Positions 1 through 64,000 of a stretch of 64,000 nucleotides of DNA are shown here, piece by piece. Below the pieces are notes generated by a model. That model was not told the origin of the DNA and did no database searches. It was given only the letters and a program-made list of their open reading frames with translations. The DNA lies in assembly GCA_020356025.1 (NCBI GenBank), contig CP070630.1, forward strand, positions 1,729,027 through 1,793,026, given 5' to 3'. The DNA comes from Dehalococcoidia bacterium. GTDB lineage: Bacteria; Chloroflexota; Dehalococcoidia; SM23-28-2. Position 1 is the first letter of the stretch. The number at the start of each line of letters is the position of its first letter. The position numbers were made by a program, and so were the translations under genes.

Positions 1-1
1 C

Positions 2-310
2 ACCTCTACAGCAGACCTGGCTAGCAAGATAGCCTGGCTCATCACGACCACCAACTATGGCATCTGGCACATCACCAACGCCGGCGAGGCCTCCTGGTAC
101 GACTTTGCAGCCAAGATCTTTCAGTTGGCCAACCTGAGACCGAACCTGTCCCCGACAACCACCGCCGATTTTGGCGCCAAAGCGCGGCGACCGTCCTACT
201 CGGTCCTAGACCATGGCAGGCTACGCGCCCTCGGCGTCGATAACCTTCCCCCCTGGGAAGACGCCTTGAGCCGCTACCTGACGCAGATAGAAGTGGTGTC
301 GCCAGTGTAG
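2..310 (+). CDS. rfbD: dTDP-4-dehydrorhamnose reductase (RmlD/RfbD), C-terminal fragment; 5' end lies outside the window
   Basis: Frame 2 translation TSTADLASKIAWLITTTNYGIWHITNAGEASWYDFAAKIFQLANL...ARRPSYSVLD matches the conserved RmlD C-terminus (WYDFA...RP.YS.LD). ORF is open to position 2 and stops at 308-310. Confidence 0.7.
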   Translation, partial: TSTADLASKIAWLITTTNYGIWHITNAGEASWYDFAAKIFQLANLRPNLSPTTTADFGAKARRPSYSVLDHGRLRALGVDNLPPWEDALSRYLTQIEVVSPV

Positions 311-589
311 GACCAACTTACCCCAGCGAACCCGCCCCTATAACCTGGATACCATGTCCCCCTTTATGTCACGATCGTCCGCGGCCTCCTCAGCCTCCGT
401 GGTCGCGTCGCCCCCCACCAGCGGTAGCCCCTCTCCCTTCTGCTCCTGACCAGCCTCTCACAAAACGGCCCCACAAGTCGCAATCGTTGAAGACATAACG
501 AAACATTCCCTATCCTCGGGCGTCTTTATGTAGAGAGGCACGGCAAGCGCCCCTCGTGCGCTCGCCCGTGCTCTGCTTGGATCGCCACG

Positions 590-2440
590 ATGGCAAGTAC
601 CTGGCGAACGGCAACCATCGTCGCTCTGGCGGCCTGCGCCGTCTTCTCGGCGGTAGGCTGGCAGCATGGCGCTGCCAGCCCGCTGGCTGTTGTCGATTTG
701 GCTTCGGACGTCCCGACCTCCCACATCTTCGGTGTCCAGGTCGCCGACAAGATGGGCCAGTCCTTGGCAGCCGACGATTTCAACGGCGACGGCACAGACG
801 ACATTCTCATCAGTGCAGACGAGGCCGACGGCCCCGGCGACGAGCGGTTTGCGGCCGGCGAGGCCTACATCATCTTCGGCTCGTCCTCGCTGGCTGACGT
901 CATCGACCTGGCCACCGGCGCGGCGGACGTGACTATCTACGGGGCAGAAGCCAACGACCACCTGGCCGAGGACGTGCTGGCCACCGGCGATTTCAACGAC
1001 GATGGATTCGCCGACGCGCTGATCGCCGCCCGCTACGCCGACGGTCCCGGCAACAGTAGGTCAGACGCCGGCGAGGTCTACCTCGTCTTCGGTTCCGCCA
1101 GCATGGGCGGCTCCATCGACATCGCCTCCTCTCAGCAGGATGTCACCATTTACGGCGCCGACGCCGGCGACCACCTGGCCACCTCCGCCGCCGTCGGCGA
1201 CGTGAACGGCGACGACAACGATGACATCATCCTGGGCATACGGGACGGCGATGGGCCAGCCAACGCCAGAAGCAACGCAGGCGAGGCCTACGTGATCTTC
1301 GGCTCCCCCACCCTCAGCGGCGTCATCGACCTCGCCGCCGGCGGGGCAGACCTGACCATCTACGGTACAAGGGCCAGCGACCACCTGGGCTTCTCAGTGG
1401 CCAGCGGTGACTTCAGCGGAGATGGCACCGCTGACATCCTCGTAACCGCCACCTGGGCCTACGGACCGGGAGATCCCCCGCGCCTCGCGGGCGAGGCCTA
1501 CGTCGTCTTCGGCTCCCCCACCCTTTCCGGAACCATCGACATCGCCTCCTCCCAGCAGGATTTCACCATCTACGGCGTCGACCTCCAGGATGAACTCGGC
1601 AACACGGCCGCCGGCGACCTGAACGGCGACGGCGTCGACGACATCGTGTTGGTAGCGTGGCGTGGCGACGGGCCGCTAAACGCCCGGCCGACCGCCGGTG
1701 ACGCCTACGCCATATTCGGCCCCATTGCCCAGGGCGGAGTCCTAGATCTCGCCTTGTCCGAACACGACCTGACGATCTACGGCGTCGACAGCGACGACAA
1801 GCTCGCTCAGTACGTCTACTCCCTGACCATAGGCGACTTCAACGCCGATGCCGTCGACGACATCCTGGTCGGCACTGCCGCGGCCGATGGCCCCAACAAC
1901 AGCCGCAACCTGGCCGGCGAGTCTTATGTCATCTTCGGCCTGCCTGCCCTAGCAGGAACGATTGACCTTGCCTCGGCCGAGGAGATCGTCACTATCTACG
2001 GCGCCGCCGACGGCGACAAGCTTGGCTCAGTGGCTGCGGGCGACGTGAATGGTGATGGGATCGATGAGGTGCTGGTGGCGGCGCCTTACGCAGACGGAGT
2101 GGACAAGAGTAGGCTGGCCTGCGGCGAGGCCTATGTGATCCGCCTGGGCGACAGCGACGGCGACACTGATGGCTTCCTCGATCTGGTCGAGCTGTACCTG
2201 GGCACCGACCCCTTGGACAACTGCCCCGACGACCCCAGCGACGACGCCTGGCCCTTGGATATCAACATGGACACGGAGATTACAGTCGCGGGCGACTGCC
2301 TCAACTTTCGCGACCGCATCGGCGCCGCACCGGGCGACCCCGAGTGGTGGCAGCGCCTCGACCTGAACGCGGACGGCATGATCAGCGCCGTCGGCGACGC
2401 GCTGCTGTATAGGGGGATGATTGGAGAGAGCTGCACGTAG
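590..2440 (+). CDS. Secreted FG-GAP (integrin-alpha-like) beta-propeller repeat protein with C-terminal TSP3-like Ca-binding plus dockerin-like module
   Basis: N-terminal signal peptide (MASTWRTATIVALAACAVFSAVG). About 8 repeats of DFNGDGxDD...GEAYxIFGS. C-terminal DSDGDTDG...DPLDNCPDD...DINMDTEITVAGD...LDLNADGMISAVGDALLY (two D-x-N-x-D-G EF-hand-like segments). Confidence 0.8.
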   Translation: MASTWRTATIVALAACAVFSAVGWQHGAASPLAVVDLASDVPTSHIFGVQVADKMGQSLAADDFNGDGTDDILISADEADGPGDERFAAGEAYIIFGSSSLADVIDLATGAADVTIYGAEANDHLAEDVLATGDFNDDGFADALIAARYADGPGNSRSDAGEVYLVFGSASMGGSIDIASSQQDVTIYGADAGDHLATSAAVGDVNGDDNDDIILGIRDGDGPANARSNAGEAYVIFGSPTLSGVIDLAAGGADLTIYGTRASDHLGFSVASGDFSGDGTADILVTATWAYGPGDPPRLAGEAYVVFGSPTLSGTIDIASSQQDFTIYGVDLQDELGNTAAGDLNGDGVDDIVLVAWRGDGPLNARPTAGDAYAIFGPIAQGGVLDLALSEHDLTIYGVDSDDKLAQYVYSLTIGDFNADAVDDILVGTAAADGPNNSRNLAGESYVIFGLPALAGTIDLASAEEIVTIYGAADGDKLGSVAAGDVNGDGIDEVLVAAPYADGVDKSRLACGEAYVIRLGDSDGDTDGFLDLVELYLGTDPLDNCPDDPSDDAWPLDINMDTEITVAGDCLNFRDRIGAAPGDPEWWQRLDLNADGMISAVGDALLYRGMIGESCT

Positions 2441-2511
2441 CGGGCTGCCCCTGCCAGTCCTCGCGCCTGTGGACAGCGTGGGGCCGCCAGCTCTGAGCAC
2501 GGAGGTTTGTC

Positions 2512-4215
<1,704 letters not shown>

Positions 4216-4243
4216 AGGCTACACGCCTGGCCCAACGTCGACT

Positions 4244-4268
4244 CCTGGCGCTCCTGCTCCTGAGCAGC
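4244..4268. terminator. Hairpin between convergent genes (peptidase + strand, cNMP-binding gene - strand), candidate bidirectional terminator
   Basis: GGCGCTCCTGCTCCTGAGCAGCGCC: GGCGCT..AGCGCC and GCTC..GAGC arms. No clear U-tract. Confidence 0.3.
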
Positions 4269-4314
4269 GCCACCGCGTGGTTCGTCGCGACGTCCTGAAG
4301 GGGGAAATACAGCG

Positions 4315-4719
4315 CTAGTGGCTAAGCGCTTGATCTGCCTGCCGCAGCCGCCCGCACAGGGTGACCAGCAGCTTTTCCTGGAGGCCGGGTACGCTATCCC
4401 GCAACAGCTTGAAATCCCGCCGACGAACCACCAGCAGGGTCATCGGCGTCTCGGCGATGACCGTCGCGCTGCGGGGCCCTCCATCGATCAGCGACAGTTC
4501 TCCTACGAAATCGCCAGGCCCAAGTTCAGCGATCGCCTTGCCACCAGTTTCCACTCGCGCCCTACCCTCGACTATCACAAACGCTTCCAGTCCATGCTGA
4601 CCCCGCTTGGTCAAGATCGCTCCTGGGCGGGCCCGGTGCGCGTCGGTGTACTTGGCAACGGCACCGAGGTGGCGTTGGCTAAGGCTCCGAAAGAGCGGCA
4701 CGTTTCGCAGCAACTCCAT
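4315..4719 (-). CDS. Cyclic-nucleotide-binding domain protein (Crp/Fnr-type cNMP domain, no obvious HTH)
   Basis: LLRNVPLFRSLSQRHLGAVA...PGDFVGELSLIDGGPRSATVIA (cNMP-binding signature). Start taken at internal Met (MELLRNVPLF). ORF extends to 4767. Confidence 0.65.
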   Translation of the reverse strand: MELLRNVPLFRSLSQRHLGAVAKYTDAHRARPGAILTKRGQHGLEAFVIVEGRARVETGGKAIAELGPGDFVGELSLIDGGPRSATVIAETPMTLLVVRRRDFKLLRDSVPGLQEKLLVTLCGRLRQADQALSH

Positions 4720-4848
4720 CTTATACGAGCGGCCGAAAGCAGGTGTTGACACAGGTACGCACCTCACACAAGAAAACTACGACGAGTCTACAGGCGCTCT
4801 CTCAGTATGTCAACATCCGCCGGCCGTGCCTTCCCTCCAGCCCGCCCC

Positions 4849-5067
4849 CTACTTCCCAGGCGGACTCAGCACCAGACGGAAACCGTCCTCAACATCCACG
4901 ACTGTTACGGAGTAGCCCCTGCTCTCGGCCAGCCGCGATACGTTCTCCTTCGAAACCCCGCTCTCTACAAGCACACCCAAAGATTCGGTCGGATTCTCAT
5001 CCATGGCCTTTTTGGCTTTGACCACTGGTATAGGGCAAGAGAGACCGCGAACATCGACCTCAATCAT
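4849..5067 (-). CDS. TusA/YedF-like sulfur/selenium carrier protein
   Basis: MIEVDVRGLSCPIPVVKAKKAM carries the TusA CPxP motif. GGAAGGAGGG SD upstream. ATGA start/stop overlap with the upstream gene (translational coupling). Confidence 0.75.
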   Translation of the reverse strand: MIEVDVRGLSCPIPVVKAKKAMDENPTESLGVLVESGVSKENVSRLAESRGYSVTVVDVEDGFRLVLSPPGK

Positions 5068-5960
5068 TGTTGCCCTCCTTCCGCATAGCAGACCCCACTC
5101 CACTGGCAGAGGTACTCTTTGAACACTGCCTGATACTGACCGATAATCTGCCGCACCCTGGTGGCTGGAGTAGCCTCTGCAAACTTCCCCGCCATGCGAT
5201 TCGATCTAGCGGCGACTATGGCTGCCTCCCGCAACTCCAGCCCAGCATGGACAAATGCGGATACAAGACCCGTGATAGTGTCCCCCGTCCCCCCAACAGC
5301 CTCCAGCGCAGGCACGTTGGGTTTCTCCACGCTAGCCACAATGTCCCCACTGTCCACCACATGATCGGTTGCCCCCTTGACCAGCAGCAGCCTGGCCGCG
5401 TTGTTGTGTTCGTAGGCGTCAGCGATAAGCCCTGGAATCTGACCCATGTCAGCATCGAAGAGGTGTCTGGCGATATACGCCGGGTGGGTGGCATCCCGGT
5501 CAGCCAGAAATGCCATCTCTGTGGCATCCGGCGTGAAGATGTCGAAATGAGAGGCCAGCCCCGCTGCCTTGGCCGCGTACATCGAGCCCGCGTCGGCGAT
5601 CATGAGCACCTTATCGGCGCATCTTTGGATGGATTCGCAGAGCCTCCTCATCAGGGCCATAATGGGAAGGCAATAGTGCAGCACCATTACCTGGGGAGAA
5701 ATGTCACTCACCTTCTGGATGAGATATTCGTAGATCTCCCGGCTACCCTTGCCCTGCCCGATGTCTCCTGCAACCACGACTTGGGGAGCGTCCAGCTCCA
5801 GGTAGTCGACCGCGGCCAGCGCAGCGCTGATCATGGCCCCGGTGCCCTGAGCACACGGGATCCGGCGGCCGTCGACAACCAGACCCTCCCCTTCGAGCAC
5901 AGCGCGCCCTATGGTTAGGGGAAAGTCCCTTATGGGTACAGTCCCGGCAACGAGCATCAT
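5064..5960 (-). CDS. YjeF_C / NAD(P)H-hydrate dehydratase-like carbohydrate-kinase-fold protein (function in this operon unknown)
   Basis: LLLVKGATDHVVDSGDIVASVEKPNVPALEAVGGTGDTITGLVSAFVHAG resembles the NnrD/YjeF_C motif (KG..T.I....G........NPG.ATGGSGDVL.G.I). Start placed at internal Met to avoid a 31-nt overlap. ORF open to 5993. Confidence 0.45.
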   Translation of the reverse strand: MMLVAGTVPIRDFPLTIGRAVLEGEGLVVDGRRIPCAQGTGAMISAALAAVDYLELDAPQVVVAGDIGQGKGSREIYEYLIQKVSDISPQVMVLHYCLPIMALMRRLCESIQRCADKVLMIADAGSMYAAKAAGLASHFDIFTPDATEMAFLADRDATHPAYIARHLFDADMGQIPGLIADAYEHNNAARLLLVKGATDHVVDSGDIVASVEKPNVPALEAVGGTGDTITGLVSAFVHAGLELREAAIVAARSNRMAGKFAEATPATRVRQIIGQYQAVFKEYLCQWSGVCYAEGGQQ

Positions 5961-5962
5961 CG

Positions 5963-6502
5963 CTACCCACCTCCCCGCCAGAGAATCAAGCACTCTTCAA
6001 GGGCCCGGTCCAGCATCAGAGCGCACAGGGTGAAGCCTATATCCCTGGGCCGCGGGGCCTCGGTTAGCCTCTTATCCACAAGCTCAGAGTGCAGATAGGG
6101 AATATCAGGGCAGCCCCCACCTGAAACGTTAACAATGATGCCGCTCGCCTTGTCGAAGGAAAGCTTCATATTGCCCGCCTTCACCATCACCTGGTCGCCG
6201 AAATCCGTCGCCTTGACGATTCCCAGGAGCTCCGAAGTGCCTACCCTAAGCGGAGCGACGTCGACATACGTGGCATCCTTCTCCTTGAGCACCCGCTCAA
6301 TGCCGGGCTGTTCCACCAGGTTCACCTCCAGCGCCAGGTCACAGCCTTTGCGCAACTTTGGCGGCGGAGCAACCAACTTGACAGCGTAGTCTGCTTTTCG
6401 GAGCACCTTCTCCGCCCTCACTGCATCCTGTACGTCCTCGAAAAGCACTAGCCCTCCGCCCTCGAAGGAAGGCTTCTTTCGTCTGAGGAATGCCATGATC
6501 AC
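5963..6502 (-). CDS. DUF3343-domain protein (putative S/Se carrier, YedE-associated) with Cys-containing C-terminal extension
   Basis: GLVLFEDVQDAVRAEKVLRKADYAVKLVAPPPKLRKGCDLALEV matches the DUF3343 pattern (..LIPTPREISSDCGLAL). Eight nt downstream of yedE stop. Confidence 0.6.
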   Translation of the reverse strand: MIMAFLRRKKPSFEGGGLVLFEDVQDAVRAEKVLRKADYAVKLVAPPPKLRKGCDLALEVNLVEQPGIERVLKEKDATYVDVAPLRVGTSELLGIVKATDFGDQVMVKAGNMKLSFDKASGIIVNVSGGGCPDIPYLHSELVDKRLTEAPRPRDIGFTLCALMLDRALEECLILWRGGG

Positions 6503-6509
6503 CTACCCC

Positions 6510-7703
6510 CTAAGCTTCGTCCCCGGCGGCGACCTTCACCCTGGGACGAGCCTTCTTCCACCAAGCCATCAACCACGCCTTGTCCATCGCCGCAAAGCCA
6601 ATGGCAGCCGCCACCACCAGACCGATAACGACCGCCTCCGGCCCGTATGGACTGACGCCGGCGGGCGAGCTAGCGAGGTTGAAGTTGTGGGCGAAGGCTG
6701 CCCCGGTGATCATACCGAGCACGAACACGGCCGCGTCGCCATCACCTTCGCCGGACAGGAAGAGCTGCCTGCCGGGGCACCCCCCCGCCAGCGCGAAGCA
6801 CAGCCCGGCAAGCGCCATGCCCAAGAAGTTCCACAGATGATTGTCGTGGGCCACCGGTTGGTCGGCAAAGCCAAGCTTCAGCAGCTCCTCATCAGTGAAC
6901 CCATGGATCACGGCGTTGGTGACCACTGCGGCGGCCAGAAGGGCGAGCACTCCGCTCAACAGGTGACTGTCCCTGACAAGCACGACATCGCGGATGGCGC
7001 CCATAGTGCAGAAGCGAGTACGTTGCGCCAGCACGCCGACCACAATTCCCACCACCAGCGACACCCAAATCGCAGGATGCAGCGACCCCGGCCCTTCGAT
7101 GCTATCGAAGATGGGGCCGACAAGGTTGCCGTCGGCGTCGCGCCCGAACTCCGGCGTGTAGATAGCGAGCAGCAGCAGGCCGAGCATGGCCGCCGGCAGC
7201 ACTAGGCCGATGATGAGCGGCGCCCGCTGCGCCCGGCCCAGGTTGTAACCGCTCCCGATAAACATCGCCCCCACGGTTACACCGGCCACCAGCCCCGTCA
7301 GACCTAGGATAGCGTTCAGGTCGCCGCCCGCCAGGCGCAGCAGGGCACGCCAGGGACAGCCCAGGAACACCAGCGCTCCAATCATGGCAGAGACGCCGAG
7401 AGCAAAGCGGACGATCGGCGCCGAACCGGCGCGCGCCCTGAACTCCCGGAACAGGACGGCGGCTAGCAGTGCCCCCAGCACGAAGCCGATTATCTCCGGC
7501 CGTATGTACTGGACGACATCGGCCCTGTGCAGCCCGAGCGCTCCGGCGATGTCGCGCTCAAAGCAGGCCACACAGATGCCCATGTTCTTAGGGTTGCCCC
7601 AATACACCAGCAGTGGGGCAAGGATCCCGATGAAAGCTCCCGCAAAGATGATCCCCCAGCGTGAGGCGAAAAAACTGTTGAGCTTAGACATATAGTCGGC
7701 CAT
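6510..7703 (-). CDS. yedE: YedE/YeeE family membrane protein (thiosulfate/selenium-related transporter, two DUF395 repeats)
   Basis: Polytopic membrane protein. GICVACFERD and LAGGCPGRQLF conserved Cys motifs typical of YeeE/YedE. Start taken at MADYMSKLNSFF. ORF open to 7919. Confidence 0.75.
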   Translation of the reverse strand: MADYMSKLNSFFASRWGIIFAGAFIGILAPLLVYWGNPKNMGICVACFERDIAGALGLHRADVVQYIRPEIIGFVLGALLAAVLFREFRARAGSAPIVRFALGVSAMIGALVFLGCPWRALLRLAGGDLNAILGLTGLVAGVTVGAMFIGSGYNLGRAQRAPLIIGLVLPAAMLGLLLLAIYTPEFGRDADGNLVGPIFDSIEGPGSLHPAIWVSLVVGIVVGVLAQRTRFCTMGAIRDVVLVRDSHLLSGVLALLAAAVVTNAVIHGFTDEELLKLGFADQPVAHDNHLWNFLGMALAGLCFALAGGCPGRQLFLSGEGDGDAAVFVLGMITGAAFAHNFNLASSPAGVSPYGPEAVVIGLVVAAAIGFAAMDKAWLMAWWKKARPRVKVAAGDEA

Positions 7704-8130
7704 TGCTGATTCCTTCTCCTTGCGCTCGACAAGTGAAAGGACGCCATCATCCGCTGGCGGCGATGTCGTGTGATCGATACCTACGCCAAGCGTCTGATGC
7801 GCCCCCCTGCGTGGCGCTGGGCGGGGTCTCGAGCGAGCCTCAAGCCGTCGCTCTGCTGCGGCTAGCCCGGCTTTTGAGAGGTTAGGTGTTTGGAGACGAG
7901 GCGACCAGCTAGACCACAACGGGAAGAGAGGCTACTCGAGCAAATGACTGGCGCAGAACCTGCGTCACGCCCCTAGGGCGCTTCCGTCAGACTCACGTGA
8001 AGCCGAGGCGCGGCAGCCAGGTCATCGCTCTCACCTCCTTCCCTCGTGGCCAAAGCTAGTCCCTCAAATGCGGGGGGCTATCACCGAGATCATCCCCACC
8101 GCGGGCGCTTGGGTCAAGCGTCGCACTGCG

Positions 8131-8748
8131 CTAGCCAACCTCCCGCAGCAATCTCACAGCCTCCTCAAGGTCGGCCTGCGTGTTGATGTTGAAGAAGCTC
8201 AGGTGGCGGGGGTCGATGCGGTCGATCGTTCCTTCGTCCACGTAGCGTACTCTCACCGCCTCAAACAAGGGCGCGATCTTGAGGTCGCCCGCTCGCACCA
8301 TCCGTTCCATCGGCGTGAGGCAGGCCTTAGAGTAGAGCGCGTGAAGGGGCTCGATCTGACCTCCCAGGAGCGGGACCACCGCGTCGACGTTGCTGCTCTC
8401 CCCTATCAGATGGCGAAGCAGTTCACCGTTTAGGAACGGCATGTCGCAGGCCAAGACCAGGCTCCACGGCTCGGCCGAAGCGTCGAGTCCGCTGAAGATT
8501 CCCCCAAGCGACCCCCTGCCGGGGTAGCGGTCGCTCACCACCCGCACCGAGGGCGGCAGGCGAAAGGCCGCCGCCTGCTCGGGCTGCGCTACCACTACCA
8601 GCACCTCGGTTGTCAGAGGCACAAGGCTGTCTATCACCCGCTCGATGAGCGCCTTGCCGCTGATGCGCTCCAACGCCTTGTTCCTTCCCAGGCGCCAACT
8701 CGCGCCACCAGCCAGGATGACCCCGCTCACCTTAGTCGGCTTACCCAT
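8131..8748 (-). CDS. mobA: MobA-like molybdenum cofactor nucleotidyltransferase
   Basis: GVILAGGASWRLGRNKALERISGKALIERVIDSL is the MobA NTP-transferase N-terminal motif. About 205 aa. Confidence 0.7.
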   Translation of the reverse strand: MGKPTKVSGVILAGGASWRLGRNKALERISGKALIERVIDSLVPLTTEVLVVVAQPEQAAAFRLPPSVRVVSDRYPGRGSLGGIFSGLDASAEPWSLVLACDMPFLNGELLRHLIGESSNVDAVVPLLGGQIEPLHALYSKACLTPMERMVRAGDLKIAPLFEAVRVRYVDEGTIDRIDPRHLSFFNINTQADLEEAVRLLREVG

Positions 8749-8889
8749 GACGCCACCGATTATACCGCCCCACAATCCTCATTGCCGTCAAGCTCTCCTC
8801 TTCCGCCTTGACCGCCCTCAGTGCCTGTGGGTAGGATCGGGACGCCAATGGAGCGAGGCTCTAGGCAATTTCTCTGGGGAGGCCCAGTG

Positions 8890-9432
8890 ATGGCGAGGGG
8901 AAAGATACTCCAGAGCAACCTTGCGTTCAGGCTCATGACGTTTGCCTTCAAGCTCCGAGACCTGTTCCAGAACCCGCGGCGGAGCCTGGAGAAGGCTCAA
9001 CTGGCAAAGGGAATGTCCGTGGTCGACTACGGCTGTGGACCGGGCAGCTTCACGATACCCGCGGCGGAGCTGGTAGGACACGAGGGCAAAGTCTTTGCCG
9101 TGGACATCCACCCACTCGCTATCAGCACTGTAGAACAGAAAGCCTCACGTAAGGGCTTGCAGAACGTGGAAACGGTTCTGGTTCGGGGATATGACACCGG
9201 GATTGAAGAATCGAGCGTAGACCGAGTCTTGCTCATCGACACAATTCACTTGATAGATGACCCCGATGCCCTGTTCCGCGAAATTCATCGGATGCTCAAG
9301 CCGGATGGCCTCCTCTTCATGGAGAAAGGCCACATGGCCATGTCCGACCAAAAGAGCATTCTGGAGAAGACCGGCCTTTTCAAGATAACCGAGTCCCAAG
9401 ACCTGATGATCCTGGCTACCCCCCAGTCATAG
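8890..9432 (+). CDS. Class I SAM-dependent methyltransferase
   Basis: VVDYGCGPGSFTIPAAELVGHEGKVFAVDIHP (motif I). GGGGAGG SD 8 nt upstream of ATG at 8890. ORF open from 8821. Confidence 0.7.
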   Translation: MARGKILQSNLAFRLMTFAFKLRDLFQNPRRSLEKAQLAKGMSVVDYGCGPGSFTIPAAELVGHEGKVFAVDIHPLAISTVEQKASRKGLQNVETVLVRGYDTGIEESSVDRVLLIDTIHLIDDPDALFREIHRMLKPDGLLFMEKGHMAMSDQKSILEKTGLFKITESQDLMILATPQS

Positions 9433-9469
9433 TCCTAGCGCTTTGTGAAGGTGAACGGAGGGATCGAAA

Positions 9470-9634
9470 ATGGGCAGAGCAGCAGCGCTCGCAGGTGTGA
9501 TCATCGTCGCTCTCATGCTGGTGGGAACGATACCGGTAGGGATCGATAATGCTTGGTTGTGGAGCCTGCTCGCTCTCTTCCTAGTGGCTATGGTAGCGCC
9601 TGGCCGAACGGGACGGCGGAAGAGATCAGACTGA
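9470..9634 (+). CDS. Small hydrophobic protein (54 aa, two predicted TM segments); not in ORF track
   Basis: GGAGGG SD 7 nt upstream of ATG. Translation MGRAAALAGVIIVALMLVGTIPVGIDNAWLWSLLALFLVAMVAPGRTGRRKRSD. Confidence 0.4.
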   Translation: MGRAAALAGVIIVALMLVGTIPVGIDNAWLWSLLALFLVAMVAPGRTGRRKRSD

Positions 9635-9655
9635 AAGCCCGCGGCCTCTCCACCC

Positions 9656-10501
9656 TTACCGCACTCCGTACCCGGCCTCGACCGCTGCAACGTCCATGGC
9701 CACGGTCAGCACACGTTCCGCCGCCAGCAATCGCTTTCCGGCAACCTGCCGTAGGTCGATCGTCTTGAGGTAGCGGCGGCACTGCTCGCAGACGTTGAGG
9801 CGATACACCTGATCCTCGCTGGCGTAGTAGGCCAGTTGCTGCGGATCGTCATTGCCGCAGAACGGGCAGCCCACTCGCCGGAACGCCCACTCGCTGTCGC
9901 AGCGCGAGCAGAGGAGTCGCCGCCGCCCGCTCTCTTGTTCCAGGGCGGCCACGTCCGGCTCGCCGCCGCAGATCGGACAGTGGCCGCGATACCACACGCT
10001 CTCGTCGACCCAGGGAGTGAGCGCCTGCGCCTGAACTCGCAAGAAGGGACGCAGGGCGTTGATGAAAACGAAGGTGAGGAGATAGGCGTCGAGCCCCGCT
10101 TCCTCTCCCTCGCGGACCCGACCCTCTCGCAGGTACTCCGCAGCGACGGCCCCGATCCGGTCTCGTCTCTCGTCCAGCCAGCCACGAACCCCGGCCAAGG
10201 CCTCGGCCAACTCCGGCCTGCGCTCAGCCACGATGTGTCCTATCTGGTCAAAGAGTTCAGCCAGAGCCTGGTCGTCCGCCACGAGATGCTCCGGCGCAAG
10301 CAAAGGATACCCTTGCTGAAGCCGCTCGGCGGCCTCCTCGCTGCTCAGAGCCAGCCGACCGGCCGGGACCTGAGCGTGGGCTTGGGCCTCGAGCAGTTCG
10401 CAGTGCAGTTCGATAGTGTCAGCTAACCCGGCCCGCTTGCCAGCCTGGCTGTGTAGCTCTTGCAGGATCTCGGCGTAACCAACCACTACAGCCCCCCACA
10501 A
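9656..10501 (-). CDS. fdhE: Formate dehydrogenase accessory protein FdhE
   Basis: Paired CxxC motifs WYRGHCPICGGEPD...LLCSRCDSEW...VGCPFCGN...NVCEQCRRYLK typical of FdhE. Confidence 0.8.
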   Translation of the reverse strand: MWGAVVVGYAEILQELHSQAGKRAGLADTIELHCELLEAQAHAQVPAGRLALSSEEAAERLQQGYPLLAPEHLVADDQALAELFDQIGHIVAERRPELAEALAGVRGWLDERRDRIGAVAAEYLREGRVREGEEAGLDAYLLTFVFINALRPFLRVQAQALTPWVDESVWYRGHCPICGGEPDVAALEQESGRRRLLCSRCDSEWAFRRVGCPFCGNDDPQQLAYYASEDQVYRLNVCEQCRRYLKTIDLRQVAGKRLLAAERVLTVAMDVAAVEAGYGVR

Positions 10502-10555
10502 CCCAGCTTACCATTTTCCCCGTGTCTTCCAACCGCTGTCAGTGGTGTGGCACGC

Positions 10556-11704
10556 CTACTCCGCAGCCGAACCAGCGACCTGCTCCGTGAACAGGGGCAG
10601 ATAGCGCGCCACCAGGCCAAAGGCGGCGACGCCGGCAGCGATCATGCCGATGGTCACGGCGAATTCCAGCGGGTGCGGCACGTACGAGGCGGCGAACTCC
10701 GGCCTGCCTATGGCGATCAGGCTCACCGCAAACCGGCTGAGGATCACCCCGCTGATGACCAGCAGCGCGCTGAACAACAGCCCGACGCTGCTTTGCCTTA
10801 CCGCCGGCAGTGAGAACAGCACCATGGGCAGGAGCACGAAGCCCATGATCTCCAGCCACCACAGACCGCTCTCCAAATTCCATTCTGTCAGCAGGCTCAA
10901 CTCCCCCGAGCCAGCGAGATCCCCGATCTTGACCGCGATGTAGGCAGCCAAGACAAACGGGATCACCTTGGCCAGACCACCAAGAAGGTCTAGCTCCAAC
11001 CCTCGCCGGAACACCCTCGAACTGATAGTAGACTCCAGAATCACCATAGCCGGCCCCACCGCTACCGCCGTTAACCAGAACATCAGCGGCAACAATGGCG
11101 TGTGCCAGATCTTATCCAGTTGGTCAGGCAGGATGACATACAGCGAACCCAGGGAAGACTGATGCAGGGTGGACAGCGTCGCCCCCGCGATGGCAAGCGG
11201 GATGATCAGCGCATGGATGAGACGGCGCGGCGCTTCCATCCCAAAGCGCTCGAACACCATTGGGCTGAACTCCAGGGCCAGCACGGCGGTGTACAGCATT
11301 ACGCACCACCCTACCTCAAACATGACCGAGTGGTGGTTCCAGAAGATTATGAGATACCAGATGCGCTCTGGACGGCCCAGGTCAACTAGAAGGGCCAGGA
11401 TCACCAGCAGGTAGCCCAGGAAACCCGTGAGAATGGCCGGCCGAAGCAGGGGACGATACCGCTCCCCGCCAAAAAGGTAGACCATCGACGCCGTGACGAA
11501 GGCGCCGGCCGCCAACGCCACGCCGCACAGCAGGTCGAAGGTGATCCACAGCCCCCAGCCATAGTTGTCGTTCAGGTTGCTGATGGCCCCCAAGCCGCTT
11601 ACGTAGCGGATCATCGCCACCACGACCCCAAGGACGATCAGGCCCCCCAGCACGACGACAGCGGGTGAAATGGGAGGACGACGGAGCGCGTTTCCTCCAA
11701 TCAT
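10556..11704 (-). CDS. NrfD/PsrC-family integral membrane subunit (quinone-interacting anchor of the formate dehydrogenase)
   Basis: About 10 TM helices. N-terminus VSGLGAISNLNDNYGWGLWITFDLLCGVALAAG resembles NrfD/PsrC. Overlaps fdhB by 4 nt. Confidence 0.7.
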   Translation of the reverse strand: MIGGNALRRPPISPAVVVLGGLIVLGVVVAMIRYVSGLGAISNLNDNYGWGLWITFDLLCGVALAAGAFVTASMVYLFGGERYRPLLRPAILTGFLGYLLVILALLVDLGRPERIWYLIIFWNHHSVMFEVGWCVMLYTAVLALEFSPMVFERFGMEAPRRLIHALIIPLAIAGATLSTLHQSSLGSLYVILPDQLDKIWHTPLLPLMFWLTAVAVGPAMVILESTISSRVFRRGLELDLLGGLAKVIPFVLAAYIAVKIGDLAGSGELSLLTEWNLESGLWWLEIMGFVLLPMVLFSLPAVRQSSVGLLFSALLVISGVILSRFAVSLIAIGRPEFAASYVPHPLEFAVTIGMIAAGVAAFGLVARYLPLFTEQVAGSAAE

Positions 11705-12525
11705 GACGATGCCTCCCTATCTCCTGACCTGCCTGATCCCCCATTCTTGCCCATCATCTCCTGTCGGCGTTTCACCACCCAGTAGAGGCCGCCTAGGCCG
11801 ACCAGCATGCCCACCAGAACGGCAGGCGTAGCTTTCGTCATGATGTCCTCGGTGTCTTCCTGAATCGGCGCCGAACCGAGCTGCGGCATACCCAGCTCCT
11901 CGAAAGAAACGGGAGAGATGTACAGGAGAGAGGTGCCTCCTGCCTCATCCTTGCCGTAAACGCGATCCGCGTATCTCTCCGGGTGTTCCCGAATCCTGGC
12001 TTCCGCCACGGCGATCAGCTCATCGCGGTCGCCGTACATGAGCGCCCTGCTCGGGCAGGTGTGCACGCAGGCCGGCTCCATCCCCGCGCTCAACCGGTCG
12101 ATGCAGAAGGTGCATTTCTTGATCTCCGGCCCCTCAAACAGGCCCTGATCCCACTGGAAGGTCGGGATCTCGAAAGGACAGGCCAGCATGCAGTAGCGAC
12201 AACCGATGCAGCGATCGCCGTGATACAGCACAGGACCCTCGTCGATCTTGTAGAGCGCTCCCACCGGACACGCCGATACGCAGGCCGGATGCACACAGTG
12301 CATGCAGGCCTGCCGACGGAAGGCCCATTTCAGCCCGTCGCCGTTCTCGACCTCCCTGAACTCCATGAGGAGCCACGTGTCGGCCGAGACGCGCGGCGGG
12401 TTCTGGTAGCTGCCCGTGTTGCGGGTGGCCTCCCCCGGCAGGTCGTTCCACTGCTTGCAGGCGACCTGACAGCCGCGGCAGCCGGTGCATCTGAACGCGT
12501 CGAACAGTATCGCTACCTTAGCCAT
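11701..12525 (-). CDS. fdhB: Formate dehydrogenase iron-sulfur (4x[4Fe-4S]) beta subunit with C-terminal TM anchor
   Basis: MAKVAILFDAFRCTGCRGCQVACKQWN..., several further CxxCxxCxxxCP ferredoxin motifs, C-terminal hydrophobic helix. Confidence 0.8.
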   Translation of the reverse strand: MAKVAILFDAFRCTGCRGCQVACKQWNDLPGEATRNTGSYQNPPRVSADTWLLMEFREVENGDGLKWAFRRQACMHCVHPACVSACPVGALYKIDEGPVLYHGDRCIGCRYCMLACPFEIPTFQWDQGLFEGPEIKKCTFCIDRLSAGMEPACVHTCPSRALMYGDRDELIAVAEARIREHPERYADRVYGKDEAGGTSLLYISPVSFEELGMPQLGSAPIQEDTEDIMTKATPAVLVGMLVGLGGLYWVVKRRQEMMGKNGGSGRSGDREASS

Positions 12526-12572
12526 ATCACCTACCATCCCTTGGCAAGACAGACGTCAGAACCATCCCGTCC

Positions 12573-15500
12573 CTAGGCCTTTCTCACATCCACCAGGAAG
12601 ACCTTATACTCTGGGATCATCGTGTTGCCATCGCCGACGTGGGCGGTCAGGTCGTTGGCGACGTCGCCGGTGGCCAGCCCCTGCCAGCCGTAGTGCCAGG
12701 GCATTCCCACCTGATGCACCTTCGTACCGTTGACCTGGAATGGCTTCCACCGCTTGGTAACCATTGCTACCATCTGAATCTGTCCCCGCGCCGATCTGAC
12801 GATGACCTGGTCACCGTTCTTGATGCCCCTCTCCTGCGCGAGTTCTTCGCCGATCTCCAGGAACATGTCAGGCTGGCACTCCGCTAGCCACGGGAGGGTG
12901 CGGGACATCGCCCCGGCCTGCCACTGCTCGCACAATCGATAGGTCGAGCAGACGATCGGGAACTCGTCCGCTGTGCCCACCTTGTCGCCGATGTCCTTGT
13001 CCGCGTCCGTGTCCCACAGTTTGATCACCGGGTTGTTCTGCTGGCTGGAGATCGGGTTCTGCACCGGCGACTCCACGGGCTCGTAGTGCTCCGGGAATGG
13101 CCCCTCATTAAGGCTCGAGGGAGCGAACAGCCATCCCTTGCCGTCGCTCTTCATGATGAACGGGTCGGTGCCGGATTGGGCGCCGAGGCCCGATGCGGCG
13201 GGGTCGGCCTTGGCATCCGGTGCCTTGGTCTTCGAAAAGTCGGGCACATCGTAGCCTGTCCACTCACCGGCCTCCGCGTCCCACCAGATGACCTTCTTGT
13301 TCTCCGCCCAGGGCGTCCCGTCCGGCCTCGCCGAGGCGCGATTATAGAGGACGCGCCGGTTGGCCGGCCAGGTAAAGCCCCAGTAGGGGTAGAAGCCGTA
13401 CCCGCCGGGGTCCTTCTGACCGCGTCGCTTCACCGCCGGCATGACAGCGCCGGTGCCGTCGTCGGCCTCAGCGAAATAGCCGGCGAAGAGCCAGTTGCCG
13501 CAGGCGATCATCCCCGGATCGGCGGCGGAGGCGATAGTGCCGAAGCCGGGGATGACCTTCCCCTTCTCCACCAGCACCTTGCCGCTGGCGTCCTTCACGT
13601 CCTCCGCGGCATAGCCATTGACCTCACGGGCGACAAGTTCCACATCCGGCTCATCCCCGTAGTCCCACACCAAGTCGAGGAGGGGGGAATCCTTGGAGTC
13701 TGAGGAGGGCGCGTAGACCTCCTTGAGGGCTTTCACCAATTGGGTGAGGATCCAGATGTCCTCCTTCGCCTCGCCAGGCCCCCCTGCTATCGCCGGCCGC
13801 CACTGGTTACGGCGACCGCTGGTGACGATGCTCCCCGCCTTCTCCACGGCGTCAACCGCCGGCAGCAGGAACACCTCGGTATTGATGTCCTCGGGCTTGA
13901 CGTTCGGCCCTTTCCAGAACGAGGCCGTCTCGGTCTCGAACAGGTCCATGACCACCAGCCAGTCCAGGTTCTCCATCGCTTTGCGCTCGAAGCGCGCGTT
14001 GGGCCCGCCCACGGCTGGGTTCTGGCCCATGCAGACCAGACCCTTGATCTGGTTCGCGTACATCGCCTCAAAGAGGCTGATCCAGGAGTAGTTCCCGCTC
14101 GTCTTGGGCACGTAGTCGTAGGCGTAGTCGTTGTCCTTCGTCGCCGCGTCCCCGAACCAGGCCCTCATCAGGCTCGCGAAGAACTTCGGCCCATTGACCC
14201 AGTAGCTGGTCGTAGCGAAGCGCTGCTTGGAGTAAGCGGCGTAGTCAACGTCCGTATCGCGCGGGCAGCCGAGGTAGCCGGGAAGAATGTGGAACAACAG
14301 GGCCATGTCGGTCGAGCCCTGGACGTTGGACTCGCCCCGCAGCGCGTTGACGCCGCCGCCCGGCATGCCGATGTTGCCCAGGAGCAGTTGGAGCATGGCC
14401 ATCGACCGCACATTCTGAGTGCCCACGGTGTGCTGCGTCTGGCCCATGGCGTACATGATTGTGCCGGACTTGTCGACGGCGCCGGTGGCGCAGTACAGTT
14501 CCGCCACCTGAAGGAACTCGTCTTTCGGCGTGCCGCATACCTGCTCCACTACCTCAGGTGTGAAGCGAGCGTAGTGCTTCTTCAGGTGGGCGAAGACGCA
14601 GTTGGGGTCGTCGAGGCTTGTAGCCTGCTTGATCGTTGCCAGCTCCTTCGTGACCGTTGCTTCTTGCCCCGTCTCAGGGTCGGTCTCGGTGGATGTAACC
14701 GCCTCCTTCTCGATCTGGTATTGCCACGACGTCGTGTCGTACGATCTCTTCTCCGCGTCATAGCCGGAGAAAAGGCCATCGAGGTCAGCCGGTCCCTGGA
14801 AGTCTGGCTGGACCAGAGTGAGAGCGTTGGTGTAGTACTTCACGTACTCCTCGTTGTAGAGCTTGTTCTGTATCGTGTAGTTGATCAGCCCACCCAGGAA
14901 GACGATGTCGGTGCCCGAGCGCAGGGACGTGTACAGATCGGACGTGGCCGCCGTGCGAGTGAAGCGCGGATCGACGACGATCAGATTGGCCTTGTTCCTG
15001 TCCCGCGCCTCATTGACCCAAGTCATGGACGCTGGATGGTTCTCAGCAGGGTTGGCGCCAATGACCAGGATACAGTCGGAGTTCTTGATATCAGTCCAGT
15101 CATTGGTCATGGCACCGCGGCCATACGTGGGGCCGAGACCGGCCACCGTGGCCGAGTGTCATATGCGTGCCTGGTGCTCTAAATACACCACCCCTAGAGC
15201 CCGCGCCAGTTTGACGCTCAGGTAGCAGTCCTCGCTGTTGTTGGCAGCCCCACCGATCCACGCCAGGCCCTCAGCGCGATTGACCGTCACGTCCTTGCCG
15301 TCGACCTTGACGGTGCTGACGAAGCTATCATCACGCGTCTTCTTGATACGCTTGGCGATCTCGGCCGTCGCCCAGTCCCACGACTTCTCCTCCCACTTCT
15401 CTGAGCCTGGAGCGCGATACATCACCGTCTTCAGGCGCAGGGGGCTGTTGGAGAGTTGGGGCACGGAAACAGACTTCGGGTCGAGGGCGCCACGGTTCAC

Positions 15501-15764
15501 GATGTGATCCGGGTCGCCCTCGGCGTTGGTTATATGTCCGTTCTCATCGGTCGCGATGACGAGGCCGCAGCCGCACGAGCAGTAGGGACAGATCGTCAGC
15601 CCCTCACCAACCTTCTTGTGCAGAGGGAAATCCCCGATTCCCTTGGCAGCAGCCGAGCCAGTCGGCAAGAGCAAGCCAGCGTTGGTCGCGGCGCAGAGCA
15701 CGAGGAAATGTCTTCGGCTCAGTTTGGTCATAGAGCTTGACCTCCTGGGCGGAAGCCCGAACAT
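12573..15764 (-). CDS. fdhA: Formate dehydrogenase alpha subunit (molybdopterin, TAT-exported) containing selenocysteine; in-frame UGA at 15159-15161
   Basis: TAT motif SRRHFLVL. TICPYCSCGCGL Fe-S motif. ...LEHQARI-UGA-HSATVAGLGPTYGRGAMTNDW matches the FdnG/FdoG Sec context (ARVUHGPTVA..FGRGAMTN). The two track ORFs 15159-15764 and 12573-15146 are one gene read through UGA. Confidence 0.9.
15125..15150 (-). promoter_or_regulatory. Candidate bacterial SECIS hairpin downstream of fdhA UGA
   Basis: mRNA ..GGCCGGUCUCGGCC.. forms a GGCC(G)/(C)GGCC stem with a GUCU-containing loop starting about 16 nt after the UGA. Confidence 0.4.
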
Positions 15765-15782
15765 TCAACGAGCACCCGACGA

Positions 15783-16151
15783 CTAGAAGAAGATGGTCTT
15801 GTCACTCTGCACCACCCAATCCACTAGGTCAGCCATTGTGGCACTCTCCACGCCCTTTATCATCTCCTCCGGACGAAAGCCCCGCTCTGCCGAGCAGACG
15901 CGACAGGCCTTGACCGTCAGCCCTTCTTGTATCGCGGCCCCCAGGAGTTCCTCGCAATTGGGCATACCCGCCCCGCCGACAGGCATCTCCGGCGGCTTCT
16001 GCCCCTTCTTGGCCGCAAACACAGCGTCCTCCAACAGAAAGAGGTTCACCTGATGTCCTTCATGGAGAGCCACCAACGAAAACCTGAGAGCCGTGTAGAC
16101 TCGCTGTCTCCCGTACGTCGGGTCGCCCACCGCAACAGTAATGGTTGCCAT
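15783..16151 (-). CDS. DsrE/DsrF-like family protein (sulfur-relay-like fold)
   Basis: MATITVAVGDPTYG...LFLLEDAVFAAKKG...LTVKACRVCSAERG resembles DsrE/DsrF-like (PF02635). 19 nt upstream of fdhA, same strand. Confidence 0.6.
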   Translation of the reverse strand: MATITVAVGDPTYGRQRVYTALRFSLVALHEGHQVNLFLLEDAVFAAKKGQKPPEMPVGGAGMPNCEELLGAAIQEGLTVKACRVCSAERGFRPEEMIKGVESATMADLVDWVVQSDKTIFF

Positions 16152-16316
16152 AGACGCCTCGCCTCCCGTCGGCCTTCGCTAGAACCTCTCTTTGATCACG
16201 ATGGCCAGACCCCAGATTCCCTCGTCCGCTCTTCGCTAACTCATGCCGGATACAGGAGATCTAAGAATAATATGTGAATGTTAGCACAAAGTCTATCCAA
16301 CACAACACCAGGCCAG

Positions 16317-16347
16317 TAACAGAATCGTTACAGTTCACTGCTGTTAC
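16317..16347. promoter_or_regulatory. Inverted repeat GTAACAG-N17-CTGTTAC (with internal GTTACAG direct repeat) in AT-rich leader upstream of amidase gene; candidate operator
   Basis: Perfect 7-bp inverted repeat. Adjacent unusually AT-rich stretch 16256-16300 in a GC-rich genome. Confidence 0.3.
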
Positions 16348-16471
16348 GCTTGGACGAGCCTTGGGAGCCACGCCTGAATCCGCCTTGCCGACGCCCTTGC
16401 CAGCAGAGGACGTCTGCGCTAGCCTACAGCAGCAGGAACGTAATACGGCCGCACGGCGCCAAAAGGAGGCC

Positions 16472-17893
16472 CCAATGAACGAGACCGATATCTGCTTCTT
16501 GTCGGCTGCAGATCTCGTTGCATCCTACCAAGCGAAGACCCTCAGCCCTGTCGAAGTGACGCAGGCGCTGCTGGCCCGCATTGACCGGCTCAACCCTGTG
16601 CTCAACGCCTTCGTCCTCGTGGACGACGAAGGAGCCCTGGCCTCAGCGCGGGCGGCGGAGAAGGCCTACGCTTCGGCATCGGCAGCGCCCCTGGCCGGCG
16701 TTCCCGTATCCATCAAGGACTTGACCGAGACGCGCGGCATGCGTACCACGAAAGCGTCAATAGCGCTCAAGGACTGGGTCCCAGACTTCGATGCTGTCGT
16801 TGTGGAGCGGCTGCGCGATACCGGCGCCTGCATCCTGGGCAAGACGAACGTCCCTGAGTTTGGCACGACGCTCATCACGAACAACCGCTTGTTCGGGCCG
16901 GCGCGCAATCCCTGGAACCTGGAACGCACTGCCGGCGGCTCCAGCGGCGGTGCCGCGGTAGCAGTGGCCTCCGGCCTCGGCTCCATCGGCCACGGCAATG
17001 ACGCCGGCGGCTCGATCCGCATACCAGCGAGCTTCTGCGGAGTGTTCGGCATCAAGCCCACCATGGGCCGCATCCCAAACAACTCCAACACGGTTGGGAT
17101 GCAGCTCTTTGCCCACGAGGGCCCGCTCACACGCACAGTGGGCGATGCTGCCCTCTTCCTGTCCGTGTGCTCTGGGCCTGACCCCCGCGACCCCTGGGCT
17201 ATCGAGGAGGAGCCGCCAGACTTCGTGCGCACGCTCAACGAACCCCTTCGCGACCTGAGAATCGCCTGGAGCGCCAGCTTCGGCGGCGCATCCACCGATC
17301 CTTCAGTCCTCGCGGCCTGCCAGGATGCGGCCGAGTGCCTGGCGAAACGAGTTGGCAAAGGTGGGCTGGCCCAGGCCACGCCAGACCTGACCGGCTTGGC
17401 GGAGTCATTCCTGCCCGTGTTCGCAACGGACGGATACCTGTCGAACATCGAACTGGTAGCAGACCGGCTCGACAAGTCGTGCAGGCAGGTGCGGCAAGGC
17501 TTCGAATGGGCGAAGCAGCTACCGGCAACGGAATACTCTCTCGCTCTCGGCAAGATCGCCCGCTTTCGCTACAACACCCGGCGCTTCTTCGAGGAGTACG
17601 ACCTCCTGCTGACGCCCGTAGCCTCGGTGCCTCCGTTCAGGATCGATGACCCGGCGTGGGACATAGAACACCAGATACCACCGCTGGAGATCGCCAAGTT
17701 CATGTTCACACCCCCCTTCGACGTGTCGGGCAATCCCGCAGCCTCCATTCCGATCGGATTCACCCCCGACGGTCTGCCCGTCGGCCTCCACGTCGTGGGC
17801 CGCTGGGGCGAGGACGACACAGTCCTGCGCGCCGCCCGCGAGCTTGAGCGCGAGAGACCCTGGGCGAAGCACCGCCCGCCGGAGCCTGCATAG
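16472..17893 (+). CDS. Amidase signature family amidase (GatA-like)
   Basis: GGSSGGAAVAVASGLGSIGHGNDAGGSIRIPASFCGVFGIKPTMGRIP (Ser-cisSer-Lys amidase signature). AGGAGG SD before ATG 16472. ORF open from 16274. Confidence 0.8.
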   Translation, partial: PMNETDICFLSAADLVASYQAKTLSPVEVTQALLARIDRLNPVLNAFVLVDDEGALASARAAEKAYASASAAPLAGVPVSIKDLTETRGMRTTKASIALKDWVPDFDAVVVERLRDTGACILGKTNVPEFGTTLITNNRLFGPARNPWNLERTAGGSSGGAAVAVASGLGSIGHGNDAGGSIRIPASFCGVFGIKPTMGRIPNNSNTVGMQLFAHEGPLTRTVGDAALFLSVCSGPDPRDPWAIEEEPPDFVRTLNEPLRDLRIAWSASFGGASTDPSVLAACQDAAECLAKRVGKGGLAQATPDLTGLAESFLPVFATDGYLSNIELVADRLDKSCRQVRQGFEWAKQLPATEYSLALGKIARFRYNTRRFFEEYDLLLTPVASVPPFRIDDPAWDIEHQIPPLEIAKFMFTPPFDVSGNPAASIPIGFTPDGLPVGLHVVGRWGEDDTVLRAARELERERPWAKHRPPEPA

Positions 17894-17913
17894 ATTGAAC
17901 CGCAGGCGCTTCC

Positions 17914-17935
17914 CTGGTATCCTTGCAGATACCAG
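17914..17935 (+). terminator. Stem-loop after amidase gene (possible terminator)
   Basis: CTGGTATC-cttgca-GATACCAG is a perfect 8-bp stem. No U-tract. Confidence 0.3.
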
Positions 17936-17975
17936 AATCTAGCTCGCAAAGGTTCAAGTCCGAGGCGGTGCCACC

Positions 17976-19346
17976 ATGGTACACGAGTTAATGAGAAAGC
18001 AAGCGGATGTTGCTGTTGTGGGCTCTGGCCCCGGTGGCGCTACAGTTGCCCGCCAGCTAGCCAGGGCTGGCAAGAAGGTCGTTCTGCTCGAGATGGGCCG
18101 AGACCATCGGAACGAGTTCTACTACGGCACCCACCTTGGAGCCATGATCTACGGCGACAACCACGGCCTCTTGTTCACCGAGGAAGGGCTGAACATCATC
18201 AGGCCTATCATGACCGGCGGAGCGACGAATCTGTTCGCCGGCTCTGCCGCCGCACCGCCAGCGTGGCTAAAGGACACATACAAAGTCGACATCGATCGCT
18301 ACGTTGACGAGACCATAGAGGAACTCGATATCCAAGCACTCCCTGATGAACTCCTTGGCCAAGCCTCTAAGCGCATCATGGAAGCAGGAATCTCCCTCGG
18401 TTGCCAGTGGGAGCCGCTCATAAAGTTCATCAGGCCTGCCAGGGCTGCCAAGTTCGACTGTGGCGCTAAGTGCATGCTCGGTTGTAGATGTGGGGCAAAG
18501 TGGACAGCCAACGAATATGTCGACGATGCCGTTGCCGCCGGATGTGAGCTGATTACCCAGTCAAAAGTGGACGAGCTGATCATTGAGGACAAGCAGGTTC
18601 TCGGGGTCAAAGGCAGCATCAAGAAGAGAATCCCATTTGAAGTAAGAGCGAGGGCCGTTGTTCTAGCGGCTGGCGGTATCGGAACACCACTAATCATGCA
18701 AAACTCGGGATTCTTTGACGCCGGCAACGGCATCGCAATGGACACAACGACAATGGTCTACGGCGTGTCCAAATACAAAGGAAATGCACCTGAGCCACCG
18801 ATGACCGTTGCCTACACCGACGATGAAAACGGCTACATGCTAAGTGCCTTGATCGACCCCTGGCTATCGTATCCCATCATCATGTTCGCAAAGGGCGTCC
18901 GATATCCCCTCACCTGGGTCAACTACCCCAGAACCATGGGAGTAATGATCAAGGTAAAAGACGAAATCTCCGGTGGCATTACCATTGACGGAAAGATTAG
19001 CAAGCCAATGACTGCACGGGATCGACACAGACTAAACCACGCCTCGATCGTCTCCCGAAAGATCCTCATCAAAGCGGGTTGCGATCCGGATTCTATCTTT
19101 GTGGGCCCGCTTCGAGGAACCCATCCAAGCGGAACCGTCAGAATTGGTGAGATGCTTGACACAAACCTCCAAACCGAGGTCAAGAACCTATACGTCTGCG
19201 ACGCCAGCACCTTCCCGGAGGCGCTGGATAGGCCGACCGTCCTCACGATCATCGGTTTGGGCAAGAGATTGAGCGATCATCTGCTGAACACCGTCTTCCG
19301 CAAGAAGACCGCACGGCGGGCGCCGGCAGCGCCAGCCGAACGCTAG
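17976..19346 (+). CDS. GMC-family FAD-dependent oxidoreductase
   Basis: VAVVGSGPGGATVARQLARAGKKVVLLEMG (FAD Rossmann). C-terminal YVCDASTFPEA GMC motif. Noticeably lower GC than neighbours. Confidence 0.7.
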   Translation: MVHELMRKQADVAVVGSGPGGATVARQLARAGKKVVLLEMGRDHRNEFYYGTHLGAMIYGDNHGLLFTEEGLNIIRPIMTGGATNLFAGSAAAPPAWLKDTYKVDIDRYVDETIEELDIQALPDELLGQASKRIMEAGISLGCQWEPLIKFIRPARAAKFDCGAKCMLGCRCGAKWTANEYVDDAVAAGCELITQSKVDELIIEDKQVLGVKGSIKKRIPFEVRARAVVLAAGGIGTPLIMQNSGFFDAGNGIAMDTTTMVYGVSKYKGNAPEPPMTVAYTDDENGYMLSALIDPWLSYPIIMFAKGVRYPLTWVNYPRTMGVMIKVKDEISGGITIDGKISKPMTARDRHRLNHASIVSRKILIKAGCDPDSIFVGPLRGTHPSGTVRIGEMLDTNLQTEVKNLYVCDASTFPEALDRPTVLTIIGLGKRLSDHLLNTVFRKKTARRAPAAPAER

Positions 19347-19356
19347 GTAAGGACCG

Positions 19357-20808
19357 TCAGTCAGCCCCCTGCTCCTGCCGTTCCCGATGGTACCTGACGA
19401 GCGCGGCCATGGCCCGGCCTGCTCTCTCGATGGTCGGATAGACAGCGAGGCCAGCGCTCGCCAGCCTCTGGTGCGCTTCCATCACCGCCCGCCAGCGCCG
19501 CTCCTCCGGTGAATCGGCCGGCCCCAGCACCACGGCCAAGGGTTTGGGCGTGTGGCCGGCCACCCCTATGAACCTCTCCACCACGTACTGAAGCAGCTGG
19601 GGGCCGATGGGAAGCTCCAGGATCCAGTCTTCCCCCACGTTCCCGATGAGGAGATCGAACTCCGGCCTTCCCGCCATCATCTCCAGGATGTCCATCCCGG
19701 TGACCGCGGTTCCCGCCAGAATCGACTGATCGGCTGGATTGATCACCCAGTCCCAGATCTCCGGCGCTCGCTGGCGCAGTTCCTCGCGCATCTCCCCTGG
19801 CAGAGAAGGCACGCTCAGGCCCGCCTCTTCGCAAAGATCGGCCGATTGGACCATGCGTCCTCCCCCTCCCCCCACTACTCCCACCCGTAGGCCAGTGGCC
19901 ACCGGCAGGAAAGCGAAGGCCAGCAGCATATCGATCAGATCCTCCAAGGTGCTGACCTCCAGCGCCCCGGCCTGACGCACCGCCGCCCTCCAGACCTGCT
20001 GAGCCCCAGCCAGGGCGGCCGTGTGAGAGGCGGCGGCATGCGTCCCCGCTGCCGTCCGACCTCCCTTGACAGTGACGACCGGCTTCCTGGCAGCCGCCCT
20101 CTTCAAGGCCGCCAGGAAGCGACGCCCGTCGCTGACCCCCTCCACATAGACGGCAATAATCCGCGTCTCCTCGTCCCGGGCGAAGTACTCCAGGAAGTCC
20201 ACCTCGTTCAGGTCGAGGCCGTTGCCGTAGCTTATGACCTTGCTAAAGCGCAGCCCCCGCAGCGAGCCGTGGTAGCAGAACTCCACGGCGTTGCCCCCGC
20301 TCTGGGACAGGAAGCCGACAGGCCCCGCCTCTCTCGGCAGCTCCGGCCGAAACGATATCCCTTCCTTGGGGTGATAAAGGCCCATGCAGTTCGGCCCGAT
20401 GATGCGAATGCCCGCCCGCTGCGCCCGCCGCTTCAACTCCTCCTCCAGCAGGGCCGCTTCCTGGCGGCCGGTCTCGCTGAAGCGGGCCGTGAAGAAGTGG
20501 ATGGCCTTCACCCCCTTGCGCGCACAATCATCGACCAGCTTCAGCACCCCTGCAGCCGGTATGCAGGAGATCACATAGTCCACCGGCCCCGGTACCTCCA
20601 GCAAGCTGGGGTAGGCCTTCAGGCCCAGCACTTCATCGAGGTTGGGGTTGATCGGATAGACGGCACCGCGATAGCTGAACTCCAGCAAACAGCGCACGTA
20701 CTCGTGGCCCTGGTTGATTGCCTTGGCCGAGGCCCCTGCCACCGCGATGGCGCGTGGATGAAAGATGGCCTCCAGTTCGGCAAAGGCCTTAGACTCGTCG
20801 CCTTTCAT
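19357..20808 (-). CDS. CoA-binding / NDP-forming acyl-CoA synthetase alpha-like protein
   Basis: N-terminal CoA-binding Rossmann (PRAIAVAGASAK...YPINPN...VDYVISCIPAA), followed by a succinyl-CoA-ligase-like domain. Confidence 0.6.
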   Translation of the reverse strand: MKGDESKAFAELEAIFHPRAIAVAGASAKAINQGHEYVRCLLEFSYRGAVYPINPNLDEVLGLKAYPSLLEVPGPVDYVISCIPAAGVLKLVDDCARKGVKAIHFFTARFSETGRQEAALLEEELKRRAQRAGIRIIGPNCMGLYHPKEGISFRPELPREAGPVGFLSQSGGNAVEFCYHGSLRGLRFSKVISYGNGLDLNEVDFLEYFARDEETRIIAVYVEGVSDGRRFLAALKRAAARKPVVTVKGGRTAAGTHAAASHTAALAGAQQVWRAAVRQAGALEVSTLEDLIDMLLAFAFLPVATGLRVGVVGGGGGRMVQSADLCEEAGLSVPSLPGEMREELRQRAPEIWDWVINPADQSILAGTAVTGMDILEMMAGRPEFDLLIGNVGEDWILELPIGPQLLQYVVERFIGVAGHTPKPLAVVLGPADSPEERRWRAVMEAHQRLASAGLAVYPTIERAGRAMAALVRYHRERQEQGAD

Positions 20809-20993
20809 CTCCTCCTCAGTACGATCGGCGTGGCAATCTACTGCCGAGTGTATTGCAGACCGAGCAGTGCTTCAACGACGAGCGAGGTTTAACAATATCC
20901 ATGCCGCCCTTAAGCTTCTGCATGGCCCCGGAGACCAGATTGGACCCCAATGTGCTACTATTGCAGTCGAACTGAGAAAGGAGGTTGCCACAG

Positions 20994-21647
20994 ATGAAGG
21001 TTAAATGGTTGGGACACGCTTGCTTTCTCCTCACCTCCGACAGCGGACTCAGGATCATAACCGACCCCTACACCCCCGGCGCCTTCGGGTTAGAGTACGC
21101 ACCCCCAGCGGAGACGGCCGACATCGTCACAGTGAGCCACGACCACGCTGACCACAATAACGTGGCCGCTGTGAAAGGCAATCCTCAGGTTGTGCAGGGA
21201 GTCGGCAGCCACGAAGCCAAGGGCGTCCGGTTCAAAGGCATCGCCGCCGCCCACGACGAGTCGTCGGGGAAAGACCGGGGAGCGAATACGATATTCTGCT
21301 TCGCCCTGGACGGCATCAACATCTGCCACCTGGGCGACCTGGGCCACGACCTGTCAGATCAGACAGTGACCGACATCGGCGATGTCGATGTCTTGCTGAT
21401 CCCGGTAGGAGGCAACTTCACCATAGACGCCCCCGTCGCCAACGGCATCTGCAAGAAGCTCGCACCGAATCTGATCATCCCTATGCACTTCAAGAACGCC
21501 AGGTGCCCAAGCTTCCCCGTCGCTGGAGTGGAGGACTTCACCCGAGAGCGCCAGCAGGTAACAACCAGCGCCGGCAGCGAGATAGAGGTCAAGAAGGAGC
21601 AACTCCCCTCCGGCGCGGAGACGATAGTCCTGAAGCCAGCGCTCTAG
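20994..21647 (+). CDS. MBL-fold metallo-hydrolase
   Basis: MKVKWLGHACFLL...VSHDHADH metal-binding motif. GAAAGGAGG SD 7 nt upstream. Confidence 0.8.
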   Translation: MKVKWLGHACFLLTSDSGLRIITDPYTPGAFGLEYAPPAETADIVTVSHDHADHNNVAAVKGNPQVVQGVGSHEAKGVRFKGIAAAHDESSGKDRGANTIFCFALDGINICHLGDLGHDLSDQTVTDIGDVDVLLIPVGGNFTIDAPVANGICKKLAPNLIIPMHFKNARCPSFPVAGVEDFTRERQQVTTSAGSEIEVKKEQLPSGAETIVLKPAL

Positions 21648-24016
21648 GCCAGGACCTTGGTGGCCTCGGCTAGGTTCATGCGGTTGCTGTGCCAGATAGA
21701 GGGTATGGTTGACACCAGGGCAGCCACGATAATCACAACGGCGATCATCGCGTAGGTTGTCGTGCGCATGTGGAACCACATAGTGAAGAACTCGGAACTC
21801 CACGTGTGGATCAGGTAGGACGCCGCGATCGTCCCCAGAGCGAGGCCGGGCAGGATCGCCAGCAGGCTGAAGGTCAGGCCTTCCGTCGCCAGCATGAGAA
21901 CAACCGACGGCCTGCCTGCTCCCAGCGTGCGCATGGTCGCTGTCTCCCGCTCCCGCTCCAGCACGTTGACCGTCATCGTGTTGAACACGATCGCGCCCGC
22001 CATCACCATACAGAACGCCACGATGACCCCAGCCATCACGTTGAACAGGGCCATCTGCTCTCTCCAGTCGTCCCGAATGTCCTCCTTGACCTGCACCCCC
22101 TGAATCCCCGGCAAGCGATAGAGCGCCGCCTGCACTTCAGCGTCGGCGGAGGGAGAGGTCGTTTCCAGCCACACGGCATTGAAGCCGTCCCCTAGGCCCA
22201 GTTCGTCCTTCGTCGCCAGCGACACGTAGCCCAGCCCGCCGGTGAACTCCCTGCTAACGCCGCTCACCACCAAAGATGAGATGCCCACCTCTGTTGCTAT
22301 GTCGAGGCTATCGCCGACGCCAACGTCCAGTTGGTCGGCAACCCCCAGGGTCAGGATGATTCCTCCCTCACCCAGAGCCTCGCCCGTCGTCTTCCCGCCG
22401 CCCAGGTCGAATCCGTGCAGCCGCGTGTCCTCTTCCACCGCCATCAACTCGATGTTCGTCCGCTTCGAATCCACCCGCAACTCCGCCGGCGTCAGGTAAA
22501 GGCGCTCGGCCTCGCGGACACCCGTCAGACCGTTGATCTCGGCCAATGTCTGGTCATCCTGAGGGCTCCAGAAAGCCGCCGCCACGTCCCACCTGTCCGT
22601 CTTCTCGAACTGGCGGTCCATGATGAAGTCCATGCTATCGAATGAGGACAGCCCCACGACCAGCAAGATCGCCGCCAGCGCGATAGCGCCCACCGTATAC
22701 AGGCTGCGCATCGGCGCCCGCCAGATGTTGCGTACTCCCAGCCGCACCAGCAGCGGCGGCCGCCGTCCCAGGCCGAATATCCGCTCGACGAAGGGCACCG
22801 AGCCCTTGGCGAGCGCCACCTCCGGCGATGGACGCATCGCCGGCGCCGGCAGCATGCGGCTGGCCGCCCAGGCTGGCGCCGCCGCGGCCACCAACGCCAC
22901 CGCCAGGCTCACTATCACGCTGATCACGATCGGCATAAGCTGAAACTCGTGGGCGATGAGAGGGATCGCGAGCGCGTCGGCGTACAGGCCCGTGAGAAGA
23001 TAGCCTAGCCCGTACCCCGCCGCAGCGCCGACGCTGCCACCCACTACCCCAACCACCACGGCGAACAGAAGATAGTGCACCACGATGGAACCCTTGCCGT
23101 AGCCAACACCCCTGAACAGCCCGATGAGCGTTCTCTGCGCCCGCACCAGGCGGCTCATGGCGATGTAGATAGCGAAGGCTGCGATGACCAGCACCAGAGT
23201 GGGGAGCAAAACGGCAAACTCGCGGCCGCTCTCAAGGTCAAGCTCGGTGGTGGCCTTGCTCGGCTGGTCCTCCTGCCGCACCGTCTGCTGCACACCGTAC
23301 GGCTCCAGCAACCCGGTCACAGCAGCAATGGTGTCCTCGCGCTCGCTTTCGCTCTCCACCAGCACGTTGACCTCATTGACCTGCCCCTGCATCCCGAACA
23401 GCTCCTGCAGGTAAGCGTTCGGCACGAAGAACACTCCGAAGCGGCGCGGGCTGGGCAGCAGGTCCTGCTTGCTCTCCGCCATCAGCAGGTACTCGGGACT
23501 GGAGACCGTCCCGACGATAGTCAGCGGCTTTAGACCCTCAAGCGTGTAGACCTGAAGAGTGTCGCCGCTCTCGTACCCGTGGAAATCGGCAAATTTGCCC
23601 AGCGGCAGCACGACCGCCCTCTCATCCACCTCGAAGTAGCGCCCGGACTCGACGATGACGTCGTTGACCGCCGCCCGCCGATCCGCCGGAAGGCCGATGA
23701 GCCGAGCCTGCACCAGCCGATTCTCGTCCACCGGCAGCCCGGTATCCATCACCACCCGACCTTCCACCGCCTTCACGTTCGCCAGCTCGCGCACCTCGTC
23801 CACCGCCGACTCCGGCGCCTGTGCGACCTCCACGCTGAAGTCGGCGAAGTGGGTTGCCTCGTAGGTGCGATCGTACGAGCGCTCTGCGTTGGTGAACGCC
23901 ACCGTCATCGATACGAAGATGGCGATGCCCAGCGCGATGATGATGGCCAGCGCCCCGAACTGGAAGCGCCGAGCCATTATGTCCCGAATCACCAGCAGGT
24001 GGATCTTGCGGTTCAT
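21644..24016 (-). CDS. ABC exporter permease with two FtsX domains (MacB/DevC-like)
   Basis: 790 aa. Two 4-TM FtsX-like modules separated by large periplasmic domains. Overlaps the upstream ATPase gene region. Confidence 0.8.
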   Translation of the reverse strand: MNRKIHLLVIRDIMARRFQFGALAIIIALGIAIFVSMTVAFTNAERSYDRTYEATHFADFSVEVAQAPESAVDEVRELANVKAVEGRVVMDTGLPVDENRLVQARLIGLPADRRAAVNDVIVESGRYFEVDERAVVLPLGKFADFHGYESGDTLQVYTLEGLKPLTIVGTVSSPEYLLMAESKQDLLPSPRRFGVFFVPNAYLQELFGMQGQVNEVNVLVESESEREDTIAAVTGLLEPYGVQQTVRQEDQPSKATTELDLESGREFAVLLPTLVLVIAAFAIYIAMSRLVRAQRTLIGLFRGVGYGKGSIVVHYLLFAVVVGVVGGSVGAAAGYGLGYLLTGLYADALAIPLIAHEFQLMPIVISVIVSLAVALVAAAAPAWAASRMLPAPAMRPSPEVALAKGSVPFVERIFGLGRRPPLLVRLGVRNIWRAPMRSLYTVGAIALAAILLVVGLSSFDSMDFIMDRQFEKTDRWDVAAAFWSPQDDQTLAEINGLTGVREAERLYLTPAELRVDSKRTNIELMAVEEDTRLHGFDLGGGKTTGEALGEGGIILTLGVADQLDVGVGDSLDIATEVGISSLVVSGVSREFTGGLGYVSLATKDELGLGDGFNAVWLETTSPSADAEVQAALYRLPGIQGVQVKEDIRDDWREQMALFNVMAGVIVAFCMVMAGAIVFNTMTVNVLERERETATMRTLGAGRPSVVLMLATEGLTFSLLAILPGLALGTIAASYLIHTWSSEFFTMWFHMRTTTYAMIAVVIIVAALVSTIPSIWHSNRMNLAEATKVLA

Positions 24017-24046
24017 CGTCTCAGGTTGCCTCTGCCAGCCTTCTCC

Positions 24047-24823
<777 letters not shown>

Positions 24824-25042
24824 CCCTCCCCCAAAGCAAAGGCTACCTTGTGACGAGGCCCTGCTGCAAGGAGCGAGGCAAAGGAGAAGACGTGTACTGT
24901 GCTGAAGCCCGGGGACAGGCCGCAGACGGCGCCCGATATCGCTCGGCCGCGACCAATATTCACTCGCTTCTAACCTTTGTGCTCCTGGTTTTCACTGATC
25001 CCCGGCCTTCTTCCGGCGATAATATCTCCAACGGAGGCGGAA

Positions 25043-25477
25043 GTGCCGCTACGCAAGAGCAACGAGTCGAGCGATCACCTCGAGGATGAGGACCTCACGG
25101 ACGAGCTGGTCGAATGGGCCAACGCCAGAAGAGCGTCTGTCTCCGAGACCACGCCAGGCAGGATGGGGTCTCCTGAAGGGGCGGAGTTTGAGCCGGACCT
25201 CTATCCGTCCGACTCAGAGAGCATGCTCAGCGGAGCTGAGACCGCTGCGCTGATCAAGTCCAACCAGCAACCTAAGGTCTTGGTAATAGCTCTTAACGAG
25301 ATCACTGCTGACCGGGCCCAGGCCTACTTGTTCGATGACACCCAAGAAGCGAGCCAGTTCATCGAAACCCTCGTGGAAACCGGCCTCGATCCGGACCGCA
25401 TCATCGTCTTCTGCGGGACGCCGATGAACTTCCAGGTGAGCCACCGCCTCGAGGTCACCGTCGACGAACCCGAGTAG
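25043..25477 (+). CDS. Hypothetical protein, paralog A of a 3-member family (acidic N-terminal tail plus conserved ~70-aa C-terminal domain)
   Basis: GGAGG SD then GTG start (VPLRKSNESSD..). C-terminal KVLVIALNEITADRAQAYLFDDTQEASQFIETLVETGLDPDRIIVFCGTPMNFQVSHRLEV aligns with paralogs B and C. ORF open from 24977. Confidence 0.5.
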   Translation: MPLRKSNESSDHLEDEDLTDELVEWANARRASVSETTPGRMGSPEGAEFEPDLYPSDSESMLSGAETAALIKSNQQPKVLVIALNEITADRAQAYLFDDTQEASQFIETLVETGLDPDRIIVFCGTPMNFQVSHRLEVTVDEPE

Positions 25478-25593
25478 CAGCCGACGGTATCCAGTTAGCG
25501 GCCCCAGCCAGAGGCGCTGTACCGCCATCTCACGCCGTCGCCCCCCACGAGCCACACGATGGCCTCGGCCAGCAGGAGGACGGCCGGACGCAC

Positions 25594-26003
25594 TCAGTCG
25601 GCGGTCTCTGCCCCCCCCGGCGGGTCCAGATTCACTTCGACGCGATAGGCAACGTTGAGGCGCATCTCTTTTCCAAGGAAGACATGGAGGTGGCTAGGTT
25701 CCATCCCGTCCTCGACGGCGCCTCTGACGAACTCCCCCGCATCCTCGATCCTATCGAAGGCATAGGCTTCGCCGTGCCCGTCTGTCGCCCCGCGGTCAGC
25801 CACGACGATTATCTTCGTCCCGGCTTTTGGCTGCGCTGCATAGGCGATGCCTTTCGCTGCGCCACCCGCAGTGCCCGCGCCGTGCGGGTCCGTTTGCTCC
25901 TCACCAGCCTCGTCATCGCCAGGCTCAGCCGTCACTGTGGCCGGAGCATGCTCCGGCTCGTCGCCGACGTCCTCTTCACCTTTGCGAAAGAGTTTGGGCA
26001 CCC
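25594..26003 (-). CDS. Hypothetical protein, paralog C of the same family
   Basis: GTG start VPKLFRKGEEDVGDEPE.. preceded by GGGGGTGG. C-terminal TKIIVVADRGATDGHGEAYAFDRIEDAGEFVRGAVEDGMEPSHLHVFLGKEMRLNVAYRVEV. ORF open to 26124. Confidence 0.5.
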
Positions 26004-26212
26004 GTGACCACCCCCTATCTTGCCGATGGAGGAAATGCCTCTCTTCTAATACATGGACGCGGCCAGGCTGCTTTTGTAACAAACGTGCCACGCCTGCCCG
26101 TCTATTCCAGAGCCACGCCGCCACCCGCCAGTCACTTTATGTTACGAATGGCAGGTCAGCAGCGTCTAGATAGGTGCGACCCGCACAGGCCGGACGACGA
26201 AGATGGGGGTGA

Positions 26213-26623
26213 ATGAAGGTGCCAAAGGATCATGGGAAGAACGGCGGCTCCGCAGACGTGGATGAGACCAACAACCTGACGACCCACATGTTGGATTGGG
26301 CAAAAGAGAAGATGGCGGCGGGAACGGCTGAGCCTCCCAACGAGGAGCAACCTGCGACAAAGACTGAGCGGCAACAGACGGGCTCGGTAATCGTCGTGGC
26401 TGTCTGCAGCGACGAGTCGAACCAGGCGGAGGCCCAGCTCTTTGAAGATGAGGCTGACGCCAAGCGATTTGTGGAAACCTTAGTGGAAGGCAACGTAGAC
26501 CAGGAACGCATCGCCGTCCTGCGAGGGAAGGCCGTTGAAATGAACGTGACTTATCGCCCAGTGATCCAGCTAGGTGTGGACGGCGAACCGCAAGCAAGCA
26601 GCGATCAAGACCAGCAGCCTTAG
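26213..26623 (+). CDS. Hypothetical protein, paralog B of the same family
   Basis: MKVPKDHGKNGGSADVDE.. preceded by GGGGGTGAATGA. C-terminal GSVIVVAVCSDESNQAEAQLFEDEADAKRFVETLVEGNVDQERIAVLRGKAVEMNVTYRPVI. Confidence 0.5.
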   Translation: MKVPKDHGKNGGSADVDETNNLTTHMLDWAKEKMAAGTAEPPNEEQPATKTERQQTGSVIVVAVCSDESNQAEAQLFEDEADAKRFVETLVEGNVDQERIAVLRGKAVEMNVTYRPVIQLGVDGEPQASSDQDQQP

Positions 26624-26630
26624 CTCACCC

Positions 26631-26675
26631 TCCGCCCACCCTGAGCCTGTCGAAGGGGCTCGTCGAAGGGCTGTC
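26631..26675. repeat. Dispersed GC-rich mini-repeat copy 1 (CCGCCCACCCTGAGCCTGTCGAAGGGG...GTCGAAGGG)
   Basis: Shares the core CC(C/T)TGAGC(C/T)TG(T/C)CGAAGGG(C/G)(C/T)TGTCGAAGGGG with copies at 27314, 45065 and 52738. Confidence 0.7.
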
Positions 26676-26741
26676 CCCCAGACCCAACAATTATCGAACG
26701 GCGGCTGGCTGGGACCAATTCCCTGAATCGAAGGACCGCGT

Positions 26742-27029
26742 TTATCGCGCCACCGCCACTTCGTCCTTCTCGGACTCGCCCTCCTCGGAGGCCGCTGGCA
26801 TCCCCAGGCCACGCTGGTTCATCTCGGCCAGCTTCGCCTCAATCTCGATGACCTCCTTAAGGTTGGCTCTCTGTCGCTCGACCAGCTCGATCTTGGCTTG
26901 GACGTACTCGCGCTGCGCTATCAGACTGGAGTGCTCGCTGTCCAATCCCTCCAGATAGTCTTTTAGCACGTCCGACGATCGCTGAGAGCGCCGCTTGCCA
27001 CCTTCACGCGCTGTGGATTGGCTTTGCAT
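26742..27029 (-). CDS. Small predicted coiled-coil protein (about 95 aa), unknown function
   Basis: MQSQSTAREGGKRRSQRSSDVLKDYLEGLDSEHSSLIAQREYVQAKIELVERQRANLKEVIEIEAKLAEMNQRG... is heptad-like and charged. ORF open to 27194. Confidence 0.35.
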   Translation of the reverse strand: MQSQSTAREGGKRRSQRSSDVLKDYLEGLDSEHSSLIAQREYVQAKIELVERQRANLKEVIEIEAKLAEMNQRGLGMPAASEEGESEKDEVAVAR

Positions 27030-27313
27030 AGCTGCCCTCCTCGTCTTCGCAGGTCTTGCGAAGAACCCGAGCTTGCTAACCACCTCCATGATCCCCCATT
27101 GGAAGCAGGCGCAGACCGAGGCACCGCCCCGCTCCCGTCGGGAGAGCGCAGATCCCCATGATGGTCGATGAGCCCTTGCCACCTTCTTGACCACCAGACC
27201 CGTCTCGCTTATGTCGAAGAGCCTGGTGCACTGATTCTACTCGCAGTCGCAAGGGTTGGCAAGGGATGAAGGCAATCGGTGCCGCTACGCTCAGCCCGGG
27301 AGCAGCCTCCAGC

Positions 27314-27380
27314 CGCTCATCCTGAGCCTGTCCTGAACTTGCCGAAGGGCTTGTCGAAGGGCCTGTCGAAGGGGTCTGAG
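27314..27380. repeat. Dispersed GC-rich mini-repeat copy 2 (tandemised core)
   Basis: CCGCTCATCCTGAGCCTGTCCTGAACTTGCCGAAGGGCTTGTCGAAGGGCCTGTCGAAGGGG. Confidence 0.7.
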
Positions 27381-27415
27381 AGCAGCCTGGGGCGTAGGCT
27401 CGCAGCCTGCGCGTG

Positions 27416-28681
27416 CTAGCCCTCAACGATGGCGTACACGAAGCCATCGTAGCTGCCGATGTAGATTACCCCGTCCACCACCGCCGGCGAGGAGAAAACG
27501 TTGTCGTCCGTCTCGAAATGCCAGCGCTCCTCCCCCGTGGCGCCGTCCAGCGCGTAGACGGACCTGTCCCCGCTGCCGATGTAGACGACCCCATCCACCA
27601 CCGCCGCAGACGAGTGAACTGCGTCGCCTATCTCCAGTGTCCAGCGCTCCTCCCCCGTGGCAGCGTCCAGCGCGTAGACGGAGCCGTCCCGGCTCCCGAC
27701 GTAGACGACCCCCTCCGCTACCGCCGGCGAGGAGAAGACCCTGTCGTCCGTCTCAAAGCGCCAGCGCTGCCCTCCGCTGCCAGCATCCAGCGCATAAACG
27801 AACTTGTCGAAGCTGCCGATGTACACCACCCCGTCCACCACCGCAGGAGAGGAGTGAATCAAATCGCTCGTTTGGAAACGCCAGCGCTGCTCCCCTGTGG
27901 CGCCGTCCAGCGCGTAGGCAGAGCTGTCCCCGCCGCCGATATATACTACCCCGTCCACCACCGCCGGCGAGGAGAGAACGGGCCCGCCTAAATGAACCCG
28001 CCAGCGCTCCTCCCCCGTGGCGCCGTCCAGCGCGTAGACGGAGCCGTCGAGGCTGCCGATGTACACCACCCCGTCCACCACCGCAGGAGAGGAGTGAACG
28101 TCTTCGCCCGTCTCGAAACGCCAGCGCTCATTCCTCGTAGCAGCGTCCAGCGCGTAGACGTAGTTGTCGAGACTACCCACGTAGACTACACCGTCCACCA
28201 CCGCCGGCGAGGGGACGACCCAGTCGCCGGTCTCGAACCGCCAGCGCTCATCCCCCGTGGCGGCGTCCAGCGCGTAGACGTTTCCGTCGAAGCTGCCGAC
28301 GTAGACCACACCGTCCACCACCGCAGGAGAGGAGAAGACGCTGTCCCCCGTCTCGAAGCGCCAGAGCAGCGTCGGCGAGCCCTCAACCCCCGGGCCGGGG
28401 TTCACGCCGGCGTTCGCGAGGTTGCCCCGGAACATCGGCACCCACCGCATAGTTGGCGTCGGCGTAGGCGATTCCTCTGTCGGAACGGTCGCGGTGGCAG
28501 TGGGCTGCTCAGCCGTTGGCGACGGCGTAGGAGCGTTGTCGCTCTCGCCGTCGCACCCGCCTAGCAACAGCGCGGCCAGCGCCAGAGCGACAAACACAAC
28601 CGTCTCTATTCTGTATCTGATCACTTGACCCTCCACCTCTTGTCGCGTCCCTATACTACGCACACCCGCGGACGTTGACAA
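27416..28681 (-). CDS. PQQ-like beta-propeller repeat lipoprotein (8 repeats) with Pro/Thr-rich linker
   Basis: LLLGGC lipobox-like signal. PTPSPTAEQPTATATVPTEESPTPTPT linker. Eight repeats of VVDGVVYVGSxDGxVYALDAATGxERWRFETGD. The + strand Arg-rich ORFs here are frame shadows. Confidence 0.8.
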   Translation of the reverse strand: MSTSAGVRSIGTRQEVEGQVIRYRIETVVFVALALAALLLGGCDGESDNAPTPSPTAEQPTATATVPTEESPTPTPTMRWVPMFRGNLANAGVNPGPGVEGSPTLLWRFETGDSVFSSPAVVDGVVYVGSFDGNVYALDAATGDERWRFETGDWVVPSPAVVDGVVYVGSLDNYVYALDAATRNERWRFETGEDVHSSPAVVDGVVYIGSLDGSVYALDGATGEERWRVHLGGPVLSSPAVVDGVVYIGGGDSSAYALDGATGEQRWRFQTSDLIHSSPAVVDGVVYIGSFDKFVYALDAGSGGQRWRFETDDRVFSSPAVAEGVVYVGSRDGSVYALDAATGEERWTLEIGDAVHSSAAVVDGVVYIGSGDRSVYALDGATGEERWHFETDDNVFSSPAVVDGVIYIGSYDGFVYAIVEG

Positions 28682-28738
28682 GGGTGGTTTCTCTCATCTC
28701 AGAAAGCAGCGTGGCAGGTGCCTCTAAGCTGTTACCGT

Positions 28739-29452
28739 CTATCTCGCCGGGCCGACAGCGAACAGCGCCCTCGCTGAGCGGGCGGCAAGAAAGCCGTGAG
28801 AATCGGCAGCGGAGGAGTCCACCGCCTCCACATCCCCCTCGAAGTCCTCGACCCGCGTCACCCAGACCCCGTAAATGCCCGACGAGTCCGGGCTGTCGCC
28901 GAACGGGCAGAACTGGACGGTCGCACCGCCGCTGAGGCTGTCGCTTCCGACGGCGTGGTTCCCCTGCCCCGATACGTCCTCGATCGCGCCATCGGCCACC
29001 CGAAGCTGGCGGAACCTGACCTCGTCGCTGGAAAGGAGGGTTTCGCCGGACACATCGGTCACCTGAAAGAAGTAGTCGCCGTCGGTCAAGCGTGGCGAGC
29101 CTTCCTCCTGCCCCACCACCAGGTAGGCGTCGCACTTGTCCTCGAATATGACCGCCGCCGCTGGCTGGCCGTCCTGAAGCGCTACCGAAATACTGCCCAC
29201 AACGGCTGCATATGGGAGAACTTCTTCCTCCCCGTCCGAAGGGCCACCGTCCCCGCCGCCGAGGACGAGGGCCAGCGTCAGGCCCACCGCCACAGCCACC
29301 GCCGCCGCGCCCACTATGGCTCCAATGATCCACGGCCACCACTGCCAGCGCGGCCTCTCGAGCATCGGCGGTTCCCAGGACCAGTCCCAGTCCCGTTCCA
29401 GCCCGCTCCTGCGGCCGACCGGAATACGCCTCTTATCTCCAAACAACGGCAT
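28739..29452 (-). CDS. Hypothetical single-pass membrane protein with Trp-rich cytoplasmic N-terminus
   Basis: WDWSWEPPMLERPRWQWWPW followed by TM helix IIGAIVGAAAVAVAVGLTLALVL and an acidic extracytoplasmic domain. No recognisable family. Confidence 0.45.
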   Translation of the reverse strand: MPLFGDKRRIPVGRRSGLERDWDWSWEPPMLERPRWQWWPWIIGAIVGAAAVAVAVGLTLALVLGGGDGGPSDGEEEVLPYAAVVGSISVALQDGQPAAAVIFEDKCDAYLVVGQEEGSPRLTDGDYFFQVTDVSGETLLSSDEVRFRQLRVADGAIEDVSGQGNHAVGSDSLSGGATVQFCPFGDSPDSSGIYGVWVTRVEDFEGDVEAVDSSAADSHGFLAARSARALFAVGPAR

Positions 29453-29585
29453 GTCGATGAGGCTCCTAGTCTATATAGACGCTTGACCCCCGTCGATAGC
29501 TACTGGCCTCCTGCCGTCCCCTTGTCAGACGCGAACACTTATGATAAACAACGAGCATCAGCCTCTACACGAAAGGAGCTGCGCC

Positions 29586-30551
29586 ATGTTTCAGACAAGG
29601 ATCACTGAACTGTTCGACATCAAGTACCCGATTATCTGCGGCGGCATGTACTGGATCGGCCGGGCCGAGCTGGTAGCAGCAGTGGCCAACGCCGGTGGCC
29701 TCGGCTTCATTGTGGGAGCCACCTTCGAGAATGTGGATGACCTCCGCGCCGAGATCCGCAAGGCCCGCGACTTGACCGACGGCCCGATCGGCCTCAACAT
29801 CAACCTCTTCCCTGCCCTCCGTCCCCAGCCCATCGAGGCCTGGGTCGAGGTCGCCTGCGAGGAGAAGATACCGGTGGTCGAGACCTCTGGTCGCAGCCCA
29901 GAGGCGATCGTGGAGCCATTGCACGCCGGTGGCGTCAAGATCATGCACAAGGTTCCGGGGGTCAAGTACGCTCGCACCGTCGAGCGCCTCGGCTGCGACG
30001 CCGTCTCCGTGGTCGGACACGAGTGCGGCGGTCACCCCGGCATGGATGAGGTGACCACCCTGATAATGGTGCCCGCAACCGTGGACGCAGTCAGCATACC
30101 GGTGGTGGCTGCCGGCGGCTTCGCCGATGGTCGCGGCCTCGTGGCCGCCCTGGCCCTCGGCGCCGACGCCGTTCTCATGGGCACTCGCTTCATGGCCACC
30201 AAGGAGTGCCGCGGCCACCCCGACTGGAAGGATTGGCTGGTCAACGCCGCGGAGACAGACACCACCTACTGCATGAAGTCGATCAAGAACCCGTCGCGCG
30301 TGATCAAGAACGCCGTGTCTGCCAAGGTGATGGAAATGGAGGCCCAGGGAGCCACCCTGGAGGAGTTGATACCCATCATAGCCGGACAGGGAGGCGCCGT
30401 CTTCGACGACGGCAAGATGGATTCTCAACTGGCCAGCGCCGGCCAAGCGATCGGCCTCATCCACGACGTCCCGACAGTGAAGGAGCTCATCGACCGAATA
30501 GTCGACGAAGCGATCGAGATCCGCGAGCGCCTGAACGCCTCCATCCGCTAG
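29586..30551 (+). CDS. Nitronate monooxygenase / FabK-like FMN oxidoreductase (NMO family)
   Basis: MFQTRITELFDIKYPIICGGMYWIG...GGLGFI is the NMO N-terminal motif. TIM-barrel Gly-rich segments. Confidence 0.8.
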   Translation: MFQTRITELFDIKYPIICGGMYWIGRAELVAAVANAGGLGFIVGATFENVDDLRAEIRKARDLTDGPIGLNINLFPALRPQPIEAWVEVACEEKIPVVETSGRSPEAIVEPLHAGGVKIMHKVPGVKYARTVERLGCDAVSVVGHECGGHPGMDEVTTLIMVPATVDAVSIPVVAAGGFADGRGLVAALALGADAVLMGTRFMATKECRGHPDWKDWLVNAAETDTTYCMKSIKNPSRVIKNAVSAKVMEMEAQGATLEELIPIIAGQGGAVFDDGKMDSQLASAGQAIGLIHDVPTVKELIDRIVDEAIEIRERLNASIR

Positions 30552-30612
30552 CTCGTCGGGGCAACCCTCAGCACCAACCCGCCGAACAGCGCACGCCCGG
30601 CGGCTACTGTCC

Positions 30613-32067
30613 TTAGGCCCCGCCTTCGTCCGCGATGCCCGCCAGCTGCTTGGCCAGGTCGATCTTCTCGGCCAGATTGGCCTGTCGGAACATAGCTATC
30701 CGCTGCGCCTGAGGCGAGCCAGCCCCATGCATGCACTCCACCAGAGCAGAGCAGCTCGTCATGTTCTCGATCAGACGGGCCACTCGAATCCTGGTCTCGG
30801 CAGGGAAGTCAGCGGCGCCCTGGAAGTACTTCTGTACGTACGGCCCCACTACAGGATGTCGCAGGTCTTTCTCCGAGGGCAGAGTGCCCAGGAGGCCGCC
30901 CGCTATGTCATGAGCCAGGCGGCCTATCTCATAAGTGAACCTGGTGGTGTTCAGCTTGACGGTGTTGGCCAGGAGGGGATTCACGTAGCAGCCGCCGGAG
31001 GGCGTCACCTGCCCCTCGGCGGAGCAAGCCAGGGAGCAGTTGAAGAGGGTCTCAGTGAGGTGCACCATCTCCACCAACTTGTCGCGAATGTGGGCGGCCT
31101 CGGCCACCCCATTGCAGCGGGCGATGAGAGCGGCCGCCCCGATGAGCACGTCGGCCACGCCGCCCTTGCATGCCCCGTAGTTCTGGCGGTGATAGGACGA
31201 GAACGTTTCTACCAGAGGCAACGCAAACTCATACTCCCCGCACATGAACACCCGCTCCCAGGGCACGAAGACATCCTCAAACACGATCATCGCCTCGCCG
31301 CCCACAAAGCCGAAGCGAGCGTTGCCCTGGTCTATCTCCCCTCCTAATTTCCGCTCATCGTTGGTCTGCCGCCCGAAGATGAATGTCAGCCCCGGCGTAT
31401 CAGCGGGCACAGCGAAAGAGACGGCATAATCGCCGTCTTGCTCCCGCATGGCAGTGGTGGGCATAACCACTAGCTCATGGGAGTTGATGCCGCCCGTCTG
31501 GTGCTGCTTGGCCCCGCGCACGACGATCCCGTCCTTCCGGCGCTCCACCACCCGCAGGTAGACGTCTGGATCCTCCTGCTCGCTGGGGCGCAGGGCACGG
31601 TTGCCTTTGGCGTCGGTCATCGCCCCATCGCACATGACATCGGTTTCCTGAACGTAGGCCACGAAGTCTCGCAGACGGCTGTGATATTCGGTGCCATGCT
31701 CTTGATCAATCAGGTAGCTGACGATGTAGATGGCGTTCAAGGCATCGAAGCCCACACACCTCTGGAAGCAGGCGCCCGTCTGCTGTCCTAGAAGCCTCAG
31801 CATTTTCACCTTGCGCACCAGGTCATCAGGGCTCTGGTGGATATGGTTGAAGCGGTTGATTCTCCTTCCGCTGAGATGCGACGTGGCGCTGACAAGCTCC
31901 TCGTGGCGGGGATCATGGGCGAGCTCATAGGTCATGGCCGCCGCGTTTACGTGCGGCCTGGTCAGCGGATGGTCCACCACGTCCTCGATCTTCTCTCCGA
32001 AGGCATAGACCGCGCGCCTCAGCTTGCGCAGGCTTTCCCGGTATTCGTCTGCCGTCATCATCGCCAC
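30613..32067 (-). CDS. HpaB/AbfD superfamily enzyme (4-hydroxyphenylacetate 3-hydroxylase or 4-hydroxybutyryl-CoA dehydratase family)
   Basis: N-terminal ADEYRESLRKLRRAVYAFGEKIEDVVDHPLTRP. TGACFQRCVGFDALN (Cys pair as in AbfD Fe-S ligands). Confidence 0.65.
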   Translation of the reverse strand: MAMMTADEYRESLRKLRRAVYAFGEKIEDVVDHPLTRPHVNAAAMTYELAHDPRHEELVSATSHLSGRRINRFNHIHQSPDDLVRKVKMLRLLGQQTGACFQRCVGFDALNAIYIVSYLIDQEHGTEYHSRLRDFVAYVQETDVMCDGAMTDAKGNRALRPSEQEDPDVYLRVVERRKDGIVVRGAKQHQTGGINSHELVVMPTTAMREQDGDYAVSFAVPADTPGLTFIFGRQTNDERKLGGEIDQGNARFGFVGGEAMIVFEDVFVPWERVFMCGEYEFALPLVETFSSYHRQNYGACKGGVADVLIGAAALIARCNGVAEAAHIRDKLVEMVHLTETLFNCSLACSAEGQVTPSGGCYVNPLLANTVKLNTTRFTYEIGRLAHDIAGGLLGTLPSEKDLRHPVVGPYVQKYFQGAADFPAETRIRVARLIENMTSCSALVECMHGAGSPQAQRIAMFRQANLAEKIDLAKQLAGIADEGGA

Positions 32068-32268
32068 ACCTCTCAGTCTGATGCCTATCTCGCGCTGCGA
32101 CCTCTGCCTCCGGCTTGTACTCTCTCACTTCATTCTAATCCCCGAAACTTAAGCTATGTCAAACGAGAGCCTTCTTGACAACGGAGCCTTGGTCAGAGAC
32201 GATCTCGCCAGTGTTGCCAGCCTGGCTCACCCGATCGGCATCGATGCCACCAGTGGAGACCGCAAACG

Positions 32269-33510
32269 ATGAGCAAGATAGCATCCGCCCTCAGACAATT
32301 GCCCCTGCTGCGCGTAGCTTTGCCGATCATCACGGCTTTTGCCCTGGCAGCCCTACTAGCGCTTGGCTGCGGCGGCGGACAAGACGAGGGCCCATCTGTC
32401 ACCGCCACCATCAGCCCCACCACTCCCGTTGCCACCGCCACCCCCGTTGCCACCGCCGTCCCCACTGTTGCCCCCCAGGATCTGACCGAACGCGGCCCCT
32501 TCGCGGTGGGCGTGTCAACCCTGACTCTCGTGGACAAGTCGCGGCCCACCGACGCCAACGGCTCCTATCCCGGCGCCGACACCCGCACTCTGGTCACCGA
32601 GGTGTGGTACCCGGCGGAGGGCAGAACGCAGCCGGTTGAGATTCGCGATGCCCCTCTGGACTCTTCGCAGGCACCCTACCCTCTGATCGTCTTCAGCCAT
32701 GGCTACACGGGCGTCCGCCGACAGTCGGTTTCCTCCACAACTCATCTGGCCAGTCACGGCTATATCGTCATCTCGCCTGACTACCCGCTGAGCAACGGCT
32801 CAGCACCCGGCGGCCCAAGGTCGGGCGATGTCCTCAACCAGCCCGGTGACGTGAGCTTCCTGATCGATAGCTTCCTGAGTTTCGCCGATGAGCCGGGCAA
32901 TCAATTCGAGGGCGCCATAGACGAAACAGCCATCGGCCTCACTGGTCACTCCCTGGGCGGACTGACGACGATACTGGCCACTTTCGGCCCCCTGGCCGAC
33001 CCCCGCGTCGAAGCGGCCCTGCCTCTTGCCGCACCGGCGTGTTTGGTCGGCAGCCGCACCTACGAGGACTCTGACACCCCTCTTCTCGTCGTCGGCGGCA
33101 GCGATGACCAGTTGGTGGCCTTCGAGAGCGTTCGTCAGGCTTACGACGCCGCCAGCCCACCGAAGTACCTGCTGACGCTTCTGGGCGGCAACCACTTGCG
33201 GTTTGCCGACGCCGATTTGGAGGACTTTCCCCCAGGCACACTGGCGAGCGCTGGCGGAGAGACCTTCCTCAAGGATGGCGCACGAATCATGCAAGCGACT
33301 CGTGCCGACCCCGCCGCTTGCCCGGAGGCTGAAGCCTCTACCCAGGATCTGCCCGGAGAGCGTCAGCGCGAGCTAGTCCGCCTCTTCGGTACCGCCTTCT
33401 TCGACTACTATCTGAAGGGAGACGAAGGCACCAGCCACGTCCTGACCACAGAGTTCGCCCAGACCATCCCCGAAGCGGAACTGGATCTCGAGCAGGCCCC
33501 CACCGAGTGA
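32269..33510 (+). CDS. Secreted alpha/beta-hydrolase lipoprotein (lipase or PAF-acetylhydrolase-like)
   Basis: Signal plus lipobox LLALGCGGG. Pro/Thr/Val-rich linker. Nucleophile elbow GLTGHSLGG. Confidence 0.7.
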   Translation: MSKIASALRQLPLLRVALPIITAFALAALLALGCGGGQDEGPSVTATISPTTPVATATPVATAVPTVAPQDLTERGPFAVGVSTLTLVDKSRPTDANGSYPGADTRTLVTEVWYPAEGRTQPVEIRDAPLDSSQAPYPLIVFSHGYTGVRRQSVSSTTHLASHGYIVISPDYPLSNGSAPGGPRSGDVLNQPGDVSFLIDSFLSFADEPGNQFEGAIDETAIGLTGHSLGGLTTILATFGPLADPRVEAALPLAAPACLVGSRTYEDSDTPLLVVGGSDDQLVAFESVRQAYDAASPPKYLLTLLGGNHLRFADADLEDFPPGTLASAGGETFLKDGARIMQATRADPAACPEAEASTQDLPGERQRELVRLFGTAFFDYYLKGDEGTSHVLTTEFAQTIPEAELDLEQAPTE

Positions 33511-33535
33511 CAACGGCCGTCGCTTTCCCTCCCCA

Positions 33536-34423
33536 CTACTGCACTTGGACGCCGGCCAGCTTCTCCAGGGCTTTCACCAGGCTCTGGATGCCCTCGCCGC
33601 CCAGGCCATCGGCCTCCACGGCGGCGAATAGCTGGTGCACCAGACCCGTGCCCGGCAGCGGCAGCGATCGCTTGTCCGCCTCCTCCAGCGCCAGCCGCAG
33701 GTCCTTCTGCTGGTGGGCTACCTTGAAGCCGGGAGCAAAGTCGCGCTCCACCACCTTGGGCGCCAGGTTCTGAATCGCCCAGGAAGTGCAGGCACCCCCG
33801 CTCACCGCCTCGATCATCGTCCTCGGATTCACCCCCGCTTTGGCGGCGAAGACGAGCGCCTCGCACATGGCCAGGTTGTTCAGCCCGCCGACGATCTGGT
33901 TGCATAGCTTGACCGTCTGGCCAGCGCCGCTGGGCCCGCAGTAGGTGATCGTACGACCCATCGCCTCCAGGATGGGACGACAGCGCGCCAGCGTCGCCTC
34001 TGATCCGCCCACCATGATCGAGAGTGTCCCAGCGATGGCGCCCTTGTCGCCGCCGCTGACCGGCGCATCGAGCATCTCGACGCCGGCTTCGCCCAACCGC
34101 TCGGCGATGCGGCGGGTCACCTCCGGCGAGATGGTGGACATGTCGATCATAACCAGCCCTGGCCGCCCCGCCTCGATGATACCGTCGGGGCCGAGGGCCA
34201 CCTGCTCTACGTCCGCCGAGTCGGATACCATGGTTATGACAACGTCGGAGCGCTCAGCCACCTCTCGCGAGCAGGAGGCGTCGGCCGCTCCCGCCCCCAC
34301 CAGTTCGTCGATCCCTGGCCGGCTGCGATTCCACACCGTGAGGAGATAGCCGGCCTTCAGGAGATTACGCGCCATCGGCCGCCCCATGATGCCCAGACCA
34401 ATGAAACCGATGCGTTCTGTCAT
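33536..34423 (-). CDS. NAD(P)-dependent 3-hydroxyisobutyrate / tartronate-semialdehyde reductase family dehydrogenase
   Basis: MTERIGFIGLGIMGRPMARNLLKAGY (Rossmann), HIBADH-type catalytic region. Confidence 0.85.
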   Translation of the reverse strand: MTERIGFIGLGIMGRPMARNLLKAGYLLTVWNRSRPGIDELVGAGAADASCSREVAERSDVVITMVSDSADVEQVALGPDGIIEAGRPGLVMIDMSTISPEVTRRIAERLGEAGVEMLDAPVSGGDKGAIAGTLSIMVGGSEATLARCRPILEAMGRTITYCGPSGAGQTVKLCNQIVGGLNNLAMCEALVFAAKAGVNPRTMIEAVSGGACTSWAIQNLAPKVVERDFAPGFKVAHQQKDLRLALEEADKRSLPLPGTGLVHQLFAAVEADGLGGEGIQSLVKALEKLAGVQVQ

Positions 34424-34485
34424 GGCTTCCTCCTGCAGACGTCAGCTCTGAGAGTGGCCGTAGGTAGCCCTTACCAGCACCGGCC

Positions 34486-35316
34486 CTAGTGCATCACTAT
34501 CCCGCCGTCGACGTTGATGGCCTGGCCGGTCATGTAGTCCGACTGGTCGGAGGCCAGGAAGGCCACCAGGTTGGCTACGTCGTCGGTCGTCTCCAGCTTG
34601 CCCAGGGGGATCTTCTCGATCTCCTCATTGACGATCTCGTCGTAGGACACGCCCCGGAAGTTCGCCTCCAGCTCCCAGCCCCATCGCTGAAGCTCGGTGT
34701 CTACCTGTCCCGGGCAGACGGCGTTCACCTGGATCCCGCTCGCCGCCAGCTCGAAAGCCAGGACCCTCGTCAAGCCCAGAACGGCCGCCTTGGCCGCGCA
34801 GTAGGCCGCCAGCGCCGGAGCACGCCCCTTGCCGGCGATGGAGGAGATGTTGATGATCTTCCCCCCTTCCCGGCGGGCGATCATCGTCCGCGCCACCCGC
34901 TGCGAGCAGAGGAATGTCCCTGTGGCGTTGATGGCCAGTGTTTTGTTCCAGGCCGCCTCCTCAATCCACAGCACGGGCATCGGGCCCACGACGCCACCGG
35001 CGTTGTTCACCAGAATGTCGATGTGGCCGAAGGCGTCCATGGTCTGGGCCACCATCTCGTCCACCGCCTGGCTGTCCGTCACGTCCACCTTCAGCGGCAG
35101 TCCGCGCACGCCCAGCGCGCTGATTTCGTCAGCCGTGCTCTTCAGGCCATCCCACATGCCCAGGCCGTAGTCCGGGAACTCCTCGAACTCACGGCAGATG
35201 TCGGCCACCGCCACGTCGGCCCCCTCCCGCGCCAGCCTGAGCGCTATGGCCCGACCGATGCCCAGCTTGCGGCCGGCCCCCGTAACGATAGCTACCTTTC
35301 CCTTCAGGTCATACAT
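34486..35316 (-). CDS. Short-chain dehydrogenase/reductase (SDR)
   Basis: KGKVAIVTGAGRKLGIGRAIALRLA (TGxxxGxG), NNAG, YxxxK motifs. Confidence 0.85.
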   Translation of the reverse strand: MYDLKGKVAIVTGAGRKLGIGRAIALRLAREGADVAVADICREFEEFPDYGLGMWDGLKSTADEISALGVRGLPLKVDVTDSQAVDEMVAQTMDAFGHIDILVNNAGGVVGPMPVLWIEEAAWNKTLAINATGTFLCSQRVARTMIARREGGKIINISSIAGKGRAPALAAYCAAKAAVLGLTRVLAFELAASGIQVNAVCPGQVDTELQRWGWELEANFRGVSYDEIVNEEIEKIPLGKLETTDDVANLVAFLASDQSDYMTGQAINVDGGIVMH

Positions 35317-35394
35317 CCTCGCACCCCCATTGCACTCGAAGAAGCCACAGTATCGTTGCGACTATAGGAAGGAACCCGCCGCCAGTCAAGCGCC

Positions 35395-36432
35395 TTGGTT
35401 GACACTCCTTCCTGCCTGATACATGATTTGACCGTGCCAGATGAATCACGCCCCGATCCCGTGCTCAGAGCCGTGGGCAGTTGGCAGCCGGCGCGAGTGC
35501 TGATGACGGCCAACCGGCTGGGGGTCTTCGCTGTCCTCGGCGAGGAGGCTCTGCCCGCCGAGGAGGTTGCCCAGAGGTGTCAGGCCCACCCCCGCTCCAC
35601 CGCCCTTCTCCTTAACGCCTGCGTGGCCCTCGGCTTCCTGCGCAAGGACGGCGACCGCTACGCCAACTCGCCCGAAGCGCTGGAGACCCTCATCCCGGGC
35701 AAGCCGACCTACATTGGCGATCGCATCAAGCACGACGAGTGGCTGTACGACATCTGGGCACACTTGGAGCGGGCGGTCCGCACCAACCGGCCCGTTCGCG
35801 ATCTGGCCCAGCCACGCTCTGGAGCCGAGACTTGGAGGGAGTTCTCGCTGGCCATGCACAATCTGGCGATGCGCACCGGCCCCCTCCTGGCAGATACCCT
35901 TGACTTGTCCGGCAGGCGCCAGCTATTGGATTGCGGCGGCGGGGTCGGCACCCACGCCATGTTCCTGGTGCAACGATACCCTGGCCTGCGGGCAATCGTC
36001 TTCGATCTCCCGGAGACCATCGAGCTGGCCAAGGAAATCATCGAGCAGTCAGGTCTAGCGGATAGAATCACCGCCCGCGGCGGCAACTACTTCGCGGACG
36101 ACCTCGGCCAGAGTCACGATGTGGTGCTCCTATCGTCGGTTCTCCACTCGATGCCGCCGGAGGCTTGCCGCGCACTCCTGGAGAAGTGCCACCGCTCGCT
36201 TGTCAGCGGCGGCTGGATCGTCGTGCACGAGATCCTCATCGACCCCGATGGCACATCTCCGCCGCGAGCCGCCCTCTTCTCACTCAACATGCTGGTGAAC
36301 ACGGGTGAGGGGCGCTCCTACTCAGGGGAAGAGATCATGCGCCTCATGAAAGAGACTGGTTTCGCACCTCTGGAGGTCAAGGCGTTGCCGTCGCCCGCCT
36401 ACACCTCTTTGGTCATTGGCGAAAAGCCCTAG
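35395..36432 (+). CDS. Class I SAM-dependent O-methyltransferase (dimerisation plus Methyltransf_2 type)
   Basis: LLDCGGGVGTHAMFLVQRYPGLRAIVFDLPE motif I/II typical of small-molecule O-MTs. Confidence 0.75.
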   Translation: MVDTPSCLIHDLTVPDESRPDPVLRAVGSWQPARVLMTANRLGVFAVLGEEALPAEEVAQRCQAHPRSTALLLNACVALGFLRKDGDRYANSPEALETLIPGKPTYIGDRIKHDEWLYDIWAHLERAVRTNRPVRDLAQPRSGAETWREFSLAMHNLAMRTGPLLADTLDLSGRRQLLDCGGGVGTHAMFLVQRYPGLRAIVFDLPETIELAKEIIEQSGLADRITARGGNYFADDLGQSHDVVLLSSVLHSMPPEACRALLEKCHRSLVSGGWIVVHEILIDPDGTSPPRAALFSLNMLVNTGEGRSYSGEEIMRLMKETGFAPLEVKALPSPAYTSLVIGEKP

Positions 36433-36452
36433 GCCATACGCCCAGCGCCACG

Positions 36453-37370
36453 CTACTCGACGAAGCCGTTCTCCCGCAGCCACTCCCCGGCCACGTCGTC
36501 CGGATCCTCCTTGTCCACCTGCACCTTCATGTTCAGACCCGTGAGACCCTCCGTGGTGATCTTGGCCGACACGCTGTTCAGCACGTTCACCAGGTCCTCG
36601 TCGTACGCGTCCAGAACGTCCATCCGGATGGCCGGCGATATGTTTTCGGCAGGCTGAAGCCCCTTGTCGTCCTCCAGCAGCACGAAGCCCTTGGCAGCAA
36701 TCTGAGCATCGGTGCTGAACAGCAGCGCAAGGTCGATCGCGCCCTCCTCCAGGGCGGTCACTCGCGGGCCGAAGTCGAGCGGAGTGAACTCCCCGAACTC
36801 GATGCCGTACACTTCCTCGAGCCCGATAAGGCAGAACTGGCGCTCCGGGCACTCAGGCGGGCCCGCGAAGTGGAGCTCTGACGCCACAGGCTCCAGGTCG
36901 CTCACCTTCTCCAGATCGTACTTGTCGGCCGTCTCCTTGCTCGCGACGATGGCGTTCGTGTCCTGGGCAGGGGCAATGTCCAGCAGCGTGACGCCTGAGG
37001 CCTCGAACAGTGCCTTAGCCTCGGCCTGATTCTCCGCCCCGTCCGAAGTTGGCTCGCCGCCCAGGAAAGTCAACAACGTCCCCACATATTCCGGGACGAG
37101 ATCGAGCTCCCCGGCCTCAAGCGCCGGCTTGATGATCTCCCTCGGGCTGCCGGGCAGGATGTTACCAGTGCTCACTGAGTAGCCCTCGGCCTCAAGCGCC
37201 TGGGCGTAAATGTTGGCCAGGATGTGGCTCTCACTGAAGTCGAAGGCGCCCACACGGATGGTAGGCCCTTCCCTTCCACCGTCCTCGCCGTCGTCACCAC
37301 AAGCGACAGCGACGAGAGCCATCGAGAATAGGGCTGCCAGGATGGCCAACGCGCGCAGTACTTTCTGCAT
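36453..37370 (-). CDS. Glycine betaine/choline-type ABC transporter substrate-binding lipoprotein (OpuAC/OpuCC family)
   Basis: MQKVLRALAILAALFSMALVAVACGDDGEDGG signal/lipobox. OpuAC-like body. First gene position of a 4-gene transporter operon on - strand. Confidence 0.75.
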   Translation of the reverse strand: MQKVLRALAILAALFSMALVAVACGDDGEDGGREGPTIRVGAFDFSESHILANIYAQALEAEGYSVSTGNILPGSPREIIKPALEAGELDLVPEYVGTLLTFLGGEPTSDGAENQAEAKALFEASGVTLLDIAPAQDTNAIVASKETADKYDLEKVSDLEPVASELHFAGPPECPERQFCLIGLEEVYGIEFGEFTPLDFGPRVTALEEGAIDLALLFSTDAQIAAKGFVLLEDDKGLQPAENISPAIRMDVLDAYDEDLVNVLNSVSAKITTEGLTGLNMKVQVDKEDPDDVAGEWLRENGFVE

Positions 37371-37435
37371 CGGTCGTGCCCCTCCTTTCCGGATCGGCTC
37401 TGTTCCTTCTTCGGGCAATTCCCAACGTCGTCCGT

Positions 37436-38149
37436 TCATGCCGGACGCTCCATTCTCGCAGGCGGACGGTGGCCGCGCAACCCGCCAGCTGCAAACAGAA
37501 TCCGCTCCGTTACGCCGAATGCGACGTCTGTCAAGATAGCCAAAGCGGCCACGAGGAGCGCCCCAGCGAACACCCGCACGTTGTCCTGGACCGAGAACCC
37601 GTCGATGATGTAGCGTCCCAGGCCACCCCAGCCCACGAGCGCCCCCAGCGTCGCAGTCGCGACCACCTGCACGGCAGCCACCCGGATACCCGTGAGTATC
37701 AGAGGCCCTCCCAGCGGCAGTTCTATGCCGAGCAGCACCTCTCGTTCCCGCATCCCCATCCCGCGCGCTGCCTCCACCACCTCAGCGCCCACGCTTCGCA
37801 CCGCCGTGAAGGAGTTTGTGAAGATTGGCGGAAGAGCGAGAAGGACCAGCGCCAGGAACGTGGGCCAGAAGCCGATGCCCAAACCCGCCCGAATAGAGAA
37901 TGGCAGCGCCAGCGCTATGATGGCGAAGGACGGGATTGCCCGCCCGATGTTCACCACCGACACCGCGATCAAGCCGCCCCGGCCGCTGTGCCCCAGGAGC
38001 ACGCCCGAAGGCACGGCCACGGCTGCAGCCACCGCGGTCGCCATGGCTGAAAGCCGCATGTGCTCCAGCGTTCGGTTGGGAATACCTGTCGACCCCTGCC
38101 AGTTGTCCGGGTCAATGAACCAGGCGAGCACATCGGCGAGTAGATCCAT
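37436..38149 (-). CDS. ABC transporter permease (OpuCB/OpuCD-type, BPD inner-membrane component)
   Basis: Five or six TM helices, ABC permease EAA-like loop. 4-nt overlaps with neighbours. Confidence 0.8.
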   Translation of the reverse strand: MDLLADVLAWFIDPDNWQGSTGIPNRTLEHMRLSAMATAVAAAVAVPSGVLLGHSGRGGLIAVSVVNIGRAIPSFAIIALALPFSIRAGLGIGFWPTFLALVLLALPPIFTNSFTAVRSVGAEVVEAARGMGMREREVLLGIELPLGGPLILTGIRVAAVQVVATATLGALVGWGGLGRYIIDGFSVQDNVRVFAGALLVAALAILTDVAFGVTERILFAAGGLRGHRPPARMERPA

Positions 38150-38829
38150 CAGCTCACCGTCCTTGCTCGCGACCAGGGCGAGAGCAGCCGCTCCAAGCCC
38201 GCCAACGTCACGTCGATAACGACGGCCAGCGCCACCGAGAGCACTGACCCGACGATGAGCGGCGTATAGAAGTCACGCCGCAGCCCGTCCAGAATGAACA
38301 GCCCCAGGCCGCCCTGCCCGATGATCGAGGTGACGGTGACAAGACCAACCACCGTGACGGTGGCGATACGTAAGCCCGCTACGATGACCGGAAGGGCCAG
38401 CGGCAACTCGATCTCCACGAAAAGGCGCGCACGGCTGTAGCCCATCCCGACCGCCGCCTCCCGGACCGCCGGCGACACGCCGTCGATGCCGGCCACGATA
38501 TTGCGCACCAGGATGAGGAGCGTATAGCTCACCAGCCCGATCTCAGCCGTGAGCGTGCTCAGGCCCGTATAGGGAACCAGGAAAGCAAACAGCGCTAAGC
38601 TCGGAATAGTGTAGAGGACGCCCGTCACCCAGGTGACGGGACCGTAAGTACGCCGGAACCGCAGGGCCACTATCGAAAGCCCCATGGCTATGGCGAACCC
38701 TATGCCTACGGCGATGCCCGTGAGGATGAAATGTTCGACCGTTTGAGTGCGGATCTCGTCCAAGTGGTCCCATATCCAACCCCAGCGGATGAGGGGCTCA
38801 GTGGCGAGAAACGTACGCTGTGGCATCAC
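38149..38829 (-). CDS. ABC transporter permease (OpuCB/OpuCD-type)
   Basis: Paralog of the adjacent permease. Overlapping start/stop. Confidence 0.8.
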   Translation of the reverse strand: MMPQRTFLATEPLIRWGWIWDHLDEIRTQTVEHFILTGIAVGIGFAIAMGLSIVALRFRRTYGPVTWVTGVLYTIPSLALFAFLVPYTGLSTLTAEIGLVSYTLLILVRNIVAGIDGVSPAVREAAVGMGYSRARLFVEIELPLALPVIVAGLRIATVTVVGLVTVTSIIGQGGLGLFILDGLRRDFYTPLIVGSVLSVALAVVIDVTLAGLERLLSPWSRARTVS

Positions 38830-39929
38830 GGGACAAGGTTCTCCGAGATGCGGTTGAGGGTGAGCATGCCAGCGTAACGCTCGCCGTCGTAGACCACCGC
38901 CACCTGGTTATGAGAGGTCACGATAGCATCCAGCGCCTCCCGCAACGTGTTGTCTGCGGTTACGCGCACCAAGAACGGCCGGCCGGCAAGGTCGCCCATC
39001 TTTCGCCCTGGCTCAAGCTCAGACTCCCACACCCATCCCTGCAGTTTCCCATCGCGAACGATTGCCACCCAGTTCACGCCCTCGCGCGCCATCACCTCCT
39101 TCGCCTCGGCAGAGCCGGCGTCTGACGACACCGTCGGCCCGTCCTCCAGCGACACGTCTCGAACAGCAATCAGAGAAAGCCGCCGCAGCCCTCGTTCCTG
39201 GCCGAGGAACTCCTCAACGAAAGCGTTGGCTGGTTCCCTCAGCACTTCTTCGGGCGACGCGTATTGTCGCAACGCGCCACCCACGTCCAGGATGGCAACC
39301 TGATCGCCAAGTTTGATCGCCTCGTCTATGTCGTGGGTCACGAAGACGATCGTCTTCTGAAGCTGCGCTTGCAGCGAGCGCAGCTCCTCCTGCAGACGCA
39401 CCCGAACGATCGGGTCCACCGCCGCGAAAGGCTCGTCCATCAGCAGCACCGGCGGGTCCGCCGCCAGCGCCCGGGCTACCCCCACCCGCTGCTGCTGGCC
39501 ACCGGAGAGCTCGGCGGGGTAGCGGTCGTACATCTCCGACTCCAATCCAACCATCTCAACCAGCTCGTCGACGCGCTTCCTCGTGCGACGCCGATCCCAT
39601 CCCAGCAGTTTGGGCACAGTGGCGATGTTCTCGGCCACCGTGCGGTGAGGAAAGAGTCCCACCTGCTGGATGACATAGCCGATGCCTCGGCGCAGCGCAT
39701 GGGGATCCATCCCCTGGATGTCGCGGCCTCCCACCTCGATCCGCCCGGAGGTGGGCTCGATGATCCGATTGATCATCTTGAGGATCGTCGTCTTCCCACA
39801 ACCTGATGGCCCGACGAGAGCCGTCACCTGCCCCGCGGACATCTCCATAGAGAGATCCTCCACCGCGGGAGCGGATGCGCCGGCATACCGCTTGGTGACG
39901 TGATCGAGTCGAATGCTCGCTTCGCTCAT
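38826..39929 (-). CDS. Osmoprotectant ABC transporter ATP-binding protein with C-terminal tandem CBS domains (OpuCA/ProV type)
   Basis: Walker [24 protein letters not shown], Walker B LLMDEPFAAVD. C-terminal CBS pair. Confidence 0.85.
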   Translation of the reverse strand: MSEASIRLDHVTKRYAGASAPAVEDLSMEMSAGQVTALVGPSGCGKTTILKMINRIIEPTSGRIEVGGRDIQGMDPHALRRGIGYVIQQVGLFPHRTVAENIATVPKLLGWDRRRTRKRVDELVEMVGLESEMYDRYPAELSGGQQQRVGVARALAADPPVLLMDEPFAAVDPIVRVRLQEELRSLQAQLQKTIVFVTHDIDEAIKLGDQVAILDVGGALRQYASPEEVLREPANAFVEEFLGQERGLRRLSLIAVRDVSLEDGPTVSSDAGSAEAKEVMAREGVNWVAIVRDGKLQGWVWESELEPGRKMGDLAGRPFLVRVTADNTLREALDAIVTSHNQVAVVYDGERYAGMLTLNRISENLVP

Positions 39930-39933
39930 CTGG

Positions 39934-39956
39934 CTGTCCCGGCGTGCCGACGTGGC
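39934..39956. promoter_or_regulatory. Perfect 8-bp inverted repeat GTGCCGAC-N7-GTCGGCAC abutting the opuCA start codon
   Basis: Located 5-27 nt upstream of the - strand ATG (39929). Could be a 5'-UTR hairpin or operator. Confidence 0.3.
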
Positions 39957-40045
39957 AAGTCGGCACCATCGCTCACTTAAGCTAAGCCCCAGTATGCCAG
40001 GTCTGACCGTCGACGACCAGGGCGTGAGCGCCTATCTGATCGAAG

Positions 40046-40054
40046 TGATATAAT
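40046..40054 (+). promoter_or_regulatory. Extended -10 promoter element TGaTATAAT upstream of the AGPS-like operon
   Basis: gTGaTATAAT matches the TGnTATAAT consensus exactly, about 70 nt upstream of ATG 40124. No good -35, as expected for extended -10 promoters. Confidence 0.5.
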
Positions 40055-40123
40055 TCAGCGCGGCGGCGGTCGGCCTCGCTACCATGCAAGTGGCGAGACC
40101 GCCGCCTCAGACAAGGCTAGTCG

Positions 40124-41779
40124 ATGGCAACCAAATGGTGGGGCTGGGGAGAAGAGCAGCGAACCTTCCCCCTGCCGCATGGGGAGCAGTTCTGGGCCCA
40201 CGTCAGCAGCTGGCTGGGCGAGCTTGGCGTCGGCCAGCGTATCGAATCCCTCGCCGAGGTCGCCTTGCCTCCCTCTCGCCTCGAATCGAAGGCCCTGGAC
40301 GCCCTGCGCGCCGCCTCAGGCGCTGACTCCCTCTCCACCGACAGCGTTGACAGGGCCGTCCACAGCCTCGGCAAGAGCTATTGCGACCTCGTACGCATCC
40401 GCCGGGGGGAGATCCCCCATGCCACCGATGCCGTCGTCTATCCGGAGACGGAGGAGCAGGTGGCCGCGCTGCTGAACGCAGCAGCCGAGCGAGGCATCGC
40501 CGTTATTCCCTTCGGCGGCGGCACCTCCGTGCTCGGAGGCGTCGAACCCCTTGGATCCAAGCCGACTGTTACTCTGGACCTGCAGCGAATGAACCGTCTG
40601 CTGCAGCTGGACCCACTCGCGGCGACCGCCACCCTCGAGGCTGGGGTTCTCGGCCCCTCTCTCGAGCAACAGCTCAACGCCAACGGCTTCACCCTCGGCC
40701 ACTTCCCTCAATCCTTCGAGTACTCCAGCCTTGGTGGCTGGATCGCCACCCGCTCAGCAGGCCAGAACTCCACCCTCTACGGCAAGATCGAGCACAGAGT
40801 GGAGAGCCTGCGCATGGCCTTCCCAGGCGGCACCATCGCCACCCCAGCCGTCCCTGCCGCCGCCGCTGGCCCCGACCTCAACCAGATGATCGCCGGCTCG
40901 GAGGGCGTACTGGGGGTGATCACTCAGGCGACCGTTCGCCTGGCACCCCTTCCCAAGCGCTGCGACTACCGTGGCTACGTCTTCCCCTCCTTCCAGGCTG
41001 GCGTCGAAGCCTCTCGCGAACTGATGCAGTCGGGCCTGACGCCATCCGTCCTGCGTCTCTCCGACGAGACCGAGACCGAGGTCAGCCTGGCCATGAGACC
41101 CCCGCCTCGCGCACTGATGGCCGCCGCCGAAGGGCTGTACCTCGCCCTGCGCAGGATCAGCTTCGAGGGCACCGCTTTGATGATCGTGGGCTTCGATGGA
41201 GACGAGGACCAGGTACGCTCCGACTGGCGCCGCGCCCACCGCATCCTCCGCCGCCACGAGGGGTCATCCCTGGGACGCCGCCCGGGGCGAGCCTGGGAGC
41301 GCGCCCGCTTCGAGCACCCCTACCTGAGAGACCTCCTCCTCGATCACGCTATCATGGTGGACACCCTCGAGACGGCTGTCACCTGGGACCGCTACCTGGC
41401 ACTCTATGGCTCCGTGCGTGATGCGATGGCCAAGGCCATGGACGGCCGCGGGTTAGTGATGGCCCATCTCTCACACGCCTACAGCGATGGCGCCTCCCTC
41501 TACTACACTTTCCTGGCCCGCCAGGCGGCGGGCCAGGAAATGGAGCAGTGGCAGCAGGTCAAGGTCGCTGCGACCGACGCCATCATCGCCGCCGGTGGCG
41601 CCCTCAGTCACCACCACGGCATCGGCAGCGACCATCAGCCCTGGATGTCCCGATACCTGGGGCCGGCCGGCGTTCGGACACTGGCCGCCCTTAAGCAGAC
41701 CTTCGACCCCCACGGCCTCATGAACCCGGGCAAACTGATGCCCACAAGCGAGGATGACAGCGATGTTAGCGATGTTTAG
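40124..41779 (+). CDS. FAD-linked oxidase of the alkyldihydroxyacetonephosphate synthase (AGPS) type
   Basis: N-terminal MATKWWGWGEE resembles the AGPS WNGWG motif. FAD_binding_4 (VVYPETEEQVAALLNAAAERGIAVIPFGGGTSVLGG). C-terminal FAD-oxidase_C with HHHGIG. Confidence 0.7.
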   Translation: MATKWWGWGEEQRTFPLPHGEQFWAHVSSWLGELGVGQRIESLAEVALPPSRLESKALDALRAASGADSLSTDSVDRAVHSLGKSYCDLVRIRRGEIPHATDAVVYPETEEQVAALLNAAAERGIAVIPFGGGTSVLGGVEPLGSKPTVTLDLQRMNRLLQLDPLAATATLEAGVLGPSLEQQLNANGFTLGHFPQSFEYSSLGGWIATRSAGQNSTLYGKIEHRVESLRMAFPGGTIATPAVPAAAAGPDLNQMIAGSEGVLGVITQATVRLAPLPKRCDYRGYVFPSFQAGVEASRELMQSGLTPSVLRLSDETETEVSLAMRPPPRALMAAAEGLYLALRRISFEGTALMIVGFDGDEDQVRSDWRRAHRILRRHEGSSLGRRPGRAWERARFEHPYLRDLLLDHAIMVDTLETAVTWDRYLALYGSVRDAMAKAMDGRGLVMAHLSHAYSDGASLYYTFLARQAAGQEMEQWQQVKVAATDAIIAAGGALSHHHGIGSDHQPWMSRYLGPAGVRTLAALKQTFDPHGLMNPGKLMPTSEDDSDVSDV

Positions 41780-43505
41780 GAAGGCAACGCCCACCGGCAC
41801 ATTCTCTTACCGCACCCGCACCGGCTATCTCGATCGCGTCCAGCAGCAGACCTTCGACCTGGTCATCATCGGCGGCGGCATCACCGGCGCCGGCATCGCC
41901 CGCGACGCCGCCATGCGCGGCCTATCCGTGGCCCTCCTCGAAAAAGGCGACTTCGCCGCAGGCACCAGCAGTAGGTCCTCCAAGATGATCCACGGCGGCC
42001 TGCGCTACCTCAGGCATTTCCAGATTCGCCTGGTCAAGGAGTCTCTGCGAGAGCGTGAGGTGCTGCTGAAGATCGCTCCCCACCTAGTTCATCCCTTCCC
42101 TTACATCCTGCCGGTCTACGAGGGCGGCCCCAACAGCCGCCTCCAGCTAAAGGTGGGCCTAGTCGCCTACGACCTGCTGGCCGGCTCCCGCCGCGTCGAG
42201 CATCACACGATGCTCTCCGCAGACGAAGTGCTGAGGATGGAGCCAACCTTGCGCCGAGACCGGCTAAGAGGCGGCTTCCGCTACTTCGACTGTCTGGTAG
42301 ACGACGCTCGCCTGACCCTCGCCACCATTCGCTCCGCGGCCAGCCACGGCGCCGCCGTTATCAGCTACGCCGAGGTCACCGACCTCGAGCGAGACGAGGA
42401 TCGGGTGACAGGCGTCCGTTTCAGCGACCGCCTGGACGGTCGCACCGGCACCATTAGCGCTCGTGTCGTGGTCAACGCCACCGGCCCCTGGACGGACGAA
42501 CTGCGGGCCAAGGCCGAGGCGCCCCCCATGCTCCGCCCAACGAAAGGGATCCATCTAACGCTCCCTCACTCCAGCCTCCCGTTGTCCTCCATCATCGCCT
42601 TCCCTGCCATCGACGATCGCCTCATGTTCGCCGTTCCCCTGGGGAACTGTACCTATGTAGGAACCACTGATACAGACTACACCGCCAGCCCCGACCAAGC
42701 GAGAGCCGACGCCGCCGACGTGCAGTACCTTCTGGATTCGCTGAACGCTACCTTCCAGGGGCTCCAAGCGTCGCCATCGGACGTCACCTCCACCTGGGCA
42801 GGCGTGCGCCCTCTGGTGTCCGAGGAGGGTGCTCCCTCAGACCTGCCCAGGGACTACGAGATCCAGTTCGAGCCCCCAGGGCTCGTCTCCATCACCGGCG
42901 GCAAGCTCACCACCTACCGGGCTATGGCCGAAGAACTAGTGAACCTCGTCGTGCAGCGGGAAGGAAAGCGCTTAGGCTGGTCGGCGGTGCCCTGCCGCAC
43001 GGCTGAGAGTCCCCTTCCCGGCGGCCACCTGGATGCATTCGAACGCTTCGCCAAGGCCACGGCCTCCGCCCTGGAGCAAAGCTGGGCTCTCCCGCGCCCG
43101 GCCGCCGAGCGCCTGCTGCGCACATATGGAACGGACTACGTGAAGGTGCTGGGATACGCCCTGTCAGATCGGCGGCTCCTCAGCCCCCTGCTACCCGACG
43201 GCTCAGTGCTGAGAGTGGAGGCCATCTACGCCACCGCCGAGGAGATGGCGCTCACCCTCGAGGATTTCATGGCCCGCCGCACGGATTTGATGCTCTTCGA
43301 CCACAACCACGGCCTGAGTGCCGCGAGCGAGGCGACTCGCCTCATGGCAAGAGTCCTGAGATGGGATTGGCGCCAGCGCCAGCAGCAGGTCCAACGCTAC
43401 CGCGAGGCCGTGGCCGCCATGACCACCTTCGCCGCCGCCGTCGAGGAACCAGCCACCGCGGAACCAGCCGCGGAGGAGCCAGCCGCAGCCGAAGAGCCAG
43501 CCTGA
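41754..43505 (+). CDS. glpD: FAD-dependent glycerol-3-phosphate dehydrogenase (GlpD/GlpA family)
   Basis: FDLVIIGGGITGAGIARDAAMRGLSVALLEKGDFAAGTSSRSSKMIHGGLRYL is the canonical GlpD N-terminus. Overlaps upstream gene by 26 nt. Confidence 0.85.
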   Translation: MTAMLAMFRKATPTGTFSYRTRTGYLDRVQQQTFDLVIIGGGITGAGIARDAAMRGLSVALLEKGDFAAGTSSRSSKMIHGGLRYLRHFQIRLVKESLREREVLLKIAPHLVHPFPYILPVYEGGPNSRLQLKVGLVAYDLLAGSRRVEHHTMLSADEVLRMEPTLRRDRLRGGFRYFDCLVDDARLTLATIRSAASHGAAVISYAEVTDLERDEDRVTGVRFSDRLDGRTGTISARVVVNATGPWTDELRAKAEAPPMLRPTKGIHLTLPHSSLPLSSIIAFPAIDDRLMFAVPLGNCTYVGTTDTDYTASPDQARADAADVQYLLDSLNATFQGLQASPSDVTSTWAGVRPLVSEEGAPSDLPRDYEIQFEPPGLVSITGGKLTTYRAMAEELVNLVVQREGKRLGWSAVPCRTAESPLPGGHLDAFERFAKATASALEQSWALPRPAAERLLRTYGTDYVKVLGYALSDRRLLSPLLPDGSVLRVEAIYATAEEMALTLEDFMARRTDLMLFDHNHGLSAASEATRLMARVLRWDWRQRQQQVQRYREAVAAMTTFAAAVEEPATAEPAAEEPAAAEEPA

Positions 43506-44422
43506 TGCCAGACCTCCTCCTCATCGTCAACCCCCACTCCGCCAATGGCTCCACCGGCCGCCGCTGGCCGGCCATCGAGGCCAAGCTGCGCTCGCTCCTT
43601 CCTCCCTTCGATGTCGCCTTCACGGAGCGCCATGGCCACGCCACCGCCATCGCCCGTGAGGCCGCCGAGCGATACGGCTGCATCGCCCTGGTGGGCGGCG
43701 ACGGCACCGTCAACGAGGTCGCCAACGGCCTCATCGCCGACGATCGCCCCCTTCGCGCTGACCTGACCCTGGGGGTCATCTGCCGCGGCACCGGATCGGA
43801 CTTCATCCGCACCCTGGGTATCCCCCGCGATCTGGAAGGAGCAGCCGAGAGGCTGGCCATGGGGAACGTGCGAGAGATCGACATCGGCAAGATCCGCTAC
43901 CGCAGCCCGGACGGAAGCGAGGCCGTTCGCTACTTCCTCAACGAGGCAGATATCGGCATGGGCGCCGTCGTCTCCGACCGAGTCAACCGCAGCTCCAAGA
44001 GACTGGGCGGACGCCTCTCCTTCCTGCGAGCCACCCTGATCACCGCCCTCGGCTACCGTCCTCACCGCGTGTCTCTCTCCCTCGACGGTGCTCCCGCCCA
44101 GCAGATCGTTCTGGCCTCTGCCTGGTTCGCCAACGGCCAGTACTCCGGCGGCGGCATCCGCGACGCCCCCCGCGCTCGCCTGGACGACGGCCTTCTAGAT
44201 GTGGTGTGTGTCGGCCACCTGAGCCACCTGCAGAAGCTCACCTTCTTTCCCAAGCTACGCAGCGGCGCCTTCGTCGACCTACCCCAGGTCACCTACCTTA
44301 CCGCCCGCCGAATCGAGACCGAATCCCCAGAGCCGGTGCGCGTTGCCACCGAAGGCGAGGCCATCGGCACCCTGCCCGCCACCTTCGAGATCATCAGCGA
44401 GCGCCTGAAGGTTATCGCCTAG
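43505..44422 (+). CDS. Diacylglycerol-kinase catalytic-domain lipid kinase (YegS/BmrU/DagK family)
   Basis: LLIVNPHSANG...ALVGGDGTVNEVANGL (DAGK_cat GGDGT motif). ATG overlaps glpD stop (TGATG). Confidence 0.8.
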   Translation: MPDLLLIVNPHSANGSTGRRWPAIEAKLRSLLPPFDVAFTERHGHATAIAREAAERYGCIALVGGDGTVNEVANGLIADDRPLRADLTLGVICRGTGSDFIRTLGIPRDLEGAAERLAMGNVREIDIGKIRYRSPDGSEAVRYFLNEADIGMGAVVSDRVNRSSKRLGGRLSFLRATLITALGYRPHRVSLSLDGAPAQQIVLASAWFANGQYSGGGIRDAPRARLDDGLLDVVCVGHLSHLQKLTFFPKLRSGAFVDLPQVTYLTARRIETESPEPVRVATEGEAIGTLPATFEIISERLKVIA

Positions 44423-44440
44423 CCCTCGCCTTGGCTTGCC

Positions 44441-45073
44441 ATGGTAGAGGAGAGACGGAGAGTCCGAGCAATGGCCCGCATGTCCATCTTCGAACGCTGG
44501 CTGGTCAAGAGCCCCATCCGCGCCTGGCTCCAGCGACGCGAGGTGCGCGCCTTCGCCCGCTGGGCCGCCCTTCCCCCTGAGGCCTCTGTCCTGGATATGG
44601 GCTGCGGCCCCGGCGTCTCCACCGCCCTCATCCTGGACACGCTGCGCCCCCAGCGTCTGGCTGCCTTCGATTTCGACCCGTCGATGGTCGATCTCGCCCG
44701 TCGGCGCCTGGCCCGCCACCTCCACGAACACGATCTCGACCTGACGGTTGCCGACGCCACCCGTATGCCCTATGGGGACGACCTCTTCGACGCCGTCTTC
44801 GAGTCAGGCGTCGTCCACCACATCCCGGACTGGCGGGCCACTCTGCGCGAGGTTGGCCGCGTCCTCAAGCCTGGCGGCCACTTCTGCTTCGCCGAGCCCT
44901 CGCGTGGTCGCTTGCGCCGGGGCATGTACCGGATCCTACCCCACGCCGTCGAGTCGATGTTCGCGCCCGAGGAGTGGCGAGCGACTCTCGCCGAGGCCGG
45001 TCTTGAGGTCGAGGAGCCGCTGCACCGCCTGCCCCTGTGGGACATCTGCGGCGTCGCGACGAAACGGGGCTAG
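44441..45073 (+). CDS. Class I SAM-dependent methyltransferase
   Basis: VLDMGCGPGVSTALILD (motif I). LKPGGHFCFAEP motif. 19 nt after lipid-kinase gene. Confidence 0.75.
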   Translation: MVEERRRVRAMARMSIFERWLVKSPIRAWLQRREVRAFARWAALPPEASVLDMGCGPGVSTALILDTLRPQRLAAFDFDPSMVDLARRRLARHLHEHDLDLTVADATRMPYGDDLFDAVFESGVVHHIPDWRATLREVGRVLKPGGHFCFAEPSRGRLRRGMYRILPHAVESMFAPEEWRATLAEAGLEVEEPLHRLPLWDICGVATKRG

Positions 45074-45112
45074 CCCTCCGCCCACCCTGAGCTTGCCGAA
45101 GGGCCTGTCGAA
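45065..45112. repeat. Dispersed GC-rich mini-repeat copy 3
   Basis: CTCCGCCCACCCTGAGCTTGCCGAAGGGCCTGTCGAAGGGGCTTGCTCC lies between convergent gene ends. Confidence 0.7.
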
Positions 45113-45124
45113 GGGGCTTGCTCC

Positions 45125-47011
45125 CTACGGCGCGATGGCCATGCTGCAGCTCACCGGCACCGTGACCAGGATCAGGAACGCATCGTACTCGTCCAGCGGG
45201 CCCATGTTGGAGATGTCGGGTCTGCCGGGGAAGTAGCGCTCCCAGCCTCCACCCACCAGCCGATAGGCGGCGGCGTAGCTGCTCTCCGCGCAGCCGAACA
45301 CGTCCTCAGGTGGCATGCCGTCGGCGCCCGTCCAGCCATCGTTCTGCCAGCCCGCGCCCCAGTCGAGCGTGCGTTCAGTGCCTAGGGGATCGGCCACCTC
45401 CATCTCACAGGTGATGTCGCCGGTAATGAGGATGAGGAAGGCATCGTGCTGCTCCAGGTCGGTCATGTTGGAGATGTCGGGCCTGCCAGGGAAATAGCGC
45501 TCCCAGCCTCCACTCACCAGGCGATAGGCCGCCGCATAGCTGCCGTCGGCGCAGGCGAACGCCTCCTCGGGAGTGGATGTGCCGGTCCAGGTGGCGTTCT
45601 GCCAGCCCGGACTCCAGTGGAGGGTGCGGGTGGCCTCAGGGGTCGGCGTTGGCGTAGGCGATGGCGTGGGCGTGGGCGACGGCGTGGGCGATGGGGTAGG
45701 CGTCGGCTCGGGCACAGCCACAGGTTCCGAGAACTCGGACGTGTTGCCGTCGGAGTCGGTGGCGGTGGCGGTGATGTTGGGCCCCTCAGGCAAGCCGGGG
45801 AGGGTGCTCCAGTTGCCGTCGTCGTCGGCTTTGAAAGAGCCCTCGTACACCCTGCCCTCGTCCTCGTCGTCGGAGAAGAGGTCGATGCTACAGTTGGGGC
45901 AGGCGGTGCCCATCACTGAGCCGAAGCCGGTGATCACCGGCGGCGGCAGCTCTGTGTTGCCGCCGTCCACCAAGCCGATGCCCTTGTCGCCGTTGGAGTG
46001 GATGGAGTTGCCGCGGATGGTGTTGCCGGTGGTGGTGGCGTCCTCCACCTGCACACCATCTTCGGTGTTGAAGGCGATGAGGTTACCCTCATCGGTCCCC
46101 GTTCCGCCAATGAGGTTGTCGTGGGCGCCACTGTGTATGTATACGCCGACGTCGTTGGGAAGGGCGGCGGTGCCCGAAGCCTTGGTGCCGATGTAGTTGC
46201 CGATAATGGAGTTGCCGGTGGCTTCCCACATTTTCACGCCCCAACGGTTGCCGGAGATGAGATTGTCGGTGACGGTGTTGTTGTCAGCCCATCCGATGAC
46301 CACTCCCGCATCGTTATGCTCGCCCCATTGCCCGCTGCGGTCGGTGCCGATGCGGTTCCCGATCACAGTGTTATCCTCGGTTCCGCTGCCCTCGATCATC
46401 ACGCCGACAGCGCTGTCAGCGAGGACATTCCAGTCGCCCACTGTGTTGTTCTGAGCGCCACCGAGGATGAGCACGGCGGCGTTGCAGTCGCGGATCTCCA
46501 GCCCTTTGATGGTGTTGTTGTCGGAAGTAATGACGAAGCAGCCGGTGCCAATTAGATCCCACCCCTCGCCCTCGATGATGACCCTGGCCCCCGAGCCATC
46601 GATCGCGTCATTGCCGCTGTGCAGACTGTAGTAGGGCGGCTCAAGGTCGATGGGGACAGGCCAAAACGTCCATGGCGAGAAGACAGTCGTGTCGAAAACG
46701 ATGGTGTCCGCGGAGGCCGCGCCGGGCTCCTGTCCGCCGATGCCCTTGCAGATGCCGGGAAGAGGTTCCCATAACGCACCTGAGACCTGGTTGCACTCCT
46801 GCGACCACAGCTCGCCGAGCTCAAGGTCGCCCGTGGCCAGCATCACGGCCTCGCGCAGGGTCAACACGTCGTCGCGGGTGTTGTTGTGCTCCGTGCTGTC
46901 AACAGTGATGATAACGTCCGGGCTGGCCTGGGCATCCGGCCGGTTGAGCGCCAGGAACATCGAGGCTGCTACGGCTGTAACGAGCAGGATAGCGAGCGCA
47001 AACCACTTCAT
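45125..47011 (-). CDS. Secreted right-handed parallel beta-helix repeat protein with Pro/Thr linker and two tandem C-terminal ~95-aa domains
   Basis: AAAGGAG SD then MKWFALAILLVTAVAASMFLALN signal. Repetitive N.I.GN..G beta-helix turns. PTPTPSPTPSPTPTPSPTPTPTP linker. Duplicated TLxWxxGWQNxxWTG...AAAYRLVxGGWERYFPGRPDISNM domain. ORF open to 47041. Confidence 0.7.
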   Translation of the reverse strand: MKWFALAILLVTAVAASMFLALNRPDAQASPDVIITVDSTEHNNTRDDVLTLREAVMLATGDLELGELWSQECNQVSGALWEPLPGICKGIGGQEPGAASADTIVFDTTVFSPWTFWPVPIDLEPPYYSLHSGNDAIDGSGARVIIEGEGWDLIGTGCFVITSDNNTIKGLEIRDCNAAVLILGGAQNNTVGDWNVLADSAVGVMIEGSGTEDNTVIGNRIGTDRSGQWGEHNDAGVVIGWADNNTVTDNLISGNRWGVKMWEATGNSIIGNYIGTKASGTAALPNDVGVYIHSGAHDNLIGGTGTDEGNLIAFNTEDGVQVEDATTTGNTIRGNSIHSNGDKGIGLVDGGNTELPPPVITGFGSVMGTACPNCSIDLFSDDEDEGRVYEGSFKADDDGNWSTLPGLPEGPNITATATDSDGNTSEFSEPVAVPEPTPTPSPTPSPTPTPSPTPTPTPEATRTLHWSPGWQNATWTGTSTPEEAFACADGSYAAAYRLVSGGWERYFPGRPDISNMTDLEQHDAFLILITGDITCEMEVADPLGTERTLDWGAGWQNDGWTGADGMPPEDVFGCAESSYAAAYRLVGGGWERYFPGRPDISNMGPLDEYDAFLILVTVPVSCSMAIAP

Positions 47012-47226
47012 AGGTTCACTCCTTTTCCTCGGTTCGCCCATCGCGAAGGGATCCTACGAACGCGTATGGGTTGCGCCATCATATCTGGCTGCGGCATGTG
47101 TGTCAACGGTAGGCAAGCGCCCGCTCTGCTGAACGCCGCCGCTTGCTCCTAAGGCGCCCAGATCGTAATCTTATGCTGAGGCGGGCCGAGCGGCCCGCCG
47201 AACACTGCCCAGGAGAACGCGACAAC

Positions 47227-48429
47227 ATGGCCGAAACAGCCCTGCACGGGGTCAAAGTCCTCGAGTACTGCCAGATGATCAGCGGCCCCTATTGCGGCAA
47301 GCTCCTGGCCGACCTGGGCGCCGAGGTCATCAAGGTCGAGCAGCCGCCCGCCGGCGACCCCGCCCGCACAAGAGGCCCCTTCCCCAACGACGTCCCTCAC
47401 CCCGCGAAGAGCGGCCTCTTCCTCTACCTGAACACCAACAAGCTGGGTATCACCCTCAACCCGCGCACGACCACCGGCCGCCAGCTCTTCCAAAGCCTGG
47501 CCGAGGAGGCCGATGTCCTCATCGAGGACCGCCCGCCCGGCGAGATGGCAGACCTCGGCCTGGACTACCCCGCCCTCAGCGCCGTCAATCCCCACCTCAT
47601 CGTCACCTCCATAACCCCTTTCGGCCAGACGGGCCCCTACCGCGACTACAAGAGCTATCATCTCAACCTCTATCACGCCAGCGGCCACTCCTCCTTCTTC
47701 TACGTCGCTCCCAAAGACAAGCGTAACGAATCGCCCGTAGTGGCTGGAGGCGAGGTGGGTGACTACGACGGCGGCCTGACCGCCGCCATAGCCACCCTGG
47801 CCGCCCTCTTCTCGCGCCTGACCACCGGCCAGGGCCAGTACATCGATATCTCCAAGTTCGAGGCGCTCCTCGCCCTCGAGCGAGTGGTGGTCGCCCGCTT
47901 CGCCAACACGCCGGAGCCACCCGCCTGGCCTGGCATGGTGGGAGGGCTCGTGCCCAGCAAGGATGAACACGTGGTCATCACCGCCGTCCAGAATCACCAG
48001 TGGCAGGGCCTGATGGAGCTCATGGGCAACCCCGCCTGGTCCCAGGAGGAGAACTGCCGCGATGAGACCACCCGCTCCCAGCACCGTGACGAGATCCAGC
48101 CCCTCCTGGAAGAGTGGATGGCCCAGCACCCCAAGGAGGAGCTCTATCACAAAGGGCAGGCCCTCGGCGTCCCCATCGGGCCGGTGCGCACGGCGGCGGA
48201 GATAGCGAACTGGCCGCAGGCGCGTGAGCGCGGCTTCTTCGCCCAGCTCGACCATCCCCAGGCCGGCAGGCTGGAGTACCCCACCGTTGGCTACAAGATG
48301 TCCGAGACCCCCTGGCGGGGCGAGCGAGCCGCTCCCCTCCTCGGCGAGCACAATGAGCACATCTACTGCGGCCGCCTAGGCTACTCGGCGGAGCAACTCA
48401 CCACGATGGCCGCTGATGGAGCCATCTAG
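47227..48429 (+). CDS. Family III CoA-transferase (CaiB/BaiF)
   Basis: GVKVLEYCQMISGPYCGKLLADLGAEVIKVE N-terminal signature. ORF open from 47143. Confidence 0.85.
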   Translation: MAETALHGVKVLEYCQMISGPYCGKLLADLGAEVIKVEQPPAGDPARTRGPFPNDVPHPAKSGLFLYLNTNKLGITLNPRTTTGRQLFQSLAEEADVLIEDRPPGEMADLGLDYPALSAVNPHLIVTSITPFGQTGPYRDYKSYHLNLYHASGHSSFFYVAPKDKRNESPVVAGGEVGDYDGGLTAAIATLAALFSRLTTGQGQYIDISKFEALLALERVVVARFANTPEPPAWPGMVGGLVPSKDEHVVITAVQNHQWQGLMELMGNPAWSQEENCRDETTRSQHRDEIQPLLEEWMAQHPKEELYHKGQALGVPIGPVRTAAEIANWPQARERGFFAQLDHPQAGRLEYPTVGYKMSETPWRGERAAPLLGEHNEHIYCGRLGYSAEQLTTMAADGAI

Positions 48430-48444
48430 CGTGAGAGCTGCCCC

Positions 48445-49656
48445 ATGACGAGAAGACCCCTGGAAGGCGTCAGAATCCTCGACTTCACCTGGGCCTGGGC
48501 CGGGCCCCAGGCCACCCTACTCCTTTCCCTGCTGGGCGCCGAGGTGATCAAGGTGGAGAGCCGCCGTCGCCTCGACCACACCCGCCTCCGCTCCCTGATG
48601 ACAGGGCCGACCATGACCAGCCCCGATCATTCGGTCATCTTCAACGACCTGAACATCGGCAAGCTGAGCCTGACCCTGAACCTCAGCCAGCCCAAAGCAG
48701 TGGAGATAGTGAAGAGGGTTGCCCAGATAAGCGACGTAGTGACCCAGAACATGCGCCCGGGCGTCATGGACAGGCTCGGCCTGGGCTACGACGACCTCAA
48801 GGCGGTCAAGCCTGACATCATCATGCTCTCCTCCTCGGCGGTCGGCGCCACCGGCCCGGAGCGCACCTACGCTGGCTACGCTCCCACCTTTGCCGCCATG
48901 GGCGGTCATGCCTACATCACCGGCCACGCCGATGGCCCTCCCATGCCCCTCAGCGGCGCCGTCGACCTGCGCGTCGGCACCACCTCCGCCTTCGCCATCC
49001 TGGCCGCCCTCTACTATCGAGCACGCACCGGCAAGGGCCAACACATCGACCTGTCCTCCACCGAAGCCATCAGCGCCCTTATCGGGCACACCTTCATGGA
49101 CTACAGCATGAACGGTCGAGTGCAGACCAGAGCCGGAAACCGCGACCACACCATGGCTCCCCACAACTGCTACCCCTGCCTGGGCGACAACAAGTGGGTG
49201 ACCATCGCCGTCGCCTGCGAGGAGGAATGGGGCGCCCTCCACCGCGTGGTGGGCGACAGCCGACTAGAAGAGGAAAGGTTTGCCGACGCCACTAGCCGCT
49301 GGCAGAATCAGGACGCTCTGGATCAGCTCATCGGCGAGTGGACCTCCAACCGCACCCAGGAGGAAGTGACCCAGGCCTTGCAGAAAGTGGGCGTGGCAGC
49401 CATGCCCGTCCTCGATGGGCCGGCGCTCGTCCAGGATGCCCAGCTCCGCGAGCGAGGCGTCCTGCAGTCTCTGGACCACCCGGCCGTCGGCGAGAAGCTG
49501 ACCGTCAACCCGCCGTGGAGGTTCTCGCGAACGCCAGCCGAGATTCGCCGTCCGGGCCCCCTGCTGGGCGAGCACAACCAGTACGTGCTGGGGGAACTTC
49601 TGGGAATGTCCAGCGATGAAATCGAAAAGCTGGTGGCTGAGGAAGTCGTCTACTAG
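48445..49656 (+). CDS. Family III CoA-transferase (CaiB/BaiF), paralog
   Basis: GVRILDFTWAWAGPQATLLLSLLGAEVIKVE. Follows paralog after 15 nt. Confidence 0.85.
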   Translation: MTRRPLEGVRILDFTWAWAGPQATLLLSLLGAEVIKVESRRRLDHTRLRSLMTGPTMTSPDHSVIFNDLNIGKLSLTLNLSQPKAVEIVKRVAQISDVVTQNMRPGVMDRLGLGYDDLKAVKPDIIMLSSSAVGATGPERTYAGYAPTFAAMGGHAYITGHADGPPMPLSGAVDLRVGTTSAFAILAALYYRARTGKGQHIDLSSTEAISALIGHTFMDYSMNGRVQTRAGNRDHTMAPHNCYPCLGDNKWVTIAVACEEEWGALHRVVGDSRLEEERFADATSRWQNQDALDQLIGEWTSNRTQEEVTQALQKVGVAAMPVLDGPALVQDAQLRERGVLQSLDHPAVGEKLTVNPPWRFSRTPAEIRRPGPLLGEHNQYVLGELLGMSSDEIEKLVAEEVVY

Positions 49657-49662
49657 GGCAAC

Positions 49663-50304
49663 CTAGATCCCCAGGAACTCATAGACGGTTGCCTCCTCCA
49701 AGCTATCCACCACCAGATCGGCGGCAGTCAGCGCCTCCCGAGCCCGACTGGTGGTCACGCCGATGCAGCGCATTCCCGCCCTCTTGGCGGCCTCCACCCC
49801 ACCCGGCGCGTCCTCGATCACCACGCACTCTCCCCCCGCCACGCCCAGCTTCTCCGCCGCCACCAGGAAACCCTGCGGGTCGGGCTTCCCCTTCGGCGCG
49901 TCCTCCTCGGCGACCACCGCCTCGAACGCGCTCTCAAGCCCCAGGGAACCGAGCACCACGCGCACGTTTTCGCGAGTGGTCGAGGAGACGATAGCCGACT
50001 TCCTGCCCCTTTGCTGAAGACGACGCAGCAGGCCCATCGCGCCGGGGATAGCCGTCACCCTCCCCTCCATCTTCTCCCGGTACAGCTCTTCCTTCCTTTG
50101 AGCCAACCGCTCGATTTCCGCCGGCGTAAGCTCGCCCAGGATGTCCGCCAGTATGGCATCGTTTCTCAGGCCGAAGGTGCGGCGGAAGTCGCCCTCAGCA
50201 AAGCCCTTGCCCAACGACCGGAATAGCTCCTGCCAGGCCTGGAAGTGAAACGGCGCCGTGTCCACCAGAACACCGTCCAGATCCCACAGAATGGCCTTCG
50301 TCAT
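49663..50304 (-). CDS. HAD-superfamily hydrolase (beta-phosphoglucomutase-like subfamily IA)
   Basis: MTKAILWDLDGVLVDT (DxDGT motif I). Downstream HAD motifs. ORF open to 50328. Confidence 0.8.
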   Translation of the reverse strand: MTKAILWDLDGVLVDTAPFHFQAWQELFRSLGKGFAEGDFRRTFGLRNDAILADILGELTPAEIERLAQRKEELYREKMEGRVTAIPGAMGLLRRLQQRGRKSAIVSSTTRENVRVVLGSLGLESAFEAVVAEEDAPKGKPDPQGFLVAAEKLGVAGGECVVIEDAPGGVEAAKRAGMRCIGVTTSRAREALTAADLVVDSLEEATVYEFLGI

Positions 50305-50480
50305 GCGCTCCTCCCCTGCGGGCATCACCGTGGGCGCCCAAGCTAGCCCTGAAATTGTACCAGGGGTGACGCCGCGACGCCCGCGCTCCTTGACGCAGGC
50401 CTGTGCCAGACGCTAGCATTCAGCAAGCCGCTCGTCTTGTCTGGCCCTACGAGCGCACTGTACCCGGGGAGAGAACGACG

Positions 50481-51728
50481 ATGAGCCCTGACCCAGCCGA
50501 CGAAAAACCACCGGAAGCCCCCCAGCAGCGACACTCCAACCGTGCTGGCGACAGGGAGCTTGCAGCCCACGCCCTGGAGCACGTTCGTCACCTCTCCGTG
50601 GACATCGGTCCCCGCGGCTCGACCACAACCGCTGAGGCGGCAGCAGCAGCCTACGCCTGGGGCGTGCTCGACAAGCTGGGCCTGTCGCCGCGGATGCAGC
50701 GCTTCACCAGCGGCACCTCCCAGTGGCGACCCTTCGCCCTCGCCATCACCCTCGCCCTGCTGGCCGTCGCCGTCTACCCTCTCGCCGGCCGCGCCACCGC
50801 CATCCTGGCCACCGTGCTGGCGGCCACGACTCTGCTCTCCGCCTACCTGGAGCTGAACCTCACCACCAACCCCGTTCGCTGGCTGCTGCCCAAACGACCC
50901 AGCCAGAACGTGTGGAGCGTCATCCCCGCCGCGGATACCCCCAGCCGGCGCCTGGTACTGATCGGCCATCTGGACACCCACCGAACCCCCTTCGTCTTCC
51001 GAACGCCGCTTCATCTCAAGGTCTTCCGGGTTCTGGTGGCGGCCGCCTTCGCCAGCATGGCTGCCCTCGTGATCCTGTACATCGCCGGCTCGATCCTCCA
51101 GAGCCCTATCATCTACATCATCTCGCTCGTCCCGGCCGCACTCTTGATCCTGGACCTGATCATGACCGTCCAGCCAGACATGACCCCCTACACAGCGGGA
51201 GCCAACGATAACGCCAGCGGCGCCGCCATCGTCCTTACCCTGGCCGAGCGGCTGAAGGACGAACCCCTGGCCAACACAGAGGTATGGACCGTCAACAGCG
51301 GCTGCGAAGAGGTTGGCTGCTATGGAGCCATCGCCTTCCTGCGGCAGCATCGAGAGGAGCTTAGAGACGCCTACTTCATCGCCCTCGACTCGGTGGCTGG
51401 GCCCGGCTCCGGCCCCTGCTACATCACCCGCGAGGGCATGACCAGACCCTATCGCTCCGACCCTGCCTTAGTGGCCCTGGCCGACCAGATCGCCGCCGAC
51501 CGACCGGAGCTGGGCGCCTACTCCAACGTGATGCCGCTGGGCTTCACCGAGGGCGCCATCGGTATCAAGAACGGCCTACCCAGCCTGACCTTCGTCAACC
51601 TGCGACCCGACAGCGTTCTCCCCTACTGGCATCGCCCGGACGACATCTTCGAGAACGTGGACGCAGATGTCCTCGCCCGCACGCAGGCCTTCCTGTGGGA
51701 GCTTCTTCAGCGCATCGACAGCAGGTAG
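50481..51728 (+). CDS. M28-family zinc peptidase with internal TM segments
   Basis: ANDNASGAAIVLTLAERL and EEVGCYGAIAF metal-ligand motifs of M28. GGGAGAG SD before ATG 50481. ORF open from 50403. Confidence 0.65.
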   Translation: MSPDPADEKPPEAPQQRHSNRAGDRELAAHALEHVRHLSVDIGPRGSTTTAEAAAAAYAWGVLDKLGLSPRMQRFTSGTSQWRPFALAITLALLAVAVYPLAGRATAILATVLAATTLLSAYLELNLTTNPVRWLLPKRPSQNVWSVIPAADTPSRRLVLIGHLDTHRTPFVFRTPLHLKVFRVLVAAAFASMAALVILYIAGSILQSPIIYIISLVPAALLILDLIMTVQPDMTPYTAGANDNASGAAIVLTLAERLKDEPLANTEVWTVNSGCEEVGCYGAIAFLRQHREELRDAYFIALDSVAGPGSGPCYITREGMTRPYRSDPALVALADQIAADRPELGAYSNVMPLGFTEGAIGIKNGLPSLTFVNLRPDSVLPYWHRPDDIFENVDADVLARTQAFLWELLQRIDSR

Positions 51729-51752
51729 AGCGCCCGCTCTCTAACCCAAGGG

Positions 51753-52622
51753 CTATTCCGCTGCCTTTGCTCGGCGGCGCTGCTCAAGGAGAAAGGCTAT
51801 GATGGGCGCTGGCTCGGAGGCTTGCCACTCCCGCCTCCAGCGCTCCCAGTCTGGCCACTCGTAGGGCAGGTGCTCCACCGAGTTCGGCTGGCGAGCATCC
51901 CGCAGGACACGCAGCGCGTCGCGGATAACCTTCATCTGCTCCTCGCGCTCGCCGGCATGGCCCAGCGTATGGCCGAAGGGGAATTCCACGCCCACTATGC
52001 GGGGAACGCCGACGCGCTCGGCCAGATCAGGCACCATCGTGACCATAACGGTGCTGATACCAGCGGCCTCGATGACACGTGCCAGCACGGGCACGTTCAG
52101 GCAGCAGTCCGGTCAGGTGGGAGCGAGAAGAACACCATCCACTCCCTCCTCCTTCATGCGAGCGGCCACCTCGGGTCCGTAGCGGTTCTCCCACTCGCTG
52201 ATCTTGGGCGGGTTCCCCTGGTAGCCCATGAAGGAGTAGGAGGTAGGAGCCAGGGAGCCAACCTCTCCCGCTGCCTCCAGCTCCAGAAAGCGATGCACGG
52301 GCAGGACGATGTTGACGTCCGCCTCCAGATCGGTGCTGTTGATGTGGAGGTGAGCGACGCCGATCTCCTCCTGCTTAACCTCGCGGGCGATGGCGCGATA
52401 AGTGGGGTCACCCCAGAAGGGGTTCTTCCGCTCTCCGTCCAGGTCGAAGGGCTCCTGCTTGTCCTTCAGATAGAGGCCAGCGCTCGTGACCAGTGAGAAG
52501 CGACACTCCTCAATGGGTTTGGCGAGGGGCGTCCAGGGGATAGGCTCCGCCTTCTCGATGGGGAGCGCCTTGTAGTAGCTAGCGAGGCTTCCCGGCACCC
52601 ACTTGTAGCTATCGATGGCCAT
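51753..52622 (-). CDS. PrdB/GrdB-family reductase selenoprotein (in-frame UGA = Sec at 52113-52115)
   Basis: Two track ORFs (52113-52622 and 51753-52094) are contiguous in frame: ..EEGVDGVLLAPT-UGA-PDCCLNVPVLARVIEAAGISTVMV.. This is the T-U-x-x-C arrangement of glycine/D-proline reductase B selenoproteins. Size (about 283 aa, Sec about 170) fits PrdB. Perfect hairpin 17 nt downstream. Confidence 0.65.
52077..52096 (-). promoter_or_regulatory. Candidate SECIS hairpin for the PrdB-like selenoprotein
   Basis: mRNA ACGUGCC-CGUGCU-GGCACGU is a perfect 7-bp stem with a 6-nt loop containing GU, beginning about 17 nt 3' of the UGA. Confidence 0.5.
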
Positions 52623-52737
52623 CTCCTACCTCCCGTCTTGAGTGAGCGATCTGCAAATCTATTCACTTGGCCGCCTTGGGAAATGATCCGCCACGATAAC
52701 GCCTATGTCAAACATCCCTTGGGACACCGCTCATCCT

Positions 52738-52795
52738 GAGCTTGCCGCCCGCTCATGGTGAGCCTGCCGCCCGCTCAACTGGCGCCACCTCAGTC
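52738..52795. repeat. Dispersed GC-rich mini-repeat copy 4 (variant, tandemised)
   Basis: CCGCTCATCCTGAGCTTGCCGCCCGCTCATGGTGAGCCTGCCGCCCGCTCAACTGG. Confidence 0.6.
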
Positions 52796-52892
52796 GATCT
52801 TGGCTCTTGCCAGGAGGCTCGCGATGCGCAAAAATAGGGTTGCTCTTCACTAAAAGGCTGCGGCGAGTCGCCGCTGAGAAAGGAGCGTGGCG

Positions 52893-54692
52893 ATGGACCT
52901 GGGTGGATACGTTGATCACGTGGCGCGAATCGACCTAACCACCGGCGATATCAAGTATGAAGGCCTCAACGAGGAGAACGTCCGCAAGTACATCGGCGGC
53001 CGTGGTCTCGGCGTCAAGTACGTCTTCGACAACGGTCCAAAGGTCGACCCCTTGTCGCCGGACAACATCATCTGCTTCCTGGTCGGCCCTCTGACCGGCA
53101 CGGATGTTAGCATGAGCGGTCGGATGGCTGTGGTGACCAAATCGCCGCTGACTGGCACCGTCACCGACTCTCACCACGGCGGCTGGTCAGGCGCTCGCCT
53201 GAAGTGGGCTGGCTTCGATGGCCTGATCTTCAAGGGCAAAGCTGAGCAGCCCACCTATGCCTACATCGAGGCAGGCAAGGTCGAACTGAAAGACGCCAGC
53301 GACCTCTGGGGCAAGGGTGCCCACGAAACCATCAAAATCCTCCAGAAGCGCCACGGCAAGGACGTGAGCGTGGTGACCCTCGGCCAGGCCGGCGAGAACC
53401 TGGTGCGCTACGCCTGCTGGATGAACGAGAACGACCGCGCCTCTGGCCGCGGCGGCACCGGTGCCGTAGGCGGCAGCAAGAACCTGAAGGCCCTCGTCAT
53501 CAAGGCGGCCAAGAAGTTGCCCAAGCCCAAGGATCGGGAAGCCTTCAAGCAGGCCCACAAGGATGCCCTAAAGGCCATCAACGAGAACGACACTCTAGCG
53601 CCCCGGAAGGGTGGATTGTCGGTATACGGCACCAACAGCCTTATGATGGCGGCCAATACCATCGGCGCCCTGCCAGCCAAGAACGCCCAGTTCACCAGCT
53701 TTGAAAACGCCTTCAACATCAGCGGCCACCACATTAAGGAGACCATCCTGGTCGGCGACCCCACCTGTCACGCCTGCCCCGTCGCCTGCAAGAAGGAGGT
53801 CGAGACCGAGCCCGGCAAGTTCCATGTACGCATGGAGAGCGTCGAGTACGAGTCCGCCTGGGCTTTCGGTGCTCAGTGCGACAACGACAATCGCGACTCC
53901 ATTCCCTTCCTCATCGACCTGTGTAACGACTACGGCATCGACACCATCGACATGGGCAACGTGCTGGCCATGACTATGGAAGCCAGCGAGAAGGAGTTGA
54001 TCAGGGAGCGCGTGGGCTGGGGCGACGTCGACAAGATGGTGGAGCTCGTGCACAAGATAGCCAAGCGGGAGGGCATCGGCGACATCTTGGCCAACGGCAT
54101 CGAGCCGGCGGCCAAGGCCTTCGGCGACCCCAGCATTGCCATGTCGGTCAAGGGCCAGGCTATCCCCGCCTACGACCCGCGCGGCATGAAGGGAATGGGA
54201 GTGGGCTACGCCACAAGCAATCGCGGCGCCTGCCACCTCCGAGGCTACACCCCCGCCAGCGAGGTCGTCGGCGTGCCGGAGAAGACCGACCCCCTGGCCT
54301 GGAAAGGCAAGGGCAAGCTGCTCAAGCTCTTCCAGGACTTCCAGGCTCTATCCGACTCCCTCGGCGTCTGCAAGTTCTCCACCTTCGCCGAGAATCCGGA
54401 CCACTACGCCGCCCAGTACGCGGCCGTCGTGGGCGTGCCGATGGACGCCAACGCCATTCTCACCATCGGCGAGCGCATCTACAACCTGGAGCGCCACTAC
54501 AACAACCTGGCCGGTTTCGGTGAAGGCTCCGACACTCTGCCCGCCCGCTTCCTCAACGAACCCTCCCAGAGTGAACCCTCTCAGGGCCACATCTGCGAGC
54601 TGGACCAGATGCTCGAGGAGTACTACGCGGAGCGCGGCTGGGTGAAAGGCGTCGTACCCGAGAAGAAGCTGAAGGCCCTGCAGATCATCTAG
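52893..54692 (+). CDS. aor: Aldehyde:ferredoxin oxidoreductase family (tungsten/molybdopterin AOR)
   Basis: AAGGAG SD 7 nt before ATG 52893. N-terminal DLTTGDIKYEGLNEENVRKYIGGRGLGVKYVF and AOR_N/AOR_C features. Cys motifs for the [4Fe-4S] cluster. Confidence 0.85.
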   Translation: MDLGGYVDHVARIDLTTGDIKYEGLNEENVRKYIGGRGLGVKYVFDNGPKVDPLSPDNIICFLVGPLTGTDVSMSGRMAVVTKSPLTGTVTDSHHGGWSGARLKWAGFDGLIFKGKAEQPTYAYIEAGKVELKDASDLWGKGAHETIKILQKRHGKDVSVVTLGQAGENLVRYACWMNENDRASGRGGTGAVGGSKNLKALVIKAAKKLPKPKDREAFKQAHKDALKAINENDTLAPRKGGLSVYGTNSLMMAANTIGALPAKNAQFTSFENAFNISGHHIKETILVGDPTCHACPVACKKEVETEPGKFHVRMESVEYESAWAFGAQCDNDNRDSIPFLIDLCNDYGIDTIDMGNVLAMTMEASEKELIRERVGWGDVDKMVELVHKIAKREGIGDILANGIEPAAKAFGDPSIAMSVKGQAIPAYDPRGMKGMGVGYATSNRGACHLRGYTPASEVVGVPEKTDPLAWKGKGKLLKLFQDFQALSDSLGVCKFSTFAENPDHYAAQYAAVVGVPMDANAILTIGERIYNLERHYNNLAGFGEGSDTLPARFLNEPSQSEPSQGHICELDQMLEEYYAERGWVKGVVPEKKLKALQII

Positions 54693-54699
54693 AGGGTAG

Positions 54700-55002
54700 G
54701 TGAAGCTTACGTCTAACGTCACGGTAGTTCGGCTGCATGCCTCCTTGAGAGAGCTGGCCGGTCAGAGGGACATCGAGGTGACCCTCCCGGATGGTGCTAT
54801 CGTCCGCGATGTCCTCAACCGGCTGGTGGAGCTACGGCCCGTCCTCGCGGACCGCCTGCTGGACGAGGACGGCAACATTCCCCCATGCATCAACGTGTTC
54901 GTGAACGGGAGGGACATCCGTGACCTCAGCGGGCCGGACAGCCCTGTGATGCCAGACGACGAGCTGACCATCCTCCCTCCCGCTGCAGGAGGCAGGGCGT
55001 AG
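54700..55002 (+). CDS. MoaD/ThiS-like small sulfur-carrier protein (C-terminal ..AAGG then 2 extra residues)
   Basis: About 100 aa beta-grasp-like. ..DELTILPPAAGGRA ends near a Gly-Gly. Immediately downstream of AOR, as often seen. Confidence 0.5.
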   Translation: MKLTSNVTVVRLHASLRELAGQRDIEVTLPDGAIVRDVLNRLVELRPVLADRLLDEDGNIPPCINVFVNGRDIRDLSGPDSPVMPDDELTILPPAAGGRA

Positions 55003-55025
55003 CCATTTGCTCAGTCGGTGCTGGC

Positions 55026-55451
55026 TCAGGAATCGGGCCAGTGCCCTTCGAAGAGTTGGATCAGTAGGCCGCCACTATCCCTGGGGTGGATGAAGAGCTC
55101 CTTCCAGGTGGAGCCGGTTCTCACTCCACCGAACGGCTCGATGCCGCGGCGACGCAGAATCTCTGCCGCCTTTTCCACGTCCTCCACCTGAAACGTCACG
55201 TGATGAAGGCCAGGCCCTCGCTGTTTCAGGAAGCGAGTCAAGAAGCTATCGTCAGAGGTTGGCTGCACTACCTCCCATTGGACGTTACCGCCCGGCACGT
55301 CGAGGGTAACGCCGGCGTATTTCTCCTCCTCGCTACGCCAGCGACCCACCACCTTCATACCCAAGAACTCGGTGAGCAAAGGTAGATACTCCTCGACGTT
55401 CCGAACCGCCATGGCAACGTGATCAAGCCTCTTGATTCCCAGCGACCGCAA
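55026..55451 (-). CDS. VOC-family (glyoxalase/bleomycin-resistance/methylmalonyl-CoA-epimerase-like) protein
   Basis: RLDHVAMAVRNVEE...GLHHVTFQVEDVEKA paired beta-alpha-beta-beta-beta modules. Confidence 0.7.
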   Translation of the reverse strand: MRSLGIKRLDHVAMAVRNVEEYLPLLTEFLGMKVVGRWRSEEEKYAGVTLDVPGGNVQWEVVQPTSDDSFLTRFLKQRGPGLHHVTFQVEDVEKAAEILRRRGIEPFGGVRTGSTWKELFIHPRDSGGLLIQLFEGHWPDS

Positions 55452-55455
55452 GGTT

Positions 55456-56430
55456 CTATGCTCCTCCCTTGCTAGCCGCCGAGGCCGACTCTCTGCGAAC
55501 GCTCATTCCGAAAATGGCCTTCACCACCCGCAGGGCGCTCAGAGTAATCCATTTGTTGGGCTGACCGTTCTTGCCCACATCGACGATGCGGCCGCCAGCC
55601 CGTTTCACCCAGCGGCCCTTTTCATCCTGCATCGAGAGGACGATCTCGGCGTAGGCCCTGAAGCGTGAATCCTTCCCGTAGCCAAGCTTGGCCAGCACCA
55701 CCAGCATGTCCAAGAGATCGCTTTGGTACTGATAGGGAAACCCAAAGCTGAGCCAGCGTTTCTCCCTGCCCTGGAAGTCGAATGGATAATCCAGCAATTG
55801 GCTGGCCAGGCTGTCAATGGCTGCTCTCACCCTGGACGACGGCTCGGCCCCGGGTATCTCAGCGAAGGCCGAGAGCATCTTGACCATCCCCCACTGGCAG
55901 AGCTTTCTGTCATTCATAACACAGTCCAGAAAAGTGGGCTCCTCCGCCGTCCTTACCAGATTATCGATGGCCCTGTCCAAGCGCGGGTCCCCCAAGAAGT
56001 CGAAGCGCAGCAAAGAGCGCGCCAAGTAGCCAGTTAAGCAGTAGGCAGACCGCTGCTTGACCTCGATGGAAAAACCGTCGTCTCCTGCGCTCTGGCTGTG
56101 CTGAAAAAGATACTCGGCGGCCTTGTCAATCCCCTCGTTGCGCTCCAAGCCCACATCTGCCAGCAGGGTGAAATAGCCGCTGGTGCGTCGGGCTCCGTAG
56201 GGCTTATCGATCCTGTCGCCCCAGTATCCCTCTGGCGCCTGGAGAGCGAGCGTCTGCCTCACCAACTCCCACTCAGCGATAGCCTTGCGAGCCCTTTTGA
56301 CCTCTGGGCTATCCTGGGATTCGCCCAAGATATCGGTGAGGGTGAAGTAACGGACGGAGGGATTCTCCTCCTCCAGGAGCCAATCGATGGGGTTGCCTTT
56401 CAGAAACCGAGACCAGCTTCGCTTGCTCAT
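55456..56430 (-). CDS. Hypothetical protein, possibly alpha/alpha-toroid (prenyltransferase/terpene-cyclase-like repeat) fold
   Basis: QDEKGRW and related Q..DGGW-like segments. Lower GC than surroundings. Weak assignment. Confidence 0.3.
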   Translation of the reverse strand: MSKRSWSRFLKGNPIDWLLEEENPSVRYFTLTDILGESQDSPEVKRARKAIAEWELVRQTLALQAPEGYWGDRIDKPYGARRTSGYFTLLADVGLERNEGIDKAAEYLFQHSQSAGDDGFSIEVKQRSAYCLTGYLARSLLRFDFLGDPRLDRAIDNLVRTAEEPTFLDCVMNDRKLCQWGMVKMLSAFAEIPGAEPSSRVRAAIDSLASQLLDYPFDFQGREKRWLSFGFPYQYQSDLLDMLVVLAKLGYGKDSRFRAYAEIVLSMQDEKGRWVKRAGGRIVDVGKNGQPNKWITLSALRVVKAIFGMSVRRESASAASKGGA

Positions 56431-56530
56431 TTGCTTGTCCAGATTCGGTCAGGGAAATGAATCTCTTGCAGCGTAGCAATGGCGGAGCGCCAGCGTCAAC
56501 GGACGAAGGCGGCAGGATCGTCCCCCGCGG

Positions 56531-57941
56531 CTAGTCCAGCGGCGGCCGACGCAGGTGCCACTCGGTGGCCTGCTCGTACGCGTGAGCGACCCTGAGAACG
56601 GTCTCCTCGTCGAACCGCCGACCGACGATCTGCAGCCCCACCGGTAGCCCCTGCCCGTCGAAGCCGCAGGGCAGGGAGATGGCCGGCTGGCCGGTCAGGT
56701 TGAAGGGGCATGTGAATCGGTGGAAGTGCACCTCGCGACCGCGCGCAGCCAACTCATCCTCGATCTTGGTGGCGCTGAAAGCAGTGGTCGGCGTCACCAG
56801 CACGTCGATCTTCGCGTACTGCGCTTCCACCTCCGCCCGAAGCTGCTGCTGGCTTTCCAGGCCCCCCAGATAGTCCACCGCCCGTAGCTGCAACCCCAGT
56901 TGCAGCCGTAATCGCACCTGCTCGCTGAAGTCGCCCGGCCGCTCCTCCATGTTCCGTCGGTGGAACGCCGCCGCCTCCGGCCCCGCCACCGCCAGCCAGA
57001 TGGCAGCGGCCTCCTGCAGCCTGGGAATCTCCACGTCAACCAGCGAGGCGCCCAGGCCCTCCAGCGTCTTCAGAGCCGCCCGGAAGCTTGTCTCCACGTC
57101 CTCGTCCCCGCCCGAGAGCACGTCCTTCTCGGGCACGCCGACCCGCAGCCCTCGCACCTCGCCGCTCAGAGCCGCCAGGTAGTCCGGCACGGGCACGTCC
57201 TCGGTCGTGGGGTCATCTGGATCGAACCCCGCGATGGCCTGCAGCACCAGCGCGGCGTCCTCCACCGTGCGAGTCATGGGCCCAGCGTGGTCCAGCGTGT
57301 CGCTCAGAGGGACCACGCCGTGCCTGCTCACCCGGCCGAAGGTCGGCTTGAGCCCGACGATGCCACACATAGAGGCCGGCATGCGGATAGACCCTCCCGT
57401 GTCCGACCCCAGCGAGCCCAGGCAGAGTGAGGCGGCCAGCGCCGCGCCTGCCCCGCCGCTGGAGCCGCCCGTGACTCTGTCCAGCGCCCAGGGATTGTGA
57501 GTTGGCCCGAAATGGGAGACCACGCTCGTTCCTCCAAAGGCCCACTCGTGCATGTTGAGCTTGCCCAGCAACACCACTCCCTGCTCCCGCAGCCGGCGGA
57601 TGCAGGTGGCATCCTCCGCCGGAACGTAGTCGGCTAGTATCTTCGATCCGGCAGTCGTGCGAATGCCCTTGGTCTCGTAGAGGTCCTTGATGGCAAAGGG
57701 CATGCCGTCCAGCGGCCCCAGCCGCTTTCCGCGGCCGAGTCGTTCCTCCGCCGCTTTGGCCTCGGCCACCGCCAGCTCCGGCAGGAGCGTGACGAAAGCG
57801 TTCAGCTTCGCCTCCAGCGCTTCGACGCGCTCCAGGCAGGCCCGCGTGAGCTCCACGGGCGACAACTCGCCCGCCTCGAACAAGCGCGCGGCCTCAGCGA
57901 TGGTGAGCTGGATGAGCTGGTCAGCCTTCATGATGTGGTGG
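56531..57941 (-). CDS. Amidase signature family amidase (second copy)
   Basis: GGSSGGAGAALAASLCLGSLGSDTGGSIRMPASMCGIVGLKPTFGRVS. GGAAGGAGG SD before ATG at 57941. ORF open to 58159. Confidence 0.8.
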
Positions 57942-58121
57942 GCCTCCTTCCCTTGAGGTTCCTGCCTCAGTCGTATCTCCATATATCCCGCCCCTAGCCA
58001 GCTTGTCAACCACCCCGGCCCAGCCCCTTGTGCCACAGATGCTGGGCCAATAAACTTGATTGGGACATCTGTCCGGTCTTTCAGACCGTCAGCACTGCGA
58101 GAGGAGGAGGACATCGCCGCA

Positions 58122-58856
58122 ATGGCCAATCTCATCATCGAGGCCACCGATGTGGTCAAGACCTACGACACCGGCTATTCCGAAGTGCCGGCCCTGAAAG
58201 GCGTCTCCCTCTCGGTCGAGCGCGGCGAGATGGTGGCCATCATGGGCCCTTCCGGCTGCGGCAAGACCACCCTCCTCAACTGCCTCAGCGGCCTCGACGA
58301 CATCGACAGCGGCCGCGTCACCGTCGATGGAACCGACATCAACCGTCTGTCCGACAACGCCAAGACCGAGTACCGCGCCCGCAACATGGGCTTCGTCTTC
58401 CAGGTCTATGACCTCCTGCCCATCCTCTCAGCCGTGGAAAACGTGGAGCTGCCCATGTTGGTCTCGGGCACCCCAGCCAAACGCGCCCGGGAGGCCGCTA
58501 TGCGCGCCCTGGACTTCGTCCATCTCGCCGAGCGCGCCGGCCACAGACCGGCCGAGCTCTCCGGAGGCGAACGCCAGCGAGTGGCCGTCGCCCGTTCCCT
58601 GGTGAACGATCCGGCCATCGTCTGGGCCGACGAGCCCACCGGCGCCCTCGATAGCACCAACGCCGAACAGATCATGAACCTGCTGCGCGAGCTGAACGAA
58701 GCCAGCAGCCAGACCTTTGTTGTAGTCACCCACGACCCCAAGATGGCTGGCTACGCTCAGCGCATCGTCTACATGGTCGATGGCCTGATAGTGGACGAGA
58801 AGCGCACCGGCCACGCCAAGGAGCCCTCCCAGACAGTCCCGGCCGAAGAAGCCTAG
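58122..58856 (+). CDS. ABC transporter ATP-binding protein (MacB/LolD type)
   Basis: Walker [24 protein letters not shown], Walker [15 protein letters not shown] open from 58056. Confidence 0.9.
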
Positions 58857-58869
58857 ATAGAGATCGCTG

Positions 58870-61866
58870 ATGGACGAACTGTTCGGCCTATCGATGGACT
58901 ACATCATGATCGCCCTGCTGATCTTGCTGGCGATCTCGCTGGCCACCGTGGCCTATGTCGTGTTGCGCAACCGCATCATGTTCAAGATGGGCGTGCGCAA
59001 CATCCCCCGTCGCATGGCCCAGACCGTCCTCATCGTCATCGGCCTCATGCTCAGCACCCTCATCATCTCCGCCGCTCTCACCACCGGCGATACCGTCGAC
59101 CGCAGCATAACCAACTGGGTCTATGAGATAGCAGGCCACGCCGACGAGATCGTGGAGTTCGATGCGGAGAAGATCGGTGACGGGACCGCTGAGCCCTTCG
59201 TTCCCGAATCCACCGTCGCCGAACTCGAGGCTGCCCTCGGCGACGATCCCGACATCGACGGCATTGTCCCAACCCTCTTCGAGCCGGTGCCGGTCATCAA
59301 CCCACGCACAGGCCTCAGCAGTCCCTCGGCCTTTCTCACCGGCGCGGACCCCGAGCGCATGGACGGCTTCCCCGACATCATCTCTCTCGACGGCGAGGTG
59401 CTCGACCTCGGCGCCCTTGCCTCCGACGAGATCTACTTGAACGAGAGCGGCCAGGAAGAGCTTGACGCTCAGATCGGCGATACCCTTCAGGTTTTCGTCG
59501 TCGGTATGCCTACTACCTTCAAAGTGGTGGACATCGTCAAGGACAAATACATCACCGGCGCCCTCACTACCGAGGAAGGCCAATCACAGGACGGCATGGT
59601 CACCCGCCTGGATGTGGCCCAGCGGCTCTTCGACCGCGAGGGGGAGGTCGACTTCATCGGCATCTCCAACCGCGGAGGCGTGCGCGACGGCATGGCCCTC
59701 TCCGATACGGTCGCCGAGAAGGTCGAGGCCGCCCTCACCAACCCCAGCCTTAGCGTGGAGAAGATAAAGCAGGACACCGTGGAGATGGCCGAGCTCATAG
59801 GCAACGTCATGTCCACCATGTTCCTGGTCATGGGCCTCTTCTCCATCGCCGCCGGCATCCTCCTCATCTTCATGATCTTCGTCATGCTGGCAGCAGAGCG
59901 GAAGCCGGAGATGGGCATGGCCCGCGCCGTGGGCAGCAAGCGCAGCCAGCTCGTCCACGCCTTCCTCTCGGAGGGCATGGCCTACAACCTGGGGGCTGCA
60001 TTGGTCGGTGCCGGCCTGGGAGTGCTCGTGGCCATCGCCATGACCCGCGTCATGGCCGGTATGTTCGCCCAGATCAACATCGACATCACCCCCCATGTCA
60101 CCCCTCGCAGCCTGATCATCGCCTACTGCCTGGGGGTCGTGGTCACCTTCATCACCGTCGTCATCTCCTCCTGGCGAGTGAGCCGCCTCAACATCGTGCG
60201 GGCCCTCCGTGACATCCCCGAGCCCACCTACCGCCGGGCGCGACTCCGCACCCTGGTCTTCGGCATCATAGCCATCTTATTCGGGGTCTTCCTCGCCTGG
60301 GTCGGCGTCAGCTCTGGAGTGCTTGCTCCATTCACACTCGGAGTGTCCATCTCCTTGCTGAGCCTAGCCGCGGTCATGCGCTACTTCGCTCTGCCGGAGC
60401 GTCCCGTTTTCACCATCGTCGGCCTGGCCGTTCTGGCATACTGGGCCCTCTGGTCGGGACCACTGGAGGACGTCGGGCCCGAGATGTCGGGCGACATCGA
60501 GATGTTCTTCCTCTCCGGCATTTTCATGGTGGCCTCCTCTACCTTCGTCATCGTCTACAACGCCGACATCCTCCTCCACGCCATAGAGCGCGCCGGCGGT
60601 TGGCTTGGCCGCCTTCTGCCCGCGCTGCGTATCGCCGTCGCCTACCCCCTGGCCAACAAGTTCCGCACGGGCATGACCCTGGCCATGATCGCTTTGGTGG
60701 TCTTCGCTGTGATCATGATGTCCGTCATGAACACTAACTTCGACGCCGTCTTCCTGCGCGAGGAGGCCCGCGGCGGCTGGGACATTGTCGTCACCGAGAA
60801 CCCCAACAACCCCATCAACGACTTGAACGCGGCCCTGGACAGGGAAGGCTCAGTCGACACTGCCCAGTTCGCCGCCGTCGGGGCGGCCCGCTACCCCGAC
60901 CTCTTCGCCGGTGCGGAGCTGCGGCGACCTGGCGGAAGGCACGAGTGGGAATCCTATCCAGTAGTGGGAGTGGACGACGCCTTCGCCCGCGACTCGCAGA
61001 TCAGGCTCCAGACCCGCGCCTCTCAGTATGCGGACGACCCCGCCGTATGGGAGGCCATCCGCACCACGCCCGGCCTGGCGGTGATCGACGCCTTCGCCGT
61101 CTCTGAGGGTGCCTTCCAGGCCGGCGGGCCCGAGTTCCACCTCGAAGATTTCGACGAGACCGCCAAGGAGATGGAACCCCTGGTCCTGCAGCTGCGCGAC
61201 CCGACTAGTGGCAGCCTAGTGAACCTCTCCCTTGTTGGGGTTATCGATTTTGGCTCTAGCGCCAACTTCTTTGGCCTCTACACCTCGGAGCAGACCTTCA
61301 ACGAGGCCTTCGGTGAGCCCGAGTTCTCCCGCTTCTACGTGAAGGTGCAGCCAGGCGTGGACCCCAGCGACACGGCCAAGGCCATCGAGTCCGCCCTGGT
61401 CACCACCGGCGCCCAGGCCGAGTCCATAAAAGACCAGATCGAGGAGCAAAACGCCACCTTCAATAGCTTCTTCTACCTGATCCAGGGCTTCATGGGCCTG
61501 GGCCTGCTCGTGGGCACCGCGGCCGTCGGCGTTATCGCATTCCGCTCGGTGGTTGAGCGGCGCCAGCAGATCGGCATGCTCCGGGCCATCGGCTACACGC
61601 GCGGCACCGTGGCCCTCAGCTTCATCATGGAGTCATCGTTCATCGCCCTGCTCGGCATCGCCACCGGCGTCGGCCTGGCGGTGCTCCTCTCCTTCAACCT
61701 GCTTACCAGCGACGAATTCGAGAATCTGGACATGAGCTTCATCATCCCCTGGTGGCAGATTCTCCTTACCGCCGCCTTCGCCTACGGAGCCTCTTTCCTG
61801 ATGACCATTCTCCCCTCGCGTCAAGCGTCGGGCATCGTCATCGCCGAGGCCATCCGCTACGAGTAG
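58870..61866 (+). CDS. ABC exporter permease with two FtsX domains and large extracytoplasmic domains (MacB-like, 998 aa)
   Basis: TM1 plus large periplasmic domain plus 3 TM (FtsX), duplicated. Follows the ATPase after 13 nt. Confidence 0.85.
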   Translation: MDELFGLSMDYIMIALLILLAISLATVAYVVLRNRIMFKMGVRNIPRRMAQTVLIVIGLMLSTLIISAALTTGDTVDRSITNWVYEIAGHADEIVEFDAEKIGDGTAEPFVPESTVAELEAALGDDPDIDGIVPTLFEPVPVINPRTGLSSPSAFLTGADPERMDGFPDIISLDGEVLDLGALASDEIYLNESGQEELDAQIGDTLQVFVVGMPTTFKVVDIVKDKYITGALTTEEGQSQDGMVTRLDVAQRLFDREGEVDFIGISNRGGVRDGMALSDTVAEKVEAALTNPSLSVEKIKQDTVEMAELIGNVMSTMFLVMGLFSIAAGILLIFMIFVMLAAERKPEMGMARAVGSKRSQLVHAFLSEGMAYNLGAALVGAGLGVLVAIAMTRVMAGMFAQINIDITPHVTPRSLIIAYCLGVVVTFITVVISSWRVSRLNIVRALRDIPEPTYRRARLRTLVFGIIAILFGVFLAWVGVSSGVLAPFTLGVSISLLSLAAVMRYFALPERPVFTIVGLAVLAYWALWSGPLEDVGPEMSGDIEMFFLSGIFMVASSTFVIVYNADILLHAIERAGGWLGRLLPALRIAVAYPLANKFRTGMTLAMIALVVFAVIMMSVMNTNFDAVFLREEARGGWDIVVTENPNNPINDLNAALDREGSVDTAQFAAVGAARYPDLFAGAELRRPGGRHEWESYPVVGVDDAFARDSQIRLQTRASQYADDPAVWEAIRTTPGLAVIDAFAVSEGAFQAGGPEFHLEDFDETAKEMEPLVLQLRDPTSGSLVNLSLVGVIDFGSSANFFGLYTSEQTFNEAFGEPEFSRFYVKVQPGVDPSDTAKAIESALVTTGAQAESIKDQIEEQNATFNSFFYLIQGFMGLGLLVGTAAVGVIAFRSVVERRQQIGMLRAIGYTRGTVALSFIMESSFIALLGIATGVGLAVLLSFNLLTSDEFENLDMSFIIPWWQILLTAAFAYGASFLMTILPSRQASGIVIAEAIRYE

Positions 61867-62021
61867 ACATGGCCCTCACCGACGCCCGATGTCATCGAGG
61901 ATCTCCACCACTCCGCCCTCGTTTGCGGTTGACAATACGCTAGTCACGCGCCATCATTGGCTCCAAGATCACAGTCATCGATCCGGCCAGCCTGGCCGTA
62001 TCCACTAAAAAGGAGGAAGCC

Positions 62022-62594
62022 ATGGCCACAGGCTACCCGGCCACCCTGGACGTACCCGTCCGCGAGAAGATCCCTAGAGATCAGGCCATTATGCACACCA
62101 TCCTCGCGATCGTGTTCTACTGGCTAGCCGCGGGAATCCTCGGTTTCTTGGCGTACATCGTCGCCCCCATCGCCATAGCCATACGGGTCCGCTCTAAGGG
62201 CGGCGACAAGTTCATCGAGGAAGACGGAGCAGAATTCGCGCGCTACGGTAAGCTGTTCATGGCCATCTACACCTACGTTTACTTCCTCACCGATGAGGCT
62301 CCGGAGAAGGCCATCGAAAGCACAGTCAAGGTCGACTTCCAGCCCAGCGGCAGCCCAACGTGGCTCCATGCCCTCTTCACCCAGATCCTCCTCATCCCTC
62401 ACGGGCTGGTGCTGGGCATCCTGGGCCTCGCCTTCATCGTCATCCTTCCCTGGACGGCCATCGTCGCCATCGCCAACGAGCAGTACGCTAAGCAGTTCTA
62501 CTCGTTCGTCTTGAACTACCTCCGTTGGCAGACCAGGGTGACCGCCTACCTGTTCTCACTGACGCAGGAGTACCCGCCCTTTGCCTGGGACTAG
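62022..62594 (+). CDS. DUF4389-family membrane protein
   Basis: Two TM pairs. LLIPHGLVLGILG...LRWQTRVTAYLFSLTQEYPPFAWD matches DUF4389 conserved C-terminus (RYPxxLF...LRW..RV.AY...LTD.YPPF). Confidence 0.6.
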   Translation: MATGYPATLDVPVREKIPRDQAIMHTILAIVFYWLAAGILGFLAYIVAPIAIAIRVRSKGGDKFIEEDGAEFARYGKLFMAIYTYVYFLTDEAPEKAIESTVKVDFQPSGSPTWLHALFTQILLIPHGLVLGILGLAFIVILPWTAIVAIANEQYAKQFYSFVLNYLRWQTRVTAYLFSLTQEYPPFAWD

Positions 62595-62656
62595 AGAGAC
62601 GCCCTGACAGCAGAGCGCAGCCGTAGAAGGTAGCCGCGACGCCCAAAGCGCACTCT

Positions 62657-64000
62657 GTGGAAAGGTTCGAGCTTGCCAACCTCGACCGAACGAAGCCCAT
62701 CAACGCCGTGGGCTGGCGGCCCTTCTGGCTGGCCCTGACGACCATCGCCCTTCTGACCGTTGCGCTGGCGGCCTGCCAGGAAGGGGAGCCCCAGGGGCCG
62801 CCAGCTATCGACCTGGCTCGCCAGCGCCCTGCCCTGAGCCTGTTCGGTGCCCAGGCAGGCGATAAGGTCAGAGCGGTCGCCGCCGGCGACGTCAACGGCG
62901 ACGGCCAGCAAGATATCATCGTCGGCGCCTTTAACGCCGACGGCCCCCAGGACAGCAGGCCCGATTGCGGCGAGACCTACGTCATGTTCGGCTCAGCCGA
63001 TAGAGGCGAGACCATCGACTTCGCTGAGGGTCAGCAGGACATCACCATATTCGGCGCCGACAGCAGTGATTCCCTCGGCTTCGCCGTCGCCACCGGCGAC
63101 GTCAACGGTGACGGCATCGACGACATCCTGGTCGGGGCGCTCCTGGCCGACGGCCCCGGCAACGGGAAACCCAACGCCGGCGAAGCCTACGTGATCTTTG
63201 GCTCCCCCTCCCTCGCGCCAACCGTTGACATTGCTCTGGGGGAGCAGAACCTCACCCTGTTCGGCGCAGAGCAAGAAGACCGCCTGGGCGCATCCCTGGC
63301 CACCGGCGACGCCAACGGCGACGGCCTCCAGGACATCCTGCTCGGCTCCTTCCTGGCCGACGGGCCGGAGAACGCCCGCTATCAGGGGGGAGAAGTCTAC
63401 CTGATTTTCGGCACGTCCACCCTATCCGGATCCAGAGACATGGCCCAGGACGAGTACGACCTGGCCCTCATCGCCGCTGAGGCCGACGACCAGCTAGGCC
63501 ACCACCTGGCAATGGGCGACCTGAACAAGGACGACATCGACGACCTCATAGTATCCGCATTCAGGGCGGATGGCCCCGACAACGCCCGCGAGGACGGCGG
63601 CGAGGTCTATGTCATCTTTGGCTCCCCCTCCCTCACCGGCGTTCTCGACCTCGCCTCCACTCCTCCCGCTGTGACGGTGACCGCTGCCGACAACGAGGAC
63701 CACTTGGGCCATGCAGTCGCCTCGCGCGACATCAACGGCGATGCCACCGACGATCTCATAATCACTGCGCCCAGAGCCGATGGACCAGACAACGCCCGAG
63801 AAGACGCCGGCGAAGCCTACGTTGTCTTCGGCTCGCCGTCCCTGGAGAGCTCCGTCGATATCGCCCTGGCTGAGCACGACGTGACCATCCTCGGCACCGA
63901 CCCCGACGACCGTCTGGGCACGTCCCTGGCCAGCGCCGACCTGAACGGCGATGGGGTGAACGACATCGTCCTGGGAACGGAGAGAGGAGACGGGCCAGAC
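62657..64000 (+). CDS. FG-GAP repeat lipoprotein (partial, runs off 3' end of window); not in ORF track because of GTG start
   Basis: Frame 2 open from 62627 to window end. GTG 62657 (VERFELANLDRTKPINAVGWRPFWLALTTIALLTVALAAC: signal plus LAAC lipobox), alternative GTG 62708. At least 7 repeats of GDVNGDGxxDIxxG...DGPxNxRxxxGExYVIFGS. Confidence 0.75.
   Translation, partial: MERFELANLDRTKPINAVGWRPFWLALTTIALLTVALAACQEGEPQGPPAIDLARQRPALSLFGAQAGDKVRAVAAGDVNGDGQQDIIVGAFNADGPQDSRPDCGETYVMFGSADRGETIDFAEGQQDITIFGADSSDSLGFAVATGDVNGDGIDDILVGALLADGPGNGKPNAGEAYVIFGSPSLAPTVDIALGEQNLTLFGAEQEDRLGASLATGDANGDGLQDILLGSFLADGPENARYQGGEVYLIFGTSTLSGSRDMAQDEYDLALIAAEADDQLGHHLAMGDLNKDDIDDLIVSAFRADGPDNAREDGGEVYVIFGSPSLTGVLDLASTPPAVTVTAADNEDHLGHAVASRDINGDATDDLIITAPRADGPDNAREDAGEAYVVFGSPSLESSVDIALAEHDVTILGTDPDDRLGTSLASADLNGDGVNDIVLGTERGDGPD

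Follow-up and report, generated by a model that had tools for sequence, protein, structure and literature searches.

A small domain, a flexible linker, and a terminal docking peptide make up the ClpX adaptor SspB, the single-strand binding protein SSB, FtsZ—with its C-terminal linker and peptide—and the archaeal and eukaryotic ribosomal stalk P-proteins. The cargo of encapsulins and bacterial microcompartments consists of a domain, a disordered linker, and a short terminal loading peptide or amphipathic encapsulation helix. Terminal peptides may also serve as membrane-targeting helices, as in MinD, FtsA, or SepF, and the known helices of this type tolerate sequence drift. For proteins that bind the β sliding clamp (DnaN), the consensus is QL[S/D]LF or QxxLF, whose first two positions—Gln and an aliphatic residue—are important for binding; some DnaE3 polymerases retain only xxxLF (PMC12309361; bioRxiv 10.64898/2026.05.27.728225).

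Here, we describe three small genes—A, B, and C—within a stretch of 64,000 nucleotides of a Dehalococcoidia bacterium (hereafter the window). Their products combine a small α/β module with an acidic linker and short conserved peptides. Table 1 lists the features of the locus.

Table 1. Features of the A–B–C locus; positions refer to the window
Feature	Position	Strand	Remarks
Duplicated FtsX-type permease	21644..24016	-	790 aa; orthologs carry MacB_PCD + FtsX twice
ABC ATPase (MacB/LolD/FtsE-like)	24047..24823	-	Divergent from A
Paralog A	25043..25477	+	144 aa; GTG start; Shine-Dalgarno GGAGG 25034-25038
A helix motif, residues 18-30, LTDELVEWANARR	25094..25132	+	L-T-x-x-Φ-L-[DE]-W-A-[RK]-x-[KR]
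A C-terminal α/β module, residues 78-141	25274..25465	+	β-β-α-β, then conserved segment NFQVSHRLEVTV
A-B convergent spacer	25478..25593		Non-coding; 94-98% identical among orthologous loci
Paralog B	25594..26001	-	135 aa; GTG start 26001; NCBI JSU97_08245
B C-terminal module, residues 63-126	25624..25815	-	
B N-terminal conserved peptide MPKLFRKGEEDVGDEPEHAP	25942..26001	-	Stands in place of the LTxxΦLxWA helix
B/C divergent intergenic region	26002..26218		Gene-flanking parts conserved 76-93%, middle variable (~40%)
Paralog C	26213..26623	+	136 aa from ATG 26213, or more likely 134 aa from GTG 26219
C helix motif, residues 22-33, LTTHMLDWAKEK	26276..26311	+	Same motif as A
C C-terminal module, residues 58-120	26384..26572	+	
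Dispersed mini-repeat copy CCTGAGCCTGTCGAAGGG	26640..26657	+	Further copies 27332-27349, 45086-45103
Charged coiled-coil protein	26742..27029	-	95 aa; convergent with C; dN/dS 0.14-0.49

The trio of paralogs and its genomic setting

All three proteins are short (~135–144 aa), very acidic (pI 4.15–4.5), and devoid of a signal peptide or transmembrane segment. Pairwise BLASTP identifies them as true paralogs: A and B share 36% identity over 66 aa (E = 4e-16), B and C share 34% over 62 aa (E = 4e-9), and the A/C pair lies in between (E = 6e-14). The three paralogous small ORFs of the original prediction—which had been made from the letters of this DNA alone—hence all exist, with E-values far past chance. 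Likeness at the DNA level is limited to short inverted repeats of 20–26 nt (I1–I3), in line with the earlier claim that the proteins are conserved and the DNA has diverged. Orthologs of each gene are found at 50–100% identity; A is 100% identical to the NCBI entry [quoted passage not shown], and C has a 134-aa relative (P0023) at 99% identity. A, B, and C fall into three separate deep clades that each include orthologs and further, more remote relatives, and the modules of B and C are under purifying selection (dN/dS 0.16–0.34). This agrees with the proposal of three old, distinct copies rather than a recent duplication, and A, B, and C are best explained as anciently diverged, separately maintained, and independently transcribed paralogs.

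Paralog A is the fastest evolving of the three. Its module shows a dN/dS of ~1 or higher—indicating relaxed or diversifying evolution—and the gene displays low synonymous divergence. An antisense ORF (25214–25555) was considered as a cause of the latter and rejected: differences are spread evenly over the codon positions, indel lengths in the spacer are not divisible by three, and one locus (L015) carries a ~130-nt insertion in the A–B spacer. A itself stops at a TAG, and longer orthologs continue to "…EPEQQPTLSS". The gene limits first assigned to the trio stand for A and shift slightly for the other two, as B starts at GTG 26001 rather than 26003 and C most likely at GTG 26219 rather than 26213. 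For C, this start is favored because a Shine-Dalgarno sequence (GGGGGTG, 26205–26211) lies 7 nt upstream of it and because the L004 ortholog offers no other start. Taking C from GTG 26219, all three genes would therefore share a GTG-CCN start (M-P-K/L).

Between the genes, a scan of the A–B spacer found no terminator consensus, and its predicted RNA structure is unremarkable (z = +0.5 and +0.8, covariation absent). A promoter scan of the B/C intergenic region found no σ70-type consensus, and Rfam detected no RNA families within 20–30 kb. The dispersed mini-repeat is real, with three copies in the window against 0.14 expected by chance; its supposed position on either side of the trio does not hold, as the local copies (26640 and 27332) enclose the coiled-coil gene instead.

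The "MacB exporter" that had been noted upstream (21644–24823) is indeed present. It is, however, not a single gene but a permease and an ATPase, and it is transcribed divergently from A rather than in the same direction. On the other side, the coiled-coil gene lies on the minus strand and faces C. Within related contigs, the flanking synteny of the trio is stable over at least 10 kb. Beyond these closely related syntenic genomes, the co-localization is not kept: the ABC/FtsX pair is missing beside fourth-group genes, beside other clustered or solitary relatives with a C-terminal module, and in 35/35 loci of the wide type described below. The coiled-coil gene is likewise absent from single-copy relatives, other clustered relatives, and the 35 wide-type loci; it occurs only in trio-clade loci, and its similarity is that of a generic coiled-coil. 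On these grounds, the trio as an accessory or substrate of a MacB/FtsX-type ABC system is not supported, and the coiled-coil protein as its partner was rejected. The suggested functional link to either neighbor thus reduces to a co-occurrence confined to one clade in which the whole neighborhood is syntenic, and the best explanation assumes no mechanistic link between the trio and the exporter next to it.

Module, linker, and terminal peptides of a wide family

Each trio protein carries a ~65-aa α/β module at its C terminus, preceded by a 40–60-aa acidic disordered linker and short conserved peptides at the N terminus. For A, AlphaFold predicts a helix at residues 17–33, disorder at residues 33–72, and a confident β-β-α-β core. 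The pLDDT below 50 within the disordered stretch, together with the low pI of the proteins, bears out the acidic low-complexity tails of the original prediction. A model of the A module only reaches a mean pLDDT of 80, and the last conserved module segment, V-T-Y-R-P-V-V, stays at 60–66, where its placement is not confident. The B module retains a D-R-G-x-x-D-x-H-G-E hairpin loop typical of the wide family.

That the module matches no named family was rightly anticipated. Pfam at E ≤ 1 returned nothing for A and B and only sub-threshold DUF5812 and DUF3964 for C (15 bits against cut-offs of 25–27), NCBIfam gave noise only for all three, and Pfam, NCBIfam, and PADLOC together provided no family for the trio or for wide-type members. 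The STAS, DUF2007, PII-like, and KaiB-like domains were rejected as candidates, with neither a significant profile match in Pfam or NCBIfam nor a fold similarity to solved members. Literature searches on the motifs or on a comparable family in Dehalococcoidia brought up no relevant work. The sole library profile to align with the whole module is phrog_14961 (PHROGs v4, 62 aa): residues 75–136 of A align to its positions 1–60 at E = 5.6e-4 (21 bits) and B matches at E = 0.068, both marginal, with no match for C and wide-type members. This profile carries no assigned function, so the likeness explains nothing. Foldseek retrieved many uncharacterized phage proteins of 50–90 aa with a similar small α/β unit (TM ~0.5–0.64), a fold similarity that is marginal as well (best E = 6.8e-4).

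A profile of 62 relatives with an N-terminal module (A4), from which the trio sequences were excluded, recognizes all three paralogs (C, 6e-19; A, 3e-15; B, 3e-12), and every other ORF of the 64-kb window scores at E > 3. The family counts 264 representatives at a cut-off of E ≤ 1e-3 and no fewer than 880 clusters. All genome loci (35/35) belong to Chloroflexota MAGs, with dispersed copies and often several per genome—a taxonomic range to be read as a lower bound, as the genome scan ran with a narrower alignment. Judged by these profile matches, A, B, and C are best explained as members of an undescribed small-protein family that appears restricted to Chloroflexota. "New" here is meant as an undescribed family with no detectable relatives; a new mechanism is not demonstrated.

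Most family members reverse the order of the trio: the module is N-terminal and is followed by the acidic linker and a conserved C-terminal peptide. The module had hence been described correctly as a conserved C-terminal unit, and the far larger mirror-image family with its C-terminal peptide had been missed. This peptide reads A-[TA]-P-[FY]-x-x-[DN]-G-V-R-F-S-S-L-F-R-[PS]-A, with G, V, R, F, S, L, F, and R near-invariant. Exactly three residues past "LF", 152/172 proteins end. Within the F-S-S-L-F pentapeptide, the respective residues occur in 164, 172, 134, 115, and 168 of the 172 proteins. The N-terminal peptide of B follows the pattern MPKLFxKGExDVGDExEHAP, whose [KS]-L-F-R core resembles the S-S-L-F-R of the wide-family C terminus. 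A and C bear an amphipathic helix motif, LTxxΦL[DE]WA[KR], with L, T, W, and A invariant; it is present in 22/23 A, 27/27 C, and 6/6 fourth-group proteins and in 0/28 B proteins, and it is doubled in tandem in P0093, P0100, and P0101. In some family members, the last residues are "MPELLH" in place of the LF-type peptide, and in two proteins (P0198 and P0231) a transmembrane helix and an extracytoplasmic Excalibur domain replace the terminal peptide. Altogether, four or more peptide types and two mirror-image orientations are seen in the family.

Paralog clusters occur in three arrangements: the +/-/+ trio, a same-strand pair (L052 and L057), and a pair of convergent genes that includes a 64-aa mini-module (L055). 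At all 35 wide-type loci, the gene stands alone. Neighborhoods vary between the paralog subgroups and point to no single hub.

Candidate functions

The architecture suggests that A, B, and C might be cytoplasmic adaptor or scaffold proteins acting through tethered peptides, a reading of the trio and its family that we derive from sequence features and to which we assign a probability of roughly 40%. The terminal peptide would dock on a conserved partner—a putative hub—, the module would provide a second interaction or assembly surface, and the acidic linker would serve as flexible tether. In the trio, related modules with different docking peptides and separate promoters might occupy the same partner or partners competitively or combinatorially. 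The shared module, the different peptides, and the recurrent clustering are compatible with the partner-switching or multi-paralog regulatory set that had been considered from the start, and the Excalibur/transmembrane variants fit a role of the terminal end as an anchoring or localizing element. A dN/dS of ~1 or higher in the A module, on the other hand, would rarely be expected of a strictly conserved interaction surface and speaks against an adaptor. The neighborhoods that differ between subgroups and the uncertain placement of V-T-Y-R-P-V-V in the model count against it as well.

A rival reading makes the proteins binders of a replisome or repair hub, the β sliding clamp. The C-terminal "…R-F-S-S-L-F-R-x-x-COOH", and possibly the "MP[KS]LF" of B, would then be non-canonical clamp motifs on flexible acidic tethers; the family would modulate traffic on DnaN, and A and C would use a different peptide for another replisome partner. 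The S-L-F of the family coincides with positions 3–5 of the clamp consensus, so that S/D at position 3 and L-F at positions 4 and 5 are shared with known clamp-binding proteins, and it sits three residues from the C terminus, an extreme location like that of the PolC motif. However, Gln at position 1 and the aliphatic residue at position 2 are not found; F (164/172) and S (172/172) take their places, and some 10 further flanking residues are conserved although canonical clamp-binding motifs need none. An AddB-like PD-(D/E)XK nuclease and a UvrD-type helicase are encoded within ~1.5 kb in ~8–13 loci, dnaN in 4–5 loci, and a PcrA/UvrD-type helicase in 2 loci, and holA adjoins a fourth-group gene; such replication/repair neighbors come from several independent syntenic groups, an apparent enrichment. 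The largest remaining syntenic group, by contrast, has purely metabolic neighbors, as does the trio. Moreover, A and C lack an LF-type motif, B has only the L-F of M-P-[KS]-L-F, and the "MPELLH" ending does not conform either. We therefore give clamp binding an outside chance. Alternatively, MPKLFRKG… and …RFSSLFRSA might be amphipathic membrane-targeting sequences of the MinD/FtsA/SepF type that hold the module at the membrane by a long linker, perhaps, at this locus, in the service of the neighboring FtsX-type ABC system. Phe and Leu are indeed mixed with Arg and Lys at the extreme termini, P0198 and P0231 place a transmembrane helix and an extracytoplasmic domain where the peptide would be, and A and the ABC ATPase gene have a conserved divergent promoter region in common within the trio clade. 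Yet at least nine peptide positions, G, S, and S among them, hardly vary, which sets them apart from drift-tolerant targeting helices; the N side of the A/C helix is acidic within a strongly acidic tail—unfavorable for anionic membranes—, the "MPELLH" variant lacks basic character, and the ABC/FtsX adjacency is absent outside one syntenic clade. The chance of a membrane tether thus appears slim.

By analogy, the layout of the family also matches that of compartment cargo, and its strictly conserved peptides might guide the modules into an encapsulin or a bacterial microcompartment. This is very unlikely, since no shell-protein family is among the 25 commonest Pfam families of 130 neighboring proteins, the called genes of trio-type loci include no shell protein, and a module of 65 aa hardly looks like an enzymatic cargo. 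The original prediction had further offered a toxin/immunity-like module, and an anti-phage defense function or mobile-element cargo may be added to this group. The genes are small, lineage-specific, and unannotated, and the weak full-length match to phrog_14961 as well as the marginal phage-protein folds point in the same direction. Against it, PADLOC assigns 0 families to A, B, C, the coiled-coil protein, and two wide-type members, and Pfam and NCBIfam hold no matching toxin-antitoxin family; tblastn found no match in 50,697 phage records and a single insignificant one (E = 0.5) in 72,556 plasmid records. The three genes alternate in strand and are monocistronic instead of forming a co-transcribed pair, the synteny among metabolic genes is stable with no integrase or transposase nearby, and the wide-type relatives are solitary throughout. 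We regard this group of functions as extremely unlikely and the earlier suggestion as not supported.

A more detailed version of the tethered-peptide adaptor can be drawn, which we put forward as speculative and improbable in its full form. The trio might be the clustered tip of a Chloroflexota-specific system that combines the α/β module, in either orientation, with interchangeable peptides. The S-L-F-R type—found in the wide family and, in a degenerate N-terminal form, in B—would bind the β sliding clamp or another replisome/repair hub via a non-canonical motif, and the LTxxΦLxWA type of A and C would bind a second partner. Neighboring paralogs would constitute a competitive or partner-switching set that tunes hub access, and antisense cross-regulation between A and B would have left its trace in their unusually conserved spacer and in the synonymous sites of A.

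Significance and comparison with known systems

Subsurface and marine habitats harbor Dehalococcoidia and their relatives in abundance; most of these bacteria are uncultured, and much of their proteome lacks annotation. Three anonymous ORFs become members of a family with at least 880 clusters and several copies per genome, which follows a modular grammar: an acidic tether joins the module to a terminal peptide drawn from a small set of strictly conserved types. In peptides, conservation of this degree almost always marks a specific binding partner; therefore, the terminal peptides of the family—ATPFVKDGVRFSSLFRPA, MPKLFRKGEEDVGDE, and EDEDLTDELVEWANARR—are synthesizable baits of ~12–18 residues for a putative interaction hub in this phylum, possibly one with a link to DNA replication or repair. 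Should the proteins be simple structural or stress proteins, the value would mainly lie in better annotation.

With SspB, SSB, FtsZ, and the stalk P-proteins, the family shares a folded domain, a flexible, low-complexity, often acidic linker of variable length, and a strictly conserved terminal peptide, in the absence of any sequence or fold relationship to them. Unlike these systems, it combines its module with at least four peptide types and does so in two mirror-image orientations.

An undescribed, Chloroflexota-restricted protein family

The neighbouring genes A, B and C encode small, strongly acidic proteins (pI 4.15, 4.50 and 4.43; net charge -20, -16 and -13) that share a C-terminal α/β domain of about 65 residues, here called the module. 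What the original prediction observed holds with minor corrections: all three of its open reading frames exist, but its start of B at 26003 is wrong, as stop codons lie in frame, and the nearby GTG is right. The likelier start of C is GTG 26219 rather than ATG 26213: a GGGGGTG box (26205-26211) lies 7 nt upstream of the former but 1 nt from the latter, the GTG is the sole start in the ortholog of the related locus L004, and the 134-aa database entry P0023 is 99% identical to C. With this start, GTG-CCN (M-P-K/L) opens all three paralogs. A is 100% identical in sequence to the record 'MAG: hypothetical protein JSU97_08240 [Dehalococcoidia bacterium]'.

Coordinates of the trio and of neighbouring features within the window
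Feature	Position	Strand	Remark
Divergent ABC ATPase/A promoter region	24905-25042		
A	25043-25477	+	GTG start; GGAGG at 25034-25038 upstream
A module	25262-25474	+	
Segment of the early A stop	25475-25498		CAG -> TAG in the window clade
A-B convergent spacer	25478-25593		
B	25594-26001	-	in-frame GTG at 26001
C	26213-26623	+	alternative, likelier start GTG 26219
Mini-repeat, copy 1	26640-26657		CCTGAGCCTGTCGAAGGG
Mini-repeat, copy 2	27332-27349		CCTGAGCCTGTCGAAGGG
Mini-repeat, copy 3	45086-45103		CCTGAGCCTGTCGAAGGG

The predicted paralogy holds for every pair in pairwise BLASTP—A versus B (36% identity, 66 aa, E = 4e-16), A versus C (E = 6e-14) and B versus C (34% identity, 62 aa, E = 4e-9)—while similarity at the DNA level is confined to stretches of 20-26 nt, which appear as inverted repeats since B lies on the opposite strand. 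A word-indexed search retrieved 20 relatives of A, and an alignment-based search 89 proteins, which split cleanly into A-, B- and C-orthologs (50-100% identity to the respective window copy), with a fourth group about equidistant from A and C. In a neighbour-joining tree of the module—indicative only, with 82 columns and without support values—A, B and C each fall into a deep clade of their own that also holds distant relatives of other lineages; hence, the duplications are old.

A module profile run exhaustively (HMMER) against 1.84 billion representatives yielded 264 proteins at E <= 1e-3, of which 137 reach E <= 1e-10. Most of them mirror the layout of the trio: the module occupies residues 3-72, and an acidic P/A/E/T/G-rich tail comes after it. 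They are referred to as the wide family. An alignment of such wide-type proteins retrieved no fewer than 880 clusters (90% identity), virtually all annotated as 'hypothetical' and assigned to Dehalococcoidia wherever an organism is named. A wide-family profile built without the trio recovers C (6e-19), A (3e-15) and B (3e-12) and has no further match within the window. Scanning one genome for each species gave 35 loci, all in Chloroflexota MAGs and up to five in a single MAG, a range that is a lower bound given the narrow search patterns. The trio are members of a large, undescribed, Chloroflexota-restricted family, and this is what the feature represents, not a demonstrated new mechanism.

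The original prediction rightly called the family unrecognisable and under selection. Profile and fold searches gave no named family. Pfam (E <= 1) holds no match for A or B and two sub-threshold DUF matches for C; the NCBIfam scan of the trio proteins returned noise only, and neither PADLOC nor Rfam, the latter run on the region, gave a match. The module profile reached E = 1 at best against all PDB sequences, and Foldseek E = 0.4 against the PDB. A Foldseek search of viral structures (BFVD) gave marginal matches (best E = 6.8e-4, TM ~0.6) to many uncharacterised phage proteins of 50-90 aa, and phrog_14961 (PHROGs; no assigned function) is weakly matched full-length by A (E = 5.6e-4) and B (0.068). 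By tblastn, 50,697 phage records gave no match and 72,556 plasmid records one insignificant match only. The IF3 N-domain, which has the β-β-α-β-β order in common with the module, was rejected at an hhalign probability of 0.5%.

Selection was assessed by Nei-Gojobori estimates over five orthologous loci. The dN/dS values are 0.19-0.30 for the B module (comparisons with the window copy), 0.16-0.34 for the C module, 0.14-0.49 for the coiled-coil gene that follows the trio and 0.3-1 for the acidic tails. The trio genes are thus selected, look expressed and are not frame artefacts of GC-rich DNA (the G+C content of the window is 59-68%); the module of A is an exception in its dN/dS.

Modular build and terminal peptides

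An AlphaFold2 model of full-length A, calculated from a 15-sequence alignment, shows a helix at 17-33, a stretch with pLDDT <50 at 33-72, and a confident core of strands 78-84, 92-97 and 120-125 and helix 100-112. The same β-β-α-β order appears when the module alone is modelled from 40 diverse sequences (mean pLDDT 80; ~88-94 for residues 20-50); there the last segment, which is highly conserved ('NVTYRPVV' in C), reaches only 60-66.

Wide-type chains end in A-[TA]-P-[FY]-[VTM]-[KRQ]-[DN]-G-V-R-F-S-S-L-F-R-[PS]-A, with G, V, R, F, S, L, F and R near-invariant over 172 proteins, 152 of which terminate exactly three residues past 'LF'. A small subset of the family ends in '…MPELLH' instead, and two rare relatives, P0198 (288 aa) and P0231 (240 aa), lack the usual peptide and carry, behind the N-terminal module, a predicted transmembrane helix with an Excalibur calcium-binding domain at the C-terminus (Pfam E = 1.1e-5 for P0198).

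In the subtype with a C-terminal module, to which the trio belongs, there is an N-terminal helix motif, L-T-x-x-Φ-L-[DE]-W-A-[RK]-x-[KR] with invariant L, T, W and A. It is found in 22/23 A, 27/27 C and 6/6 fourth-group proteins, twice in the relatives P0093, P0100 and P0101, and in none of 28 B proteins. B has a conserved N-terminus of its own, 'MPKLFxKGExDVGDExEHAP', and a conserved 'AKRTAHA' directly before the module; its module has likewise retained the D-R-G-x-x-D-x-H-G-E hairpin loop typical of the wide family, whose His is lost in A and C. Hence, the trio combines one module type with differing peptides.

Genomic surroundings and the paralog A region

The order FtsX permease (-), ABC ATPase (-), A (+), B (-), C (+), 95-aa coiled-coil (-) is found again in contigs from metagenomes and MAGs, among them Dehalococcoidia bacterium DG_22. 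The same contigs conserve the wider surroundings (amidase, GMC oxidoreductase, metallo-β-lactamase-fold protein, NMO and HpaB), so that this order reflects synteny among relatives and is not independent evidence of a functional link. The functional suggestions that the original prediction drew from the neighbourhood are not supported, as the ABC/FtsX and coiled-coil adjacency is restricted to one syntenic clade; the coiled-coil gene occurs only in loci of the trio clade. Neither a conserved link between the trio and the ABC/FtsX system nor any signature of mobile elements or defence is present. The divergent promoter region is 80-96% identical among orthologous loci, which equals the conservation of coding DNA. 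The mini-repeat, which reads 'PEPVEG' if translated, has three copies in the window against 0.14 expected by chance; the two copies predicted to flank the trio are real but bracket the coiled-coil gene. Downstream of the latter the content varies among related contigs: the window encodes a 421-aa PQQ/BamB-like repeat protein, L004 encodes a 776-aa protein, and L001 has neither of the two.

Distinct paralogs with a C-terminal module adjoin each other in three arrangements: the +/-/+ trio, a same-strand pair and a convergent pair. The same-strand tandem pair has members from two other deep clades (L052/L053 and L057; L052 2671-3772, L057 10001-11068). In L052 and L057, two lineages, it is flanked by methionine-synthase-like genes and a radical-SAM gene; its first member (201-223 aa) carries the LTxxVLDWA helix motif twice, its second (127-129 aa) a basic C-terminal tail. 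In L055, a distant A-like gene (10001-10447) converges on a 64-aa stand-alone mini-module (10800-10994; '…FVVIVVYGPDD…AEQHMTRLLEHGVPEANIRVY…') without tail or terminal peptide. Outside the trio clade, fourth-group genes are single, upstream of a CAP-domain gene in L011 and L012 and next to holA (DNA polymerase III δ) in L014, and the distant A-like P0092 has thiolase on one side and Fe-repressor/FeoB genes on the other. Wide-type genes occur singly in 35/35 loci, which fall into several syntenic groups. One group is divergent from an AddB-like PD-(D/E)XK nuclease (8 loci) and a UvrD-type helicase (13 loci), another sits between genes for an OmpR-type regulator and DUF3090, ~1.3 kb from dnaN (5 loci), a third has enoyl-CoA hydratase upstream and metabolic genes around (7-9 loci), and a fourth is near a PcrA/UvrD-type helicase (2 loci). 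By raw count, replication/repair genes recur near wide-type and fourth-group members, at L026-L029 and L035; L017, L019-L025, L033 and L036; and L014.

The A module departs from its neighbours at synonymous sites. Only 1-2 of ~49 are changed; in the same genome pairs, B, C and the coiled-coil gene differ at 36-44 of 165-168 (Fisher p = 0.0016, 0.0045 and 8e-5). Non-synonymous divergence is normal to high (dN ~0.10), and differences are flat over codon positions. The resulting dN/dS of ~1-4.6 does not exceed 1 significantly (binomial p = 0.10-0.18), but is significantly above that of B and C (p = 0.004). The adjoining A-B spacer has 94-98% identity among loci that share 84-93% in their coding DNA. 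Part of this conservation stems from truncation of A: a CAG-to-TAG change ends A early in the window's clade, with the downstream codons still intact in the window, and longer orthologs continue for ~10 residues ('…EPEQQPTLSS'). The remaining spacer is non-coding, given indels that are not multiples of three and a ~130-nt insertion in L015 (region 9839-10160), also present in L016. A scan of the spacer for a terminator consensus found none, and neither RNA-structure signal (z = +0.5 and +0.8) nor covariation was detected. Together, spacer and synonymous deficit suggest either a nucleotide-level constraint, as convergent transcripts that overlap might impose, or a local recombination tract after which the protein changed fast; diversifying selection is a further candidate cause of the A module pattern.

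Possible roles of the tethered peptides

Ancient paralogs, a three-part modular build, discrete and strictly conserved terminal peptides and repeated paralog clustering characterize this family. Residue-specific conservation of short terminal peptides on long disordered tethers is typical of docking motifs, by which a protein is recruited to a partner. Hence, we read the family proteins as possible cytoplasmic tethered-peptide adaptors or scaffolds, a mechanism to which we give a probability of roughly 40%. The trio would then be a set of related modules with different peptides, each under a separate promoter.

The most specific rival is binding of the β sliding clamp. In the published clamp motif QL[S/D]LF/QxxLF, position-1 Gln and an aliphatic position 2 are important for binding (PMC12309361, bioRxiv 10.64898/2026.05.27.728225). 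The S-L-F of the wide family corresponds to positions 3-5, and several subgroups have dnaN, holA or helicase-nuclease genes as neighbours; however, the wide family has neither this Gln nor the aliphatic residue, A and C have another motif, and the trio as well as one large subgroup have metabolic neighbours only. Anchoring at the membrane by the terminal peptides finds some support in the relatives with a predicted transmembrane helix and in the basic-hydrophobic character of peptides, yet agrees poorly with peptides so strictly conserved in sequence and with an A/C helix that is acidic. Readings as toxin-antitoxin, defence or compartment-cargo proteins have little or no support. As cytoplasmic adaptors or scaffolds, the family proteins might be likened to SspB, SSB, FtsZ and the ribosomal stalk proteins by their tethered docking peptide.

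Follow-up and report, generated by a model that had tools for sequence, protein, structure and literature searches.

A conserved AGPS-GlpD-lipid kinase gene unit in a Dehalococcoidia genome with a plausible role in ether-lipid chemistry

Four neighbouring genes of a Dehalococcoidia bacterium (Table 1) raise the question of whether they form a locus for the biosynthesis of ether lipids, as was originally predicted from the sequence of a 64-kb stretch (hereafter the window) of the 2.17-Mb genome. The window organism is an uncultured MAG. The first gene of the set (gene 1) codes for a relative of alkyl-dihydroxyacetonephosphate synthase (AGPS), followed by glpD, a lipid kinase gene and a methyltransferase gene.

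Table 1. Features of the four-gene unit and its flanks. ORF calling places all four genes on the + strand, within 40124-45073.
Feature	Position	Strand	Remarks
ABC ATPase	38826-39929	- (opposite to operon)	upstream flank of unit
Extended -10 element TGATATAAT	40046-40054	+	sequence read; putative promoter function
AGPS-family FAD enzyme, alkyl-dihydroxyacetonephosphate-synthase-like (gene 1)	40124-41779	+	551 aa, begins MATKWWGWGEE
GlpD, FAD-dependent glycerol-3-phosphate dehydrogenase	41754-43505	+	583 aa; DAO + DAO_C
YegS/Rv2252/BmrU-type lipid kinase	43505-44422	+	305 aa; DAGK_cat + YegS_C
Class I SAM-dependent methyltransferase	44441-45073	+	210 aa; Methyltransf_11/25
NosD/beta-helix protein	45125-47041	- (opposite to operon)	downstream flank of unit

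The ORF coordinates bear out the co-directional arrangement described at the outset. The coding regions of gene 1 and glpD overlap by 26 nt and those of glpD and the kinase by 1 nt, the kinase ATG and the GlpD TGA having one A in common. The gap from the kinase stop TAG (44420-44422) to the methyltransferase ATG is 18 nt, not 19 nt as first counted. The exact extended -10 element that had been noted is also present, 70 nt 5' of the first ATG and within a 194-nt divergent intergenic region. The motif TGNTATAAT occurs once in the window when both strands are scanned, for a chance expectation of 0.13. A consensus scan gave no complete -35/-10 pair and no -35 matching TGATATAAT, and no terminator is predicted for the four-gene unit.

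Gene 1 has the Pfam domains FAD_binding_4 and FAD-oxidase_C (residues 102-239 and 282-538), which are common to GlcD and D-LDH, and its top NCBIfam match is TIGR00387 GlcD with E=1e-44. Gene 1 could then be an ordinary 2-hydroxy-acid dehydrogenase of the GlcD/D-LDH type, whose pairing with GlpD would be metabolically coherent, for example in closing a methylglyoxal bypass that leads from G3P through DHAP, methylglyoxal and D-lactate to pyruvate. However, the scores of the GlcD models fall far under their cut-offs, at 153 bits against 567.9 for TIGR00387 and 117 bits against 897 for NF008408, so that gene 1 does not qualify as a GlcD. phmmer searches of the PDB give 376 bits to Dictyostelium ADPS (2uuu; 36% identity) and 264 bits to guinea-pig AGPS (4bby; 30% identity), versus 129 bits to D-LDH and 106 bits to glycolate oxidase; the family profile yields 520, 393 and 190 bits to 2uuu, 4bby and D-LDH, respectively. 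Gene 1 also has the extra N-terminal region of ~100 aa that is part of the AGPS-family architecture. The protein has a 100% identical counterpart in a Dehalococcoidia MAG, and NCBI annotates it only as 'FAD-binding oxidoreductase'.

The catalytic columns were located using the Cavia mutant chains 4bca (Y578F) and 4bc7 (R419H) together with the ADPS catalytic residues R352, R447 and Y508 (PMC3509576). Residues R311, R402 and Y460 of gene 1 align with these three, and H496-498 correspond to the HHH loop. In the conservation alignments (21 cross-phylum and 26 Dehalococcoidia sequences) the Arg/Arg/Tyr set and HHH are invariant in alignment A2 and likewise in alignment A1 except for H497. D-LDH has GEHG where gene 1 has HHHG, and no equivalent of the Arg/Arg/Tyr set. 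In a neighbour-joining tree built without Myxococcus MXAN_1676, gene 1 groups with eukaryotic AGPS, and a long branch leads to D-LDH as the outgroup; within the sample, the bacterial sequences cluster separately from the two eukaryotic enzymes. Predicted structure leads to the same assignment. The AF2 model of gene 1 (pLDDT 81, pTM 0.84) retrieves AGPS/ADPS chains as its first 37 Foldseek matches (E 1e-45 to 1e-40), with TMq values of 0.76-0.88 compared to 0.66-0.71 for D-LDH (E 1e-29); the E-values thus favour AGPS by some 16 orders of magnitude. The AGPS alignments span 551-574 columns, about the entire 551-aa model, N-terminal region included. Bit scores, catalytic residues, tree and predicted fold thus agree in placing gene 1 in the AGPS family, as had been proposed, and not in GlcD/D-LDH; it neither clusters with GlcD/LDH nor lacks the AGPS active-site residues. 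The dehydrogenase assignment is effectively refuted by scores, residues and fold, and we consider it extremely improbable. The chemistry of an alkyl-DHAP synthase (acyl-DHAP + fatty alcohol -> alkyl-DHAP + fatty acid) is plausible for gene 1 from its sequence.

The extreme N-terminus of gene 1 carries a WGWG motif, first read as a lid motif, of which W5, W8 and G9 are invariant or nearly so throughout the bacterial family. A candidate counterpart in mammalian AGPS is 'KWNGWGY'. The PDB alignments of gene 1 begin downstream of the motif, the 71-aa N-terminus alone retrieved no AGPS when used as PDB query, and the model has low confidence at residues 1-7.

The identity of the second product as GlpD, the aerobic glycerol-3-phosphate dehydrogenase, is well established by its Pfam DAO and DAO_C domains and by scores above the NCBIfam cut-offs (NF008899, 378 bits for a cut-off of 360; NF009906, 361 bits for 352). 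It matches Bacillus GlpD (3da1, 357 bits), GlpO (2rgh, 327 bits) and E. coli GlpD (2qcu, 249 bits), and aligns with 3da1 over the GTSSRSSK-IHGGLRYL, KGIHL, WAGVRPL and GGKLTTYR stretches. GlpD looks ordinary, with the canonical motifs of GlpD/GlpO and no specialised features that we could detect, since it is equally close to Bacillus GlpD and to the AGPS-linked GlpDs of other phyla. The notion that GlpD is there to supply DHAP offers a weak rationale for the gene order: DHAP is a central metabolite, so that it is not obvious why synthesis should need a GlpD of its own.

The DAGK-type identity of the third product holds as well. It scores 148 bits with TIGR00147 (cut-off 118.65), which places it in the YegS/Rv2252/BmrU family, and matches in the PDB BmrU/DAG-kinase-like (102 bits), DgkB (78 bits) and YegS proteins; the equivalog models NF008882 and NF009874 stay far under their cut-offs. 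Orthologs of 303-307 aa fix the start of the gene. Neither the window kinase nor any of the 23 AGPS-linked kinases, mycobacterial ones among them, has the motif-2 KGxE(hydrophobic)LP, a criterion for bona fide diacylglycerol kinases of the DgkB type (PMC11962490). By these sequence features the enzyme is a soluble lipid kinase of the YegS/BmrU type.

The fourth product matches Methyltransf_11/25/31/23/12 in Pfam and no NCBIfam model at cut-off, the best being the DVU_1556 family with 66 bits versus 155. Its start may be the ATG at 44471, giving a polypeptide of 200 aa, because the ortholog in L081 has this length. L081, a 90%-identical relative, is the only locus that keeps the gene downstream of the kinase. 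L083-L087 and all of the 80 genome loci (relatives of 58-66% identity and other phyla) lack it, and a methyltransferase near L086 has only the generic SAM-binding core in common with it. This generic methyltransferase is a lineage-specific addition outside the conserved module, contrary to its original inclusion in the ether-lipid locus.

AGPS and GlpD genes with overlapping or abutting coding regions are found in all six other Dehalococcoidia contigs (58-90% identity), and the kinase lies alongside in five of the six. Of the 80 genome loci with an AGPS homolog, 34 have GlpD next to it; they are distributed among Chloroflexota, Blastocatellia, Chitinophagaceae, Acidimicrobiia, Mycobacteriales and Propionibacteriales. 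A kinase gene is part of 23 of these loci, in every case together with GlpD. In Mycobacterium, Nocardia and Hoyosella (L017, L037, L046-L048 and others) the AGPS homolog, of 42-45% identity, has the kinase directly downstream and GlpD upstream. The conserved unit is the set of three genes, AGPS-GlpD(-kinase), which is widespread rather than rare and matches the mycobacterial glpD1/Rv2251/Rv2252 region. Recurrence of the overlapping or abutting pair in the six contigs and in several phyla makes the arrangement more than chance, and the overlaps together with conserved synteny argue for functional coupling of the trio. Mere adjacency of the four genes would be in line with the poor conservation of the methyltransferase and with the failure to predict a terminator or a full promoter. 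It is nevertheless highly unlikely in view of the overlapping coding regions, the single upstream -10 element, the trio kept across phyla and the co-upregulation in M. bovis BCG of the four genes of the orthologous Rv2249c-Rv2252 cluster (PMC4564863). The four genes are most likely a translationally coupled operon with a three-gene conserved core.

The companion enzymes expected for ether-lipid synthesis were searched by Pfam among the ~55 genes of the window. No fatty-acyl reductase (FAR; NAD_binding_4/Sterile), no PlsC/GNPAT-type or DHAP/G3P acyltransferase and no dedicated or evident alkyl-DHAP reductase was found there, nor in the 10 kb on either side of the trio in the six related Dehalococcoidia contigs, nor near the trio in the other phyla examined. 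Within these regions the route to 1-O-alkyl glycerolipids first put forward as coherent is thus incomplete, which counts against synthesis. Support for synthesis comes from elsewhere in the AGPS family: a Thermoleophilia homolog sits among genes for WS/DGAT, 4HBT thioesterase, SRPBCC lipid-binding and CDP-alcohol phosphatidyltransferase proteins, and FabH/FabF are near the homolog of Chloroflexia, indicating a context of lipid and fatty-alcohol genes. In Chloroflexota MAGs, Agps homologs have already been reported as ether-lipid markers. Our literature search turned up no ether lipids described from either Dehalococcoidia or mycobacteria, and it yielded no lipid data for the group of the window organism. 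Of the original prediction, the AGPS, GlpD and kinase identities and the operon layout stand; the methyltransferase membership and the complete route find no support in the loci covered.

Ether-lipid chemistry of the operon, as synthesis or salvage, is plausible. In the most likely working model, to which we give an even chance, the trio would act in AGPS-type ether-lipid synthesis. Starting from the gene layout, the four family memberships, the AGPS catalytic set and fold and the conservation of the trio across phyla, we infer its substrates, flux direction, product and all steps outside the operon as follows. GlpD would convert sn-glycerol-3-phosphate to DHAP at the membrane, and an acyltransferase encoded elsewhere would make 1-acyl-DHAP, the ester that enters the AGPS-like enzyme. 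Tyr460 would deprotonate C1 and the enolate add to FAD N5; the fatty acid would then leave the flavin adduct and a long-chain alcohol attack it to give 1-O-alkyl-DHAP. A further reductase and PlsC-type acylation could yield an alkyl-acyl glycerophospholipid, while neutral (alkyl/acyl)glycerols would re-enter the phosphorylated pool by way of the kinase.

The same fold and catalytic set could also serve another DHAP- or G3P-derived substrate in the GlpD-linked bacterial clade, with no long-chain ether lipid as product and the operon acting as a general unit of glycerophosphate/glycerolipid turnover. The low identity to characterised AGPS, the separate bacterial group in the tree, partner genes unlike those of every characterised AGPS pathway, the lack of ether-lipid reports found for the host groups and the bare NCBI name are consistent with this possibility. 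We find it somewhat unlikely, however, given that every residue known to matter in ADPS catalysis is invariant, that the superposition is full-length up to a TM of 0.88, and that family neighbourhoods elsewhere are rich in fatty-alcohol and lipid genes.

Reversing the physiological role while retaining the chemistry, the operon could instead serve the salvage or catabolism of glycerols that carry a 1-O-alkyl (or 1-acyl) chain. Alkylglycerol would be turned into 1-alkyl-G3P by the kinase, a GlpD-type dehydrogenase would oxidise its C2 to alkyl-DHAP, and the AGPS-type enzyme would expel the fatty alcohol via the flavin adduct. The acceptor would be either water or a fatty acid and the product DHAP or acyl-DHAP, which would amount to oxygen-independent ether cleavage. 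These three conserved enzymes alone would be a complete linear pathway without a gap, which would explain why the trio is kept together and FAR/GNPAT is never adjacent. GDPD genes lie next to the trio in two loci (L084 and L085), where glycerophosphodiester/G3P catabolism fits at least as well as synthesis, and an alpha/beta hydrolase with a PAF-acetylhydrolase-II match is encoded 7 kb upstream in the window. AGPS hydrolysis in the absence of alcohol is known from the classical literature. The AGPS ping-pong mechanism passes via an enzyme-bound DHAP adduct that other nucleophiles could in principle resolve (PMC3509576). Against salvage, GlpD has all canonical motifs and nothing points to 1-substituted G3P as its substrate, and alkoxide expulsion is chemically much harder than that of carboxylate. 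To our knowledge no net reversal of AGPS has been demonstrated, and we consider a salvage role decidedly unlikely. A broader and still doubtful proposal is that the trio makes up a self-contained module for ether lipids in bacteria, with no need of the FAR/GNPAT enzymes used by eukaryotes and myxobacteria. In a lyso-lipid version the kinase would phosphorylate monoacyl- or alkyl-glycerol, a GlpD paralog would oxidise C2 to acyl/alkyl-DHAP and AGPS would perform the exchange; in a catabolic version 1-O-alkyl glycerol ethers would undergo oxygen-independent cleavage.

Compared with known systems, gene 1 shares with eukaryotic AGPS/ADPS (2uuu, 4bby) the two FAD domains with N-terminal extension and the catalytic Arg, Arg, Tyr and HHH loop. 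It differs from them in having no peroxisomal context and no GNPAT/FAR partner nearby, in that its activity and product are predicted, and in sharing its operon with genes for GlpD and a lipid kinase. GlcD, D-LDH and D-2-hydroxyglutarate dehydrogenase, VAO-type FAD oxidases, have the Pfam pair and a homologous fold in common with gene 1, but score much lower and are without the AGPS catalytic residues and N-terminal extension. In Myxococcus, genetic results implicate an Agps homolog, bacterial like gene 1, in the synthesis of ether lipids (bioRxiv 10.1101/2025.10.10.681575; PMC13159169), which adds to the lipid context seen elsewhere in the family and speaks for the synthesis model. Its partner genes code for a FAR-GNPAT fusion and an epimerase/dehydratase family protein, whereas those in Dehalococcoidia code for GlpD and the kinase; because this experimentally supported operon has FAR-GNPAT, the absence of the latter here counts against the synthesis model. 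The closest parallel to the trio is the mycobacterial cluster of glpD1 (Rv2249c), TetR (Rv2250c), flavoprotein (Rv2250A-Rv2251) and DAG kinase (Rv2252, reported as such in PMC3229680), to which the loci were mapped by published gene order, not by alignment to H37Rv. The three protein families are the same, but in Mycobacteriales glpD is divergent with TetR in between, whereas the genes in the window overlap, run in one direction and include no regulator. In H37Rv the flavoprotein ortholog is split by a frameshift (PMC1501019) and is therefore dispensable there, a further point against the synthesis model. An AGPS relative, GlpD and a lipid kinase thus form a trio conserved in many bacteria, mycobacteria included, and a self-contained module, if true, would provide a function for the long-unassigned Rv2251/glpD1/Rv2252 cluster.

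The region 40046-45073 carries four genes (40124-45073) that are co-directional on the + strand, as originally predicted, coding for an AGPS-family FAD enzyme (gene 1; AGPS or ADPS, alkyl-dihydroxyacetonephosphate synthase), GlpD (gene 2), a YegS/Rv2252/BmrU-type lipid kinase (gene 3) and a SAM methyltransferase (gene 4). The ORF coordinates confirm the predicted overlaps of 26 nt between genes 1 and 2 and of one base between genes 2 and 3 (TGATG), while the spacing between genes 3 and 4 is 18 nt, not 19 nt as first counted. The start of gene 4 may lie at 44471, because its sole ortholog is 200 aa long. The predicted extended -10 is present as TGATATAAT at 40046-40054, 70 nt 5' of the first ATG, and TGNTATAAT occurs a single time in the 64-kb window (chance expectation 0.13). 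A consensus promoter scan found no full -35/-10 pair, a terminator scan gave only one chance-level antisense candidate, and the Rfam scan of the window had zero matches, so that no riboswitch or leader was detected.

Positions of the four genes and of other genes found in the window
Feature	Coordinates	Strand	Remarks
Gene 1	40124-41779	+	551 aa, MATKWWGWGEE...
Gene 2	41754-43505	+	583 aa
Gene 3	43505-44422	+	305 aa
Gene 4	44441-45073	+	210 aa
OpuA-type ABC ATPase	38826-39929	-	upstream flank, opposite strand
NosD/beta-helix protein	45125-47041	-	downstream flank, opposite strand
Molybdopterin oxidoreductase	15764-12573	-	Tat signal
Fer4_11 subunit	11701-12537		neighbour of molybdopterin oxidoreductase
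NrfD-type membrane subunit	10556-11704		neighbour of molybdopterin oxidoreductase
FdhE-like	9656-10501		neighbour of molybdopterin oxidoreductase
DsrE	15783-16151		neighbour of molybdopterin oxidoreductase
Se/S-carrier	5963-6502		neighbour of molybdopterin oxidoreductase
YedE-like Sulf_transp	6510-7919		neighbour of molybdopterin oxidoreductase
Amidase family	16274-17893	+
Amidase family	56531-58159	-
HpaB-type hydroxylase	30613-32067
Alpha/beta-hydrolase	32269-33510	+	7 kb upstream of the operon
SDR	34486-35316
Family III CoA-transferase	47143-48429	+	tandem paralog
Family III CoA-transferase	48445-49656	+	tandem paralog
Aldehyde:ferredoxin oxidoreductase	52887-54692

The product of gene 1, which is 100% identical to a protein from a 'Dehalococcoidia bacterium' MAG, has the Pfam domains FAD_binding_4 and FAD-oxidase_C. 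GlcD and D-LDH carry the identical pair, and finer tests were therefore required. Its top match among solved structures is Dictyostelium ADPS (2uuu; E 2e-111, 376 bits, 36% identity); guinea-pig AGPS (4bby) scores 264 bits (30% identity), compared with 129 bits for mouse D-LDH and 106 bits for glycolate oxidase. With a profile of 21 cross-phylum homologs the difference grows to 520 and 393 bits for 2uuu and 4bby versus 190 for D-LDH, and the NCBIfam GlcD models remain far under their cut-off on gene 1 (153 versus 568). R352, R447 and Y508 are important for catalysis in Dictyostelium ADPS, Tyr508 being the candidate base (reviewed in PMC3509576); residue roles were drawn from this review and from PDB mutant chains. 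HMMER alignments assign these positions to R311, R402 and Y460 of the gene 1 product, a mapping fixed by the mutant chains 4bc7 (R419H) and 4bca (Y578F), which differ from wild type at exactly those columns. The three residues and the histidines of the SHHHG loop (residues 495-499) are invariant across 26 Dehalococcoidia sequences and, except for H497, across the 21 sequences from six phyla. At the loop position D-LDH reads GEHG, and nothing in it matches the two Arg or the Tyr. In a neighbour-joining tree it forms the outgroup on a long branch, and all bacterial sequences together form the sister group of the two eukaryotic AGPS. An AlphaFold2 model built from the 26 Dehalococcoidia sequences (pLDDT 81, pTM 0.84) has AGPS/ADPS chains as its first 37 matches in a fold search (E 1e-45 to 1e-40, TMq 0.76-0.88, near full length), D-LDH ranking next (E 1e-29, TMq 0.66-0.71). 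We checked whether gene 1 clusters with GlcD/LDH and lacks the AGPS residues, and found neither; since sequence, residues, tree and fold agree, the predicted AGPS-family assignment stands. The N-terminal WGWG motif, a putative lid, is also real and conserved throughout the bacterial family; a PDB search with the N-terminal 71 aa alone returned only chance matches, and the profile of 21 homologs did not align the motif to solved AGPS sequences. Many of these homologs are already labelled alkyldihydroxyacetonephosphate synthase by JGI.

The conserved unit comprises three genes, for the AGPS homolog, GlpD and the lipid kinase, and is widespread. The AGPS gene is directly followed by GlpD, overlapping or abutting, in all six other Dehalococcoidia contigs (58-90% identity), five of which also have the kinase. 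Among 80 AGPS-homolog loci from species-representative genomes, GlpD adjoins the homolog in 34; these counts rest on tblastn, because greedy ORF calls mislabelled genes in high-GC loci (e.g. antisense ORFs over the Mycobacterium kinase). GlpD immediately follows the homolog, in the same orientation, in 13 loci (Chloroflexia, Anaerolineales, Ktedonobacterales, Ardenticatenaceae, Blastocatellia, Chitinophagaceae, Acidimicrobiaceae, an 'Eubacteriales' MAG and an archaeal-labelled MAG) and is upstream and divergent in 21 (Mycobacterium, Nocardia, Hoyosella, Nocardioidaceae and other Actinomycetota). The kinase is found in 23 loci, GlpD being present every time. GlpD/lipid-kinase coupling spans Chloroflexota, Actinomycetota (Mycobacterium included), Acidobacteriota and Bacteroidota, and GlpD-linked loci are scattered over deep bacterial branches of the tree. 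The tight, ancient coupling to GlpD links the AGPS-like enzyme with the G3P/DHAP node, and the soluble lipid kinase coupled to it provides a link with neutral glycerolipids.

Two contigs deserve separate mention. The 84-kb DATKKG010000052.1 of a 'Conexivisphaerales archaeon' MAG has the full trio at 8001-12261 (47%, 43% and 39% identity), owing either to horizontal transfer or to a binning error. The 4.6-kb JAIVWR010000112.1 of an 'Acidobacteriota bacterium' MAG codes for AGPS and GlpD 93% and 89% identical to those of the window and is probably a mis-binned Dehalococcoidia fragment.

The prediction of gene 2 as GlpD is borne out by scores above the cut-off of two NCBIfam glycerol-3-phosphate dehydrogenase equivalogs (378 versus 360; 361 versus 352) and by a whole-length alignment with Bacillus halodurans GlpD 3da1 (357 bits) in which the usual conserved stretches are present. 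Gene 2 is equally close to 3da1 and to AGPS-linked GlpDs from other phyla (31-43%), and nothing in its sequence points to substrate specialisation. Gene 3 scores above the cut-off of TIGR00147 (YegS/Rv2252/BmrU lipid-kinase family) and is similar to the BmrU and DgkB structures, which supports the predicted DAGK-type lipid kinase at family level. DgkB motif-2, a criterion for bona fide DAG kinases (PMC11962490), is absent from gene 3 and from all 23 AGPS-linked kinases. We dropped it as a substrate predictor, since the Rv2252 orthologs, reported DAG kinases, are also devoid of it. Gene 4 codes for a generic class I SAM methyltransferase that passes no specific family model. We rejected it as a fourth member of the module: it is kept only in the 90%-identical relative, and tblastn gave zero matches adjoining any of the 80 loci. 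A methyltransferase near the trio of another Dehalococcoidia contig (L086) has only the SAM-binding core in common with gene 4, resembling it about as much as does an unrelated methyltransferase of the same window.

In the wider family, Thermoleophilia/Solirubrobacterales form one large clade without GlpD and kinase. An SRPBCC (Polyketide_cyc2) gene precedes the AGPS homolog in about 40 of their loci (e.g. L006, L034, L064), and genes for a 4HBT thioesterase, a WS/DGAT wax-ester synthase and a CDP-alcohol phosphatidyltransferase are a few genes away. This neighbourhood is a second conserved lipid context, with a fatty-alcohol-using enzyme; together with the GlpD/kinase linkage, it makes the family context consistently one of glycerolipid and fatty-alcohol metabolism. 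Two Dehalococcoidia contigs have a GDPD gene near the trio (L084, 2327-3001; L085, 14415-15242), which hints at a link to glycerophosphodiester/G3P catabolism. In three Chloroflexia/Anaerolineales loci (L035, L043, L060), the AGPS homolog is followed after about 5-7 kb by FabH- and FabF/Kas-type ketoacyl synthases (Pfam). ORF family F16, of the same type, is also found upstream in Mycobacterium loci L053, L056 and L077, consistent with the FAS-II operon that we take to adjoin Rv2249c-Rv2252.

The original prediction of a candidate ether-lipid locus is upheld for the AGPS identity and fails as a complete four-gene route. Besides the methyltransferase being outside the core, Pfam searches of about 55 window genes revealed no fatty-acyl reductase (FAR), PlsC/GNPAT-type acyltransferase (GNPAT, DHAP acyltransferase) or obvious alkyl-DHAP reductase, and none turned up within 10 kb on either side of the trio in the six related contigs or in the flanks of loci from other phyla. 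An SDR gene is in the vicinity of the operon; we claim no link, because the 90%-identical relative has a 2-hydroxyacid dehydrogenase there instead. The alpha/beta-hydrolase upstream gives a partial match to PAF-acetylhydrolase isoform II (46 bits, cut-off 20), and the same relative has a 414-aa gene at the equivalent position. Although PAF itself is an ether lipid, the bacterial proteins in this Pfam family generally act as lipases or esterases, and we claim no link to the operon here either.

Gene 1 would perform AGPS-type chemistry on C1-substituted DHAP, as argued from its catalytic apparatus: Tyr-assisted deprotonation would lead to an N5-flavin adduct, the C1 substituent would be lost and an alcohol would attack. 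We favour, with even chances, the hypothesis that 1-O-alkyl-DHAP is made for alkyl glycerolipids, the acyltransferase, alcohol supply and reductase being encoded elsewhere. Gene 1 could instead represent a bacterial subfamily acting on another substrate, which we regard as rather unlikely. Kinase, dehydrogenase and AGPS together would also form a complete linear pathway for alkyl/acyl-glycerol salvage or ether cleavage, but this demands an unproven GlpD substrate range and a chemically harder leaving group, leaving such a route improbable. A GlcD/D-LDH-type dehydrogenase, which would have the same domain pair, is effectively refuted, and chance adjacency of the four genes is scarcely credible, since three of them recur together across phyla.

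Elsewhere in the window, the molybdopterin oxidoreductase gene (Molybdop_Fe4S4, Molybdopterin and Molydop_binding domains) has one in-frame TGA at 15161-15159, between ...LEHQARI and HSATVAGLGPTYGRGAMTNDW, a position that presumably corresponds to the selenocysteine site of FdnG/FdhA-type formate dehydrogenases. Its neighbours fit a formate dehydrogenase with selenocysteine; the hairpin beginning at the UGA (-29.8 kcal/mol, z -1.5) has unexceptional stability. The tandem CoA-transferases just 3' of the locus, kept in the 90%-identical relative, suggest with the amidases, aldehyde:ferredoxin oxidoreductase and HpaB-type hydroxylase a versatile organic-acid and aromatic catabolism.

Ether-linked glycerolipids are environmental biomarkers and central to the 'lipid divide' debate. 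To our knowledge, experiments support only three bacterial routes to them (Elb, PlsAR/Ger and, less strongly, Agps), and we know of no biochemical validation outside Myxococcus for the Agps of MAG surveys. Our literature search found no lipid data for Dehalococcoidia. Agps homologs were counted as ether-lipid capacity in MAGs including Chloroflexota (PMC11868695) and, in another report, interpreted likewise in many MAGs (PMC13159169). A lone Agps match should not be equated with 'makes plasmalogens'. Given these reports, the JGI labels and the trio in long-sequenced mycobacterial genomes, the locus belongs to a known kind; in the searchable literature we came across no description of the AGPS-GlpD-kinase cluster as such, or of the systematic absence of FAR and GNPAT beside it. 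The intact AGPS catalytic set and the GlpD/kinase linkage provide a concrete hypothesis, testable in culturable organisms (M. smegmatis, Nocardia, Chloroflexia).

MXAN_1676 of Myxococcus, the sole bacterial AGPS with genetic support (bioRxiv 10.1101/2025.10.10.681575), shares its operon with a FAR-GNPAT fusion, whereas the window locus is built otherwise, with GlpD and a kinase. The Mycobacteriales loci have a TetR gene between glpD and the flavoprotein gene, matching the order reported in M. bovis BCG, where Rv2249c (glpD1), Rv2250c (regulator), Rv2251 (flavoprotein) and Rv2252 (diacylglycerol kinase) are jointly up-regulated (PMC4564863). DAG-kinase activity was reported for Rv2252 (PMC3229680), and M. 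tuberculosis carries glpD in two copies (PMC4866775). In CDC1551 and M. bovis the flavoprotein has 529 aa, the H37Rv copy being broken by a microsatellite frameshift (PMC1501019). If the trio is a new route of ether-lipid synthesis or degradation, a function would be assigned to this conserved mycobacterial cluster.
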